From positions 64,914,001 through 64,978,000 of the forward strand of contig OZ260666.1 in the NCBI GenBank assembly GCA_965285935.1: a stretch of 64,000 bases of DNA, in the 5' to 3' direction. A model generated the notes under the pieces. The model saw only the letters and a program-made list of their open reading frames with translations, ran no database searches and had not been told where the DNA came from. Position 1 is the first letter of the stretch, and each line of letters opens with the position of its first letter. This DNA is from Ophelia neglecta (taxonomy: Eukaryota). A program made the translations under genes and the position numbers. Positions 1 to 64,000 of the stretch are shown here, piece after piece.

Positions 1-1950
1 CTGGCTGTAACCATTGCCCAAACAAGCGATTACCCCGCTCTTGAAACAAAAGTCTCTTTTTGAAGTCCGCCGTTCTAGAAATCCTAGCATATCAGGGGTC
101 TTGTTAAAAAATATTGGGTTATAACCTTCCCATTCGCAAAACACTGCTCTATCTTGTCCTTAGGCTTTGATATCCTAGGGTTTTGGGACCCCTTAGCCAA
201 GGGAGTTAATCATTTTATAGGTATATGTTACTAAAATGGGTTAATAATAATGTATTGCTACAAATGATTTGTTTCTTCACATAGGACATCACCATCTTCA
301 TGTCAATGGAATTAAGGGATTTTCTCGTCTATGGACCATGGAAAAAAATAATTACAGAGCCCAAGCTACATTCTTACCCATTTTTTCTAGGTCTTGGTCT
401 TTCCCAGCAACAACATTTCCAAAGATATGCTCAAAACAATCAATGCATTCCGCAGTTGGTCCATATTTTTAAGACTTATGTTCATTTGCAGAAGTTTTTG
501 CCCAGGAGTGCTTGGATATATATAGTCAATGACTGGAATTAACACCCAGAGCAATGCTTTATCTTCCTCCCTGTTTGGTAGATCTTTTCAGTGGTAGGAC
601 ATACAAACGGGAATCAAGCATTCAATCTGTGTAGCTTGACTCACAGTTTGTGGTGTCTTTTTCTAAATCTGTAATTGTGTGCCTATATCTTTCTTCGTTA
701 TATCCGAGTTATAAAAGGGTCATATTTCACGCTGGTACCCTGATCCTTGGTCTTCTTTCTCAGCAGATAGATAAGCTGGTCCAGAATGTATGAAGATTTT
801 TTTTCCAGACAGCCACTTATCTATTCCTTTATTGCGATAATATTTGCTCGAGGCTTGTTGCCTGTCACATTCGGCATGCTCAATCCTTTTTCTACAATCC
901 GTTTAAAAATATATATTTCAATGGACTAATTGGTTTCTGAAACCCAGGAATCTTTTGATATTTGGGATGGTACATTAAAAATGTTTATCATGCGCATTTT
1001 AGCCAAAATAGACATTAAATTCGGGGAAACATCTGACACTTGGAGCATATCCCTCTTATCGATTGGGCGGTCAATGGTCATAACCTATCTAACTATGGCA
1101 CCCGCTGTCTATTACCAATGCCTTCAAGGGTCATCAGCTGTGCTGTGTTTAAAAACATTAACTCGGTCAATCTGTGAACAAATACCTACTAAATATGTCC
1201 AGTGTGTTGTGTATAATACCTCGGTTAATAACCAGCAGAGCGCTAGCTAAAAGTTAACGAGCCCATGTGGTTATGATAAATACCCCAAAACAATACAACT
1301 TTTTTTCAGAATATAAGGCCAACTTTAGCGCGTCACCAACCATGAACAGTGTTTACATGAAGCTTAACCTACTCGATAACTGTAACGGATAACAATACGT
1401 CCTTGACCAATACCGGGTCAAGGTGATGTTCGCGTGATACTCGCTGTATAAATCGTTCCTGGTGGTAGATAAATTAACAATAGAAGAATGATGACGAGAA
1501 TTCTTAGCACCGCTTATTAACTTATTAAGGGTCTCACTCACCCTGGAAATGTTAATCAACTTAAACTTAATGCCAGACTATAGCCTAACATTAAATCAGT
1601 ATATCGCCTTATCAGAAACTTATTTACACAGTCGCAGCTAATGGAGTGTCCTTTGGAATGTATCCAAGTCTTTATTAGTCAACAAACAAAGCCTTAATTA
1701 CAAATGGTCAGCAAGGGATCATGCACAGATTTACTCCTCGTAAATCGTCATATAAATTAATCAATAATAAAAGGCAATGGTACCTGGAAGAGCAAATAAC
1801 AGTCAGCACAAACAAAAGCCAATTAATTATACAATCAAGAAAAAAACAGGTTGGAAACCCGGCAGACAAAGCCAGATCTTTAATTAAAAACGGTACTCTA
1901 AATCTGTCCAAAATCATCAGGAACTAGCAGCTACAGCCCCACACACATCA
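1..1950 (-). mobile_element. Highly decayed non-LTR retrotransposon (L1/Tx1-like) remnant
   Basis: Ordered but degenerate RT-like fragments on the minus strand: 'FQPVFFL' (~1840), 'LFVD-NKDLDT' (~1660-1690), the YADD-like 'SEYHANITL' (~1420-1445), 'IKRFLG' (~945-960) and 'EKGLSMPN' (~870-895). These are weak, by-eye matches. Confidence 0.35.
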
Positions 1951-4049
1951 ATACATCAATTTCTAGCTCCCAAACAGTAAAGAAACAAGTATCAGATAAA
2001 ACATTCTATTTCAACAACGGATATCACTTGCAATAAGAGGTACGCATATATTTTCCAAAACGCAAGATATATGCAACAATGACAAGAAACAATAGAAATT
2101 ATAAATAACAAAAAGTGCTGCAAACGTCTGGAATGACTATTTCAAATCCAAAAAAATGCACACTAAAATACTAACAAGACACGAAGCCGATTGCAATCGA
2201 AAGAGAGAACGAAATGGTTAACTAATTTTGACAATAATAAGCGAAAAATTGCACCAATATCGACCAAAAAGTTCAGGTGCAGATTCAGTCTACAGGTGCC
2301 GATGGCAAATGGCTACCTGCACTGGTAATACAGGTTCGGCATCAATTTGTGAATATGCTTCTGTCTCCATTATCGTGCCCGAGGCCTTGTTCTTTCTTTA
2401 CAAACAGATGCACGAAATATACCGATTTGTAGTATTTTTAATTAGATGTTGACTTTCAAATCAGTGCAGTATTAGTACACATAGAATAAATGTTAAACCG
2501 CCACTAGTTAACTTGAGAAAAAGTGGGCGGCTTCCTCAGATCTCTCTCGTCTCGTCTACCTTATCGTTTACAACGGGACCCTCCCGTAGCAGACGATGCT
2601 AGAAAATACAATAGCACGATTGACATGATTTGTAGAAGTTCGTATCATTTCCCCGGAGCCCGTAAAGTCTGTGAACGGATGACTCATTTATCGTGAAGTC
2701 CCGTCGAAGGTAATCATGCTTGAGTGCAACGAAATATGTTTGACCATACACGATTCGTCGCAAGCGTCAGGTACACATTTTGGCCGAGGTGACGTCGTCT
2801 CCCTGACTTTTCGTTCACTACACTTGTCATGTTGAAATTAGTTCCCGAATTTGATCATTTCATCTTCAATCATTATGTCAGTGAGAATATTTTTCAACAA
2901 AAAGATCTTTGTCGGCATCACAATCTTAGACCCCAATGCAATTCATTCTTATTTCTTTCAATGACATTTACCAGCGAAGCAAGTCCATCCCGACATACAT
3001 GATCTCCTGAGACGTTTTGTGCCAACTTTGTTGTCCACCCTTGAGCATGTACATTCGTATTTAACTTTCGCTAGTAAACTTTGAAAAGCCAGCTTTTTCA
3101 ATATTTCACAGTGTTTAGTGTACCTTGAACATGTACCTTGCAATTTAATTCAATTACGCGTTCCCATTACATGGGTTATGTAGATTCCTTTCCCCAGCAT
3201 CCCCTACCCACTCCCAATATTCGATAACAGACAACAAAGAAACAAAAAGAAAATAAGGAATAAAGCTATAAATAGTTAATTATCTTATAGTTAGGAAAAG
3301 TATACCAGATTCATATGACTTCAAACCAATGTTTTGTTTGAAACTTCGCCACATACAAATATATTTCTTAGAGCCAGTTCAGTATATAGCTAGACAATCA
3401 TGCAGTAGTATGACACCATCCTTGCTCATGTATTCCACATAGCGCATCAAATGAATAGGGTGCAAATGACATAAATTAATCTTTTAATATCTAGACCAAC
3501 ATTTCCATTTTTTTAAATGAAATTATTAAGAACTGTTCAATGCTGTAAGATTTTCCTTTTTTTATTTAATGCGACAAATAATAAAATAAATAGACTAGTT
3601 ATCCGAAACCTACGCCATGTTGGTAATGGAGACCCAATTTAGGAATGCAGAAAGAGTCGCCTCAAACTTATTTATACAATGTTACTTGACTACAATGAAT
3701 TTAAAAAGATGGCTTTCCATCTATTCTTATCAATACAGTTTATAGAAACATGTCAGGGAATGTTAAGGACACTGTTTAACACTAGTAAATATATATAGTG
3801 AAATCTACCTTAAAGACTACCTCTATATTATGTCCACTTGTCAATTCAGACCAATCATGTTAATACAATATTTTAAACTGTCAGTGTTAAATATCCTGCC
3901 TTATCGTTTCCTTCAATTCACAGGTTCTATAGTTCTTTTCTCTTTGCGTAATGCGACATGACATGTTTACTGTGAGAAATTCACTACCTGCCTTGACTAT
4001 GTGTCGGCGCCTCAGCCTCCCCCTTCATATCATCTGAAGACCTTTCAGT

Positions 4050-5350
4050 TTCACCACAACAGAGAAGCCATATTTATATGGCCTTTGTGACAATTCTTGC
4101 CAATTCACTGCGGGCCTCCTGGATAACAATATTGACTATGAATGGATAGGTGTTTAGTCTGTTTTCGAAGAAGAGCATGTTGTGTGATGTCCAAGCCAAA
4201 GTATACAGTTGGAGATGGGTTCAGGTCAGCTCGGTCGACAACCTTTGTTAGTTGCTGGGGTGTTTAGAGGGATATGGTAATTCGACATCTGGTTAATTTT
4301 TTGGTGAGGATTTATTCTATACACATTTTATTTAACCGAGGGCATGTCATAGCTTAAAACATTAAAAATAACGTCACTTGCTACGTTTCTCATAAACAGG
4401 GAATTGCTATGTGCATTAGTTATAGGGACTGACACTTAGAATTAAAATGTAATCGTTCAATTTCAGATTTTTGAATTGCGATGGATCATGAACGACTGTG
4501 ATACTACTTAGTTTACCCACTTGCTAACATTTGAATGCAATATTACCGCGCTGATAAGTTTTGCAAGTTTGTGTTTCTACTGGCTATTCTACCATGGATA
4601 AAAACTTGTTAGATACAAAATGTTGAGTGTCAAGGTCGTTTATGATATCCGATGTTCTGTCTACGCACATTGGCTTTCAAAGGATTGACCTCGGTCATTC
4701 TAACCTTTACCTTTGGGATCACCACCGTATAACCGCAACGATTAGTTGCCTTGGACACTTGTAAATTCGCTGATCAATTCAAACGGTAATGATTCCAATC
4801 CAAATTAATCGTTATTTATTATTCTATACCAGGTTAATGACCATATAATTGTTATAGTTCGTTGCTAAATGTCAGTTCTATAACATTAAGTCTTGATAGA
4901 TATTATGGTACGTAATCCGATTGACCCTTCCAACAGATTGTCTGTCATGCGATTAGCTCAGCAATTATATAGCATGAGTATGTCTTTATTACAAGGTTTG
5001 CTAATTATCTATATTTTAGGAACCTCAAATATAGACAATGTTATAAAGTGTTGTGTTATGGTAGGAAAAGGACTCCAGTGTAAATGTTGTTCCGATTGAA
5101 CTTTCGCACAGATTGTGTTACTAATGATCGAGTTTCGAGTGTTTCGAGTATGAAATGTTGAGTTTTGAATATGATACCTAGATTATGTATGTTTAATGTG
5201 GAGATTGTGACTTCGAGCCTGGTTTTAAATGTGATTTACCCGAGATATGATGTCTATCCTCGCCAAAGTTCCATCGGCTCTTCCTGTTTTATATTTGTTA
5301 AGACAGCGTTCTTGAATTGCAGTATTATCTTATCAGTCTCTTATTAGACC
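4050..5350 (-). mobile_element. Highly decayed non-LTR retrotransposon (RTE-like) reverse transcriptase remnant
   Basis: Frameshifted minus-strand fragments occur in the expected order: 'FEVPK' (~5020), 'LLEGSIGLR' (~4910-4940), an ADDIAL-like 'A-NIAF' (~4535-4550), and the RTE-type C-terminal 'LWLGH' (~4185-4200) then 'RPAVNWQE' (~4095-4120). There are many stops. Confidence 0.45.
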
Positions 5351-7419
5351 TGTTGGGCAGTGTCCCTTTTAATTGTTACAATGAAATGACACAAATCTCG
5401 GTTTGGTGGTGCGCACGCGTTTTACTGTGTATTATATACATCATATAAGCATTTAGCTTGTTTCTGGCTGTGTTTTGACCTTAGATCAAATCAATTGTTG
5501 ACCCCTCTAGCCTTTGAAACTGGTGCTATTCCTCCAGTGGTAAGTAAGGGAGCTGATTTGATTGTGTTTAAAGTAGGGTTTCTTAATATTAATACATGAA
5601 ACGAACACCCATCGTAGCTGAAGTTTTCTTGTAGGCATAATATAGGCAACACAAAAGTTGATATTAAGTCAGTTAAGAAGGACCGAGTTTGTCCCGAAGA
5701 AATCTCCGATAACAGCGAAAAAACAAGCCAATCGAACTGGTGATCTGACAAGGCTAATATATTCCCATTCATGGTTAATACACGAGTTTTACACTTTTTT
5801 CTATAAAAATGTTATTATTGAAATCCCCAGCGAAATAAAAAGTACTTTTCTCTTGTCGAGGATTAGTTAACAAATAAGGTTGTAAAGAGTAATGTATTGG
5901 AAAGTAGAAATTTCACTTAAGTATTGCCTGCTCAATAAACCATAGCACTGATTGTATTTTTTCGAAACTTATTTGGTCTTCAGAATAATTCAATGATTTT
6001 TTTTTGCTTTATCTTCAAAACTTTTTTTTTAAATGAGCAAAACCAAGGATCAGGATCGGCATTACAAATAGGCAAATCATCCGCAATATAAGTTTATAGA
6101 TTATGAGAGATGGACCACTTTTCAACACCCAGCGCTCTGATAGTATATCCTTAAAATCATTTTTATCGATAATGTGGTTAAAAAAGAACTTATACTTTGA
6201 ATATAGAGGGAGTACCATTTTTGTTGACCCATCCCACATTGTATTTTAAACTATAACATTAAATACTCACATGCCATGACAATATTTAGCACACAATAAA
6301 AACGATACCGAGTATTGTTATTATATGTGTAACAAATGTTTAAAAAAAACCCGAACAACAAATTGTTTCAAGCACTTCTTGTCAATTTTTGATATTATTC
6401 AGAATGCAACATCTACTGCTGTTTTTGTGAGGCCCAATGGCTATAGTACTGAATACCACATACCAGTTATGAACAATCCAACTAGAGATGTAAAAAATGG
6501 CTTGCTGCTTAATATTTCATATGAAGTAGATAAAGAAGTCTGAAATTTGAACATGGTTAACCCATGATTTCTTGTTTCAAAACATACTTTTTATTTACAA
6601 AATAAAGTGGTAAGTAAAACTTCTGTATTAACAGAAAGTCATGTGTACAGATAGTCTCGGAGCGCCTGTCTTTGTTGTATTGAACGTGATTTATTTATAA
6701 TCACTGTTATGAAAACCTATTTAGCTATTTTGGACCATAACTTAGTTAACACGAAATATCTGAGATGCAAACTTAAATGTTTATGCCATGAGCCTTAGTC
6801 AATAACATATCAGCTTACTCTACAAACCTCATTATAGCTATAAAAAAAAGAAGCATAATCGTTGTATATCAACTTAGGTATGTCGTGCACGTGTCTCTTC
6901 ACTGCTGGTATGCAAGAAGCATTATGAGTCGGCCCTCGGCGGGGCAGTTCGCCGTAGCCAAGGGAGACGACATCAAGTGAAGCGTTGAGAAGCGATTATT
7001 TCCATAATTAATTACGGCCTCTGTGGTATCAATTTCATGAATATATAACACAATGCCATCAGATCTCTTTATTACCCGAAAACATTTTCGGGAGCACAGG
7101 CGGTATTGCAAGGTCCCATAATTTCAGTATAGGACTCATAGGGTGATATGTCACTCGAAAAGAGGTGGGGGTGCCCCCTTTGTAAGCAGACATTGGCATT
7201 ACAGAAAGGAGTTTGACTTGAACAAATGGGCAGAAAGGTATTTATTATTTTACATGTTAGGCTGTACCGACAGCCTGACCGTCTGTGCCAGTCTTGAACT
7301 AAACCAGGCTCACCAACTAGCTCTTCATAAACCTGGCAGGTCGCATTAACAAACAGAAACAACCCCCAATCTGGACTTACCAAGCTGATTCAGGCTGTTA
7401 ATCGATCTGCATTAACCTC

Positions 7420-7935
7420 GCCCGTGGACAGACCAACTGGCCTAGACGAGTCGTCAGTGCACGAAAGCTACCGAATGCAACAACTTGTAAAGACTTGTCA
7501 GACATTCCGAAGAAACCAATTGTCAACACTAATCACCAACCTGGACTTATTAACCCAACTGGACTTGCCATCTGAACCAGGACTATCCAGGTCATCCACG
7601 GATCAACTGAAGTTGAATCAACTAACACAACTGGACGGATCAACAGAGGATGAACCAACCAAGTCAACTTTACTGGACTTGTTGAGGCAGGATCAACTAT
7701 TCTTACTGACTGACTGATCAACTGAGGCTTGACCAACCTACCCAACGAGCTGTTCAACTGAGATTGGAGCAACAGACCCAACTGGGCTGATCAGTCTGGA
7801 CCAATCACCACAAATGGGCTGATTGATTGAGTCTTGGCCATCCGATCTAACTAGACTGGTCAACTGCATGGGCTAGGCAGGACCAACCAACCAAACTGGG
7901 CTGATCAACTGAAACTGGATAAACCAAAGCAACTA
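7420..7935. repeat. Degenerate tandem/low-complexity repeat built on CAACTGG(A/G)CTGATCAACTGA motifs
   Basis: Many recurrences of caactg, ctggac and gatcaactga over about 500 bp. I could not resolve a clean period by eye. Confidence 0.6.
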
Positions 7936-9208
7936 TAATGTTCATGCGAACATTTCACGTATTACAATATTTTTTTCTCCACATGTAGATGAGATTTCTG
8001 ATCTTGATGACACCATCCACAGTAGTCACATAGCTGAACTATCATAACCTGGCTATCATTGAAACACTGTTTTTACTTTTCGGCAATAATTCTAAAAATT
8101 ACAACAGGGGGGGGGGGTATGGGGGTTATGTTGTTTACTAGGAATAATTGTTAAATGTTAATCAGTATACTCACCAAAAGTTACTACTGTGAACTGTATA
8201 TAGGCATAGAGTGTTAAGTTTTTAATACAACTTAATTGTTAGGATAAAAATAGGCGCACATAGATATGAATACTGTGACTTAGCTTAGCACACTTTTAAA
8301 ATAATTGGAAATATAGGTGCTCTTGTGTATTGATATATTGAGCACACGAGAAAGGAAAATCAAAAAAGGTAAAGAATTAACAAGTGAGTCCGAAATGTTA
8401 ACAGATGAGTCAGAAATGTTAAAAAGTAACGTCGGCCGCACATTCAATGCATTTGTATTTAGCAGAATTGACTATGGGATTAATTATAATGTTTATGCTA
8501 GACTGTGTTTTAATACGAACCCGATCTGTTAGCATATGTGCTCTTCCTCCTTACTTTTAAGTTCATTGAAGATATTTGCCAACCCAACCCCAACCCCCAA
8601 CCCCAACGGGCATTTTTCCGGAACCCAGAAATATTTACTAAAACAGGGAGTTCCGCGGTTATGCTAGCCATGTGTGATGGATCTTTAATGAGCCTAGGTT
8701 ATACTCGGGATCAGCATGGGTGCCTTCAATCAGCCATACCTCGCATATATGTTTAACAAAATTGGACTACATTAGGCACTAACACTCAAACAATTTCAGA
8801 TTAACTAAATGACACACTAAGTATATTGAAATAGGGACCACTGGGAGTCGTGAAGATCGGAATGATGATAATCTGGGCATGCGCGGCCGCACGCAGATAT
8901 CCAGTAATCTGGAGTTAACAGCGCGCCTCCTGGGTATCGAACGCATCACTCCTAAGGTCATGGCCAGTTAGCTCCCTCAAATCACCTTCCTAAATACAGT
9001 ATTTAATTAAACTATTTTCGCCATATGCTCTTTGACGTGTTTGCATCAATCTGGGGTTGCCATCGAGGCCATGTTGAGATGAAGTCGGTCGGCATTGATT
9101 GAGTTGAACGGGAAGATAACCACTGGCATTATCTGCCGCGTGACTAAATCATTACACGCTATCGCAGCCTACCGATAAGGCCAGTAGCTGTAGTGTCACA
9201 TGTTCCTA

Positions 9209-9224
9209 CCGTGAGGGGGCGCTA
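9209..9224 (+). promoter_or_regulatory. CTCF-like motif
   Basis: CCGTGAGGGGGCGCTA matches the CCACCAGGGGGCGCTA core at 13/16 positions, about 1.45 kb upstream of the predicted FxRIamide TSS. Confidence 0.3.
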
Positions 9225-10608
9225 GAGGTCACAGGTCACTTCCACTAATGCACTACATAGGCAATGCTTTCAGATGCTGTCGTATCTGCGATTAGGTCTA
9301 CTATAATATTCCTTATTCCTAAGTGCATTTTATATTTCTACGAAACTAGAAATACATTCTCCTCGTACAGCACAATTAAAGGTTTCAAGCCCCATCCTAC
9401 AACAATTTTGATGCGTTTATAAAATTTTCACTAGAAGCACATTTGCGTCAATAAAAACATGAACGATAGAAAGATAGATGTTTATTTAATAACAGCTGGG
9501 GGACTCCACCAATCAATGCTCCACAAGTCGTCTTTTTTTTAAGCATCCTTTGTTTTGAATACGTTCCTTTTTGGTCCTGTTTGACTGAGGGAACGCCCCA
9601 GACACATCGGGGCTATTTTTTGAATGGCATTTACAAATACTTTTGTTATATGTCAGTGGTTATAACAATTCTCTTGGGTAGCATGGTCGCCAGTAAACGT
9701 TGTCTATCGTCGTCACTTTACCCTTGATGAAGTCAACTAGGGAAGGAGCAATGAGAGAATCTTTCCCATGGTAAGGGCAGGTTGTTATGAGCACTGTCCA
9801 AAATTATGAGCAAATTGTCGAATGTGGAAAAATGTCAATGTCTCTTGGTCGCATTGTCATTATTGAAATGTTCGTCACTATAAGCATATTAGGTAAGCAG
9901 CCTTATTCTTTATTCTGAATAATCACCCTTCTTCACGCAGATGCTCTGTCGTAAGCTTTCGACTTAATATCTATACGCGCCGCGCCACAAACTAGCCGAC
10001 CGGAAATTAGACTTTGAAGAGCAACGTGTGAAATAAGACGAAGAGTGGACCCATTTATAACCGATGTCAAAATAGCTGATGAGGTGAGCTTTAATTATCC
10101 CCACTTTTATCGAAATTCATTAATGATGTTGTGCAATTTAAGTTCGCAGTGTGTATGCCTGGTTAATTACTGTTTTACTTGATGACTTCCACCTACATGT
10201 CATACTTCATAACTGATATACGCTGGCTTAATATGTTTTATGGTGTCAGTGGCTGTGGCAGGATTTCGGAACATTTTCTAATTATCTAGACAAAATATTC
10301 CTACGCATTAGTCAGAAGACAAATAGGGTTTGTCCCGAACTGGCGTAATGATCGGAATGGGAGACTTTAGTACTGATTGAGTAGATAACCAGCTCGACAT
10401 CGATGAAGTGGCTATACTTGACACGCCCCCGCTCCCACCCTACCGCAAACTCCTACTAGCCGTCCCATCAACATCAGACACCTTATTTATGATTAAATCC
10501 ACATTCTATTTGCCGCCAATGTAAATTATCCATTCGCATCGCGTCTAAGATTAAAAGGCATCAATTATTTACAGCATTCTCTTCATTGCCGACCCTTTGC
10601 GGCATCGT

Positions 10609-10683
10609 GATTGGCGGGAGCCGAATTACGCACGTGGCTCGGCGTATATATCGCTCCGCGCTTGGCTGAAGCAGGCGACATTC
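10609..10683 (+). promoter_or_regulatory. Candidate core promoter of the FxRIamide gene
   Basis: A locally CpG-rich patch contains an inverted CCAAT (ATTGG 10610-10614), an E-box CACGTG (10631-10636), a TATA-like TATATAT (10645-10651) and an Inr-like ACATTC about 30 bp downstream. The GTAAGT donor follows about 155 bp later. Confidence 0.6.
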
Positions 10684-10828
10684 AAACACGGAGCCCAAGA
10701 GAGAGACCTTTAGTTATCTTGGAATCGTTAATTTGCTGTGAACGTCATCTGACACAGTCCATATTTGCGGCTAGAGGGGAAGTCAGTTTTCGGCTACTAG
10801 CCGCCACCACTCCAGAGACACGGCCAAT

Positions 10829-10834
10829 ATGCAG
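10829..10834 (+). CDS. FVRIa: Predicted first coding codons (Met-Gln) of the FxRIamide precursor at the end of exon 1 (exon 1 ~10679-10834)
   Basis: The sequence is ccaatATGCAG|GTAAGT, a perfect donor at 10835 with A at -3. A phase-0 join to 17072 gives MQVTMANIPLL... (407 aa) across a 6237-bp intron. Confidence 0.7.
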
Positions 10835-13800
10835 GTAAGTTGTCAGCTTTCAACTTTGGAATCCTTAAATATTTGGTCTGTCAACTTCTTATGGCTTCGG
10901 AGTTGCTTCGGAAGTTGTACCCGTCAAAAGTGAGTGGCGAACACTTTTCCTTCACTGGCGGAGTTTCCGACAGCATATTGGAACATCTGAAAATACTGGC
11001 AGATGTTCAATAATTTTCGGTGTTGCGACATGTTAATAAATTGAAATGCTTTGAAACAGATTTCTAAACAAATTCTCGGTTCATAGAGGATGGAGACAAA
11101 CGCATGTATCTCAATTCTAAAAAAGGCAGAATAGTATATTACAAATCTGACTAATGTGCAGAAATTGCTCAAGGTCAGCATGCGGAGAGTTGTAATTGTA
11201 CTTTGAGACAATTTTTAATGGCATATTAGAAAAAGATAGTAATGCAGGTTGCCAGTGAGAACGAAATGCGCGTTAATTTGATATGAAACTATTTTGTCTA
11301 ACGAATGGTTTAAATAAATGAATTTCTGTAATAATTTTCTATAACCATTCTTTAGTTAGTCCTTTTTAAGGGATGAAATAAAATGACGGTTAAGATCAAT
11401 TAATAGTTTAATATGGTAATGGGAAACGGTGTAGCAGTAATTCACATGTATTTTTATCGAACCTCGCGAATTGTCCTAAAGCATAGAGAGCGTTGTACAT
11501 TCCTTTGTGGACCTTACCAGAGTTTCTCGGACACCGGGTTGCTAAGGGCGGTCTGTTGCCGCCTGGTAAGCATTCGTACTTACCTAATCGATTCGGTGGT
11601 GCCATAGGGTGTTCCCGAAATTAACACTTAATGTGAGAACATTTTCACAATCGCCAACCGTCGTCTCGGTTTGACCCTCTTCTGCCTTTATTGACCCGAT
11701 TCCATTGCGCTATCGAGCCGAGTTTTATTATACCAAAAACTGACCGCAGACTTTATTATTACGACGTAGAGAAGAACATTAAAAACCTCACCCTGTCTTT
11801 ATTACTACTCTATAGGCCAGAGACAGCTCCGGCTTTCCCTCCAAGTTTATTCCGATTAATCATTTAACTATCTCAAGGGTTTATTTGTCTCTGAGAGGGC
11901 CTTTTTGTCTTAACAAGGCAAATTAACGGTGGTAAAGGCATAACAGCATAGAATGGCGTAGGTAGAATTTATCATGTCTCATTTAAATCAGCATAGGTCG
12001 GTAGCGTTTGGGTATGGGGGCAAGAATGTCGGTGGGAGGGGGGGGGGGGATAGATAGCAGCGGCCTTCGTGTGTTAACTAGCAAGTGGCAAATTGGTCTT
12101 TCCTGAAGAAAAGCGCACACACTCACAATAATTTAATAAAAGCATCATATATCAATGAAAACAAAAGTATTCTGTTTTAGTTGTTTCCAAAAAAAAAACA
12201 AATTAAAGGTTTAAAAATCTTCAGCCGATCGAATTATTAAGGCTACTGATAATTGATTCCAAACAGAAGAAAAGCGTTAATTTATTAAGTTCAATGAATA
12301 CCAATTTATCCACTAGTTGTGTCAAAACGAAGTTTTGGATTGAATCACCGTTTTCTGTACTATACGAAAATTCATCGGGATCTTCCAATAGTGAGTCGCG
12401 GTCGCTATTGCTTGGTCCGATTGTAGCAGCAGTTATAGGCTATTTAGGCACCTTAAAAGACATCTTAACACCAATTTACACTTTCCTAAAGGGAAAGTCT
12501 TGTTCTTAGTCAAGAGATGTCACCGACGATAATCTATCAGGGCTAATGATGTATACGAAACATGGGTGAGCTCCCAAAATGTGGACAAAATGAGTTGTAG
12601 CGCAAGTGCATTATCAAGCCCTTTATATTCGAGCCCCAAGGAACACACTCTGCTAACCATGTCCGAACCACCTTGTCACTTTTTAAAGCAGATTGCTGTG
12701 ACAAATGATGGAGTAGTTGCTGGCTTTTAAACTACAGAAATAAGAAGCACAGCCAAGTGTTAGTTTTACAGCACACATGCATGCACACACAGAAACCTCC
12801 AGTAGTTATTTTTTTCATGCCAGTGCATGTATATATAGTAAACCGTCCTTTAATTGTAGATTTGTTTAGGGAATAAGAGACTTAACGTTTTTAGCAATGC
12901 AGACGCCAGGTGTGTAAAATATTCCTTTGTTAATGCAATAGAAAACATAGATTGAATTTATAAAGGTTAAGCTTGCGACGAAGGTGTATCCCAGGGCAGT
13001 TTGATAGCCTGCCCTCCAACAGAATGGCGGTACTTTTGCCGAAGTCAAATTCTCGCTAGTTTGTTTGCAGGATGGCCATAATTGGCCATATATGCCAAGA
13101 CGGCGTTCCAGCTAAGCTAATATTCGCAGAGGTTTCTGTCTCGTGCCTGGTACCTATCTAACCTTTCATATATGGTGTCATGCTTTAATACAGTGATTTG
13201 TTAAATGAGAGAATTTAGTGACAGTCAAGTAACACAAGTGTCATACAATCATGCAGAACAAGTAAGATAATAATTCAACATTTAATGTTCCTGTACATTC
13301 TGCAACTTGGCGTCTGTCAGTCATTCCCATGGAGCAGTGCGCATTTTACATCCATTAGTGAACATAAATGGTGAAAACAAAAACATGTCAACTTGTTTGG
13401 AGCCGACAGACGCACCCTCTTATGAATATTGAATATAGTATACAATGTTTAATCTAATGGATGGCTTCTTTGTACGCACAAACTTAAAAAACAAACAGTA
13501 AAACCTGTGAAAAAGTGGGAGGGGGGAAGGGGGGGGTCAGTGTCCGCTTCCCGCCCGTCCTTGTGAAGGAACTGCCTTTTGTTGTGGACCTGAGGACGAT
13601 ATCAGTCAATATAGTGGTCTGTGCCCTATAGGGCTATCCTCCTCTTAAAAGCCGGCCGACTGGCACGAATATCTTTATCTCTTTGTCACAGGCCCCGAGA
13701 CAGGGTTTGCTCCTCTTCGTGCCCTTGGGAGGTCAGCGTTACTTTGATGTTACAACAACCATGAAAAGTACCCCAATTGAAATCAGAAGCGAATCATTTT

Positions 13801-16800
13801 GAAAATGTAGCTTACTATATTCTTTTATAATAATCAACTTTAAAGTTCATCTGTTACATGAGCATGGGCTAATGATACGAAAGGACTAGATTCTAAAATC
13901 GACTTTCGAGGAAAATCATATACGCAATTTCAATCAGCTCATTATGTCTCTGGGTACACTATAGATAAAAGTAAACTACCATTTAAAGTTTCATTGTTCG
14001 AACTTTAGATTATTTTAACGACCTACTGTTACAGAACGCAACAGTAGGTTCTTCTCCAAAAGAATATATATTGTTAAGAACGGACGGAAGAAACAATAAC
14101 AAAACAGTTATAAAATGTTTCTGTTCTTTGAAACTTATCCTCCCGCGTATAGCTATAGCATAAAATAATACAATGATGGTCCTCTAGCTTGATCAACCCG
14201 AGGAAGACCCCTCTTAAATATTTCTCCGAAGCAGAGAACATTCGCTTGACTATACACAGCTATACTATAGAGTTGGTGATATTTATAACAACTCTAAAGA
14301 AGCCTACTTATCTTCAGCTAGCGTGCGTTAAATATCATTCCTTTAGGAACCATAACAGTTCCAAGCGACATTTAACTAGTTTCCTCTTTTCAGCCCCCTT
14401 AGGTCTTTGGCACATTATGCTAACTTAAACCTTATTTATTAGACTGCAACTGAAGGTAGGGAGATTTAGGGAGCATTCTGTGGGATAGGAATCAACTACG
14501 TTTCCTGTCATAGCGCCTCGAGGGTGTGAGATAAGTGTCTCCTAAGTGAGAGATATAGGTACCCTTCTGGGAGCGGATACTCACCCCTAACGCTTTAAGT
14601 GGAACTTTTTTTTTCTAAAATTGCAGATCCGCCTACAGATTTTTATTACCATGCCATGTACCATAGTTTTTTTGAAAAAACATTTTTCAAATATATATAG
14701 CTTGGCAAATAGCATGTATAACTGACCGATGAGAAGAAACGCACTGTAAACTTTGTGTTAAATGCCAACATAGTACGGTAAACAGTATTAGAGTTGTCCC
14801 CGATAGAAACACACCAGCAACTGAATAAGGCTTGAACATGCAAAAATATTTATTAATACGAGAAGATACTATATAGTAGCGATCCGGGCTTCCTCTTTCC
14901 TAGTGACCGGTCGTAACTTCCAAGCAGTATAGGGTAAGCCTGGGGATATATTCTACACTGAAGAGTTTAAAGCTAATATTTTTCGCAATCTAGTTAGCTA
15001 ACAAAAGTTTTCCTGCTGGCTGTTTGTGTGCGGAGAACATATGTATGTGGTAATATTGTTTCGCGTTTTGCCCCGTTTGTATAATATATATAGTTTAAAG
15101 GAAATTTCAAAGTTGATAACTTAAAAATGGTATAATGCCCTAGTGATTATGTCTTATGTTTGCCGTTTCTACCGCGTGAACAAACCAGTCGTTCCATTAT
15201 TAATAATTGGTTCAATGATATTTCTGTGAGTTATGAGGGTTGATACTTAGTATTTATCTTTTCACATCCCAACGTAAATAAAGTCAGTTTTTGTCACAGA
15301 TGAGGCCTATTTCTGTCAAATAAACTACTTCCGGTCGGCTAATGTCTTCGGCTACAAGCGTCTGCTAGTTAACCCTCAATTTGTCCGGCGTGCAAACCAA
15401 CTAAAATAGAGACTAAGATAAGAGAGATATGGTGACTAAGCAACTAAAGTGAGGATTAATCCTAGCGAAATATGGTGCTTAAAGAAGGCCTAGAATTTTG
15501 CCCTCTTCTGTCGGGAAGAAGAGCTGCATTTGGAAGAAACATTTATTTCTTACTCGGGAGCAACCCAGATTATGCGCTCATTTATAAATTTCTCTTCACT
15601 GGAATATCCGGTGGGTTTGGGAATACCTGGCCAAAAGCGAGTAGCAAAAGTAGAAAAATTCTAGTTCTAAATTCTGGAAGTTGTCACAGGATATACTATG
15701 ACGGAAATATATAATTAATCGGCTTTGTACACGTATACATGGCCACTGACTGGTCGCATTTCTTACATTGTGATTTGGACTATGTTGCATATATTTTGAC
15801 CGTTTAATTTTAGTTGGATATTATCTTGATCATTCACTGTGCCTTGCCACATGTCTGTATGGTCTAAATTTGTAACTCATTAAACCCTTTATTTTAAATC
15901 TTGCACATTCGGATAAGAATTTTTGCTTAGCATTAATCATGAATTATGTCAGCAGCTAGCAAGGGTTATTGTTAATTGAGTTATGTGCTATAAGTTCACT
16001 CTCAGAGTTCCGTATCTGTTTAGCATTCCTATTAAAACAAACGTCTGTAAATAGTGAAAACAATAATGCAAAATATAAAGCGTTAAAGACAATATAGGTC
16101 CCGTCATTCTCACTACACATGAATGACGACGTTTAATAATATTTATGGAGTATCAAATTGATAAACTAGACCTTGCATCCATAACCGAGAACTTCTGTTT
16201 CAAGCCATCTGAACTCGATCGATAGTATGTTTAGCATTAACACCTTAATCAACCAGCGCGCAAACAAAACGTAGCTGCAGAAATTTATTTGATATATATT
16301 CCCGTCATTCAAATTAATGCTTATTTATCGTAATTGAAAGTTGAACGAGTTTTCTCTAAGTATCAAACACGACTTTTACTAAACTTGCGCATCAATACGG
16401 TATCGAAAAGCTGTTAAAGACATAAACTCAGTTCACAGTTCACAACAATATAATTATTGTCAGACAAAATTCTCTTAGGGGCTGACTGAGTACGGTCGAT
16501 ATGGAGGAGGTATGGATTTCAAATGACCGTCTCCTAAAAATCTTTCAGTCTATATAGAACATTAACATCGATCAAATATGTTAAACTTGTATAGTACCCT
16601 TATCCGGATAAGCTGGTGACTTGGGCAACATAATGTTAGTAGCGCGATAAGGGTTCTGAGAATCTTTGTAACCATTGTAACAATGGTTGAGACAGAACGT
16701 TACTGTTTTAATAAGGACCGAATAAGGCCACTTAAAATATCAAGATACTATAGATATTTGGCGTATTAACATATATAATAGCTGTTTTTGACCTCTTCTT

Positions 16801-17071
16801 TAAATTTTGACTACTTTAAAGTAGACGCGTTGGCAATTCATTCTAGTAATACAAGTCTCCTTTGGACTGCGCAAACTCATAGCTTATATATTAAAAGTTA
16901 ATCCAGTGTGCGGAATTTATAAACGGTGCACAAATAGACACTCTGGTTTATAAGAAAAACGGGAGTGGTTACACTGCAGAAAGCTGCAGAAAACACCATG
17001 AATTAATGTAGGTTTAAAGTTTAAGTAAAAAGAGACTTGTCGAATATAGCAAGGCCTTACTCTCTTTACAG

Positions 17072-18289
17072 GTGACGATGGCAAACATACCGCTGTTGTC
17101 GGGGTTATTATTTGCCCTGGTGATCTTCAAATCTTCTGCGACTGCGCAGAGTAACTTAGCTGCCATCTGTGGTGAGCTGTGCAGCCATCTTGACTACCAG
17201 GGAGACCACGAGAACTGTGTGTTCGCCTGCGAGAACTTACTGGTTATCGAACATTGGAAGTCTCTTCAAGGCGAGGAAAATGCTATAAACTCAGTGGACA
17301 AGAGAAAGCAATCCAACTTTGTACGTATTGGTCGCGACTATGATCGTCGTCTGCGTCAAAAAAGCTCCTTTGTTCGTATTGGACGCGACGCGGAGGACGC
17401 AATGCGATCTAAACGCGCCAGTTCCTTTGTGCGAATTGGACGCGCTGGCGTGGAGGAAGTGGACTTCCCTGACAAACGCAAAAGCTCCTTTGTCCGCATT
17501 GGAAAATCAGGCGATAAGAGAATGAGCAGTTTTGTTCGTATAGGAAAGTCGTACGAGCCAGAGGAAAAGAGGACAAGCCCCTTCGTGAGAATAGGAAAGG
17601 CAAGTAACTTTGTAAGGATTGGCAAAAAAGATGACGATAACGAAGAAAAGCGAGCCAGCTCATTTGTGCGCATTGGCAAAAGTGGCCCAGAAGAGGACAA
17701 ACGGGCCAGCAACTTCATCAGAATCGGGAAAAGAAAGAGCTCCTTCCTGAGAATAGGCAAAAAAGATGACAACAAACGAGCTAGCTCATTCGTTAGAATC
17801 GGCAAAAGTGACCCCGAGCTATTACTTCCGTTGGAGGAGGCAGAAAAACGAGCAAGTTCATTCGTACGTATCGGAAAATCAAGTCAGGAACCGGAACTGT
17901 TGATACCCGTGGAAGAAGAAAACAAACGCGCCAGCGCCTTTGTTAGGATCGGGAAATCTGACTCTGATTTGTTACCTGCAGAAGAGGACAAACGGGCGAG
18001 CTCCTTTGTGAGAATAGGAAAAAGTAATGATGAACTTTACATTCCAGTAGATGAGCAAAAACGACTTAGTTCTTTTGTCAGAATAGGAAAATCATCCCCA
18101 GAGGCACGCCATGAAACTGAAAAGAAAAGAGCATCTTCATTTGTCCGTATAGGAAAGAACGACCCAGAAACAGAAGACAAGCGGGCAAGTTCGTTTGTAC
18201 GGATCGGCAGATCCATGGATGGCCCCGAAGAAAAGAAGGCAAGCAACTTTGTGCGGATTGGGAAGAGGAGCGCTGAGACTCACCATTAA
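17072..18289 (+). CDS. FVRIa: FxRIamide (FVRIamide) neuropeptide precursor, main coding exon
   Basis: The 405-codon ORF has a hydrophobic signal peptide (IPLLSGLLFALVIFKSSATA) and a C-x3-C-x11-C-x3-C domain. It then has 18 copies of xSxF(V/I/L)RI-G flanked by KR/K/R cleavage sites and acidic spacers. These include 7x ASSFVRIa, 2x ASNFVRIa, and QSNFVRIa, MSSFVRIa, TSPFVRIa, ASNFIRIa, (K)SSFLRIa, ASAFVRIa and LSSFVRIa. A splice acceptor (ctctctttacAG, 17070-17071) directly precedes the ORF. Confidence 0.97.
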   Translation: MTMANIPLLSGLLFALVIFKSSATAQSNLAAICGELCSHLDYQGDHENCVFACENLLVIEHWKSLQGEENAINSVDKRKQSNFVRIGRDYDRRLRQKSSFVRIGRDAEDAMRSKRASSFVRIGRAGVEEVDFPDKRKSSFVRIGKSGDKRMSSFVRIGKSYEPEEKRTSPFVRIGKASNFVRIGKKDDDNEEKRASSFVRIGKSGPEEDKRASNFIRIGKRKSSFLRIGKKDDNKRASSFVRIGKSDPELLLPLEEAEKRASSFVRIGKSSQEPELLIPVEEENKRASAFVRIGKSDSDLLPAEEDKRASSFVRIGKSNDELYIPVDEQKRLSSFVRIGKSSPEARHETEKKRASSFVRIGKNDPETEDKRASSFVRIGRSMDGPEEKKASNFVRIGKRSAETHH

Positions 18290-21200
18290 TAGTGTGTCAC
18301 CCGTCCCTAGTAAACACATACAGGTGAGAAGTTTATTTCCTAATTTAACGGATAAAGCTTTAATGGTCACACTTAAACAAACAAAGCCTATTAGAATAAG
18401 TAGGCCTACTTGTGAATAATGTTAAATTTAACATTGGATAACCATTGGCCTTGAATTTGAATCAGGACTACAGGACGACCCTGAGTCATTCTGTTTGCGT
18501 CCTAATGTATCCAGCGTCAATCTGAATATATGACGCGGATACTTATTTAAATTACCTTAAAATTTCACCATATAATATATATATAGGCCTACATCCAGCG
18601 GCCGTCTTGGTATTATGTACAGAACCTATTGGCATATAAATGTTAAATGCAATTCATGAGATATAGGCTCTTCGAGCATAAAACACATTATTTCTTAATC
18701 GCCTCTGCACCCTTAAGCAAATAGTAACATGCCGCCAGTTTGAAATGAGCCAATTGCGTTGGATGATGGGCTCAGATAAATCTTTCGCTCTGCAGGACAG
18801 CTTTAATATGCTTGTCCGAGCTTTCCATTTTATCGATATCCCTGTAAGATTCCTAACATATTTGTTGTAGAGAATCTTAACGGCATGATTTCAGTTCGCT
18901 GTTCAAAATCAAACTTAGTGTCCGTAAAAAAGCCCTATTGTAAATCGGCGCAGCGGCCATGTTTCAAGTCAATTTGTAATCTACTTGTACATCAATGGGC
19001 TCACCTGTGTCCATGATACTAAGGATTACCTAGTCGCCCAAGGCCGTAGGAGCGCACCTGTCAATTTTTGGTTCACCAACTTCTTGTTCTAATAATCTAC
19101 CTATTGCTTGACCAGTTACCTACTAACGGCTATAAAACCGTGTTAAATTCAAAAACTCCTTATTAACTTGAAAACTATCACGGCCGTCTACATTTATAGG
19201 AAAAGTATGATGACGTGAATGGTGTGTTTGAAGTACACTGTTTGATTAGTGTCCGGCGCCTTATAATATGCTCCTAGTAGGCAGTGGGTCGATGAGGAGA
19301 ACCAGTATGCCTCCACTTATATAATGAATGGTTAGGAAGATATCATAGCCGCTTTTTCCATTTCCTCTGACCATATCTGATGACACACCCAATAGCGTTA
19401 TAATTATTTCGCCATCAGGCTTTGCCAACTGACATATACGGCTATCTTAATCCGGAAATCGTAGAACAGGTTTTTTTCAATGCTTGGTACATATTTAAGG
19501 CAGGTCCAGTCCGTGACTATGTTTACATGCGTCCAATATGCCGCCTCTCTATTTTCCTTGGCGTATCATGTGTGTGGTTATATTGGTGCTCGGCGGGAAC
19601 TGGCCATGTGTTGGGTCGTCTGTTTGCGGTTTAAAATCCAGCGTCCACCTCCGAGCCCTATGCAAACCCCTCACGGTCTACGGTTACCGTCTCTCTGAAC
19701 AGTCTCAGCCGTAATTGTTTGCCCCTGTTTAGTATAATACCGAAAAACATGATGAACATTGAAATGAGTTCATAAAACATCGCCAATAATCAAAGCTGCC
19801 ATTGTTTTTATTATTAATTGTAATCAATGCTATGTATTCAGGCCTCTATTGATAGTCATCATAGTACGAAAACCTGATAATGGAAATAAGTTGGTCTTAT
19901 TCTTTTGACCCAGGTTTATATGCGCGATTCCGATCCTGAAAAGTGTACAAAATATTTAAGGTTGTAGACACTGGATTTTAAACAAAGTAAGGCGGTGTTT
20001 TCTCAGACATACGAGTAGCCTTGTAATCGTACCTCACCCCTTGAATTTGCTAGGGTGTTGTATATTCCTTTGATTTAAGAATGTGGGTAATTTAAGGACC
20101 TCAATACTGGGTTTAACACACCGTGTTCTCCTCCCCGGACACCCAATAAGGAGTCGGCATGTTATTTGTTGACCTGGGATTAGATAAAAATAATTCCGAG
20201 TCAGCTAAAAAGGACATATTAACGGCTTCAAATCAAGCCCTGAAGTAATTTGGGAAATTGCAATTTCTAATATTTAGCCACTTGGTCCTACTTCTCAGTA
20301 CTTTAGCTGACCGTAGAGACATTCTTACGAGAAATATTCCGCCTCGTCACCTTGGTCGAAAGCGCCACTGGCAATTTGATTAGTATAAATGACTGACAGC
20401 GGGAGACAGAACTGTGGGGAGTATGAATAGCAGAAATCTTATCAATGTGACGTTCATAAACCGATTGGCACAAAACTGTATTCAGTGAATACAAAAGTAA
20501 AATAGGGGCGATATTAAAGCGCTTTTAGGTTGCCATGTGCGCAGGGAAGGCTCCGTCGGAATCAGCCCTATTAACCCCTCACCATTGGTAGTTAATGTTG
20601 AGCCTCAGGACACCGCATCAGGCATTAACTGCTCTGCCGCTTTATAAATCGTCTTTATTAGCTCCGTTAGCGTAACTGAACGAACCAATTAACCTTTAGC
20701 TTGCGAAAGGACTATTCTTTCAAATGCGTCACCACACTTGGTGTGTTATTATACATCTACCATCACCTCTTGGTATACTCCCTTTTTTCTTTTTTACTCA
20801 TTCTTCATATTTGTTTAGATAAGAATGGATCTTTTTGTATTAATTTATTTATTGGCCCAATATGACCTACACCGGAAGTCCTTCTGCCCGCCAATCCTTG
20901 CCAAACCAATTGCCATGCACCCTATTGTTTTAGAACGGAAGGTATCAATTATGACCACGGTGGTATAAAGGTTTAAATATTTATATTCTTACTTTTTGAT
21001 TTATTTGGTACTGTTTTACTTAGGCGCATGCTCAATTTCCGCCTTTCGTGAAATAACAGTACATGTATAATTATTAGCATACCAATTGACGGTAACCAAT
21101 TAGGGCTCGTATCATATGAGCTCTGACGGGGTGATGTATCCCATGACGCTACTGACTACCTGCTCACTGACCTTGTATTCATCTAAGGTCATCGTGATGA

Positions 21201-24200
21201 ATTGGCGCAGACGACTCTTAAATGTAGAAACAAGTAAAGTGCGAACAGCGGAAAGAAAGCCGTGGTGAGTTTAACCTGAAAAGTGCACCGCCAATGACAA
21301 CCATTGGCATCAGAGTACCGGGTACCATTAATTGGTAAACTAAGTAACAAGTCCGCAGCAATCTAATTTCCAGATGAGAAAAACCATGTGAATATTAGTT
21401 GGAAACATCAATTCAATATACAATAGCAAATTTGTATAGTATTTATGTTTTTGTTTTAATTGACACTAGGAGAGAAAAGGTAACCCACCGCAGTGAATGG
21501 CCTTTAATGTCTAGAATCTGCTCCTGGGTGTGGGGATTAACCTGGGATGTTGTTCTAAAAGGTCATCAGGCTAAAGTTAAAAAATATCAATCGATATATG
21601 TTTTAGACTTGAATGAAGTCCATATCCAAGAAAAACCTACAATTGAGGGGTTCTGACCTAAATTTTGCCTGCTTTGTGCTTAAGCCTGTGCTTTAATGTG
21701 GCTGATTTCCAAGCAAGTCAAAAGGTTGCTTGACTCTGAATCTAGTTTTTAAAGATGGTGACACGGGTTAGCGGTTTGCTATATAGATTAAGGGTGGACC
21801 TTATACAATTGCACCCTGCTAGAGTGTCCAGAGACTACTCAAATACCCAGTACTGTTTTACTCTTTGCTTTCTTCCGCTTTCTAAAAGAAATTGAAATAA
21901 CATCGATCTGTGCTTATTGTCCCTCTTCTGCCATCAAAGGGTTCTACTTGGGTCAGTTTCAATTTTCAATACTGTCGACAGGTTGTGGTTCTGCCGCATT
22001 TATGTTTCTGCAGCAGACAGGTAGCAGACGACCGGAAAGCAAAACTGGACAAAAGCCAATATCATTATAGCGCTTGAAAATATTATCCCAGCAAAGACTG
22101 AAGTAAAGAAAAAACTTCTCCAGTCTTTCAGAACTCCAACCAGAGCCTTTTAGATACATACTGCATTCTATCTATCAAAAATATCTCCTTATTTTAGACC
22201 ATTCGTGTTTGAACAACAATTAATCAAATATTTGATAGCCAGGAAGATATCATTGATGGGTTCGAGTATTAGTAGCAGAATAGAAAGACTTCCCAGATGA
22301 TAAATGTTAATAGAGTGTCACCACCATTTGATTAAGTTGCTGCTTTTGATCAAAGTGATACCTGTATTGCGCATACTAGAGTATCGTGACATCAAGGCAG
22401 ACCCACTGCCCTCTAATATCGACATGGTGATCGGAGCTTAACATGGCTGGCACAGAATCCTTATCAACTTAGTAGCAGATTATCTGTCCATACTATCTCT
22501 GATATTAATTCATCTTGTTCAGCCACTAATCTCTACCACCCGATGTCTGTCGACGTGCAAGCCCTGGTTCTGAGCAGCCACCTAGCAACGCCTGATTGCC
22601 GCCATAGGTGATTTTCAGCGAATGCTCAGTTTCACCCCATAGTTATAAACTATATTATTTTGTGAGAAATAAGCACTCTTTTTCATTCTGTTTCTGCAAA
22701 TAGAAAGCATTGAATAGAATATTGCTTCTCCTATATTCAATATATGTAGGCCTTTGAATAAAGAAAAATGTACATACACCATTGCCTATTTCACAAAACC
22801 TTAGAAACCCACAATCAATGATTAAAGAAATGTCCGCACTCTACCGGATAATTTAGTCAATATGGTATTTACTATTCTCCAGGAACCATTGATCAACACT
22901 TTATTATATCCAATGGACAAGGGTGCATTATGTGTCTTAATTGTGTTCAATATCCACCCAGTCTCTTGTGTATGGTTTTATTGTTCACAGTGCTAAAGCG
23001 ATTGATCTGCCATTATGTAGCAGTTACAAATGCCTCACGATCGGTGAGAAGAAAGTTTCCTTTATTTGATACATTATTTCTAAGTGGTGGGGCTTGGTAA
23101 ATGGGATCCCATACTCTGTCGCCAAATTGCAGAGTATAATGCCTTGCAGTACACAAGGGATGCACGTTTGCTCATCCGTCCTGCAATTTCCTTTCACACC
23201 ATATGATAACCCAGATCTACATTACTTGATTCGACTCGCTCATTTGACCTAATCAGAATCAAATCACTTGGCAATTTACTCAGGACCTTCAATATAAAGG
23301 GTGGCCGAATGATACTTTGTAGAGCGTATTGATTTTCCAATAATAATAATTTTCAAAACAAGTTGATTTATTTAACAAAGGTGTTTAGAAACGCAAGACC
23401 CCCCCCCCCAACACCAATAAAAGGGATAGTAAACATGTCTGGCGCGAAAAAACTTGTGGCAAAGGCAGAACATGATTAGGTAATATCCATTCTTGAAATA
23501 TTACTACATCTCCCCTGAAACTAAACAAACGTGACATGAAGCCTGTTATATTAAGTAATTCTTCTTTGACCTGTGACAAATATGACAAATATTCTTTCAA
23601 CAGAAGATACATTCGAACTATTGAACTGTTCCCTAATTCGTTAGCATGTGATATACAGTAGTGCTAAATACATAACAGCATGCTTCATTTTCGTTGGTTC
23701 ATTGTTCGCTTAAGGCTGGGCCGTATGAAGCTAAAGTCGGCCCTTTTTTGCTTTAACATTTTGAAAGTTGAAAGAGATAGTCGTCTTTTGAAAGCCTGAC
23801 ATATGCTTCCGGTATCGAAAGCCATGTAATTTAGACACAGATGCCATGGTGTCAAAGCCATATCTCACGAAGTCTTTGTCTAGAATATATTCCGAAGCCA
23901 TTTTGGCTATGATTAATTTTGTCTCGTTCTCCTCGTCACTAATAAAACTGTTGAACCTTTTGCTCAGAGATGGCCAAATATGTTCTAGAGATGAGAAAAG
24001 GCCTTTTATTGTGGGCTGACGTGCATTATTGAAAGCAAAAGTAGCCCCTGCACCACTACGCATTACTCAGTGCACTCCAATTCAATTTATTCAACTTATG
24101 CTTCGTTAAGTTAATTTATATCGTAAAGAAAGCTATAATGCATATCACTGTATGGACCTTGCCTTACCCAATGTCATATTAAAAATATAACTTACGACCC

Positions 24201-27200
24201 GACTCTTAAATAAATTAAATGTGTAAGCACCCGCCAACGTATATGTGTGCCACATAAGGCCTGGGCAATAAGCACCTATAAAAAGAGTACATCGGCCCCT
24301 CTCAACCGTGGGGGAGTTTAACATATCAAACCAGTTAGTTCTTATATTTTAATATATTCAATACACGGAGACAAATTATATAAACTGAGTGGACCTACAA
24401 GATAAAAAAATCCGAAATAAATTCAAGCAGATCAACATTTTCCACCTCCCGGCCATTCTCCGGCTTTGCTTCAGTTGGGAAAGAAAAATACGGTAGATGT
24501 AGAAAAGGCACCAATAAGATGGGTTCCCTAATGGCAATAAGACACGCCTAGCCTTTAGATGCACATTGGTTTATAAGTGTTTCGTTATCCTATTGAGTCA
24601 GTCAGTTGTCACAGTCTCTGACAGACTCTTTACCGGACAGTTCAATAAGACCATCGTGTTTGTTAGTTACCTATAACAAATAGACGTGTTCAATCTTAAA
24701 CTTTGTCAATGACAGACTCAAATAAGGCCCAGTGGGAATGTATACATCTGAGAAATCGGAGATGACTAGCCCAAAGTCTGTCCATTCATCTTAATAGCCA
24801 GGCTATTGAATTTCCGAGTGTTCTCCATCAAATATTGTCATCAAACTGTACGTCGCCATTACTATAAAGTAATTAAGATCTATATACATATTCATAAACG
24901 GTGACCTACTTCTGGCCTCAAAATTTCTTCATTGCATAGTGCTTTAAGTTTTGCTGAGGCCTTACCAGACAGTTTACGACTGGTCACTATCTGATCCACT
25001 TAGATTCTACTTGGTAAGAGCTATGGTGGTAGGCAAAACACATTCTTTTTCAAAGAAACGATTTAAAATGGTAGAGGTTATCTACCACGCAGTTTCGATT
25101 TAATGTTCTTGTAGCACACGACCACTCGACAGACCCACTCGACACGCCCAAAATGAGTGGCTGCCCAATGTCGGGACGCACTTTGAAATAATTTCCACTT
25201 TTAGAAAAATACTTCTTCGGGGCGGAGAGTAAAAACCAATGCCAACAAATATTTGTTATGTCTTATTTGGGAGAAGGAAGAAGCATGGTTAAAACAGGGA
25301 TTGAAACAGGACTAAACAACGACTTGGTACAATAAGATCTGGCCAGTCGACATAGTACAGGTCAACCATGATGGGGGCCTAACAGTATGTGTGCACTATA
25401 GCGAATACCCTCACCCCTCCTCTCCCCTCATTAAGTATCATTGATATCCTACCGTTGAAAATAAATTGAAAATCGGTTGGCTCTAGTTTATTGCCCATCA
25501 GTGTGTGATGGAATCTGTCTCCTTCAAATCTCTTGATTCTCCTATAAGGAATGTCATCATCATATCATATATATTAAACCCAGTGATTACCAAAAACCCA
25601 GTAGACCAGACGATATTGCATTATTGTTCTCTTCATCTACTTTATATTCATCACCATTCTAAATCCTGCATCAATGTCCGTGGTGAGAGCACAGAAAGGA
25701 ATGCAGAATATCCTGAACGGACTCGCGAACAGATGATATGAGGTTTAAAGCAGACAGTCCGTTAATGTAGGCATTATAGAGTGGATGTTTGTCAGCAAGA
25801 CAGTCTTTGAATAAATAACTCTTATAACTGTCATCGTTTGTTTTGTTTGGTGCTCAGTTCATGTCAGTGCACTTGACATTCGTTTTATGTAACTCACTTC
25901 GAACCAGTGTGTAGATATTTGCGGTAAGCGTGACCCAAAGGCTAGGTTTTCCCGTTGAACGTCTGGTGATAGTTTGAATAGACAATGAAACCGGCCTCAT
26001 AAGGTATGACTCTTAAATACTTTAATCCATTAAATGAAAACATGTTTACTTGAACTTTCCCGGGAACTTCAAATGCGAGCTCCTAGACCACATCAAACTA
26101 TTGTAGCTTCTTAATTTAACACAAAAAAATATCATGATATTGGCTTTCATATTTCGATAAAAATGAAATCTGTACAATTATGTTTTAGAGGGCCTTTTAA
26201 TGCTACGTACCTATATCCTGTCTTTTGTGTCAATTTTGCTCGAACTGAAGTCATACATCAGCACCTTATCTAGCAAGTGATGTATCAAAGAGATTATGGT
26301 GTTCACTAATTCCTGGTGTTGGCTCTAGCGGATATTGAAGAGACGTGCTAATATATTATCACTAACAGACAATTTCCCCTTTCCGTTAGCTTGATGAGAG
26401 TCTGCCAACTTTATGGTGCTCTCCTGAGGACCCTACCAATTCACCTTCACCTTGCACGCCAACATGTTGCAGCTATCGCAATAACATATAGGACAGGGCA
26501 AATAAGACCGTTCCATTGGCTGAGAGCGTATGTTCAGTTGAAATGAGTAAATTCTGCGTTACTGCTAAAACCCAATCTTACTAGTTCCTCTTATCACATG
26601 CTTGGACAATATACGTTTTTTAGTACTTAAAAGGGGAATTAAGGTCAAATCACACGAGCTGGTAGACTTTGAAACACGGAGGATTATGCCTTCAACTCCA
26701 AAGATATTCCATTGAACTTTCAATGTTAATCTATTGGTAACTTAATGTGTTTGAGAAATACGTGGCTACTTGGCCACTTTTTATAGTCGTTTCTTATGGG
26801 CAATAAAAGGGCCATTTGTATTCTGACATACTTTAACAGAATAATTCAGTTTTGTGGCATTTCGCATGTACGTTAAACCTTTATTGTATAATGCATTTTA
26901 ATGGACATGTTTAAGAGAACAGTTGGGAGTGGATTTACAACTCTTCTTCCAATAGAAGTCTTATATTCGCCAGTACAACACACCCACTTTCACTAATCAA
27001 ATGTTCAGTAGGGTGGCATGTATTTTCTTTACATAATAAACAAAAATATCTCGAATAGATTAGGCCTCATATGTTACGACTGAATAGTCTATAGTAAAAC
27101 ATTCTTTGGTGGTTGGCAGTTACATGATGGCTTATGTTTTTTGGAAAGGTGGGAGGCTTGATGGTGCTGGTAGCTCCTCAAAGACACCGTGCCTTGGTCT

Positions 27201-30200
27201 ACCTTTAATGTGTTGTAAAATACACTTAACATGACTGCTTAAAATGCGCTTAACAGCCATTAAATAACCTAACAATTCCTTTATGTCAAACTGCTGCCAC
27301 CTACTGTGGCACCTCAAGATTAATAGTGTGAACATTACATATGATTACACTCGGTGCCTGCAAAACATCGATTCTCGGCATTCGTTTTAGCTTTTTAGCC
27401 CCAGAGAGTCGGTGCGTATGTTTGGTAAGAATAACTGTAGAAATATGTTCACAGATTTGGGAGGTCACACTTTGCTTAATTTCCGTCAATGACTGAATCG
27501 AATGGAATCAATCACCTCACAATTAGATTTGCGAAGTGCGCTTTCCTCAATACAGCTATCAAGCATTATAATATTAAACAATCCCTGTATTGCGCGTTGC
27601 TGATTATCACTAATTTTGTCAAATATACATGAAGAAACAAGTTATAAAAGGGTGAGATACTACTTGCTATATAAACACTTTTTCAGGGTATCAGACAGAA
27701 AAGTGTTTTTCATTGTTGGTTTTAAAATATTTTTGGAATAAACCATCGTTATTGTCTCATGAGTGAAAATGATTCAATAACTCAATATTAAAGGTAGCAT
27801 AAAACCTTGAATATAGCTGGGAAGTGCACATCAGCGCCGACGCAGCTGCTTGCTTCTAGTCTGGAGCTGAGTAATGCGACCAACATCAAGCCTTGGTTAT
27901 TAGGGATATCAATCTTCAGTGGAGAGTTCGGCGATTATCCAATTAATGCTTTAATAATCTTCATAAATAGTGATATTTTAAGATGAGCTACCCTGTAAAG
28001 ATATATAGCCGCCACACAATTCTAATTATTAATTATAACCAGGCTCAGTTCACCTCGAACAGGTGTTATCTCGTCGATAATCTGCGCTCGAGAATTTAAT
28101 TAGGTTTTGCCGCGCGGGGTGTGACGCTACTCATCCAAAAGCCTGCTATTGTGTCGTTTTATGAAGGCTTACCGATCATGTCCTTTTTGGGGAAATCTAA
28201 TGTATTCCCATTACAATGTATATATTAAGGAAATTGAGGTCTGTTTGACATAGAAACGTTTTACATTTAATGCATAATCAATATGTCTCAATATTATTTA
28301 TGTAAACTTATAAGTGGATTTGTTTGTTTCAGATGTTCCAATAGATTGGCAGAGAATAACAAGATAGATCTCACACAGCGAAGACCTTCTGTAGCTGGTT
28401 TCTTTATTTAAGATTTGTTTCTATTTGCGTATTTGTATTATTATTACCCTATGATGCAATTTCACATTAGGTATTTGTTAAGTTTACCTATGGGAATTAT
28501 AACGAACAAAACCGTTGTAGATATTTTAATCAAAAAGTATTTATTACACAAGTAGTGTAGTTATCAGCGAAATATATATTATGTGCATAAACTAAACTTG
28601 TTTTTCTCACTTGCTGTACCTTTCATTCGGATGCCATATTATGGTAATAAAAAGGAAACATTTATATTGATATATTTCAATAAATTTAACAAATACTTGT
28701 AAATATAGCCTAGTGCCACCTTCCATATCAATCAATTTCATAAACTACTTTAATGACGACACCTGGTGATAAAACTGAGCAATCTGACCATGTTGTTAAC
28801 GTCTTGTTAACAGGAAGTGAATGTATATAAATATTGTTAATTGTAAGTTGTAAAAATGATTACCGTTTTGTAGGCACACATGATTTTTGATGGTTTTTTT
28901 TTTTGCCCTGATCGCTGCAAACAGTTAATAGAGTATAGCATATGTTCTGTTATCTTTTTGGAATAAACCTCTTTGAACTATAAAACATACCGGAATTGTA
29001 GGTAACATCTATTTTACTGTTTCGATAAATAAACTATTGATTTTTGAGAATATATGTTAAACAATTCACGTTCTCTTAATCTCAGTTGAAATAAGGGATT
29101 AATTACGTCTATGGTATTGAGTGAACCACCTTAGACGCTATTAAACTTACTGACCAGGGCCTTCTGAAGAGTGATGTGTTACGAATAAGGGCATTCCTTT
29201 TCTCATTTATCGTCTTATAAGTGGACTGTATCATAGTGTACCTGAACCTGCTTCTGCATTCATATCGATTCTTTTTATTATTTTAAGATAATTACCCGTG
29301 CTTCTTGTAATCATCAAGTGCTTGAATTACAAATATATTTCAAAAGAGGCGGATGCAAAGGGTAAATGTTAAACAATTTTAGCACGCACCTTAATTGTAT
29401 CAAAGAGATGACAACTCTCCAATCGAACAATTCAGCAACTAACACTCAAACTTTAAATTGCTATTCCATTCACAGGTTTTATGTTTTTTTTCGAACTCTT
29501 GTTTAGATTGGCTAGCGGATTCTATCGAGCTCATATCATGCTAGTATATTAAACAGAGACCTTTTTATGTAATAAGCTTCTTTGGCAAATTTAAACATAC
29601 GAATATTTGTATAATAAATTCAAGCGTCAGTGAGACGCTGAATAAAATTATAGATTTGCCCTCTATTTAGTTAAGACTATTTATTGTTATAACATAAGAA
29701 TTGGGAAAGTGTTATTTCTATCATAACTTTAGAAAAATTGTCATTAAGAATCTCTTTTGTTGGTGATTAATCCCGGCTTGCTGTGTCTTGGCAGAGATAC
29801 GAGGCAACAATTAAGGAAAGGTTATTCCCTTGGTCGTAACTCCACTGTACCCCGCCCCTTCACCCTCTGCTAACAGACAACCATCCTAAAATATTGTAAC
29901 TGACAACCTCTATTCGAGAATCCCGCATCATTTGATTTTTAATACCACAGTCTATGCTTTCTTATACAGACACGCAATAAGTCGATGTGAAGCGATCACG
30001 TACGTGCTATAGGGGGCATCAATTATCTCACTAGTTTTTGGCAAAGAGTTCACGTTTCCTGCTTAATCACCCCATCAGCTATTCTCGTTCTGTACGAGAT
30101 TAGATTTCCCCCTTTGTCTGTTACACAAGTACTTCTTTCCTGACTCATCGCACGTTAGCCAATCAGAGCGAGGCATTCCACTCACCAAGCAACTTGTCGT

Positions 30201-31961
30201 CTGCCCGTAGTCTGTCATGGATCAGGTGACCCTCAAAATGGAGCGTCAATTATTTACACGCAGCCCACCCTTATTAAGTGGTGTTTCTCTATTAAAGCAT
30301 GAACGCTGTCACTGATTGCTAATTTCTTATGCTGTAAATCGATTCCATATGGATCGAGCGGAGAAATAATTGCCAATGACGATCGAATGTAAAAGTTATA
30401 TAGTACTGGCCTTTCAACAAAAATAATAAAGTAATATTTTACTTGGTTTTCATGCGCTGGCCTGTCTCATTTAATTGTCTAGCCCCAAGACAATGTCTTA
30501 TCTCATTTACTTGCTCTGAAGTGCTTCAAGGTCCGAGAAAACTTGGCTCTCAATCAAAACACCTGTTTCATCGGCTGTTCGGTGGAAAATCGTCGCCGAC
30601 ATTCTTGCCGTTCACAGAACTGGTTACTGGACAAATTTAGCTTTCCGAGTGATGACGAGTCGGAATGTAGCCTCTATGTGGATATGAGTATATATTTATT
30701 TTAGACAAAATTACATAAACGGGCATTCAACTTTCAGTTTGTTAATGTGTATTTTTAAAGGCCTCGAAACAACCCCATTTCACCTTTAATACGCATTCAC
30801 TCGCCGTTTGTCAGAATTGCTACGTCATTAACCTGAATTTCAAAATGTTCATAGGGCCAACGGATATGAAGTCCAACGAAATGAATTTGGTAAACCCTTA
30901 AATCTATGCTTAAAAACGCTTATTTATTTACCATATGCCCTATGACATTACGAAAAACCCGTGTAATTAACGCATCATTGTAAGAGCGTAATGGACAAAT
31001 TACTTTACAACTACTTAACTACTCTGTGCCTTCTCCCAGACAAAGTCCTGGCACATATTTCGACAAACGCGTAAATATCGTATTTTGTGTTTTGTTTTAA
31101 AGTTATAAAAGCATCGATGGAAAAGTTGGAATGTTGCTATAAGAACTTCGGAAATCGTAATTTGTGTAACTTTCATCTTATCATCCTAAGCTGATAAAAC
31201 CTTGAGAAACACTACAACTTACTACTATCTTGACCTAACCAGCTAAATAACGTTTATTGACTGGCCCAAATGTTTTAATTAAATTTTAGTAGATAGAGCA
31301 CTAATAAAAAAGATTGCACGTGTTACAAAATAAAGTTTATTTCGTGTTCAATGCAGGTACCGAGAATGTTTTAATGACATCTGTGACTCTTAAAGCCCCT
31401 TGGAATGCCTTGGTGTTATTTAAAGTCCGAAATACCTTTCAATATTTTAGTATGTAAAGCGAATAAGTGCTCCCGAAAAGAATGACAATACAATAGCTAA
31501 ATTTCTATTACAATTATTCAGCAATTGACAACTAATAGATAGTTAGATACTAACCAACCGTGTATGCTTTTCGATTTATATTTTTCCGAACTTGTACATC
31601 ACAGACCGTGGGTACATTTATCGTAAAGTAACACACCAGGAGACCTATCTCTGAATAATATACAACAGTATCACTATAATTAAATATATTTGTCCCATCT
31701 GACAGACCATACAATGTTTTTGTCAAGTAATAATTAGTATAAATATATACAATCGTTAAAATTATTCACTCATATTCACAAATGTGCTACCCAACTGAAA
31801 CTTTTAATGGATTTAACTACATATTTTATTTGTTTTTTACTTGCAGTGGAATTTTGATTAAGTTCAAATTAAAATAACAAGTGGACCGTTTTGATAGAAA
31901 ATTCTAGAACTGAAGACGAATCACATTCCCTGTCATTGCTCCCAGATGTGCTAATGTCAGC

Positions 31962-31973
31962 TTATTGGAATAA
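31962..31973 (-). CDS. CALC: Calcitonin-family precursor, probable terminal exon (LFQ-stop, followed by 3' UTR)
   Basis: A strong acceptor tttttgtctgtctttcAG at 31975-31974 gives phase 0 TTA TTC CAA TAA. Minus-strand AATAAA candidates lie downstream at 31830-31825 and 31341-31336. Confidence 0.65.
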   Translation of the reverse strand, partial: LFQ

Positions 31974-32346
31974 CTGAAAGACAGACAAAAATAGCATGGG
32001 TAGATAAGTAAATTTATCGTGTTAGAGCATATATAATATAACACCTTCAGATGCGAGCTTAAATACGGCGAATATAGCTCTGGGGTGTTATAGTATTTGA
32101 AAGTTAACTTTAATATTTTCTTCAGAATCCATGTCTGTTATATCATTTAATATTAGAGGCACAACACCTATTTGAATTTAGAAGTATGTGGCCATCGCTA
32201 TGAATCTGTAATAAACATCTGATCGTATCACTCTTCTGCAAGATACACTACTCCAGGGCGAGTAGTGTAAACTTTCTAATCATTATAACACTATAGCAGT
32301 TTTTGAACTACTACCTCAATCTCTTTGTGGCCACTACCTCACTTAC

Positions 32347-32497
32347 TTTCCCCGACACCAGTTTCTTGTAGAGTTTGGTGTCTCTCCTCTTCCTGCCGGG
32401 GGACAGGGGGGAGTTAAGATAGTGCCAGTGGTCAGCTACGTTAGCAGCGCTCTCCGTGGCGCAGTGTCCACCCAAATTGAACTGACAGGTACGTTTC
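32347..32497 (-). CDS. CALC: Calcitonin-family precursor, peptide exon C: TCQFNLGGHCATESAANVADHWHYLNSPLSP-amide (31 aa)
   Basis: Acceptor ttatttctcatAG, then KR-peptide-GRKRR-DTKLYKKLVSGK, with a phase-0 donor AAA|GTAAGT. The peptide has the typical lophotrochozoan calcitonin pattern (C-x7-C ... YLNS..SP-amide). Confidence 0.95.
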
Positions 32498-33203
32498 CTA
32501 TGAGAAATAACAAATAAGAAATAACTGTGAAGTGAACACGACCTTGAACCGTGTTGAATGTCACTACATGTGGTTCCTGTACTATATCATAGTAGTGGTG
32601 AGTCAATGCTTACAGTTAGGCAATTGTCCCCGACCTGCTAAAAATATAAGTAGTGTGGATGGCATTTCCTTTAGAGGTTACTCCGGTATTACTTTTGTAT
32701 TTGCGTCCCTTATAACGTTAAACCGCGTGTACACTTTATATATAATGATAGTTTTGGCACAATAGTGTCAAGAAATTGTTCATAATTATTGTAGGTAGCT
32801 GAGACAAAGAAATGTTTAACATGCACATTCAGCAACTTAAATAATTAAAGCCGGAGAAGTTCGTGACCCCCCCCCTAAGGAAGCTTATAAGATATCAGTA
32901 GTAGGCCTAGTGTGAAAACGCAGATCAAATAACCTTTTTTGTATGTCGAACCTATTTCATATTTAAAAAAAAAACATTTGCGGTCTATTAAGGTAAGGTA
33001 AACTAAGTATACTGCTTACCAGTACTGGGTACAATGTTAACACAATAATTTTAATTACATGCGACACCCATGACTTGATACATTTTAACCGTTTTCAATT
33101 CACATCAAGTAGTTATGATTTTGTGACGGGTTAACAGTTTTAGTAATGCCCTTGGTGAGGGTCTCCTACCTACATGTACTTACCCAAACCCACGAGTTTG
33201 GCG

Positions 33204-34704
33204 TGGGAGGGTAAAGTTGTCCCATGGGAAAGTTGTCACTAAGTACTCCTTGGGTTATTTAAAGATAATTCATGTGAATGACATTAGCAGTTTGTATGCG
33301 CACAGCACACTCATTTTATTTCTGAAGATTATGGGAACATTTCCTATTTAGAGGAGGAAGTAGGTTCAAATAATTTTTTTTCCACTCTTAATCGACAATT
33401 ATGTTTTGTAGTATTTTTCATATAATAGAATAGAATGCTTTCTGAAACTTACTAACACATAACCTTGTTTCAAAGATTAAAAACAATTCCCGACACCAAC
33501 TTTCATGAATAGGCTGGAGAACATAATTGTCTTCCAAATAGACGACGGGGGCAAGTTGTCACGCAATGTGACAGCTCATCCCAGTCTTTGACAACTTACC
33601 CCAGCATGGTAAAATCACTTAATTTGAAGGAGGTTCCTCTAATACAACCTCCAACTAGACTTTTGCGTGTGGTGCATAAACTACAAGCGTAAAAAAGCTT
33701 GCTTTGCTAATGTGAAATTCGCTATGAAATAAATCTCCAGAAAGTTGAATCTCCCTATGCTTTTACTGCACAAATCCTTTTAGTCGCGAAATTAAGCTCC
33801 TGCGAACTGTGAACATTTGAAAATGAGCAAATATTTCTTTCACTTCCAAAATAATATACCGTAAGGATGAACTTCTCAAAGCAATAAAATACTGCATCAA
33901 AGACTGCATTGAGTGCCTGCAAGTATCAGGGAAATGTGCAAAATGGAGACGGTGAAATAGTTATGGGTCATTTATCATACAAATTATCTCTGGCATATAC
34001 ATTTTTTATTTGAATGTCATATCATTTTCTAGCAAAAATAATGGCATTAACTAGAAACGTATTGTAATACATATTTTTCCTGCAATTTGGCTGTACCACC
34101 AACTTGCTTTGCTGCTAACTTGTGAATATACCAAGCTAATAAAATGTGTACAAGTTCAGATAGTGGATTTGTTTATCTACTACCTCATAAAGGCCTGAAA
34201 ACTCATGAGGCCTAATAGTATGGTTAACTGATGGACTGACAACTCCTCCGTCTTAACAGTACGTGCATAATACATGTTTCGGTCAATAGGCAGTTGGACT
34301 AGTCAAAGTGGAGTCTACTTAGCACTAGTCCAAAATATTTAACACTAATAAGAATATGTAACCTGGAATTAATTTTATTCAATGCTGTGCAAATATAATA
34401 TAAATCTAATTAATTCAGTCCTTTGAGAAAAATAAATGGAGAAAATGATACCTTAGCCTTTACATATTACCCAGATGAGTGTGACAATTTACTCCGGCTA
34501 CTGAGACAACTTACCATAGGACGGGGTAAGTTGTCACAGTACCTAATTTGGTCAATGTAGACACCAACATATGTCATTTGATGTTCGTAACAAGTTACAT
34601 TTTAGTGTAATCTTATGCTGTGTGACTTGTCCCTCTGCTGCTTTTGGTTGACCCATGACGCTTAAAAATGTACTTTCTTTGACAACTTACCCCGTCCTCC
34701 CCTA
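33204..34704. mobile_element. Probable non-autonomous DNA transposon (Tc1/mariner-pogo-like TIR element) in the calcitonin P2-C intron
   Basis: The right end TGACAACTTACCCCGTCCTCCCC+TA is an imperfect inverted copy of the left end GGGAGGGTAAAGTTGTCCCATGGGAAAGTTGTCAC. The motif GGGGTAAGTTGTCAC recurs internally in both orientations (~33545, 33590, 34480-34540). No transposase ORF is present. Confidence 0.55.
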
Positions 34705-34935
34705 GCAGCACTTTTAGTCCGCCGGTCTAGCAATTCTAGGGATCTTGACTTAAAGAGCTACAGTTCAATTCGTCCGCCGGCCCTAAGACACTGATATATT
34801 TTGTCCCCGTGGTCTTAGTACTCCGGCACTTTGATTCCTGGGGACTTAACAGCCGGGGACCAAATAATGTTGTTCAACTTCACTAAGCCGACCATGTTAC
34901 CCCTGCCGAATCAGTTTAGAATTATTTTTACGTAC

Positions 34936-35025
34936 TGTTCGTAGACTAGGTCATTCTCCATTTCGTCCAGGATTCTTTGGAGCATCTGCAGTCCTTGCCT
35001 CTTTCGGCTGAGGTCAGAGAGAGAG
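34936..35025 (-). CDS. CALC: Calcitonin-family precursor, propeptide exon P2 (90 bp, phase 2-2)
   Basis: Acceptor gactgctttcAG and donor CA|GTACGT. It encodes (R)SLSDLSRKRQGLQMLQRILDEMENDLVYE(Q), with the same length, phase and hydrophobic periodicity as P1. Confidence 0.9.
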
Positions 35026-35728
35026 CTGAAAGCAGTCAACATAAATGTCAGCTTCTATAGCGGGGCTGCTCAAAAGACTTTTTAAGGTTTTGCGCCATAT
35101 AAGAGCATGCTATGTATATACAATTATTGGTGAACGTGCAGCGTGTGTGGATTGGTACCATGGCTTTTCAGTACAATCCATGTCCGAACTGGCAACAATG
35201 GTGTATAGAAAATAGTGTGTACAACGAGGTCGGTGTGTGTGTTAAAATAAAAATCCAGTGATGATACCATGAAAAAAGGACAACAATTGAATGAATCAGG
35301 TCAGATGCATGTAGATGTTGGATTTAGGAAGTCATCACGTGAACAACAGGATGGTGACTGAACAAGGCCGAAGGTGGTAGGACCAGGGCGGAAAAGACAG
35401 ACACATAAATGGATACCACTCAGAAGATGACAGCGAGCGAGTTTAGACGTTTGTGATAAAAGGGGTGTCGATATGAATTCGGGTTGGTGTAAAAGCAAGA
35501 AAATGTCTCGATTGGGTTTTCGTTTGAGTGGAGTTGATTCCACACAAAACACATCTTTGAGAATCACTGTGAAAGGTTAGTAGAAAGCGGGTATTTTATC
35601 GCACATCACGGAAAAAGTAAAATCCGGGAACAATTGTGAGCACAATCGTCAGAGTAAGAAGGACGAGGAAACGCAACAAAATCACGTGATCGGGCACATC
35701 ATGGCGGCCAGGATGGCAGCCGACTTAC

Positions 35729-35881
35729 CGCTGGATGGTCACTGATTCTAGAGCTCGCTTTCCCGGCGAGAAGTGATCAGATCCCACCCACGACTGGGCT
35801 TTGGCCTGCTCAGTGAGGCCCTTAAGGAAGCAGGCGTACCCGGCACTGCCACCGCTTAGGGCGCAAGGATCGAAGCGCTTC
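35729..35881 (-). CDS. CALC: Calcitonin-family precursor, peptide exon B: FDPCALSGGSAGYACFLKGLTEQAKAQSWVGSDHFSP-amide (37 aa)
   Basis: Acceptor tttttgcccttgaAG, then KR-peptide-GKR-ALESVTIQ. The peptide has a C-x10-C ring and an SP-G-KR end. The phase-2 donor is CG|GTAAGT. Confidence 0.88.
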
Positions 35882-36605
35882 CTTCAAGGGCAAAAATTAC
35901 ATGCAGGCAAGAACATGGAATTAAGTTTCATGCAACCTGTGTGTGCATATATGTGCAAAATTTTTAAAAATGCAGAAAAATCCTCTGGTATCGTTAAAAT
36001 ATGTTATGTCTGAATTTACACAAAAATTTACTTCTTTCAAAAAGTAATGAAAAAATATGTGAAATCTTGCAGTGATATTATGTTATAGTAGATTTCATTA
36101 AGATAAGCCAAAGAGTCGGACAGAAGAGGAAGCAAGGAGTGAATTGGAGAAAAGACAAATTAGTGCAAGACAAGCCCATGCTAGTGCTGATCATAGAGAA
36201 CGAGAAATAGGAATATTAAGTTGACAAGAGAGAAAAAATTATGATATAGTTGGAAGCTAATTAATTTTTTCTTCGGTAAGACTATTATCGCTGATTGGAT
36301 GTACAATTGGTGTGGGTTCTCCAATTATCCTGAAAGATGGGATAAGCAAGGTAGAAAAAGCAATAATCTTCTTTATAGTTCGTATTATTTCATTGATTCA
36401 GTGATTTATGTCGATCTTCATGGGATTTTGCAGAATGAGCCATGAATGAACTGACGCGACCTAACAGTTTCATTATGGCGTCATTGCTGCAGTACACAGT
36501 TGAGGGAGACTGGACATGAATACAATTATGATCTGAAAAATAACATAGGCATGCTCAAACGTGCCGCAGAAAATGACCAGCCATTTTCTGTCTTACAGTC
36601 TCTAC

Positions 36606-36788
36606 CTCTCCAGGTCCTTGGTCGTGTCGCCAGATGGCGCTTCTGGGGTTATCGAGGGCGCCCCCTGGAAGGAGCGTTTTCCTGGGCTCCCTCCACTTCT
36701 GAGGAAGCCGAGCATGTTTATTTTATCATTCAACAAAGACGCTGAGCAGTGTTTACTCATTCCGCCGCCTATAACACATGTCCGTTTT
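36606..36788 (-). CDS. CALC: Calcitonin-family precursor, peptide exon A: TCVIGGGMSKHCSASLLNDKINMLGFLRSGGSP-amide (33 aa)
   Basis: Acceptor cttattcctAG, then KR-peptide-GKR-SFQGAPSITPEAPSGDTTKDLE. The peptide has an N-terminal Cys pair (C-x9-C) and a C-terminal SP-G-KR amidation signal. The phase-2 donor is AG|GTAGAG; if it is not used, the stop is at 36604-36602. Confidence 0.9.
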
Positions 36789-37647
36789 CTAGGAATAAGT
36801 GATGTCAGGTGAGAGACAGAGTCCAAGAAAGAGGCAAAGACTTACAAGATTAAATAAGAAAAGAGAGATGGCAATAAAAATAGAAACAGCTTAAGCTTTT
36901 AGGAATTATTTTAAGTTATACGGCGTGGTACAAATAATCGCGGATACCTGAAGAAAAATGTAGATGGTTAATTCTTTACAAAAATGTAAGAAAATCCAAT
37001 TAGCTAAGAGTCCAGGCTCCATACTATGTCCACTTTTTTATTTGAGCAGTCCGATTAATTTCATTTAAAACAAATAAAAGGAAGTCGAAATATGTCTATA
37101 ATGTTTCACTTAAGCACCAAGTAAACCTGATTAAGTCAAATTTGCTTTAACGCATGAAAATATTGGAAACATTACAAACTGGCAAAACAAAACGAACCAT
37201 CGTTACACCTTAAAACGTTTTCTGTCATTTTTTCTCGAAAAGCTTTTGGCCTTATACGAAAAGCTATCAGGTGGTCGAGGAATTGGCTGCAGATTTACCC
37301 CAAAGTTAAGTGAGCAAACCTCTTGTCTGATTTCCCGTGAGAGCTTCTAGATCCTACAGGCATTTTTGTCTACAATACATGACCTTTTAATTACAGCTGA
37401 GGAAGTTGCAATGGTCGTTTGGAGCCTACGCACGCCACTCTGTGCAAACTCCAGATGTAAACTTATGGCTGAACTCCATGTGCATTCTCTGGGGGACACT
37501 TTATGATAGATGTTTTTATGACATGTTCCAACTTTAAGATGCTTTTATAGTACGGAATTAAGGATCACTTCGAAGCAGAAGTTTGGCCATAGAATATCAT
37601 ATTACCAGAGAATTACGCAGGATTTTGATACTAAAACTAACACTTAC

Positions 37648-37737
37648 TGTTGTCCGCTTAAGTCCTCATCTATGTCTGTCACCACCCTTTTTAACGCCGT
37701 GATTCCGTGTCTTGTCTCCTTAAGTTGGCCTAATAAT
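37648..37737 (-). CDS. CALC: Calcitonin-family precursor, propeptide exon P1 (90 bp, phase 2-2)
   Basis: Acceptor ttttttctttatcAG and donor CA|GTAAGT. It encodes (K)LLGQLKETRHGITALKRVVTDIDEDLSGQ(Q), a helical acidic pro-region leading into the QKR cleavage site. Confidence 0.9.
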
Positions 37738-40700
37738 CTGATAAAGAAAAAATAAGTTCAAATAAGAGAACACGGAAAATTTAGTTAGTATACACTCCTA
37801 GTGAAAGAAAAAGAATTAAATATAATAGGCCTATATAACAACAAATCATACTGCTCAATTTGCTCAAATGTTTTCGGGTATACGCATGCGCAAGCTGCGG
37901 TCAATATTGATATTTTAGTTTTCATTGTTATTGTTATAGTTTTTAAGAGCTATTGGTAAAGTAATTTTACAAACGAAGGAGAAACCAAAAAATGGTGACT
38001 CTTTTGTATATGCGTTTCAAAGGTCTACCAGACATGAATAATTTCCGTTGGTATATCCTGAAAGCGGTAGTCCGTGACACTATTAATTGTTGGACATTTC
38101 TGATAAATTGACCTATGATATTACGCTATTATTCACATGTCCGAATGAATAGAACTTGGTTTGAAATTACGTGAAATTAACCAAAAGACTTCGACAAGAA
38201 AAGAGTGCGGTAATAAGGAACATAATGGGTAAAGCCACACTAATAGAGTGACTACTAAACATGTATCAACTGATTCCATTTAATTGTAAATTTCATACAT
38301 TCATAGACGGCGAGAAGCCATGATCATAGGATCAATTTCAATGTCCATTAAAAACGCGAGTGATCCCCACAATAATTATTAATCGATTTCCGCTGTTTAT
38401 TAATAGTATGAACACAGATAATGGCTCGATATAATAATTGTGTGCTTTCCTAACACGAGGGCATTTAATAGCTAGGAAACCTGTTTGTATGTCATGCACC
38501 ACTATTTTTAATGATTGTGATTGCTTATTGACAAAATATAGTAAAATATTTATCTTTATGTTTTCAGGACCTCGTAAGCGGACTGTCACGTACAAGTTGG
38601 CCTTACATGGTGAGTTAAAATTATTGTTCCTAAGTCGCATATACAACTAGGAAGCAAATAAGGTTAAATGTGGGAGGCAAAACTGATATTTTTGCTAAGG
38701 GGCCTAGTTTTATGGCATCGGACTTATGGGTCAAACAGAAGCCTTATAAATAAAGGAGATAAGAAGATTGCCTTACAGGATAAAGATTACCAAGGCATCA
38801 CGGCATTGTGCTAAGAACTATCTATGTGACTGGACCCAATTAGATCTATTCTCATACGTAGCTACCAAGCTGGACCGCTCTCAACATTGCATGCAGTTAG
38901 AAGGAAATTATGGTTTGTGTGTGTCATTGGGTTCTTTGACCTTTTTAAGGCATTTGCTAAGGCCATTGTCTTTCACTGATCGGTCACCATAAATCTCCAA
39001 CCCTAGGCTGGACGGCTGGCAGTTCGGGGTATTTTAAGTCGCCTGTATGTTTTATAACGTACCAAGCGTACTATGTTATCTAGGTCCATAACACGAGCTG
39101 TGTCAGGAACAAACTCCCTGGACACTTTTGATAAAATTCTGACATCGCCTTATACGACAGACAGACAGAGGTTGTTTTGTTTTTACCAATATGCAGTTCT
39201 TCTCTTGATAAGCCAGGGTTGATAAGACGGAATTTGATTTGGTTTCTAAGACCGCCTTTTCTGAGCCGTCTGGAAATCGCGATAGCATGATGCACTCTTA
39301 TAAATAAGGAAAAGAGTTCTTATTTTGTTTGAGACGAAAGAACAGCCGAGCAGGTGATCAGATACCCTTGCCAAGTTGTTCCCTTTTTCGCAAATACTCT
39401 GCCAAGCTGTACCTTTTTTCTCTACATGTTTTTGTGTGCCTTCTATAAATACGTTAATGTTTATCTTAATTTTGTTTGTTTTTAGTTAATTAACGGGTGA
39501 TTGGATAAATGCGTCCTACACTCAAACACGGTTGTAACCAAAAGGTTCATGGTTATAATCAACATGACAATGGCTTGTAAAAAGGTGATTTCTTCTATCC
39601 CTTCATTAGTTTTATGTAAAATTGTGGCTAGTTCTTAGTTTTGCGACTATCAACGATGACACTGCTGTCACCAATGGAGCGTTTCCTAGGACAGTGATCT
39701 GTAAACATTGAGTGGATTCATTTACTTGTCATTATTACTGGGCAATTGTTAAGCTATATTTTATCCATACATAAATGTCTTAGTATTAACAATGTATATG
39801 GCCATGTATATGTTATAGGCTAGGGTATAGGATATGTGTGGCTATCTCTCCCAACTCAGAACATCAAGTTACGTATCTACCTCGTAACCCTGATGACGAA
39901 GAAATGAAAAAAGTCACCTTTATATAAGACTCGCTGACTGGTGTGCGACCCTTTTCTAAGATTAACTCTAATTTAGGCTAAAGGTAAAACACTGCGGGAT
40001 TAGACGCAGCATTCTCTCGGGATTTGAAATTGGCAATGCCTCCAGCAATGGCTTTTAATATAAGGTGGATAGTTGATTGTAGTCTCTTGTTGAAGGTATT
40101 TGTGGGCGTTCAGACATTCCAGTAGTGCCTGGCTACCAGTCGGCCATTAAATATACACGGCTCCTCATATGAAAAACAACACAATCTCTATATGTATTAA
40201 CTAAAGCCACTTTCATTTGGTGCTTATGTTTTTTTTTTCATAGAATGTCAGCTAAATCTGTAGAAAGACTCGTTTATCTGTATGTTATTAGAGCCTTCGA
40301 CACCAATATTCTCTTTGAGGTTCCTTGTGTAACTTACACTTCCTTCATCTCAGCATAACCATCGTTCTTTTTCCAATTGCACAACTATTCCTTGGCGCTG
40401 TCCTATATGTATAGCCAAAATGTCACAAATTGATGTCGCATATTTTTTGTGCCAACATGTGATGTTGAGACAGTATTTTAGAGCTGCATTAGCTTTGAAC
40501 TATGTCAGTAAATAGATGACCCATTTCCCTAACGGGGGTGAGAACAAGCCAATTTGTATGTTTTCGAGGGCAGCGCTATTTTTCATAATGATGATGATGT
40601 GTACATCTTCTCCCTCGTTCGAAAGCTGGGCTTTCCGATCGAAAAGGCGCTATTTTCCGGGCGCTGTCTAGTGGTTACACGCAAACGTGGACAAATAAAC

Positions 40701-42181
40701 CATTGATACGTCAAAATATATCCATAATATGCAAATAAAGGTTTTTTGCCAACTTTGAAATGATGTCTGTTAAAGTAGTTATCCCCGGTTGCCCTAAACA
40801 GCTATCAATATATTAATGCCGCGATAAACGGTAATTTAAGGTAACCCTTAAACTTGAATAAATTATATTATATATACTCAAGAAATTCAATCATTTGCTA
40901 TGAAACTGTATATATCACTCCTTTGGTCATAGCAGTGCATCCTCTATAGACTGCCAATGCGTTTTAACAATAAAGTCTTGGGATCTTTTCTTGTTGCCTT
41001 ATACTTTCTTTACCACACGCGCACAACCAGTTCATGTAACTCGATAGTCAATGTCAGGAAAATGTAGGGTTCTATCTTATTTCCGGAGCCAAAACAAATA
41101 GGTACCGATTAAACCCTTGGTGTCATGTATATTTAGCAGGCGGAAACCTTGATAAGACGCGAATAATGCTAACAATGGCGTACATTTTATACAATTATGT
41201 CTATTACCAGGGAGTAAATTCCACCGACAATAATATAACGACTAATACATTGTTAGGATATCGCTAACATTTTCGTAAGAAAAAATGTGATCAGATGTTT
41301 CAATTTCTTCGTTGGTACTAATTGCAATGTTACATGCAATCAATGTTTGTTCGCGTCGCATCCTTTCAGGGATTTCATTAAGGTTAATTCACATATCATA
41401 CTAATTTAGTAAGATTTCATTTTCTTTGCTTTCGATGTGACATTTTTATAGAGTTTATTTGCAGTGAGATATAGTCTCTGCACTCCTTGCACAATATTAA
41501 TTTGGAGTCTAATAATATATAGACAGCTTTGGAGGTTTATCTCTCGTAGATTTTGACATGTATGAGTCCAAGGCCGTCATCATGTTATACCTTGATTAGT
41601 CTTAATGTTTCCTAGCACCTTCAGATGATCGGACGGTAGGAATGCCGTTAATGAAAGGGAATAATTATGTAGAAAATTATAGGTTATTGCAACCGGAATG
41701 GGGAAAATCTTTAATGTTACAGCTATAAGAAAACACATTAGTTTGTAAGCATGCTATAAAGAAACTCCTTACTTCATTTAGACCTATTATCGGTTATCTA
41801 TTGTCACGGTGATTAGTTCCTTTGTGATAATCCTGAGTTGAGAACAAAACTAGGGTTTGCTCATTTTATTTGCGTTCCGATCAAAACAAACTTCGTTTCG
41901 AGCTGTCTGTCAAAGAGCCAAATGGTAATTAAAGATTTGATTTGAAGTGTGAAGCGTATTGTATGAGGTTTTGATCATGTCATCAGCCTGAGATTTTAGT
42001 TCTGTCATGCATCGTGAATCAGAAGTTACGTGATACCCAAATTCCGATAAAAGGTTAATAGAAATTTGGCGCATGAAAAAATGTATTAAACATTCTTTTC
42101 TCGGTGTCTAATCAATTAGTCACAAGCACGACTAAGCTATTTACATAAATACCTTGACAATCAGCCAGGAATGACACATGT

Positions 42182-42509
42182 TATAATACATTCCGATTCC
42201 TGCTATAATCTATTCTAATTCCTACTATAATCTATTCTGATTCCTGCTATAATCTATTCTGATTCCTGCTATAATCTGTATTCTGATTCCTGCCATAATC
42301 TATTCTGATTCTTGCTATACACTTTCCTGATTCCTGCTATAATCTATTCTAATTCCTTCTAATTTCTATTCTGATGCATGCTATAATCTATTCTGATTCA
42401 CCCTATCATCTATTCTGATTCCGCTTATAATCTATTCTGAATCCTCCTATAATCTTTTCTGATTCCTCCTTTAATCTATTCTGATTCCTTCTATAATATG
42501 TTCTAATTC
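42182..42509. repeat. 22-bp minisatellite (ATTCCTGCTATAATCTATTCTG), ~15 diverged copies
   Basis: Directly visible tandem array in the intron between the signal-peptide exon and P1. Confidence 0.92.
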
Positions 42510-43341
42510 AAACACACCGTACGCAAAGAATCTTTAGCCAGCTTGGAAAATCATCCGATTATGACTAAAGTAATTTCGCTGGCTGTTTAATGATGCGCAG
42601 TTAGTAATTGTAGATGCCCCAGATTGACACTTTTTACCCTTTTCCTCTGTAAACTTGTGTTGTTCGATTTTACCCTATTCCAATATTTACTTGTGCCGTT
42701 CATTTCCACCATCGCCTAAGGCGAGAACGGATTGTAAAAACTACATTCTTTTTAGTTCTCGTGCCGGAAGGTTTTACGAGGGAGAACATTTCCGGATTTA
42801 CAACAAGCACCAAAAGCGTTCCTACTTGTTCATATTTCATTGATCTTATATTGATCTACTTTGAGAATGGACGTCACTTTTCAGCCCCCGTGTGTTGTTT
42901 TTAAATTACACCGAGGCAACCCGGAGATAAAGGAAATGTCAGTTTTATCATAAAGCAATGCAATGAGCCTTTTGTACCAAAGGAGTTTATCAAATCTATG
43001 ACTACTCGGACACTTATTGTCTGCAATGTTGTAACCCTTTCCATAAAGAATAAATCAGGCTTTGTGGAATGACAGCAAAAGAATACAAACGAAATCATTT
43101 TAACATTTACATTTGCAATATTCCCAGCAACTTTGATCTCATATATTTTCCAGAATGGCACTTCCAGATATAATGCGTTGAAGAGGGTGTTTTTTCAGTG
43201 CTTATTTTGTCGAAAAACAACCAAAGCTATCCACGGGAATTTTAATTACATCTGATCTTAGTGTTAAAGTTGATTTTTTTTTCTACATGATTAATATCCA
43301 ACCCTATGGTTGTTCTTTTTGCGATTCCTCTTAACACTTAC

Positions 43342-43445
43342 TTGAGAGCATTGTCTATGTTTTCCTGCTGAGTAGCTTGCGTGAGTTGTATGGTTAGGTA
43401 CACCATACATACAACTAGCGACGCACTCTTCATCTGTGCATTCAT
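43342..43445 (-). CDS. CALC: Calcitonin-family precursor, signal-peptide exon (exon 43458-43342)
   Basis: Acceptor gttttctgtttcAG, then 13 nt of UTR and an ATG at 43445. It encodes MNAQMKSASLVVCMVYLTIQLTQA-TQQENIDNAL and ends in phase 2 (AA|GTAAGT). Confidence 0.85.
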
Positions 43446-46299
43446 GTCTCTTCCGGTTCTGAAACAGAAAACATTAAGTTCATTAATAATTGATAAGAAT
43501 TGAGAGATACTTAAAAGGCATTTATGATCACTATTTATTGTTAAATCTTGACGATGCTTGTTAAAATCCTCAGTAGTGTATTGATATACAATCAGGATGT
43601 CGCATGTCGTCTGCTGTAGTTTGTAGTGACAGCATGGGTGGGTCTAGGCGTCTTATTGGCAGACGAACTCAACTTTATGCCGACAACCTTTCAAAGTGCG
43701 AAATAAAATGAGCCAGTTACTCCGCTAAAGATGGCCTTTGCACTTTTGACAAATTGCCCTCAGTGATAGGAATAGTAACAATTGGCAAGCCGAAAGAGCA
43801 ACCCTGAAAACAACAAGATAAATCATGCGTATGGGTCGGTAACTTCTGGACAGAACTTGCATCTTCTTTATTACCCTTATCAAGCATACAATATGTATAC
43901 GCTATAATAAGGAACACTCTTTGAATATTGACGATATTATGCTCTGACAGGTGCAGAAAAGAGATAAATAAACTATCACTTGTAAGAAAAAAGCCAGTCA
44001 CCGCGGCACCTTTACGGTGTTGGCTGTATCCGCATTTATTTGAGAAACATAATTCTTAATGCGTTAGACGAGTTACAACTTGCTGTCGTTCTGCGTGTTT
44101 GTACTGTCGCTATGGCCGTTAGTAAATCATAAAGTGATATTCTCTTAATTAATCATGCTACTGGACATTTCTCTAAGCTGTGTCTTAGATCCACAAGAAC
44201 ATAGAGTCAAACAGGATATTGTCAAACAGGATATAAAGGGGGCGTGCTTTTCAAATATCAAGGGAACTAACTAAGGCTATTCTGTATTAATCTTGTTTCC
44301 GCTTATTTACGGTCGATTGTTATATATGAGCTGTCCAGCAAGTCCCTAGCTACTTTAAAATGATAACAGATCACTTTAATTGCTACTTTGTGCCTCCCAA
44401 AATGTCTGTTGTGTGAAAGTGTATATCAATCCGCAAGGCATACCGGTAGTCGAGTGCGCGGTCACAGAATCCTAATTGAGAAGCCAGTGGTCTCACAATC
44501 CCCAAATGTAAGAACCGAAGCATTAGAGTAATACGTCACGTGTATCATGCCAATATACGTCTTCACCACTGGGGAGTGATTTTAGCCTGCGAGAGGTGTA
44601 AAAAGACTATTTGTGTGATGTACTTGGTATCGTCTAGTTGATAGTCAAACCAGTCGAATTTCTTCTCGAAAGAATGAGAAAATTGTTTAAAAACCTGAAT
44701 ATTTATGCTGCTATTTTATTATCATCCATAGGAAATCGTAACCATATCATTCCCGTATTATCATAATTTGTCTAGGATGTGCCCTGCAGTAATCGACCTT
44801 TGTTTCAAAGAATTGAATCGGGCACTGATCTATTGAGTTAATGTGCCTTTGTCTTAGAAGTTACCTTCGCTGACCACAAAGCGCCTACTGTGGCCTGACA
44901 GTTTCTTGGCCAGGATGGCCTCCAGCCATGTTTGGTGATTATTACTCTAGCGTACACCGTATTTAATTGTAACGTCCCCATAGCTCATATTTCTCTATAG
45001 ACCATCAAATTGTGTTTGCGAAAACGATTTTCGGTGACTCTGGTATTGTTATTTTGTAGTATGGCAAATCAGAAACAAATGTTCTTTTCACGGTCAGGTT
45101 CTCACATGAAGCTTAAGCCAGTTTATTTCTCGTAACTCGCCCAAAAAAAACCCATCGAATGACTATAAGGGGATTAAGGCGTCACTCTGGTCCATGGTAA
45201 ATTGTCGTACGTGAGCTTCTTTATAATGTAATAAACTGGCGGACTCATGAGACCAACAATAGAATGCAAAGTTATAGTATCAGCAAGATTTTGAAGGTCG
45301 GCTATACCTGTAGGCGTTTTCGAGATTAGATTATTGGCGGAGTAATTATTGAGTAAAGCGGCTAATGCCCTGCCGGAATTCACTTCGTTTTTTCAACTCT
45401 CAGGCCGTCTCCTTCGCGTAGGAATTGGAGTGCGGACTTCTTTTGGTGTCAAGCATTGACGACATTAGCTAGAGCCACTATACAACATTTAGAAAGTTAA
45501 GACTCTTTGGCAATGGCAGTTAAACAGTGAGTGCCCCTTGTATATACCATGGTTTTATGGCATTAAAAGCTAATGTACCGTAAATTAGCTTCTCATTGGA
45601 AGCATGAGTCGTACCCTTCAACTTAAACGTCTGAAAAATGCTCACATGTGAGAGTTTTAATGCCATGGGTTCTGTCATTTTTGTGACATGTTTTGAATCA
45701 GTATCGAAAGCTACTGATATATTTATTCTCTGTAACTGTCCTGATCATATGTATAACCTTCGAGTATGGTTATTTTTAATAATATGCTTAAATAAATAGC
45801 AGAAATCAGATTTCCATCATCCGCGCCCCCCCCCCCTCCCCCTCCCCCCACCACCGTACAAAGCCAGGCTCATAAATAAGGAATGATGGTTTTAGGGTTA
45901 ATGCTCTACCATAATGCAGGTGGAATTTTAGTAATGAGAAGCTAAAATTTCCCTTTTATGAAAAGGAGCGATTGAGGTCTGGCGATATTCACTAAGCTTG
46001 AATTATTTATTAGAGTGCAGCTTTCCTGACAGATCACAAAGTGAAGGTAAAAAACGGAATATAATTCTAACAATTTATTGCCTGAATAGACTGTTTAATA
46101 GACTCCGAAGTTTGAGAAAAGGCTAATGATATAGCACCAGATAATTTGCCCAATTTTCTTTGATATTGCATCCATGAGCAGAGGTTCTCTTGTTCTTAGT
46201 CCAATTTCACTTCAAACGTTTTATTAGAATCGCGTGGTGGTAAAAGGTCCCAATTGTGACAATAATAATTTGTTTGATAAATCACGTTTGTTCTGATGC

Positions 46300-47950
46300 A
46301 GAAATAAAAGACTATAGTCATTTATTTATAAGATATGGAGTTGTTTATTGGTAAAAATCACACTTCAGCCGACCGTCATAAAAGTGGACCTCAATGGAAT
46401 ACACAGTTTAGCAAACTCCTTAATATGGATTACACAAAGGAGAGCGAGCTATTTGTTTATTGGGGAATAAAAGCCTTCCATACTTAAGAGAAAATATCGA
46501 AGACAATAACCCATTGAACAGATTTCTAAATTGAAAGGAAATATCTCAGGAAATAAGGAAAAATTATATATCTATATATAGCATTAGAAAATATGTTCAG
46601 ACTGAGCCGTAAAAAAAGTTTATATTTTATACTCTTAAAACAATAATAGAGAACCTTCACAAAAAATTAAAAACCTAAAAAGCCGTTATTTGTACTTTAG
46701 TTTATCGAACCCTTCCATTTGATCAACTATTGAGGAAAAGTATTACTGGAAATGTGGTGATTAAATCAATTTGTTATCTAGGAATATAGTATCCCCCGGG
46801 ATAGAATTATCTGCCTTGGGCAGTTGATTACTGTTAATATATGAATGGCTTAAATGTTGTCGTAATAAGTTGGATAACTATTGTGAAAATGGGGTTTAAC
46901 AAGGAAACAGATAAGTTTAAGGCTAAGATTATAAGTAAGAATGAGAAAGATAATGAGTACCTGGGACTGAGTGTTTTTATCAAATGTTCAATTATGATTC
47001 ATGTGAAATTGTAAAACACATTCAATTTTTTGGATTTATTATTTCATTGACGAAAAGGAATTCTGAAGCATGTTCCGTCCAAATATTAAAGTATTCTGTA
47101 ATGCAGGAGTGATACATTAGTCACACGGCCCGGTATATGTACATGTATATATTTGAACATTCCTGATGACCAGAGCACTTGTATAGCACGATAACAGCAA
47201 TGAAGTGCTGGCTGTTATCAGCCCACGGCCATTGTTGTAGAGGAGGCAGGCTTTGTTAGAGAGGTTTAGATTTGCGTGACATACCGCCTCTGATCCTATG
47301 GGCACCACAAACCAGGTATTAATAACCACTTTGATTACCACCTTTAATCATGATGCTTATTTATTTGGAATACAATACCACTTTGACGGGGCCCAATGTT
47401 TCTCTGAAATGTCAGAAATATTAATACACTCTAATGGCTATATGATGAAAAGCTCAAACCAGCTTCTCTGACCGCTGCGTGACGCTCTTCTACTCTGACC
47501 GCCGCGTGTCGGTCATCTCCTCTGGCCGCCGCGTGGCGGTCATCTCCTGTGGCCGCCGCGTGACGGTCATCTCCTCTGGCCGACACGTGACGGTCATCTC
47601 CTCTGGCCGCCGCGTGACGGTAATCTCCTCTAGCCGCGTGACGGTCATCTCCTCTGGCCGACACGTGACGGTCATCTCCTCTGGCCGACGCGTGACGGTC
47701 ATCTCCCCTGGCCGACGCGTGACGGTCATCTCCTCCGCCGCGTGAATTATTTTTTCTTTTGAGCATTTCCAAATAGCATTCAAGTTATACGTGGTACAAG
47801 TCTGAGGTCGAATAAAGAATTGTTCATTTGTTTCGTTAGTAAGTCCGTAAATTATCATGATCCTCTTGACATTTTCCAGAAGCCCATAAAGAAAGTGTAT
47901 CTTTGTATTTAAAGGTAAACAGCGAGCTGTCGAGCGCCAAAGCAGGTTTA
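46300..47950 (+). mobile_element. Possible decayed CR1/L2-like LINE remnant interrupted by the 27-bp minisatellite
   Basis: Degenerate endonuclease-like fragments ('ELFVYWG' ~46445, 'DQLL' ~46720, 'GIELSALGS' ~46800) and a WFKSYL-like 'WYKS...R' (~47790) appear in the expected order, with many stops. Confidence 0.3.
47471..47745. repeat. 27-bp GC/CpG-rich minisatellite (CGCGTGACGGTCATCTCCTCTGGCCG[A/C]), ~10 copies
   Basis: Directly visible tandem array, with one 24-bp variant unit. It explains the three overlapping repetitive ORFs in the track. Confidence 0.93.
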
Positions 47951-50900
47951 GTCAATTATATGCCTATGGCCAGAAGGTGATTGTGGAAAAACGAGCATAC
48001 TGTCCTAAGTAAAAAGGTTTCATCCTGTTTTACGACAACGGCTTCCTGCTTTACGACTGTAGACGTGTCTCTTCAGGGCCAACATAGGAACCCCAGATGG
48101 AAAGCAATTGTCGTCTGCCACTAGTGGACACTTCCTGCGCTGTCGTGAGTAATACACGCGACAGCCTAGACTGGAAACACATGTCATGTGTGTGTGTTCT
48201 GGTTTGTGCCTTAACGCTTCATGGCCAAATTGGTCGGGCTAAGGACGAGCCGCTTAACATCACGTGGGTGACGGATAGCATTAGTAATGGGGCAAAGTAA
48301 ACAAGAGGAATTTCCGGTACCAGGAGGCCAATCGTGATAACGAGCAAAATGGCGTAATAGCCTTAACAAATAAGAAAATTAGTAAATGAATGCCCCGGCC
48401 GACTAATGTTAAATATCGACGTCAGGAAACCTATACTTTCCTATAATATGTAACACGCGCATACCGTTTTCGGTAAGCAGGGAAAAATGTGTTGCAGAAG
48501 ATCACAACTGGAAAGTCAGCCGCCCCCATACATTATCACCCGTGCCTTTGTTCTCACATTAGTCTTTGATGATTTTTGGCAGAGAAAGAAGCCGTAATAT
48601 ACCCAGATTAATTCTTCGACCTGAGGATCTTCTTTATCATGCGGGTGATAACAAAGAAGTAGAGTTATTGTCAACGCTCTAACGAGTTCCCTCACATCTC
48701 AGCCGCAGTAATCCGCCAGATCACTCCGCTGGTTGAGTAACCCGGCCGTAGAGCCCTATTGTTGGTGAGGGATCGAATACATCAAATCCTAGGATTACCT
48801 ACTTATAATTGCAACGCTCTATAGTAGGCAAAAAAATATGGCTTTTTGTTGGGATATTTAAAAAATAAGTGTTTCCATTGCGTTCTGTTTGACTCGCCCA
48901 AAGCACACTTTCCCCACTAAACACAGTATTTGCAGTTACCGTTGTTTTAATGTCGGCAGGCAGGATCACAGCAACTGTGTACAATTTGTTTCAGTTCAAA
49001 TTTGGGAATTTGAGAACCAAAAATCAACAAGTGCCATATAGTCGTAGGCTGATTCGTCTCATGTTGATTTGCTCTTAGGGGCGCAACGATGACTGTGAGC
49101 AGGATAAGGGAAGACTGCTGCAATCAGAAATTGAGATGCAAGGCTAAAGGAAACACTATCAGAAACGTTTGTCATTTTGGCAGTTATGTTGGGAGTATAA
49201 TATATCTTACATCACTACTAGCTTTCCTGGTTTCACATTTAAATGGCTAGAAAAAGATACGTGAATGAATTCAATAAAATTCTTCGGAAGACTTTGCCTA
49301 GTACTCGGCATTGAAAGTCCCGTACTGCAAAAAATCATACACATACTTAGTGATGCAGGTGCGTCTATAGGCCACACCACAATTTGTTTTCCTTTGAAAA
49401 TAGTTCTAAAAAAACAAACCACACAATGCCCGTTTCGAATGAGTATCGTTTGATGTTATAACCTCAAGGATAATGAATTTATGGGCTATAGTTTTCATAC
49501 ATGTTCGTGTATGTCCGAAACAAAACAGACTGAGAATAAACTAAACAGTCCGTGATTTCCGTAAGAGAGGGGCCAGGTACTGGCGGGTTATCAATAGAAA
49601 CATTGCCATTATCTTCAAAAAGGGCCGCAACGAATCAGTTTTAAAGGTCGTGGGCGAAACACACGCACCTGTGTGCCCACTGTTACATTTGTTTGTCTCC
49701 ACATTGTAACTGGAGTCTATACATTTTTTATTAAGTATCGGCGACCATAACGTGCATGTTTAACATGATAATGGTGGTGAGCCATGGTTAGGCGAGAACT
49801 CGAGCCACCACTACCAGGGCAAAAGACTTCCTTTAACAGCCTACTCGTAGCTGTAGAATCGATCGAGCAAAACTCATCAGTTGTAATAAGTAAATGGTCG
49901 GCTTTTAACTTCATTCCCAGTTGGATATTGGGAAGTCAGTCTATGAGAGTTCCCTGTTTGCTCTGAAATTAATCATATTGTGTACACACTGAAGTTATCG
50001 TGTGTCCGTAAGATTTCATAATTCGGGCGAATGTAGTACAAACATACCAGAACCAGCTGGATGTACCGAGCTCATATGAACTTCTCCTGGGGTTATCACA
50101 AAAGGCAATACAATTAACTTGCTAATAGCATAATCAATAAGAAAATTGATACAGCAAACAAGCAGGGACTAGAATGGCCGGGCATTAGACTTAGGTTCCT
50201 GGACTAATGTCACTTTATTGAATTTGGCAACTTCACGCCCCACCCCCGAAGAATGTTATCAATAAATTGCATATATTCGGCTAGCTGTTGGTTTGGGCAA
50301 ATACAAATAGACATTAACGATTGTTTGTAGCCTGGACTATAGATATATTTTGAAGTAGTATATAGCTTTCTTTATAACTTGTTTATGAACTGATAGGTGA
50401 CTTCAGATGTTACTTATTTTGCAGCGGTTTTTAGTCTAGCGTGAGTGTGGGCGTCACGTCGAGACCAAGTCAGAAAAGACCGCCTCCGATTTCCATCTGC
50501 AATATTCGAATAAAAATAAGACATGAACTATCTTATCGACTCTTTCATAATCCCCATTCCTTATCGTACATGGCAGTAAAGTGACGCGTATGTATCACTC
50601 TCTTTTTTGTCCGCTTGTATTCGGATGCTTTATCAGTTTTGAAATCTGTATTGAGTCATGACGCCTTTTCGCCCTGCGATTTGTTTCATTTCCCGTCACT
50701 GCTGCACAAAGGTTTGATGTGAAAGCGACTTGAAATGATGACCGGTCTTGCCGTCCAAAGAAAACATAAACCTCCTCCGCCCCCCCCCCCCCCCTATCTC
50801 CCGCTTCCTAGCCTTCCACTTGCGTCTTTTTCATTTGTGTTCCCAGCCAACACGGTGCTTTCCCATATATGTTTCGTGTCTATATTATACCCCTGTGAAC

Positions 50901-53900
50901 CCTTAAATTTTCCTCTTTCCACCGTTGGACGCGGTTTAAGAACAAATTGCCGTTTCTCCACCCGGACTCCCGTCTCTCTATATTGGCTTGCAGTTCTCAC
51001 TGATACCACCTGTTTAAATGTGTCACAAATCAGGGAACCACTCCAACCAAATATGGAATCATCGTCCTTGTGACATGCAACTTTTGACAGCCAACGGTTA
51101 AGACCCAGTCAATTTATTGCTTGAGATCTCTTTAATGTGACAGTATTAGCACAATAAAAAGCTTACCATCGGTCTTCAATTGGGAAAAAATGTATTTTCG
51201 TGTGGCGCCTGACTGCTGTTTTCATATCAGTTCTGTTTTGCAAATAGGCAATTAAGGACAGGTGAAAAAAATGCTGGAATATTTAAAGAACAGTGATAAG
51301 TTTGTATCGGTATTTACTCCCAGAATGGACATGCGTACTAGACTCAATGTCTCAATCTAACCGGAAACGATCTTCGATCCTGTCTTTTTACCGTCTGTCG
51401 ATTAAAACGCTCATCGTTTCTTGATTTTTACATTCTATCGTTGAAAGGTTGTGTGTTTTTCGCACGGTTTTTCGGCCACAGTGTACTGTACGTTTTTGTC
51501 CTATGATTTCCAAGATAGATTCTTTTTCCAAAAAAATATTTGTTCGCAAATCTGTGTGAAGCACAGTCTTATACATAACTTGAGCTAGTTATTACAATCT
51601 CACATACAATATGGTCTAGATACTCTATCAAAGAGAAAATTAGATACCTTTGATAGGCAAAGAAATGTTATGACCCATTTGATAGAGTCATTATGGAAAA
51701 GGAACACTTTTGATAGCATCATTTTGTAAAAGATACACCATTTGCGAGGGAAGAAATCAGAAAAACAAGCACACACTTTACCGCAGGGGGGGGGGGGTTG
51801 CCGTGGCAGCCGGGTCGTATTACGAGAAAGTTTCGTCTACTTTAATCATGGCCGATGTAACGGAAATGAGCGGCTATTTGCATAAGTCAGTTTACTCGGC
51901 TTTTGTACACACCCAGCGCAGGTGTCCCGCCGATCAGTACTATTCTTTTCCACTTGGTATTCAGGACAGTCGTTCCGGATATGGCCTGATTATCTACCCG
52001 ATGATCTGTAATTGAGTAGGATTCATCATTGTCTCTAACACGAGTATGTGCCTCCTAGACCGCTCTGTTCTCAACATTCTCAGGTGGCAGGCTGACAACA
52101 GGAAGAAAAGGAACATCTGGCAAAGACCAGCTTTATGTCGTGGACGTGTACCTTTAAATTGGCCTATACTTTTACAATTAGAGTGGATAAAATCGCCTGT
52201 CATTTTGACATTGGTAGCCCCGAGAAGGTCGATGCGATTGACATGAAAGTTACAGGAAATGCTGATTAAATGAAAACATAGCTCAAAAGTAGTTTTTTCA
52301 GTTTGAAACTTGATTATTTTTATTTTTCGCGTGAAAAGTGACTATTTTTTCAAACACAAACGACCTAAAAGGCAGGTAAGAACATTTCGAAAAGAAATGT
52401 GTGCACGGTATCTGGAATCATTTCTTCCAATGAAAGGTGTTCTTTCCAGCCATTTTCCAATGCTTTGCCCGAAGGGCCACACTAGCGATGAGGTCCCAAT
52501 TCCTTTTACATAGTGGGGATATATTGTCCGGTTTCATCGCTCATTCAAATGATGCACTAACATGTAGGCCCTATATGTGCTATCTTAAGGTGTAGTTTCA
52601 TCAAAGTCAGTTGAAAAATAGACATGGAATTCGCCTTCCAATTATTTCACTGCTGTTGGGTCAAAAATTGTCACATGATCAAATTACTACCACGTGCTCA
52701 ATTTAATTCTCCAGGTGTAAACTTTGGATCATTTGAGGGACCCATAGCAACTTCTTCAATCTAAAGGTACTATAGATTTTGGTTCCTCGTCCTTATGGTG
52801 TAAAGCAATTTATTACATAATTATTTAGGTGTAAGAAATATACGCTTAGGGTTCTAATATTATTAACAGGGTCATATATTGTGAACCATACAGATGGTTC
52901 ACAGTATATAAAGCGTCTATATATTTGGTACCTGTTTTGGACGTTCGATTTTCATGTAGAGACTCAATATTTGTCCTGTCTTTATATTTGCCCGAATCTT
53001 TCAGACAGTCAATGCCAGTATCCGGTTTGCAATTTATTTGTAATAATACTTTAGTAGGTCAGTAGGTCAACAATCAAAGCTGGCCTGAAAGGTCAATGTC
53101 TTATCGGTCATCAATCATAACTGACTTGTAATTGTAATGTTTGGATCGAGATACACCGTTGTTTGGATATTGGCTGTCACTATCCAAGTCATCAGGACAA
53201 ACGAGTGTACATAAAACTGATTATAGGGTCTGCAATAACCCGGGCGGATATTATCATGGGATAGTAATTCTGTTCATCATATATGGATTTCATCATATCA
53301 AAACGAAATTAACAATTAATATTAAATTACCGTATTTTGCTGACTGAAGCGTCAAATTCTTGACCGGTCATCAAAATAGTTTTTGGCAGGTAAAAAGTGT
53401 CCTGTCCCTGATCATAAAGTTGGAGCTTGTTTCCACAGGACAAACTTTACCATAATGCCAAGAGAAGTTGACTCCATGATCAGTCCACGTGTTGCTGGAC
53501 GCACGGTGTTTTGGATATCTCATTAAGCTCTTTTTTTTTTGCGGAGAATTACACAAAAAGGATTTCTTTGCCTTATTTAATTCGTTATATAAATGATATA
53601 GTAGAATATCTTCTAAAAACTTTCGGCTATGTTTATAAAGATAGCATGGGTTAAATAATGTCCTCTGTGTGCTGAGCTAACAGAGCTAAACAGGACGGTC
53701 CAATGTGAAATGAGTCTCCTATATCTGGATTGGAACCGCCTTGCTGATCTTATCAGTGGCTTGTTACTTTAATATTAGATACTGCTTGCTTATAAGAATC
53801 ATTTTAATGGCATTTGGCATGATGCGTTGGGAGGCAAGATATTTGCTGATCGATAGATGTTTTCATAAGATATACAATTGTCAGCAGTTATTTTTTACAC

Positions 53901-56562
53901 ATTTTCTTTCATTTGCTAATTTTCCAATGTGTTACTGTAAGCAATCTGAAATCACTTATACGATTAATTACATTTGCCGGACCATTATTGTAATTTGGTG
54001 CTTAAAACCACAATTGCAAATTAAAGCCTTTACTTGATTATAACATACATTGCTTTCACGTATTAAAATCGAAATTTTGTCTACATAAATCTGTTCATCG
54101 TTATACGTTATAGTACGTGTATTTGTTACGTAAAGGGCAATTATAAGAAGACCTTTGCCTCGTCGGTACCTAAGCTATGGCTCTATGTCGTACCCTATTC
54201 TATGTAGAAAAAATTGATAACTTCTACCTCCCCCAGGTGACTGTTGCTTAAAATGGCTACATCGTCGGCAAATAACAGAATGTACATTTGAAGGAAACCA
54301 AAAGCAGTCTGTAAATTTGTTTAAGCTTTCTCCCGACAAGAATGATTCGATAACGAATTATGATTCCTGATCCATAGTACTAAGAGTGAATAGTAGAAAT
54401 ATATTTTTAACGCATATACCATTATTCCTTGATTTGTGCCTTCTATCGGTTGCTTCCATGGTTTAAATCTAAAGCTTTTCAATAAATATACGGATTTATG
54501 CATTTGTGTTGTACATCTTGTAAAAGCAGACGTCGACCGAAAATATCCAGTGGTTTGCCAATAGTTCGATGATTATAATGAAATACAGAGTTTGTTATTA
54601 CGATGAACAGCTTCTGTTCAGTTCTAAAGCTGGCCATGAATGAAGAATACATATCACTTCATGTTACTTCTGTCTCACAAGAAAGATGGCCTCGGTAGGG
54701 GCTCATGTTTAATCAAGTGAGAAACCATGATCCCCTGCCGAGGTGGGAGATGTATCACTATTTAAGGAGTCTCCAGCTTTCACTTGGAGGTTTGGTTTTG
54801 GATGTTAGGCTATCAGCCCCCCCCCCCCTCCCCTCTCCTTCTTCCATGTGCTCAAGTAAGCCCCCCCCCCCCCCTCCCCCTTCACAGGCTGAGACTACTG
54901 GCGCGTGTGTCCCGCCTGTCTCCTCGAGGGTAAGCGGGCACGACTAGGGCGCCATTTCCTGTGATTTTCTATCAATTATGCATACTTGGGCAATACAACA
55001 ACGTATGGTCCTTATGAATTTTTGCCCTGCGAGACCATTTATAAACACTGGTGACATGAACCTCTTCAACGCCTCACCAGGTTAGATTATATAGTTATCA
55101 TGCATTGTGTTGATTTGATAAGCGACGGACTTGAAATGAAGCCGGCGAGCAGACGGCTAGAGGTTTCTACGAGCTTATTAAGTTCGCTTGGAGCACAGTG
55201 CATACAAAATATCTTATCTGAATCAAATAAATAACATCATATATCAATCGTCCATCAAACAACTCGGAAGTTCTGCTTTCAGTTGGTAAAATCTAGAGCA
55301 CCCCCCTAGGTCATGTGTTTTTTTCTGTAATGAATAGAGTGCACATACAACAATAAATAGTGGGTGAGAACGGAAATGAACTGCTTTGTATGACACGGCA
55401 TGCAAGACTGTTCGCTTAGTTCGAATGCAGCTGCTCGTTTATTTCTCCTTGTTTCTGGTAGGAAAAGGACAATTGATTGAAATCCAAATTAACTATGAGA
55501 CGCATTTAGGGAGCAAAGCTCTTTGTTTTGAGAGAGTTTTTATGCGTTTCAATGCTCAGTGACCCTAGCATGTTCCTTTGCACAGTATGGTGTTTTATAT
55601 TGGATCAACTAAAATAAATTTGAACTTTCCTGGATGGAAACAGGCATGCATGCCTGCTATGACATTACTGGGAAAGTGTCTGCTTTAAGGTGGATGTGAC
55701 AGATGACAGAGATGCCATTTTGGAAAGGTCTGCTGCTAGTTGGATCCCTTTTCGACTTCATTAGTTCTGGCTTGGGAGGATATCCCAATGTCGCCTTCTG
55801 GGGCTTAGCATTCTAATGGCCAACTCCTAATAGCTAGTCTTCTCAGGACGGAACTCTTTGGAGAAGGAGACGCACAGAGTTTTCCGGTGCTGTTAAGAGC
55901 ATGCTCATCTAGGTGATGGATGGTGTTTGGCGTTTATCATGTACCGTGCCATGCCTGCAGTTTCAACCACCCTTTGAAGCGCCCCCTTTACACCACTTTA
56001 TTTATTGATGACTGTCAATTTGCCCTCTGTTTCATAGACTGACGCTGGCCTCCTGACAATTATGCCGAACAACATGTAAGGCTGGACATATGCCCGCTAA
56101 GTCAAGACACTAATTAATTGATCAATCTCTCAATTGATCACCTGCCCTAAGTCTCCTTGGCCCCCTGGTCAGACTTCTGCTCAATGTTAGGTTTACATCA
56201 TAAGACATTCCGCTATCAAGGTGCCATTAAGAACTCAATGTCAGTGTGGTTAATCAGGGCAGGCGGAACATTCCAGAAAGCATTAATATATTTGGACACA
56301 AGTCAATGGTTCATGATAAATGTCGGCATTTTCCATAAATAGAAACTAAATATTATACTAACAGGACGGAATATGTATCTATTAATTAATCACTGCTTAA
56401 TTAATGTTAAATTTATCCGGTATGTAGTGTCATATGAAGCGTAAATTCCGGGAATGTTTAGCCTCTTTAATTCTCGGAAGTGAGACGGCTCATTCCGCGC
56501 GCGTGCGCGGAACAAGGCTACTAATTGCCCAGAATTACACGATGCGGAGTAAGCATATTTTC

Positions 56563-56667
56563 TGTGCGGAATTACCCGAGGCATGCGCGGAGTTACCCGA
56601 GGTATGCGCGAAATTACCCAAGGTATGCGCGGAATTACCCGAGGTATGCGCGGAATTAACCGAGGAA
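56563..56667. repeat. 21-bp minisatellite (TGCGCGGAATTACCCGAGGTA), 5 copies
   Basis: Directly visible tandem array, with degenerate related motifs upstream (56490-56550). Confidence 0.9.
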
Positions 56668-59600
56668 TGCTTTGAATCAGTCAACATCCTTCCGGTACGT
56701 GTTCCGTGGCTGTCTTCCCGCTGGTATGCTTGCCACACTCGCGCCACGGATGTCAACCCCAAGGACACTAAAGCACTAAATTTATAAACGTTTAAAGAGT
56801 CTCCCGCGGTAAATGAGCGCTTTTTTCCTTTTTCAGCTCTTTAGGAAAAGCATTAAGTCAGCTAGGGAATTTGAAAATGTACAAATCAGTACAAATATTT
56901 ATCTGAAAGAAAAGTCCTAAGTTAAATTAAAAAAAGAATCACCGTGCGTGGCAGGCCGTCTCTCTTGGATGTCCAACTGGAATGTGTGTTCGGTGGATTT
57001 TATAAACAGTGTTCCAAGTAAAATACTTTCCGTTCCCTCTCTTCTAGTTATAAATGCCTATATGATTAAAATAAAATGCACCGGAAGTCTGCAGGCGTGA
57101 TTAGACAGTATAACTGCCATCATCCAATCAGAACTCATACGTAATCTATTTACGGATATATGTGAAAAATGCCAAATACGATAGAAGTCTCCGAAATCAA
57201 TTTATGGCATTTAGGTATGACCAGCTATTTGGTGTTCATAAGCTTGTAACTGATTATTTAATTGAGGCACGTTAATAATGAACTTATAGTTGCCAAGTTA
57301 ATTATCTCCTGTAATTTAATATATGATATCGTTAATCACAAATAAATCCGGTATTTGCCTTACACTTTACGCTCCTTATTCCGTAATTGTTTCCGCTTGT
57401 CGTTGTCATGGCTCTTTGTCTGAATGGACAAAGCAATAATTGTGTAACTTTATCATTTGTTTATATAAGCTACACTGGGGTGGAGTTAACCGACAGGTCC
57501 AGGGGTCAAGATCGCCTTTGAGGAAAGTCTGCCTATTTGTTAAGGAAATTGGCAGGTTCCACCCCCTTCCTCGCAGAGAGCCCAGACCCCACCTCTAAAC
57601 CCTGCTCCGGCCCTGACTGTCGTGTATAGAGCGTTATATAACAAAGAGCAGAATGCTAAGCTGTTCGTTAGATCGGATGTTGGACTTTTATGTTCGGAGT
57701 TTTTGTTCGACTGACCACCAGGTAAAAAGTAATCGACTTGCTTGAATGTTTTACCAAACGTCAATATGCTCCAACTCGTATATAAAACAGTAGTTTAAGA
57801 TCCATACGCCATGCCCTATTAGGACAGATAAAGGGACATTCGCCCACTCAGTCTGGAAATGAGACTCAAAGGCCCGGATGCAGTCTTCGTTTGGTAGTTC
57901 GAATCGCCGGGTACACAACAAAAGCTGCCTCCCTGGGGCGGAAGTCAGTATTCAGTCATAAATCACGACTTGATGAAACTTCTAACCCCAAGAGACATTA
58001 AGGGGAAAATACCTATATCAGTCTGGTCCCCGAACCGGTTAAATCGCCAATAAACTGATTATTAGGCTCAAAGTAATAAGATTAGGTCGGCTTCCCCCCT
58101 ATGTGTAGAACACCCATTTCACTGAAACAATTTCTTACATATGGATAAAAATGATAAGACACAATAGGGACATAGACTGAGTAAAATTCACCTTTAGAGG
58201 CTCTTCATTGGTTGTCACCTCCGGTGGCGTCTTGACTAATGACTTGGGGTTTAGTTTATGCTGAAGTACTTTCCGAAAATTATGTGAAAGGAAATTACCC
58301 CGGGTTTGCCATGCCACTATGAATTACTTGTAACTAACTAGTTCTACTGGTAGACCTAATTACCCGGCCTCACATTATCAACAGGTTAAGGCGACCTGCA
58401 AGAAAAAGCAAGGAAAGGGTAAAATGGGGTGTGGGGTGGGGACATTTGTCTCCAATAGCAAATTCAAATGTGAGCTAACCAATGTCAATTTACAGACTTG
58501 TACTGCCCGGGTCAAAAGCAAGATTCTAATCTCCTTGATAGGTGAGGAAAGCTAGATCCGGGGCAAATATAACATATGAATTTCACTGATATGGATTGGC
58601 ACCTTATAGCGGCCGGTGCTTCTGCGAGACTGGAGTTGCTTTCATGTCAGCTTTATCAATTGAAACTTACAACTCCAATATGCTTAGCCCGCGTTCGGAG
58701 TTCTGAGATATTAGAAATGACATGAACAAGTCTGTTTATTGGCTGCCTAGAAGGCTGCCTTAATAGGATTATCACATTTATACCAGTATGCCCGCACGGT
58801 TGCTCTTACTAAACCCAGATGGAGGGTGCTCTAGTTTAGAAATATGGCCTTGACGGGGCCTGCTCTAATGAAAACAGACGCCGTAAATGGATGTTCAAAT
58901 GTAACTGGTCGTAGGTCAGTCTGCGGGTTGTAGGTAATACTCACACTAGAAGGCTGACAAGAAAATGTCGCGTCGAAAATGCCTCTCCTATTGGCTTCAA
59001 CGCAAAAGAAAAAATGTCTAAAGATTTAGATAAATCTTCACTTGAAGGGCAACTTATTCATCAAATCATGGCCATTGTATATGCCTCTGGTTGGTTCGTT
59101 AGGATATATAGGATGTTTGCTGTTATTTAAACATAGTCAGAAATTGATAGTCTCACCCGCTCACAGTCGCCCCATCCTAACTTATTTATTTATTTTATCT
59201 ATAAAGTTCTCTACAGTGGCTAGCCTTATGAGTTGTACAACTGTTATTCTTAGTGCTCAGCCAACAAGGCACTCGTGAAATAGAATGTTAACAAATATGT
59301 ATTAATCGGTATATACAATATTTCCTTATTACATGCAAGATGAAGAAACCCATTATTATATATCACTATAAAGAAAAAGCCGTGTGGGAAATCCCTTTTC
59401 AATTGTCTTAAGCCCATGAATTGACTGATCTCGTTTAACCGACTCTTCAAAGCGTACCCGCACACAGCATACCCGCTTACAGATACACAGAAACCTACAA
59501 AACCCACATATGTTCTCGAGTTCCCAAAAATGAACTTTAAAGTACAATAGCCTCTCCAAGAAATATTAATGGTTTAATAGAGTGTCAATGGGTCTTATGG

Positions 59601-60906
59601 ACAGAAAACTATATTTATTAGTCAGTTAACCAAGGCGTGTTATGTACCAGACGAGACCGTTCTGACGGTAGGAAAGTCAATGGCCACTAAAACTTGATTA
59701 GCATTTGTCGCTGCATATATTTTGCATTATGGTAACTTGTCTTTGGAGAAAAGTGTATTTATCAAATTCCGCTATCGAGTTAAACTATCGAGGTAGCCCT
59801 CCCCCACCCCGCATGACTGATTAAATATAACTTACTCCTAAATGCCTTTACGCTTTTAGCGTCAGGGAATAAGAGATGGTTTTTAACCTTATACTCTGAC
59901 CTTGTATGCCGAATGCCTTGGCTTAATTACTTTACATTCACTGGGCAGATTGACTTTGAAGTTGACTTTTAACTGCTCCTTTTCACTCGTGGAACGAAGG
60001 TACAAATCCTGAGGCTTCGTAGCGAGAAGCCCGCTCTCCCGGATCTGGTAGGAAATTGAGTTCGGCAGTGGTTCTGAAGTATCTATTTACTGGGAGGACA
60101 AGCGTACCAGATATTGAACATCGAGCAAACGGTTTGCTTTTAGAGGCAGACGATGGCTCCAAGACCTGAATAAACACTGTTCCGTTCAGACAGAAAATTA
60201 CTTAAGCGCTTTTCTCTGCGAATCTGACAATAAGGCTAACAATTGGGAAGACTTTGAGAACCACCAACTCGGGAGTTTTATGCTTCTCATATGATGTCAA
60301 CGTCTTTCGAAATTCTTCGATTATCAATCAGGCAAAACCATTTTTTATCTGTTTTTTATTTATTTAGCTAATGGAAAATGGAAACTTGTCAGAAAAGATG
60401 AAGACATGTGTGTATAATTAAGAACATTGAATAAAATCAACGCCTTGTTGACCAAGAAGGCACGGCTTCTTTAAAAGTTGAGCTAAACAGGGGCTTTCAG
60501 TTGGAACGCCCTCAACGTGTGCTTGTTCAATCTTTATTGTACATTTCCAGATTTCCTTCTCCAAATTTGATTTGATTTTCAATTAAAACATGAACAACAA
60601 TTATCTGACCTTTCGCAGTTAGGTTTCTACAAAAGTATGATTTCTTTTGAAAAAGGAACAACAATTATCGATAATAAACATCCGGTATATTTAACAAGAT
60701 CGGTGTTTGCCATTGCGTGATGTGACTATTGTTGAACGGCCTTACATGGCCTAACACTAATAAAGTTAAGAAACCTTTCATTTACGACGGACTTGCAAAT
60801 ATGTTAGCTATAATTCGCCAAAACAATGTGCTCACCAAATTAGTTTAAAAAACGAAGACTAATAGGTAGACAACACACTACGAGATCAAAAAAAATACAA
60901 ACTTAC

Positions 60907-61054
60907 GTTTTCCTTCTCTTTTCTGTGCCCCTGGCGCCTAGCCACTCTCACCTAGTATATCCCAATTGAAGTTGTAGCCGCTCACAATCCACACAGTGTA
61001 GGGAGAGAGTGATTTCTGTGTCGTCTGGTTCCTACTCGGTTCAGAAGTGAAACT
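60907..61054 (-). other. Candidate non-coding first exon (5' UTR) of the calcitonin-family gene
   Basis: This ATG-free segment starts at an Inr-like ACAGTT (A at 61054), 30 bp after a TATA-like element, and ends at a perfect AC|GTAAGT donor (60906). It is on the same strand as the signal-peptide exon, which begins with an acceptor and so needs an upstream exon. The link across the ~17.4-kb intron is inferred. Confidence 0.55.
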
Positions 61055-61330
61055 GTCCCATGAGAGGTTGCGTGGAATGTTATAAAGGCTAGTATTGGGC
61101 AAATATTGATCTATTTAATCAATGACTGCTGACGATGATAATGGTACGCCCAAAAGTCACCTGCCCACCAGAGAAGTCGCGCGCAAAGCTCTGGACGCTG
61201 CCCACACAGTCGGGAAGTGTCTACTGGTCGCGCGGAGTCCCACAAGGGCACTTCAAAGTCGCGCGATAATTCGCGAGACAAATCGCTCGCTCAATTACAA
61301 GTATCGCACACTTGTGCCTAATTCGCCCTC
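61050..61330 (-). promoter_or_regulatory. Candidate promoter (TATA/Inr plus CpG-rich TCGCG cluster)
   Basis: Minus-strand TTTATAA at 61086-61080 and CCAAT at about 61098-61094. Upstream lies a cluster of GTCGCGCG/TTCGCGAGA motifs (61176-61280) in otherwise CpG-poor DNA. Confidence 0.5.
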
Positions 61331-64000
61331 TTAAAACATTCACCATTAATGGACTAGAAACATATCAAAGAAGATGACTTAGCTTTTACCCAATCTCTTG
61401 TGGTTTGAGTGTTTACTTCTTAGTTTTTGGATTGCAATATAACCGAAAGGTTATTTCAGTAGTGAGACAGGCTTTTATCAATTTGTTGTACAAACAACGC
61501 ACTCTATTCTGCTCAATTCCTGCAAGCAGACGTCCTCATTTATTTCCTTGCTTGACAGTCGGCTTTTACTTCATCTCTGTGCTAGCACAACAAATGACCT
61601 GGACAAATATCCCTTAGTATCGCATTTTATTTTGTGGGAAGCGATCTGATTAATTCGTGTTATGAACTCCAGTCCTGTAACGTGTTGCTATGTGGTTCGG
61701 GGGGAGGACTTTCAAACTGCAATCGCGTCATTGTTGCTCGATAAAAAGCTGTCCTTGAGAGAAGGGATCACGTATGGTATAGAGTTAACCCATCAAAAAG
61801 TACGTTTGGCGTTCCTCTTAATCTCACAAGCCAACTTCATTGCGCATCAAACAATAAGGGGCCGAATAGATCCACATCCGCTTTTGTAACATTAACACCC
61901 TGACAGCTTTAACGACAACATTAGTCGTGCTGTCCTTGTACGGCAAACTTACATTGTAACGCCAGCATGAATAACGACCAAATCACAAAGACGCCATTCA
62001 AGATGGCCGATGGTTAATACTCCCAATATATTTACATCTCTTTGGCCCTAAATGTAAGCCACTGTCAGCCCATCTTTCATTAATGACATTTCCCTCAAAT
62101 AACACGTAAAGAACTAACATAAAAACGGGAGTTGGGGCATGTAACTAGATTGTTCTCCCTGTTCGTAATATACACTGTCTCGGCCTAACTTTGTTCACCA
62201 TCAAATGATAATCCGTTTATAGGAGAAGCCAGTCTCTTCTGCTGTTATGAACACATATTTATACGGGTCCTTTATGTTATGTGTATTATAAGCTATAAAG
62301 CAAACCTCTCTATCAACTCATTCACCTTTAGTTGAATTTGCCGCGAATTTTGTCCCTAGAGATGACAAACACAATATGCTCATAAAACTTGTTATTGAAT
62401 ATGCCAACATTGCGGCTGTATAGGCCTAGATGTCGTACATTTAATAGATTGGTATTTATTTCCATTCTTATTAAGTCTGTGATTTATGACATTAAATACT
62501 GATACAAAAATGCCCTAGAGTCTCAGTGTGTACTGCCCGAAGTGGTTGAAAGAGATAACGCACCTCTCAAAAAAATGGCTGACTTCCGGAATGAGTTTCA
62601 GAGAGTCTGCGAAATTCACCTTTGTTTCGAAAAATGTGCAGATAACCTGGCCAGGACGAGAACTTGTTAGTTGAGTAAATTACATTTTACACGTGTAAAC
62701 ACCGGTTTATTCGGCCTACAGTAGGTGAGATGCCTTTTCCTTCATGTTTTCAAAGCCTACATAACGTCCAATCCACCGCGGTTTCTAATCCTGTTCATGC
62801 CTCTCAATCTATTATCTGAATCACTCGGTGCTTTTTTGTCAACCCTGTTATTATTAACCTCAATCCTGGTACTCTGTGTAGACCTAATAGAAATTCTGAC
62901 TTTTGTGCTCCAGAAATCTTTATTGAAAACAGATACATGCTAGACCGGCTTTTCATTTCACAACTCGACACATTTTGTAACTAACCATGCAATGACATGT
63001 ATAGCTCTATTGGTGTGAATTAAGTGTGAATGTTTCCGCATTACGTCCCTTAGCTTATAGCGTCTTTAATCACTTTTTCTGGGGACTTGCTTATGGCCTT
63101 GGAAGGACAATTTTATTTTCAATACTTCGAGACAGTTGAAGAGATAGGACTGTCACCTTCCACCAGGGATTCGCCACCTGGATATAGGTTTTTCTACCCA
63201 TGCCTCAACTATATATAACTTTAAGCAAATGTCGTTTTTTTCCTTTACGGTTGGTTCTTTACTTAGTTCGCAGATTTGATTGGTTGCAGTAAGCTCCGAA
63301 CCTAATTAGAAATAACAGTTCATAACTGCGTCAAATACTTCGCATTGTTCGCTTTGAAGCAATTATAACGCTAATTATTGGTATATTAATTTCCTCTCCC
63401 AGGCCGAACTCGACTGGTGTGAAGACGATCAAATAGCTGTTAATAGTGTGATCTGTACCTGATCCATGAGATTGCCTTAGATTGGTTGGGATTAAGTATA
63501 TATGACTGTCAACCAGTAGTATGATGATAAGTTAATACAGGCTCTTTGAGATAAATGGCATTGTAGCAATGTACATAATATGCTTGCTTCCATGTCTATT
63601 TTCCTTATCGTGGGTATATTAATTGGCATGTTGAGTTTTATAATGGTTTTATTCGATCTACTACTCCTACGGTCATTATTATGAAATAGAAAGAACCGAA
63701 TCGTATAGTCCTAAAAACAAAATTTAATTTATATTTATCAGATTTACCACAGCGCTACTCCGTTATAAAATGTTATGAGATCTGGCATGTACGATCAGGC
63801 AGAAAAGAAAGAAAGAAAAGGAAATTGATGAAAAGAAAATACAAAGTAAAGAAACAAAATAATACTTTTTTAAAGAAGACATTAACTAAAGCACAAAATA
63901 GTATGTTCTGATAGTTATAAATGGCATCGGCGAGCATGAGCGATCAATATCATACTGATTTTTATATGTGTAGTTGGCAAAATTAAATGTTTTCAGAGAT

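What the first reader, a model, noticed from the sequence alone, without database searches (positions are those of the whole stretch)
31962..43445. Hidden seven-exon calcitonin-family gene encoding three different calcitonin-like peptides in one precursor
Seen in sequence: seven short minus-strand exons, each with an AG acceptor and (except the last) a GT donor, join in frame (104+90+183+153+90+151+12 = 783 nt, 260 aa + stop). The product is signal peptide - pro1 - QKR - TCVIGGGMSKHCSASLLNDKINMLGFLRSGGSP-GKR - spacer - RKR - FDPCALSGGSAGYACFLKGLTEQAKAQSWVGSDHFSP-GKR - pro2 - QKR - TCQFNLGGHCATESAANVADHWHYLNSPLSP-GRKRR - tail. Only one exon shows in the ORF track. Established knowledge: an N-terminal disulfide ring plus a C-terminal Pro-amide defines calcitonin-type ligands of family B1 GPCRs, and multi-peptide calcitonin precursors occur in some invertebrates. 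Inference: this is a three-ligand hormone system whose two upstream peptides are strongly diverged and may be undescribed.
Basis: partly seen in the sequence, partly recalled or inferred. Interest (0 to 1): 0.92.

Follow-up and report, generated by a model that had tools for sequence, protein, structure and literature searches.

The report
Annelid three-peptide calcitonin precursor gene
This is a real, intact seven-exon gene for a calcitonin-type neuropeptide precursor carrying three calcitonin-like peptides, but the same three-peptide precursor was already described in the annelid Capitella teleta, so it is a new member of a known kind.

Summary
Seven minus-strand exons (43445-43342, 37737-37648, 36788-36606, 35881-35729, 35025-34936, 32497-32347, 31973-31962) have canonical AG/GT borders and compatible phases, giving 783 nt. 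They encode a signal peptide, two homologous 90-nt "pro" exons and three Cys-ring, Pro-Gly-basic peptides.

Orthologue proteins searched against every six-frame segment of the window hit exactly exons 2-6, in order, and nothing else. Capitella and Paralvinella share the intron positions. The third peptide is 97% identical to Capitella's, and most codon differences are synonymous.

All three peptides have orthologues in Capitella gene 222382, which Cardoso et al. 2020 described as coding for three CALC-like peptides. Paralvinella has the same layout. The Urechis GenBank records "calcitonin-1" and "calcitonin-2" are isoforms without, or with, the middle peptide.

Exons 2-5 are all multiples of three in the same phase. 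The two upstream peptide exons are therefore probably cassette exons, and the three-in-one precursor may be only one isoform.

No RNA data exist for this genome, so splicing here rests on comparison only.

Verdict: a real gene and a new member of a known kind, of low-to-moderate interest.

The parts
43342..43445 (-). Exon 1 (104 nt). It holds the ATG at 43445, a signal peptide (basic n-region, hydrophobic core, small residues at -3/-1 before about residue 25) and the start of the pro-region. The donor is GTAAGT.
   Evidence: Kyte-Doolittle window up to 2.6; weak similarity to Urechis and unnamed annelid N-termini
43459..43471 (-). Acceptor-like polypyrimidine-AG, 13 nt upstream of the ATG. It hints at an unmapped non-coding 5' exon further upstream.
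   Evidence: sequence only; inference
37648..37737 (-). Exon 2 (90 nt): pro-region 1, a predicted helix module ending just before the Q-KR site. It is homologous to exon 5.
   Evidence: E 4e-5 to 6e-5 against Capitella and Paralvinella; 54-68% identity
36606..36788 (-). Exon 3 (183 nt): KR, the CT1-type peptide (36683-36781; 33 aa, 9 residues between the Cys, ends Ser-Pro), Gly-Lys-Arg, then a spacer. It is probably a cassette exon.
35729..35881 (-). Exon 4 (153 nt): KR, the middle (M-type) peptide (35764-35874; 37 aa, 3 residues before the first Cys, 10 residues between the Cys, ends Ser-Pro), Gly-Lys-Arg, then a short spacer. Its acceptor is a weak AAG. It is probably a cassette exon.
34936..35025 (-). 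Exon 5 (90 nt): pro-region 2, with a conserved internal RKR site followed by a module of about 21 aa ending before Q-KR.
   Evidence: (65-77% identity to annelid orthologues)
32347..32497 (-). Exon 6 (151 nt): KR, the CT2-type peptide (32398-32490; 31 aa, 7 residues between the Cys, ends Ser-Pro), Gly-RKRR, then a conserved C-terminal tail.
   Evidence: 83 homologues; 86-90% identity; 97% to Capitella; 25 synonymous against 5 replacement codons
31962..31973 (-). Exon 7 coding part (LFQ plus TAA). Annelid transcripts end similarly, in LLQ or LFPQDH.
31825..31830 (-). AATAAA polyadenylation signal about 130 nt after the stop codon

Best explanation
This is the orthologue, in what is most likely a sedentary annelid, of the lophotrochozoan calcitonin-type (CALC-like) prohormone gene.

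The gene is modular. After a signal-peptide exon, each 90-nt "pro" exon is followed by one or two peptide exons. Every peptide exon starts with one nucleotide that completes a codon, followed by Lys-Arg.

Inferred processing:
1. The signal peptide is removed.
2. Prohormone convertases cut at the KR, RKR, GKR and GRKRR sites.
3. A carboxypeptidase trims the basic residues.
4. Peptidylglycine amidating enzyme turns the C-terminal Gly into a Pro-amide.
5. The two Cys form an N-terminal ring.

The products would be up to three peptides (33, 37 and 31 aa). They are expected to signal through calcitonin/DH31-type family B GPCRs.

Exons 2-5 are all multiples of three in one phase, and other annelids express transcripts lacking the homologues of exon 3 and/or exon 4. 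The two upstream peptide exons are therefore most likely alternatively included cassettes. The gene would then yield CT2-only, CT1+CT2, M+CT2 and possibly three-peptide precursors.

Shown here: exon borders, frame, homology, conserved intron positions and purifying selection. Inferred: expression, splicing pattern, processing and receptor.
For: - **Exon borders and frame:**
- **Specificity:** orthologue proteins hit only E2-E6 of the window, collinearly.
- **Homologues:** the E6 translation finds 83 homologues. These include Urechis "calcitonin-1" and "calcitonin-2", and proteins of Paralvinella, Owenia, a chiton, bivalves, Lingula and a nemertean.
- **Same layout elsewhere:** Capitella CAPTEDRAFT_222382 and Paralvinella KAK2144101 carry the same three peptides in the same order.
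- **Gene structure:** intron positions and phases, the 90-nt pro exons and the 151-nt CT2 exon are conserved in both genomes.
- **Selection:** E6 against Capitella has 25 synonymous-only and 5 replacement codons. All 40 listed within-sample variants are intronic.
- **Alternative splicing in relatives:** Urechis P0003 against P0002 and Owenia P0005 against P0096 each differ by one in-frame block. Unnamed transcripts exist as CT2-only, CT1+CT2 or M+CT2.
- **Skipping is in frame here:** an E2-to-E5 junction would give His, the residue seen at that junction in CT2-only transcripts of other annelids.
- **Literature:** a three-peptide Capitella precursor (PMC7200681). Alternative splicing of CT genes in echinoderms and insects (PMC12638048; PMC4237046).
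Against: - No RNA run exists for this organism. The three runs that hold the locus are genomic contigs, so no junction is observed directly.
- The three-peptide forms in Capitella and Paralvinella are genome-based gene models.
- I found no transcript with both upstream peptides, and no isoform evidence in this species.
- Pfam's calcitonin model does not score any exon.
- The signal peptide was judged by hydropathy only.
- The receptor was not identified. I saw only that HRM-domain exons exist in the genome.
Confidence: 0.85

Rival explanations
1. All seven exons are spliced constitutively, so a single 260-aa precursor always delivers the three peptides together in equal amounts.
For: All seven exons are in frame with good splice sites. 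Genome gene models in Capitella and Paralvinella include all three peptide exons. Cardoso et al. treat the Capitella precursor as one three-peptide product.
Against: Transcript-derived sequences from Urechis and from unnamed annelid assemblies lack one or both upstream peptide exons. Exons 3 and 4 are symmetric, so skipping keeps the frame, and exon 4 has a weak AAG acceptor. No transcript with both upstream peptides turned up.
Confidence: 0.3
2. The middle peptide (exon 4) is not a calcitonin-receptor ligand. Its larger 10-residue ring and N-terminal extension would make it inactive, a spacer-like product, or a ligand for another receptor.
For: The ring has 10 residues between the Cys, against 7 and 9 in the other two, and 3 residues precede the first Cys. 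It is the least conserved of the three, at 42-50%. In Cardoso's supplement the Capitella b peptide has the lowest similarity values.
Against: The ring Cys pair, a GY motif before the second Cys, a conserved Trp and the Ser/Ala-Pro-Gly-Lys-Arg end are kept in Capitella, Urechis, Paralvinella and this genome. A similar upstream peptide occurs in the nemertean Tubulanus. That argues for selection on a processed, amidated peptide.
Confidence: 0.2
3. The locus is a silent or decaying gene copy, and the apparent exons are relics.
For: No expression data exist.
Against: All exons are open and all splice sites canonical. I found no second copy in the 762-Mb genome. Replacement changes against Capitella and Paralvinella are strongly under-represented. 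The listed polymorphisms avoid the exons.
Confidence: 0.02

Closest known systems
Capitella teleta CALC-like precursor (gene 222382, CAPTEDRAFT_222382; peptides a, b, c of Cardoso et al. 2020, PMC7200681)
   Same: Both have three Cys-ring, Pro-amide peptides in the same order, a pro-region before the first and third peptides, and the same intron positions and phases. The third peptide is 97% identical, the first 59% and the middle 42%.
   Different: The spacers differ, and so do the lengths of the two upstream peptide exons (183 and 153 nt here; about 141 and 192 nt in Capitella). The Capitella model has a doubtful N-terminus without a signal peptide, whereas this gene has a clear one.
Urechis unicinctus calcitonin-1 (QUP52007) and calcitonin-2 (QUP52008)
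   Same: The E2, E4, E5, E6 and E7 homologues are collinear, with 86% identity over E6 and 52% over E4. The two records differ by one in-frame block equal to the middle-peptide exon.
   Different: Neither Urechis record has a CT1-type (exon 3) peptide. Whether Urechis lacks that exon or only skips it could not be checked.
Two-peptide lophotrochozoan calcitonin precursors (Owenia, bivalves such as Mya and Sinanodonta, the chiton Liolophura; oyster and mussel CALC/CT precursors in the literature)
   Same: These have an upstream CT1-type peptide and a downstream CT2-type peptide, each preceded by a pro-region ending in KR. In oyster and mussel such peptides activate family B calcitonin-type receptors (PMC8557429; PMC7200681).
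   Different: They lack the third, middle peptide with a 10-residue ring. Owenia has a different optional 45-aa block with a Cys pair at that position.
Alternatively spliced calcitonin genes: vertebrate CT/CGRP, sea cucumber AjCTP1/2, termite calcitonin A/B
   Same: One gene gives different calcitonin-family peptides by alternative exon use (PMC12638048; PMC4237046).
   Different: Here alternative use is inferred from exon symmetry and from relatives, not observed. The mechanism would be skipping of internal cassettes rather than alternative 3' exons as in vertebrates.

Membership tests
Lophotrochozoan calcitonin-type (CALC-like) neuropeptide precursor | Significant sequence homology to named or described calcitonin precursors | tested here: met
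   The E6 translation gives 83 hits at E<=1e-3 and 37 at E<=1e-10. These include Urechis calcitonin-1 and -2 and the Capitella 222382 protein. E2-E6 are each collinear with the orthologues.
Lophotrochozoan calcitonin-type (CALC-like) neuropeptide precursor | Peptide with two Cys near the N-terminus, able to form a disulfide ring | tested here: met
   Cys are at 2/12, 4/15 and 2/10 of the three predicted peptides, aligned with the orthologues' Cys. Disulfide formation itself was not testable.
Lophotrochozoan calcitonin-type (CALC-like) neuropeptide precursor | C-terminal Pro followed by Gly and basic residues (the Pro-amide signal) | tested here: met
   All three end Ser-Pro-Gly followed by KR or RKRR. 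Amidation itself was not testable.
Lophotrochozoan calcitonin-type (CALC-like) neuropeptide precursor | Secretory precursor: N-terminal signal peptide and dibasic cleavage sites flanking each peptide | tested here: met
   E1 has a hydrophobic core and a small -3/-1 site (heuristic, no SignalP). Each peptide has KR or RKR before it and GKR or GRKRR after it.
Lophotrochozoan calcitonin-type (CALC-like) neuropeptide precursor | Gene structure shared with orthologues | tested here: met
   Capitella (L004) and Paralvinella (L005) have 90-nt pro exons, peptide exons that start one nucleotide before the KR codons, and a 151-nt CT2 exon.
Lophotrochozoan calcitonin-type (CALC-like) neuropeptide precursor | Transcribed and spliced as modelled | not testable with these tools
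   No RNA run holds the locus. The three runs are genomic contigs without exon joints.
Lophotrochozoan calcitonin-type (CALC-like) neuropeptide precursor | Peptides activate a calcitonin/DH31-type family B GPCR | not testable with these tools
   I saw only that at least 16 HRM-domain exon matches exist in the genome. The receptors were not typed.
Pfam PF00214 Calc_CGRP_IAPP (vertebrate-centred model) | Score above the Pfam gathering threshold | tested here: not met
   No exon translation matches, even at E<=10. I therefore do not file it under this Pfam model. The named invertebrate homologues also carry no precomputed Pfam domain.

The most novel reading that the evidence does not exclude
The middle peptide may represent a distinct, old third branch of calcitonin-type ligands. 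Its marks are a 10-residue ring, a 3-4-residue N-terminal extension and a GY motif before the second Cys. It is shared by several annelids, and a similar upstream peptide occurs in a palaeonemertean.

In annelids it would be delivered through a cassette exon. Tissue-specific splicing would then choose which mix of calcitonin-family ligands is secreted, possibly with different receptor preference. That would be an independent parallel to vertebrate CT/CGRP.
Probability: 0.3. Interest if true: 0.5.

Novelty: new member of a known kind. Interest (0 to 1): 0.25.

Why it matters
The result gives a clean, complete gene model, with a true signal peptide, for a prohormone that is probably unannotated in this genome. 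It also shows that the three-peptide calcitonin precursor described once in Capitella is conserved across several annelid families.

The symmetric exon design, together with isoforms in relatives, makes a testable prediction. Annelids may choose among calcitonin-family ligands by exon skipping, much as vertebrates, echinoderms and insects do by other splicing routes.

This bears on an open question raised in PMC8557429: which of the two lophotrochozoan calcitonin/DH31 receptor groups pairs with which ligand. It does not reveal a new kind of system.

Tried and rejected
- **Pfam on all six exon translations:** nothing relevant. The only line was a chance 13-bit Cas9 bridge-helix match.
- **Own-genome search with E3 and E6:** only self matches plus one noise hit with stops, so no paralogue was found.
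- **Regex and phmmer scans of the whole window for further calcitonin-like exons:** none. A weak Lingula-derived hit at 62807-62980 is noise.
- **RNA evidence:** The look-up of sequencing runs lists no RNA holder. Read laying shows genomic contigs only. Its two listed joints, with 21-23-nt sides, do not match exon borders.
- **Search for expressed proteins with both upstream peptides:** Capitella residues 96-200 found only Capitella itself.
- **Literature:** a search for a Urechis calcitonin paper found none in the held library.
- **The search of earlier findings:** nothing near the locus and nothing on calcitonin.
- Exons were searched one by one by reference, and junctions were checked as single codons.
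- **Not run:** structure and complex prediction, because they would not change the verdict.
Full report
**Observation**

I required an AG before, a GT after, an open frame in the inherited phase and the terminal CA needed to make the Gln of Q-KR. Under those conditions each intron holds exactly one 90-nt solution: 37737-37648 and 35025-34936.

The seven coding exons are:

| Exon | Coordinates | Length (nt) |
|---|---|---|
| E1 | 43445-43342 | 104 |
| E2 | 37737-37648 | 90 |
| E3 | 36788-36606 | 183 |
| E4 | 35881-35729 | 153 |
| E5 | 35025-34936 | 90 |
| E6 | 32497-32347 | 151 |
| E7 | 31973-31962 | 12, including TAA |

- Acceptors are polypyrimidine-AG. E4 has the weakest, an AAG.
- Donors are GTAAGT (E1, E2, E4, E6), GTAGAG (E3) and GTACGT (E5).
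- The junction codons are Lys (E1/E2), Gln (E2/E3), Arg (E3/E4), Arg (E4/E5) and Gln (E5/E6). E6/E7 joins in phase 0 and reads LFQ then stop.
- An AATAAA lies at 31830.
- A polypyrimidine-AG sits 13 nt upstream of the ATG, which suggests an unmapped non-coding 5' exon.
- E1 has a basic n-region, a hydrophobic core (Kyte-Doolittle up to 2.6 in 9-residue windows) and small residues at -3/-1.

Each exon was handled by reference.

**More than chance**

I ran phmmer with seven orthologue proteins against all 2,965 stop-to-stop segments of the window in six frames. It returned E2, E3, E4, E5 and E6 in the right order, and nothing else below E about 1. With Capitella as query the E-values were 6e-5, 3e-13, 2e-11, 6e-8 and 2e-29. 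The window holds no further calcitonin-like exons, and I found no second copy in the 762-Mb genome.

**What it is**

A full phmmer scan of 1.84 billion representative proteins with the E6 translation gave 83 hits at E<=1e-3, 37 of them at E<=1e-10. The named hits are:
- Urechis unicinctus "calcitonin-1" and "calcitonin-2"
- a Paralvinella palmiformis hypothetical protein
- Owenia fusiformis proteins
- a chiton, bivalves and a gastropod
- Lingula
- the nemertean Tubulanus

A word-based search with the Urechis protein added Capitella teleta CAPTEDRAFT_222382 and several unnamed transcript-sized contigs. The best matches are all annelids, so the window most likely comes from an annelid. That is an inference, because no name is available.

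Capitella and Paralvinella carry the same three peptides in the same order. Per-exon BLASTP shows collinear matches. For Capitella, E2 maps to residues 73-94, E3 to 99-143, E4 to 150-192, E5 to 213-238 and E6 to 240-289.

An alignment of the predicted peptides sorts them into three orthology classes:
- **Downstream CT2-type.** It is 97% identical to Capitella, 88-91% to Paralvinella and Urechis, and 59-69% to mollusc and brachiopod peptides.
- **Upstream CT1-type.** It is 56-59% identical to Capitella, Paralvinella and Owenia, and 39-44% to bivalve and brachiopod peptides.
- **Middle M-type.** It is 42-50% identical to Urechis, Paralvinella and Capitella. Its next-nearest relatives are CT1-type peptides.

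The M-type has 10 residues between the Cys, against 9 in CT1 and 7 in CT2. It also has three residues before the first Cys and a GY motif before the second.

**Gene structure and selection**

I mapped the Capitella and Paralvinella proteins onto their own loci (L004, L005). Both show the same architecture:
- 90-nt pro exons
- peptide exons that begin one nucleotide before the Lys-Arg codons
- a 151-nt CT2 exon
- a short last exon in Capitella

Over E6, 30 of 50 codons differ from Capitella at the DNA level, and 25 of those changes are synonymous. Against Paralvinella the counts are 23 synonymous and 7 replacement.

The only runs holding the locus are genomic contigs from one sample. All 40 variants listed over 32200-38000 fall in introns, although exons make up 11.5% of that stretch. 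This is weak support, because the variants are clustered and six were not shown.

**How it most likely works**

Established knowledge of prohormone processing gives the following inferred steps:
1. Signal peptidase removes the signal peptide.
2. Convertases cut at the KR, RKR, GKR and GRKRR sites.
3. A carboxypeptidase removes the basic residues.
4. The amidating enzyme converts Gly into a C-terminal Pro-amide.
5. The Cys pair forms a ring.

In oyster and mussel, calcitonin-type peptides activate family B receptors of the two lophotrochozoan calcitonin/DH31 groups (PMC8557429; PMC7200681). This genome has at least 16 HRM-domain exon matches, but I did not type the receptors.

**Alternative splicing**

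E2, E3, E4 and E5 are all multiples of three and share one phase, so any of them can be skipped in frame. Whichever upstream exon is joined to a peptide exon, a residue followed by KR results.

Sequences from relatives show such skipping:
- Urechis calcitonin-1 equals calcitonin-2 minus one block, which is the M-exon homologue.
- The two Owenia proteins differ by a 45-aa block at the same position.
- Unnamed transcript contigs occur as CT2-only, CT1+CT2 or M+CT2.
- CT2-only forms have His at the pro1/pro2 junction, which is what an E2-to-E5 join would give here.

So far the three-in-one form exists only as genome gene models, in Capitella and Paralvinella. I found no transcript with both upstream peptides. 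I therefore rate alternative inclusion of E3 and E4 as more likely than constitutive splicing. It remains an inference for this species, because no RNA run exists.

**Comparison with what is known**

Cardoso et al. [quoted passage not shown] Their supplement lists the peptides as G222382a, b and c, which is the gene I recovered independently. Conzelmann et al. 2013 had already placed annelid calcitonin beside DH31 (PMC3890597).

By its own criterion, then, the finding is a correct gene model but not a new system. It is a new member of a known kind.

**What stays open**

- whether the three-peptide isoform is expressed
- whether the M-type peptide has its own pharmacology
- how old the M-type peptide is; a similar upstream peptide in the nemertean Tubulanus hints that it predates annelids

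**Scores**

- Interest: 0.25.
- Most novel reading not excluded: a distinct third ligand class delivered by a cassette exon, with probability about 0.3 and interest 0.5 if true.

Noticed in passing
window 17072-18289 (+); likely ATG at 17078: A single-exon ORF of about 403 aa has a signal peptide and 18 copies of an F-x-R-I-Gly-Lys/Arg unit (mostly SSFVRI-amide type) between acidic spacers. It is an FVRIamide/FxRIamide neuropeptide precursor, a known lophotrochozoan family. It lies about 13.5 kb from the 3' end of the calcitonin gene, in convergent orientation. Whether this neighbourhood is conserved in other annelids was not checked beyond 3-kb flanks (no such repeats in L004 or L005).
   Followed up: partly
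window 34938-35024 and 37650-37736 (-): The two 90-nt pro exons are homologous to each other. Exon 5 is better conserved among annelids (65-77%) than the CT1 and M peptides. It starts after a conserved RKR/KKR site and ends at Q-KR, which predicts a non-amidated helical peptide of about 21 aa. The same basic-helix-KR module precedes the CT2-type peptide in bivalve, chiton and Lingula precursors (read). Its function is unknown.
   Followed up: partly
P0096 versus P0005 (Owenia fusiformis): The two Owenia isoforms differ by a 45-aa in-frame block between the CT1-type peptide and pro-region 2. The block contains a Cys pair but no Pro-Gly-basic end. It sits at the same position as the annelid M-type exon and may be a diverged or independent cassette.
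   Followed up: no
P0070 (Tubulanus polymorphus XP_074660343): The upstream peptide of this nemertean calcitonin precursor has the M-type hallmarks: a 4-residue N-terminal extension, 10 residues between the Cys, and a GY motif before the second Cys. That is unlike the CT1-type ring, so the M-type may be older than annelids.
   Followed up: partly
L005 3001-9246 (Paralvinella) and L004 3001-4153 (Capitella): The public gene models for both orthologues have implausible N-terminal extensions. Paralvinella has about 135 extra residues before the real signal peptide, and Capitella has no signal peptide. The Paralvinella model also runs on past the conserved C-terminus. They look mispredicted.
   Followed up: no
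window 47431-47858 (-) and 47449-47742 (+): A short tandem repeat gives long repetitive ORFs in several frames (units like GDDRHAAAR). It is probably a minisatellite rather than a gene.
   Followed up: no

What the first reader, a model, noticed from the sequence alone, without database searches (positions are those of the whole stretch)
32347..43445. All internal introns are phase 2: a combinatorial splicing cassette for choosing peptides
Seen in sequence: the signal exon, P1, A, B and P2 all end in phase 2. Each peptide exon begins with one base followed by Lys-Arg. Both pro-exons end in CA, so either forms Q-K-R with any downstream peptide exon. Any subset of P1/A/B/P2 can therefore be skipped without a frameshift, and the cleavage site is kept. 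The weakest splice sites flank the divergent exons (A donor GTAGAG; B acceptor AAG). Inference: tissue-specific isoforms such as P1-C, P1-B-P2-C or P1-A-stop may exist, reminiscent of vertebrate CALCA calcitonin/CGRP alternative processing.
Basis: partly seen in the sequence, partly recalled or inferred. Interest (0 to 1): 0.75.

Follow-up and report, generated by a model that had tools for sequence, protein, structure and literature searches.

The report
Modular annelid calcitonin gene, skippable exons
This is a worm calcitonin-hormone gene whose three hormone-coding exons are built so that they can be left out without breaking the reading frame, and related worms do leave some of them out, a kind of splicing already known for calcitonin genes in other animals.

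Summary
On the minus strand lies a seven-exon calcitonin-type neuropeptide gene: signal exon, spacer P1, peptide exons A and B, spacer P2, peptide exon C, and a four-codon last exon. The five introns from the signal exon to C are all phase 2. P1, A, B and P2 are 90, 183, 153 and 90 nt. Each peptide exon starts with one base plus Lys-Arg, and both spacers end in CA. No exon combination creates a stop at a junction. One correction: the intron after C is phase 0.

The uniform phase is most simply inherited from tandem exon duplication, so it is not independent evidence of design. No RNA exists for this species, so splicing here is untested. In relatives, three same-species protein pairs differ by exactly one exon at the B position. 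Eleven transcript-derived precursors are P1-P2-C, and none lacks P1 or P2.

The likely reality is therefore optional A and B exons. It is not free choice among all four exons, and it is not intronic polyadenylation. Peptide-exon skipping in calcitonin genes is already published for vertebrates, echinoderms and insects.

The parts
43342..43445 (-). Coding part of the signal exon (MNAQMKSASLVVCMVYLTIQLTQATQQENIDNAL plus the two bases AA). A possible acceptor, tttctgtttcag, lies 13 nt upstream of the ATG, so a 5' UTR exon probably lies further upstream. Donor CAA|GTAAGT, phase 2.
   Evidence: The N-terminus resembles those of the relatives P0029 and P0131.
37648..37737 (-). Spacer exon P1, 90 nt, phase 2 at both ends, ends CA. 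Encodes LLGQLKETRHGITALKRVVTDIDEDLSGQ.
   Evidence: Homologous stretch in relatives.
36606..36788 (-). Peptide exon A, 183 nt, phase 2 at both ends. Lys-Arg, then predicted peptide TCVIGGGMSKHCSASLLNDKINMLGFLRSGGSP followed by Gly-Lys-Arg (amidation signal), then a spacer. Weak donor GAG|GTAGAG.
   Evidence: A-type modules in relatives. Exon-A homologues on genomic contigs L005-L008.
35729..35881 (-). Peptide exon B, 153 nt, phase 2 at both ends. Lys-Arg, then predicted peptide FDPCALSGGSAGYACFLKGLTEQAKAQSWVGSDHFSP followed by Gly-Lys-Arg. The Cys ring is larger (10 residues between the cysteines). Acceptor is AAG, not YAG.
   Evidence: B-type modules in Urechis, Capitella, Paralvinella, Tubulanus and P0125. 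AAG acceptor also at exon B of L007.
34936..35025 (-). Spacer exon P2, 90 nt, phase 2 at both ends, starts with C and ends CA. Encodes SLSDLSRKRQGLQMLQRILDEMENDLVYE. Paralogue of P1.
   Evidence: Present in every complete relative.
32347..32497 (-). Peptide exon C, 151 nt, enters in phase 2 and leaves in phase 0. Lys-Arg, then predicted peptide TCQFNLGGHCATESAANVADHWHYLNSPLSP followed by Gly-Arg-Lys-Arg-Arg, then DTKLYKKLVSGK. This is the best conserved module.
   Evidence: (82-98 bits to annelid relatives).
31962..31973 (-). Coding part of the last exon: acceptor ctttcag, then TTA TTC CAA TAA (LFQ-stop). AATAAA lies at 31830..31825.
   Evidence: Relatives end in LLQ, LFQ or ILQ after the same ..SGK.

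Best explanation
This is the single calcitonin-type neuropeptide precursor gene of an annelid-like animal. It was built by tandem duplication of a [spacer exon + peptide exon] unit plus one extra peptide exon. Each peptide exon is self-contained. It brings its own Lys-Arg cleavage site, a Cys-Cys ring, a C-terminal Pro-Gly-dibasic amidation signal and a short spacer. Each is bounded by phase-2 introns, so inclusion or omission never changes the frame. Shown: the architecture, the phases and the junction codons. Also shown: relatives have precursors with and without the exon at the B position, precursors with A or B only, and many with neither. Inferred: in this species P1, P2 and C are constitutive, while A (weak GTAGAG donor) and B (weak AAG acceptor) are cassette exons included in only some transcripts. 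The cell would then choose between a precursor giving peptide C alone and precursors that add peptide A, peptide B or both. The uniform phase 2 is inherited from the duplications. It permits this choice; it is not a separate adaptation.
For: Architecture and phases. Paralogy of the exons. Only one locus in the 762-Mb assembly carries such exons (3 matches at this locus, and a fourth at E 6.3 elsewhere). A profile of the three peptide exons found 122 proteins at E <= 0.001. Among them are Urechis unicinctus 'calcitonin-1' and 'calcitonin-2', and uncharacterised models from Capitella, Paralvinella, Owenia, Lamellibrachia, Lingula, Tubulanus and molluscs. Same-species pairs: Urechis P0004/P0017 share 63 + 86 identical flanking residues and differ by 67 codons. 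The junction residue changes Q/S to H, which fits only a codon split after its second base. P0125/P0135 share 64 + 98 identical residues and differ by 59 codons. Owenia P0136/P0003 lie on one contig, have consecutive accessions and differ by 45 codons. Architectures among all 137 retrieved proteins: P1-P2-C 11 (one of them with the signal exon also scored), P1-B-P2-C 3, P1-A-P2-C 1 plus 4 scored A-P2-C, P1-A-B-P2-C 2. The spliced 147-220-aa products sit on contigs of about 0.9-1.9 kb, so they must come from RNA. The weakest splice sites are at the A donor and the B acceptor. An AAG acceptor one base before Lys-Arg recurs at exon B of another species' genomic contig, L007, whose exon B is 156 nt and symmetric. 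In L005 and L006 the exon-A acceptor is also one base before the dibasic pair, with a shared in-register donor at 321 nt. None of the 40 listed variant positions in three DNA runs falls in the 667 exon bases (C, P2, B, A, P1) of the 6000 laid.
Against: No RNA from this species was available. The three runs that hold the stretch are genomic contigs without splice joints. All three same-species pairs concern the B position, so skipping of A within one species is not shown. The two P1-A-B-P2-C proteins (Capitella, Paralvinella) are genome annotations and may be either real or purely predicted. De novo assemblers favour the most abundant isoform, so counts of assembled forms are not expression levels. 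Identical flanks were seen only at protein level, so very recent paralogues are not formally excluded for the Urechis and unnamed pairs. In L008 the only consensus donor of exon A (GTAAGT) is out of the phase-2 register. In L007 a GTGAGT lies 4 nt upstream of the in-register GTAGGT. The symmetric layout of A may therefore not hold in every relative.
Confidence: 0.6

Rival explanations
1. Constitutive three-peptide precursor. All exons are always spliced in, and one prohormone yields A, B and C together. The uniform phase is only a footprint of exon duplication.
For: Capitella and Paralvinella models contain P1-A-B-P2-C in one protein. A three-peptide Capitella precursor is described in print (PMC7200681, passages read). 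All exons here have intact frames, processing sites and usable splice sites.
Against: In three relatives the B-position exon is present in one product and absent from the other. Eleven transcript-derived precursors lack both A and B. The weakest splice sites sit at A and B.
Confidence: 0.2
2. One reading: free combinatorial choice among P1, A, B and P2, including P1-C, plus truncated P1-A or P1-B products made by polyadenylation inside the introns, as in vertebrate CALCA.
For: All combinations are frame-neutral and keep Lys-Arg. Read-through of the A and B donors meets a stop after one codon. One transcript-like protein, P0029, has signal-P1-A and then stops after a short tail.
Against: No complete relative lacks P1 or P2. 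There is no AATAAA or ATTAAA within 700 nt downstream of exon A or exon B (introns of 724 and 703 nt), whereas AATAAA lies 132 nt after the final stop. No second A-only precursor was found (2 hits, the query itself and an 81-aa fragment). A stop straight after the donor follows automatically from phase 2 combined with GTAA/GTAG.
Confidence: 0.1
3. A and/or B are relic exons no longer used in this species, and only P1-P2-C is made.
For: P1-P2-C is by far the commonest assembled form in relatives. A has a poor donor and B a poor acceptor.
Against: Both exons keep an open frame, Lys-Arg, both cysteines, Pro-Gly-Lys-Arg and a length divisible by three. The exon-A peptide is well conserved against a close relative's genomic ORF, P0063 (53 bits). 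No listed DNA variant falls in them. The AAG acceptor of B is shared with L007.
Confidence: 0.1

Closest known systems
Capitella teleta calcitonin-like precursor (ELT87883.1 = P0124), reported as one gene coding three different CALC-like peptides (Cardoso et al. 2020, PMC7200681, passages read)
   Same: Same order of modules, P1-A-B-P2-C. Same three peptide types. Exon C scores 96 bits against it.
   Different: The passages read do not mention exon structure, intron phase or alternative splicing for it ('exon' and 'intron' occur 0 times in that text). Here the exon boundaries and phases are laid out.
Urechis unicinctus 'calcitonin-1' (QUP52007.1) and 'calcitonin-2' (QUP52008.1)
   Same: Annelid orthologues. 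They differ by exactly the B exon, with a junction residue change that requires a phase-2 split codon.
   Different: They were deposited under two names. I found no text describing them as splice forms: the main text of PMC7737342 has 0 occurrences of 'calcitonin', and its supplements are closed. No A-type peptide is seen in either.
Echinoderm calcitonin-type genes (Apostichopus japonicus AjCTP1/AjCTP2; brittle stars)
   Same: One gene with two peptide exons. Skipping the upstream peptide exon gives a one-peptide precursor, and the last peptide is always kept (PMC12638048 sections read; PMC5627052 passages).
   Different: Two peptides rather than three. No duplicated spacer exon is described, and intron phases are not given in the passages read.
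Vertebrate CALCA (calcitonin / CGRP)
   Same: One gene and alternative RNA processing select between paralogous Cys-ring peptides (as summarised in PMC12638048 and PMC5627052).
   Different: By established knowledge (recalled), CALCA chooses between a terminal calcitonin exon with its own polyadenylation site and downstream CGRP exons. Here there is no polyadenylation signal in the A>B or B>P2 introns, so the mechanism would be cassette skipping. Pfam's vertebrate family model does not detect these peptides.
Termite/locust calcitonin gene with A and B transcripts (Veenstra 2014, PMC4237046, passages read)
   Same: Protostome calcitonin gene with a Cys ring and Pro-amide. Alternative splicing yields different peptide sets.
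   Different: There the two mRNAs use mutually exclusive exon sets (exon 5 versus exons 3-4). Here and in annelid relatives the last peptide exon is shared and upstream ones are optional.

Membership tests
Calcitonin-type (CT) neuropeptide precursor | N-terminal pair of cysteines forming a ring in each mature peptide | tested here: met
   A has C-x9-C, B has C-x10-C, C has C-x7-C, each directly after the Lys-Arg site.
Calcitonin-type (CT) neuropeptide precursor | C-terminal proline followed by Gly and basic residues (amidated Pro) | tested here: met
   SPGKR (A), SPGKR (B), SPGRKRR (C). S, P and G are invariant in the alignment. Amidation itself was not tested.
Calcitonin-type (CT) neuropeptide precursor | Secretory signal peptide at the N-terminus | tested here: inconclusive
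   A hydrophobic stretch follows the ATG, with weak similarity to the N-termini of P0029 and P0131. No signal-peptide predictor was available.
Calcitonin-type (CT) neuropeptide precursor | Sequence homology to proteins named calcitonin | tested here: met
   The profile of the three exons hits Urechis calcitonin-2 at E 1.0e-26 and calcitonin-1 at 1.1e-15. The Capitella protein in this set is the one called CALC-like in PMC7200681.
Calcitonin-type (CT) neuropeptide precursor | Match to the Pfam calcitonin/CGRP/amylin family model | tested here: not met
   0 families for each of the three exon translations and for P0124 at E <= 10. For P0004 and P0126 there were only sub-threshold unrelated matches. 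No calcitonin chain among PDB hits. Membership therefore rests on motifs and lophotrochozoan homologues, not on detectable similarity to vertebrate peptides.
Calcitonin-type (CT) neuropeptide precursor | Peptides activate calcitonin/DH31-type class B receptors | not testable with these tools
   Needs receptor assays.
Alternatively spliced calcitonin genes (cassette type, as in echinoderms) | Two or more transcripts of one gene that differ by a peptide-coding exon | not testable with these tools
   No RNA run holds the stretch. The three runs laid are genomic contigs. The feature is met in relatives: three same-species pairs.
Alternatively spliced calcitonin genes (cassette type, as in echinoderms) | The optional exon is frame-neutral (same phase at both ends) | tested here: met
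   A is 183 nt and B is 153 nt, both phase 2 at both ends. The differences in relatives are 67, 59 and 45 whole codons.
CALCA-type alternative processing (splice choice coupled to an internal polyadenylation site) | Polyadenylation signal downstream of an internal peptide exon | tested here: not met
   0 AATAAA/ATTAAA in 700 nt after exon A and after exon B. AATAAA lies 132 nt after the final stop. Non-canonical signals are not excluded.

The most novel reading that the evidence does not exclude
A phase-2 intron placed one base before the dibasic cleavage site, with a CA|R split Gln codon, could be an ancient feature of calcitonin-type genes. It would make every peptide exon a self-contained plug-in unit. 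This layout, together with deliberately weak sites kept by selection (the AAG acceptor of exon B is shared by two species), would be the common substrate from which peptide-choosing alternative splicing arose, or was inherited, in annelids, echinoderms, insects and vertebrates. In annelids it would form a three-peptide switch (C alone, A+C, B+C, A+B+C) that has not been described.
Probability: 0.2. Interest if true: 0.6.

Novelty: new member of a known kind. Interest (0 to 1): 0.35.

Why it matters
If A and B are regulated cassette exons, one gene could deliver up to four different mixtures of three calcitonin-type peptides. One of these, B, has an unusual enlarged ring. That gives a simple invertebrate system for asking how peptide choice by splicing works and whether the peptides address different receptors. 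Comparative evidence also suggests that annelid entries now filed as separate 'calcitonin-1' and 'calcitonin-2', and gene models that include all exons, describe splice forms of one gene. The general principle, calcitonin genes choosing peptides by splicing, is already established in vertebrates, echinoderms and insects. The gain is therefore one more phylum and a clean exon-level description, not a new mechanism.

Tried and rejected
RNA evidence. The look-up of sequencing runs gave no RNA holder. The three runs of unknown kind were laid anyway and proved to be genomic contigs that run through the introns. The two joints listed are not at exon borders.

P0029's own contig. The one scan of metagenome contigs did not return it, so I could not tell whether its tail after exon A is intron read-through, a shortened P2 or something else. 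Its tail (RFRKRRFV) looks by eye like the start of a P2 exon, but this is unresolved.

Recurrence of A-only precursors: not found.

Pfam and PDB sequence searches gave nothing relevant.

Paralogous gene in the same genome: none found.

Literature. Searches found no description of alternative splicing or intron phases for an annelid calcitonin gene. This is limited to the held library. Schwartz et al. 2019 (J Exp Biol) is not held, Veenstra 2011 on Capitella was not available, and supplements are closed; the Urechis paper's supplements may list the two calcitonin entries. One search for intron phases of vertebrate calcitonin-family genes returned nothing useful. My recollection that the vertebrate CT and CGRP precursors differ at the junction residue in a way that fits a phase-2 intron is recalled, untested, and not used as evidence.

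Rejected idea: that five phase-2 introns in a row are statistically remarkable. The exons are paralogues, so the phases are not independent.

Considered: exon A in L007 and L008 may be phase 1 at both ends (174 and 132 nt from the next AG to the strong donor). This cannot join a phase-2 P1 in frame and conflicts with the clearly phase-2 exon B on L007. It is left open.

The spliced gene model was searched exon by exon only. The joined precursor was never built, translated as a whole, searched or folded, so no structure prediction or whole-precursor search was made.

Full report
WHAT IS THERE

The finding lies on the minus strand. Translating that strand and anchoring the exon ends gives a gene with these coding exons:
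- Signal exon: ATG at 43445 down to 43342.
- P1: 37737..37648.
- A: 36788..36606.
- B: 35881..35729.
- P2: 35025..34936.
- C: 32497..32347.
- Last exon: 31973..31962, encoding Leu-Phe-Gln-stop, with AATAAA 132 nt further on.

The introns measure 5604, 859, 724, 703, 2438 and 373 nt.

Exons A, B and C each encode the same kind of unit: Lys-Arg, a peptide with two cysteines near its N-terminus, then Ser-Pro-Gly followed by basic residues. [quoted passage not shown] P1 and P2 are 29-codon paralogues with 8 of 29 residues identical.

CHECK OF THE OBSERVATION

- The signal exon, P1, A, B and P2 all end in phase 2.
- P1, A, B and P2 are 90, 183, 153 and 90 nt.
- A, B and C begin with one base (A, G, G) and then Lys-Arg.
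- P1 and P2 end in CA, so Gln-Lys-Arg is formed with any peptide exon.

All 15 possible junction codons are sense codons: K, N, Q, H, R or S.

The A donor (GAG|GTAGAG) matches 5 of 9 consensus positions and lacks G at +5. The other five donors match 6-8 positions. The B acceptor (ttgAAG) is the only one of six without a pyrimidine at -3.

One correction is needed. Exon C is not the last exon. It ends at AAA|GTAAGT in phase 0. The short last exon is confirmed by the LLQ, LFQ or ILQ C-termini of relatives after the same ..SGK. So five of six coding introns are phase 2.

IS IT MORE THAN CHANCE?

Not in the sense of an independent signal. The internal exons are paralogues of one another. An exon or exon pair that duplicates in tandem within a coding region survives only if it has the same phase at both ends. 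One ancestral phase-2 intron placed one base before the dibasic site, followed by duplication, explains all five. The layout permits skipping but does not show it.

RNA

No RNA run holds the stretch. The three runs that do hold it come from one sample and one study and are of unknown kind. They were laid on 32300-38299 and are genomic. Single contigs of about 4.4 kb run through P2, B, A, P1 and their introns. The two joints listed (33948>34073 and 34448>37817) are not at exon borders.

These runs do support the assembled exon sequence. None of the 40 listed variant positions (10 more were not shown) lies in the 667 exon bases (C, P2, B, A, P1) of the 6000 laid. Because the variants cluster on haplotype contigs, this is only a weak hint of constraint. 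Splicing in this species is therefore untested.

RELATIVES

A profile of the three peptide-exon translations was searched against 1.84 billion representatives. It found 122 proteins at E <= 0.001, 28 of them at E <= 1e-10. Named members are:
- 'calcitonin-1' and 'calcitonin-2' of the echiuran annelid Urechis unicinctus.
- Uncharacterised proteins of the annelids Paralvinella, Owenia, Capitella and Lamellibrachia.
- Uncharacterised proteins of the brachiopod Lingula, the nemertean Tubulanus, a chiton and a bivalve.

The window's organism is thus an annelid-like lophotrochozoan. Its own genome has only this one locus with such exons.

I scored each of the 137 retrieved proteins with the six window exons:
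- P1-A-B-P2-C: Capitella and Paralvinella genome models.
- P1-A-P2-C: P0126. Owenia (two models) and two molluscs were scored A-P2-C because their P1 is too divergent to score.
- P1-B-P2-C: Urechis calcitonin-2, P0125 and Tubulanus.
- P1-P2-C: 11 proteins, including Urechis calcitonin-1.

Most of the remaining proteins are single-exon ORFs from genomic contigs, or distant taxa in which only the peptide module scores. The 147-220-aa spliced products sit on contigs of about 0.9-1.9 kb, so they derive from RNA.

Three rows classified as P1-C (P0027, P0033, P0082) have 31-36 residues between P1 and C, which is a divergent P2. No complete precursor lacks P1 or P2.

DIRECT EVIDENCE OF EXON SKIPPING IN THE FAMILY

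Three same-species pairs have identical flanks and differ by one block.
- Urechis P0004/P0017: 63 and 86 identical flanking residues, differing by 67 codons (the B exon). The junction residues are Gln (P1>B), Ser (B>P2) and His (P1>P2). This set fits a codon split after its second base (CA+R, AG or TC+Y, CA+Y). It cannot be produced by a phase-1 split, so phase 2 is conserved there.
- Unnamed P0125/P0135: 64 and 98 identical flanking residues, differing by 59 codons (a B-type exon).
- Owenia P0136/P0003: same contig and consecutive accessions, differing by 45 codons at the B position.

All three pairs concern the B position. Skipping of A within one species is not shown. It is only suggested by A being absent from the Urechis and P0125 products while present in other annelids.

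GENOMIC RELATIVES

One scan of metagenome contigs returned four contigs from other species that carry an exon-A homologue. Searches gave the following.
- L005 and L006: the acceptor (catag|G and cacag|A) lies one base before the dibasic pair. Both share an in-register donor, AG|GTACAG, at 321 nt.
- L007: this contig also carries exon B about 2.1 kb downstream of A. B is 156 nt, with an AAG acceptor one base before Lys-Arg, as in the window, and the donor AG|GTAGGC. It is phase 2 at both ends.
- L007 exon A: this can be read as 180 nt, phase 2 at both ends, through a GTAGGT donor. However, a better-looking GTGAGT lies 4 nt upstream, out of register.
- L008: the only consensus donor of exon A (GTAAGT) is out of the phase-2 register.

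The layout is therefore conserved for B and for A in two of four loci. It is ambiguous or not met for A in the other two.

Across the retrieved proteins, Gln precedes the dibasic pair in 51 of 117 modules. This is consistent with an old CA|R split codon, although proteins alone do not show intron positions.

THE CALCA ANALOGY

- In the window there is no AATAAA or ATTAAA within 700 nt after exon A or exon B (introns of 724 and 703 nt).
- Read-through of those donors does stop after one codon, but that follows automatically from phase 2 combined with GTAA/GTAG.
- One transcript-like protein, P0029 (129 aa on a 1519-nt contig), has signal-P1-A and stops after a short tail.
- No second such protein was found, and P0029's contig could not be fetched.

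A CALCA-style mechanism is therefore not supported here. Cassette skipping, as in echinoderms, is the better analogy.

WHAT IS KNOWN

Alternative splicing that selects calcitonin-type peptides is published for several groups:
- Vertebrates.
- Sea cucumbers and brittle stars, where the upstream peptide exon is skipped and the last peptide is kept (PMC12638048 sections 5 and 13; PMC5627052 section 2.4.3).
- Termite and locust (PMC4237046).

A single Capitella gene coding three calcitonin-like peptides is published (PMC7200681). In the papers I could search and read, I found no statement on alternative splicing or intron phases of an annelid calcitonin gene. The limits of that search are given under Tried and rejected. 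Pfam's vertebrate calcitonin model does not detect these peptides.

VERDICT

- The gene is built so that peptide exons can be dropped, and relatives show that this happens.
- The evidence points to two optional exons (A and B) on a constant P1-P2-C backbone.
- It does not point to free choice among four exons, nor to internal polyadenylation.
- In this species nothing could be tested.

This is a new member of a known kind of system and is of moderate interest. I did not see their follow-up reports.

Noticed in passing
window 42182-42509: A tandem array of 14.8 copies of a 22-nt unit (81% matches) lies inside the 5.6-kb first coding intron of the calcitonin gene.
   Followed up: no
window 38566-38610, + strand: On the opposite strand, inside the same intron, a short open stretch is flanked by ttttcag and GTGAGT. 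It looks like an exon by eye. No homology was sought, and it may be chance.
   Followed up: no
P0004 / P0017 (GenBank QUP52008.1 / QUP52007.1): The two Urechis unicinctus entries named calcitonin-2 and calcitonin-1 have identical flanks and differ by one 67-codon block. They look like splice forms of one gene and not like two genes.
   Followed up: partly
P0029 (unnamed, 129 aa, contig 1519 nt): The only complete precursor with signal-P1-A that then stops after a short tail resembling the start of a P2 exon. It is a possible A-only isoform in one species. Its DNA could not be fetched.
   Followed up: partly
L007:2997-3180 and L008:758-905: In two related species the best consensus donor of the exon-A homologue (GTGAGT, GTAAGT) is out of the phase-2 register. 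If that donor is used, including A would shift the frame of the downstream exons. That could be another route to an A-only product.
   Followed up: partly
P0009 and P0069 (unnamed): Two proteins scored as C-C-C contain three near-identical partial repeats of the start of the C-type module. They may be assembly or prediction artefacts, or tandem exon copies in another species.
   Followed up: no
window exons P1 (37648-37737) and P2 (34936-35025): Both spacer exons contain an internal basic site (ALKRVV in P1, SRKRQG in P2) at the same aligned position. The site is conserved in relatives as ..TRKGL.. / ..RKRKGL... The spacers may therefore also be cleaved into smaller peptides.
   Followed up: no
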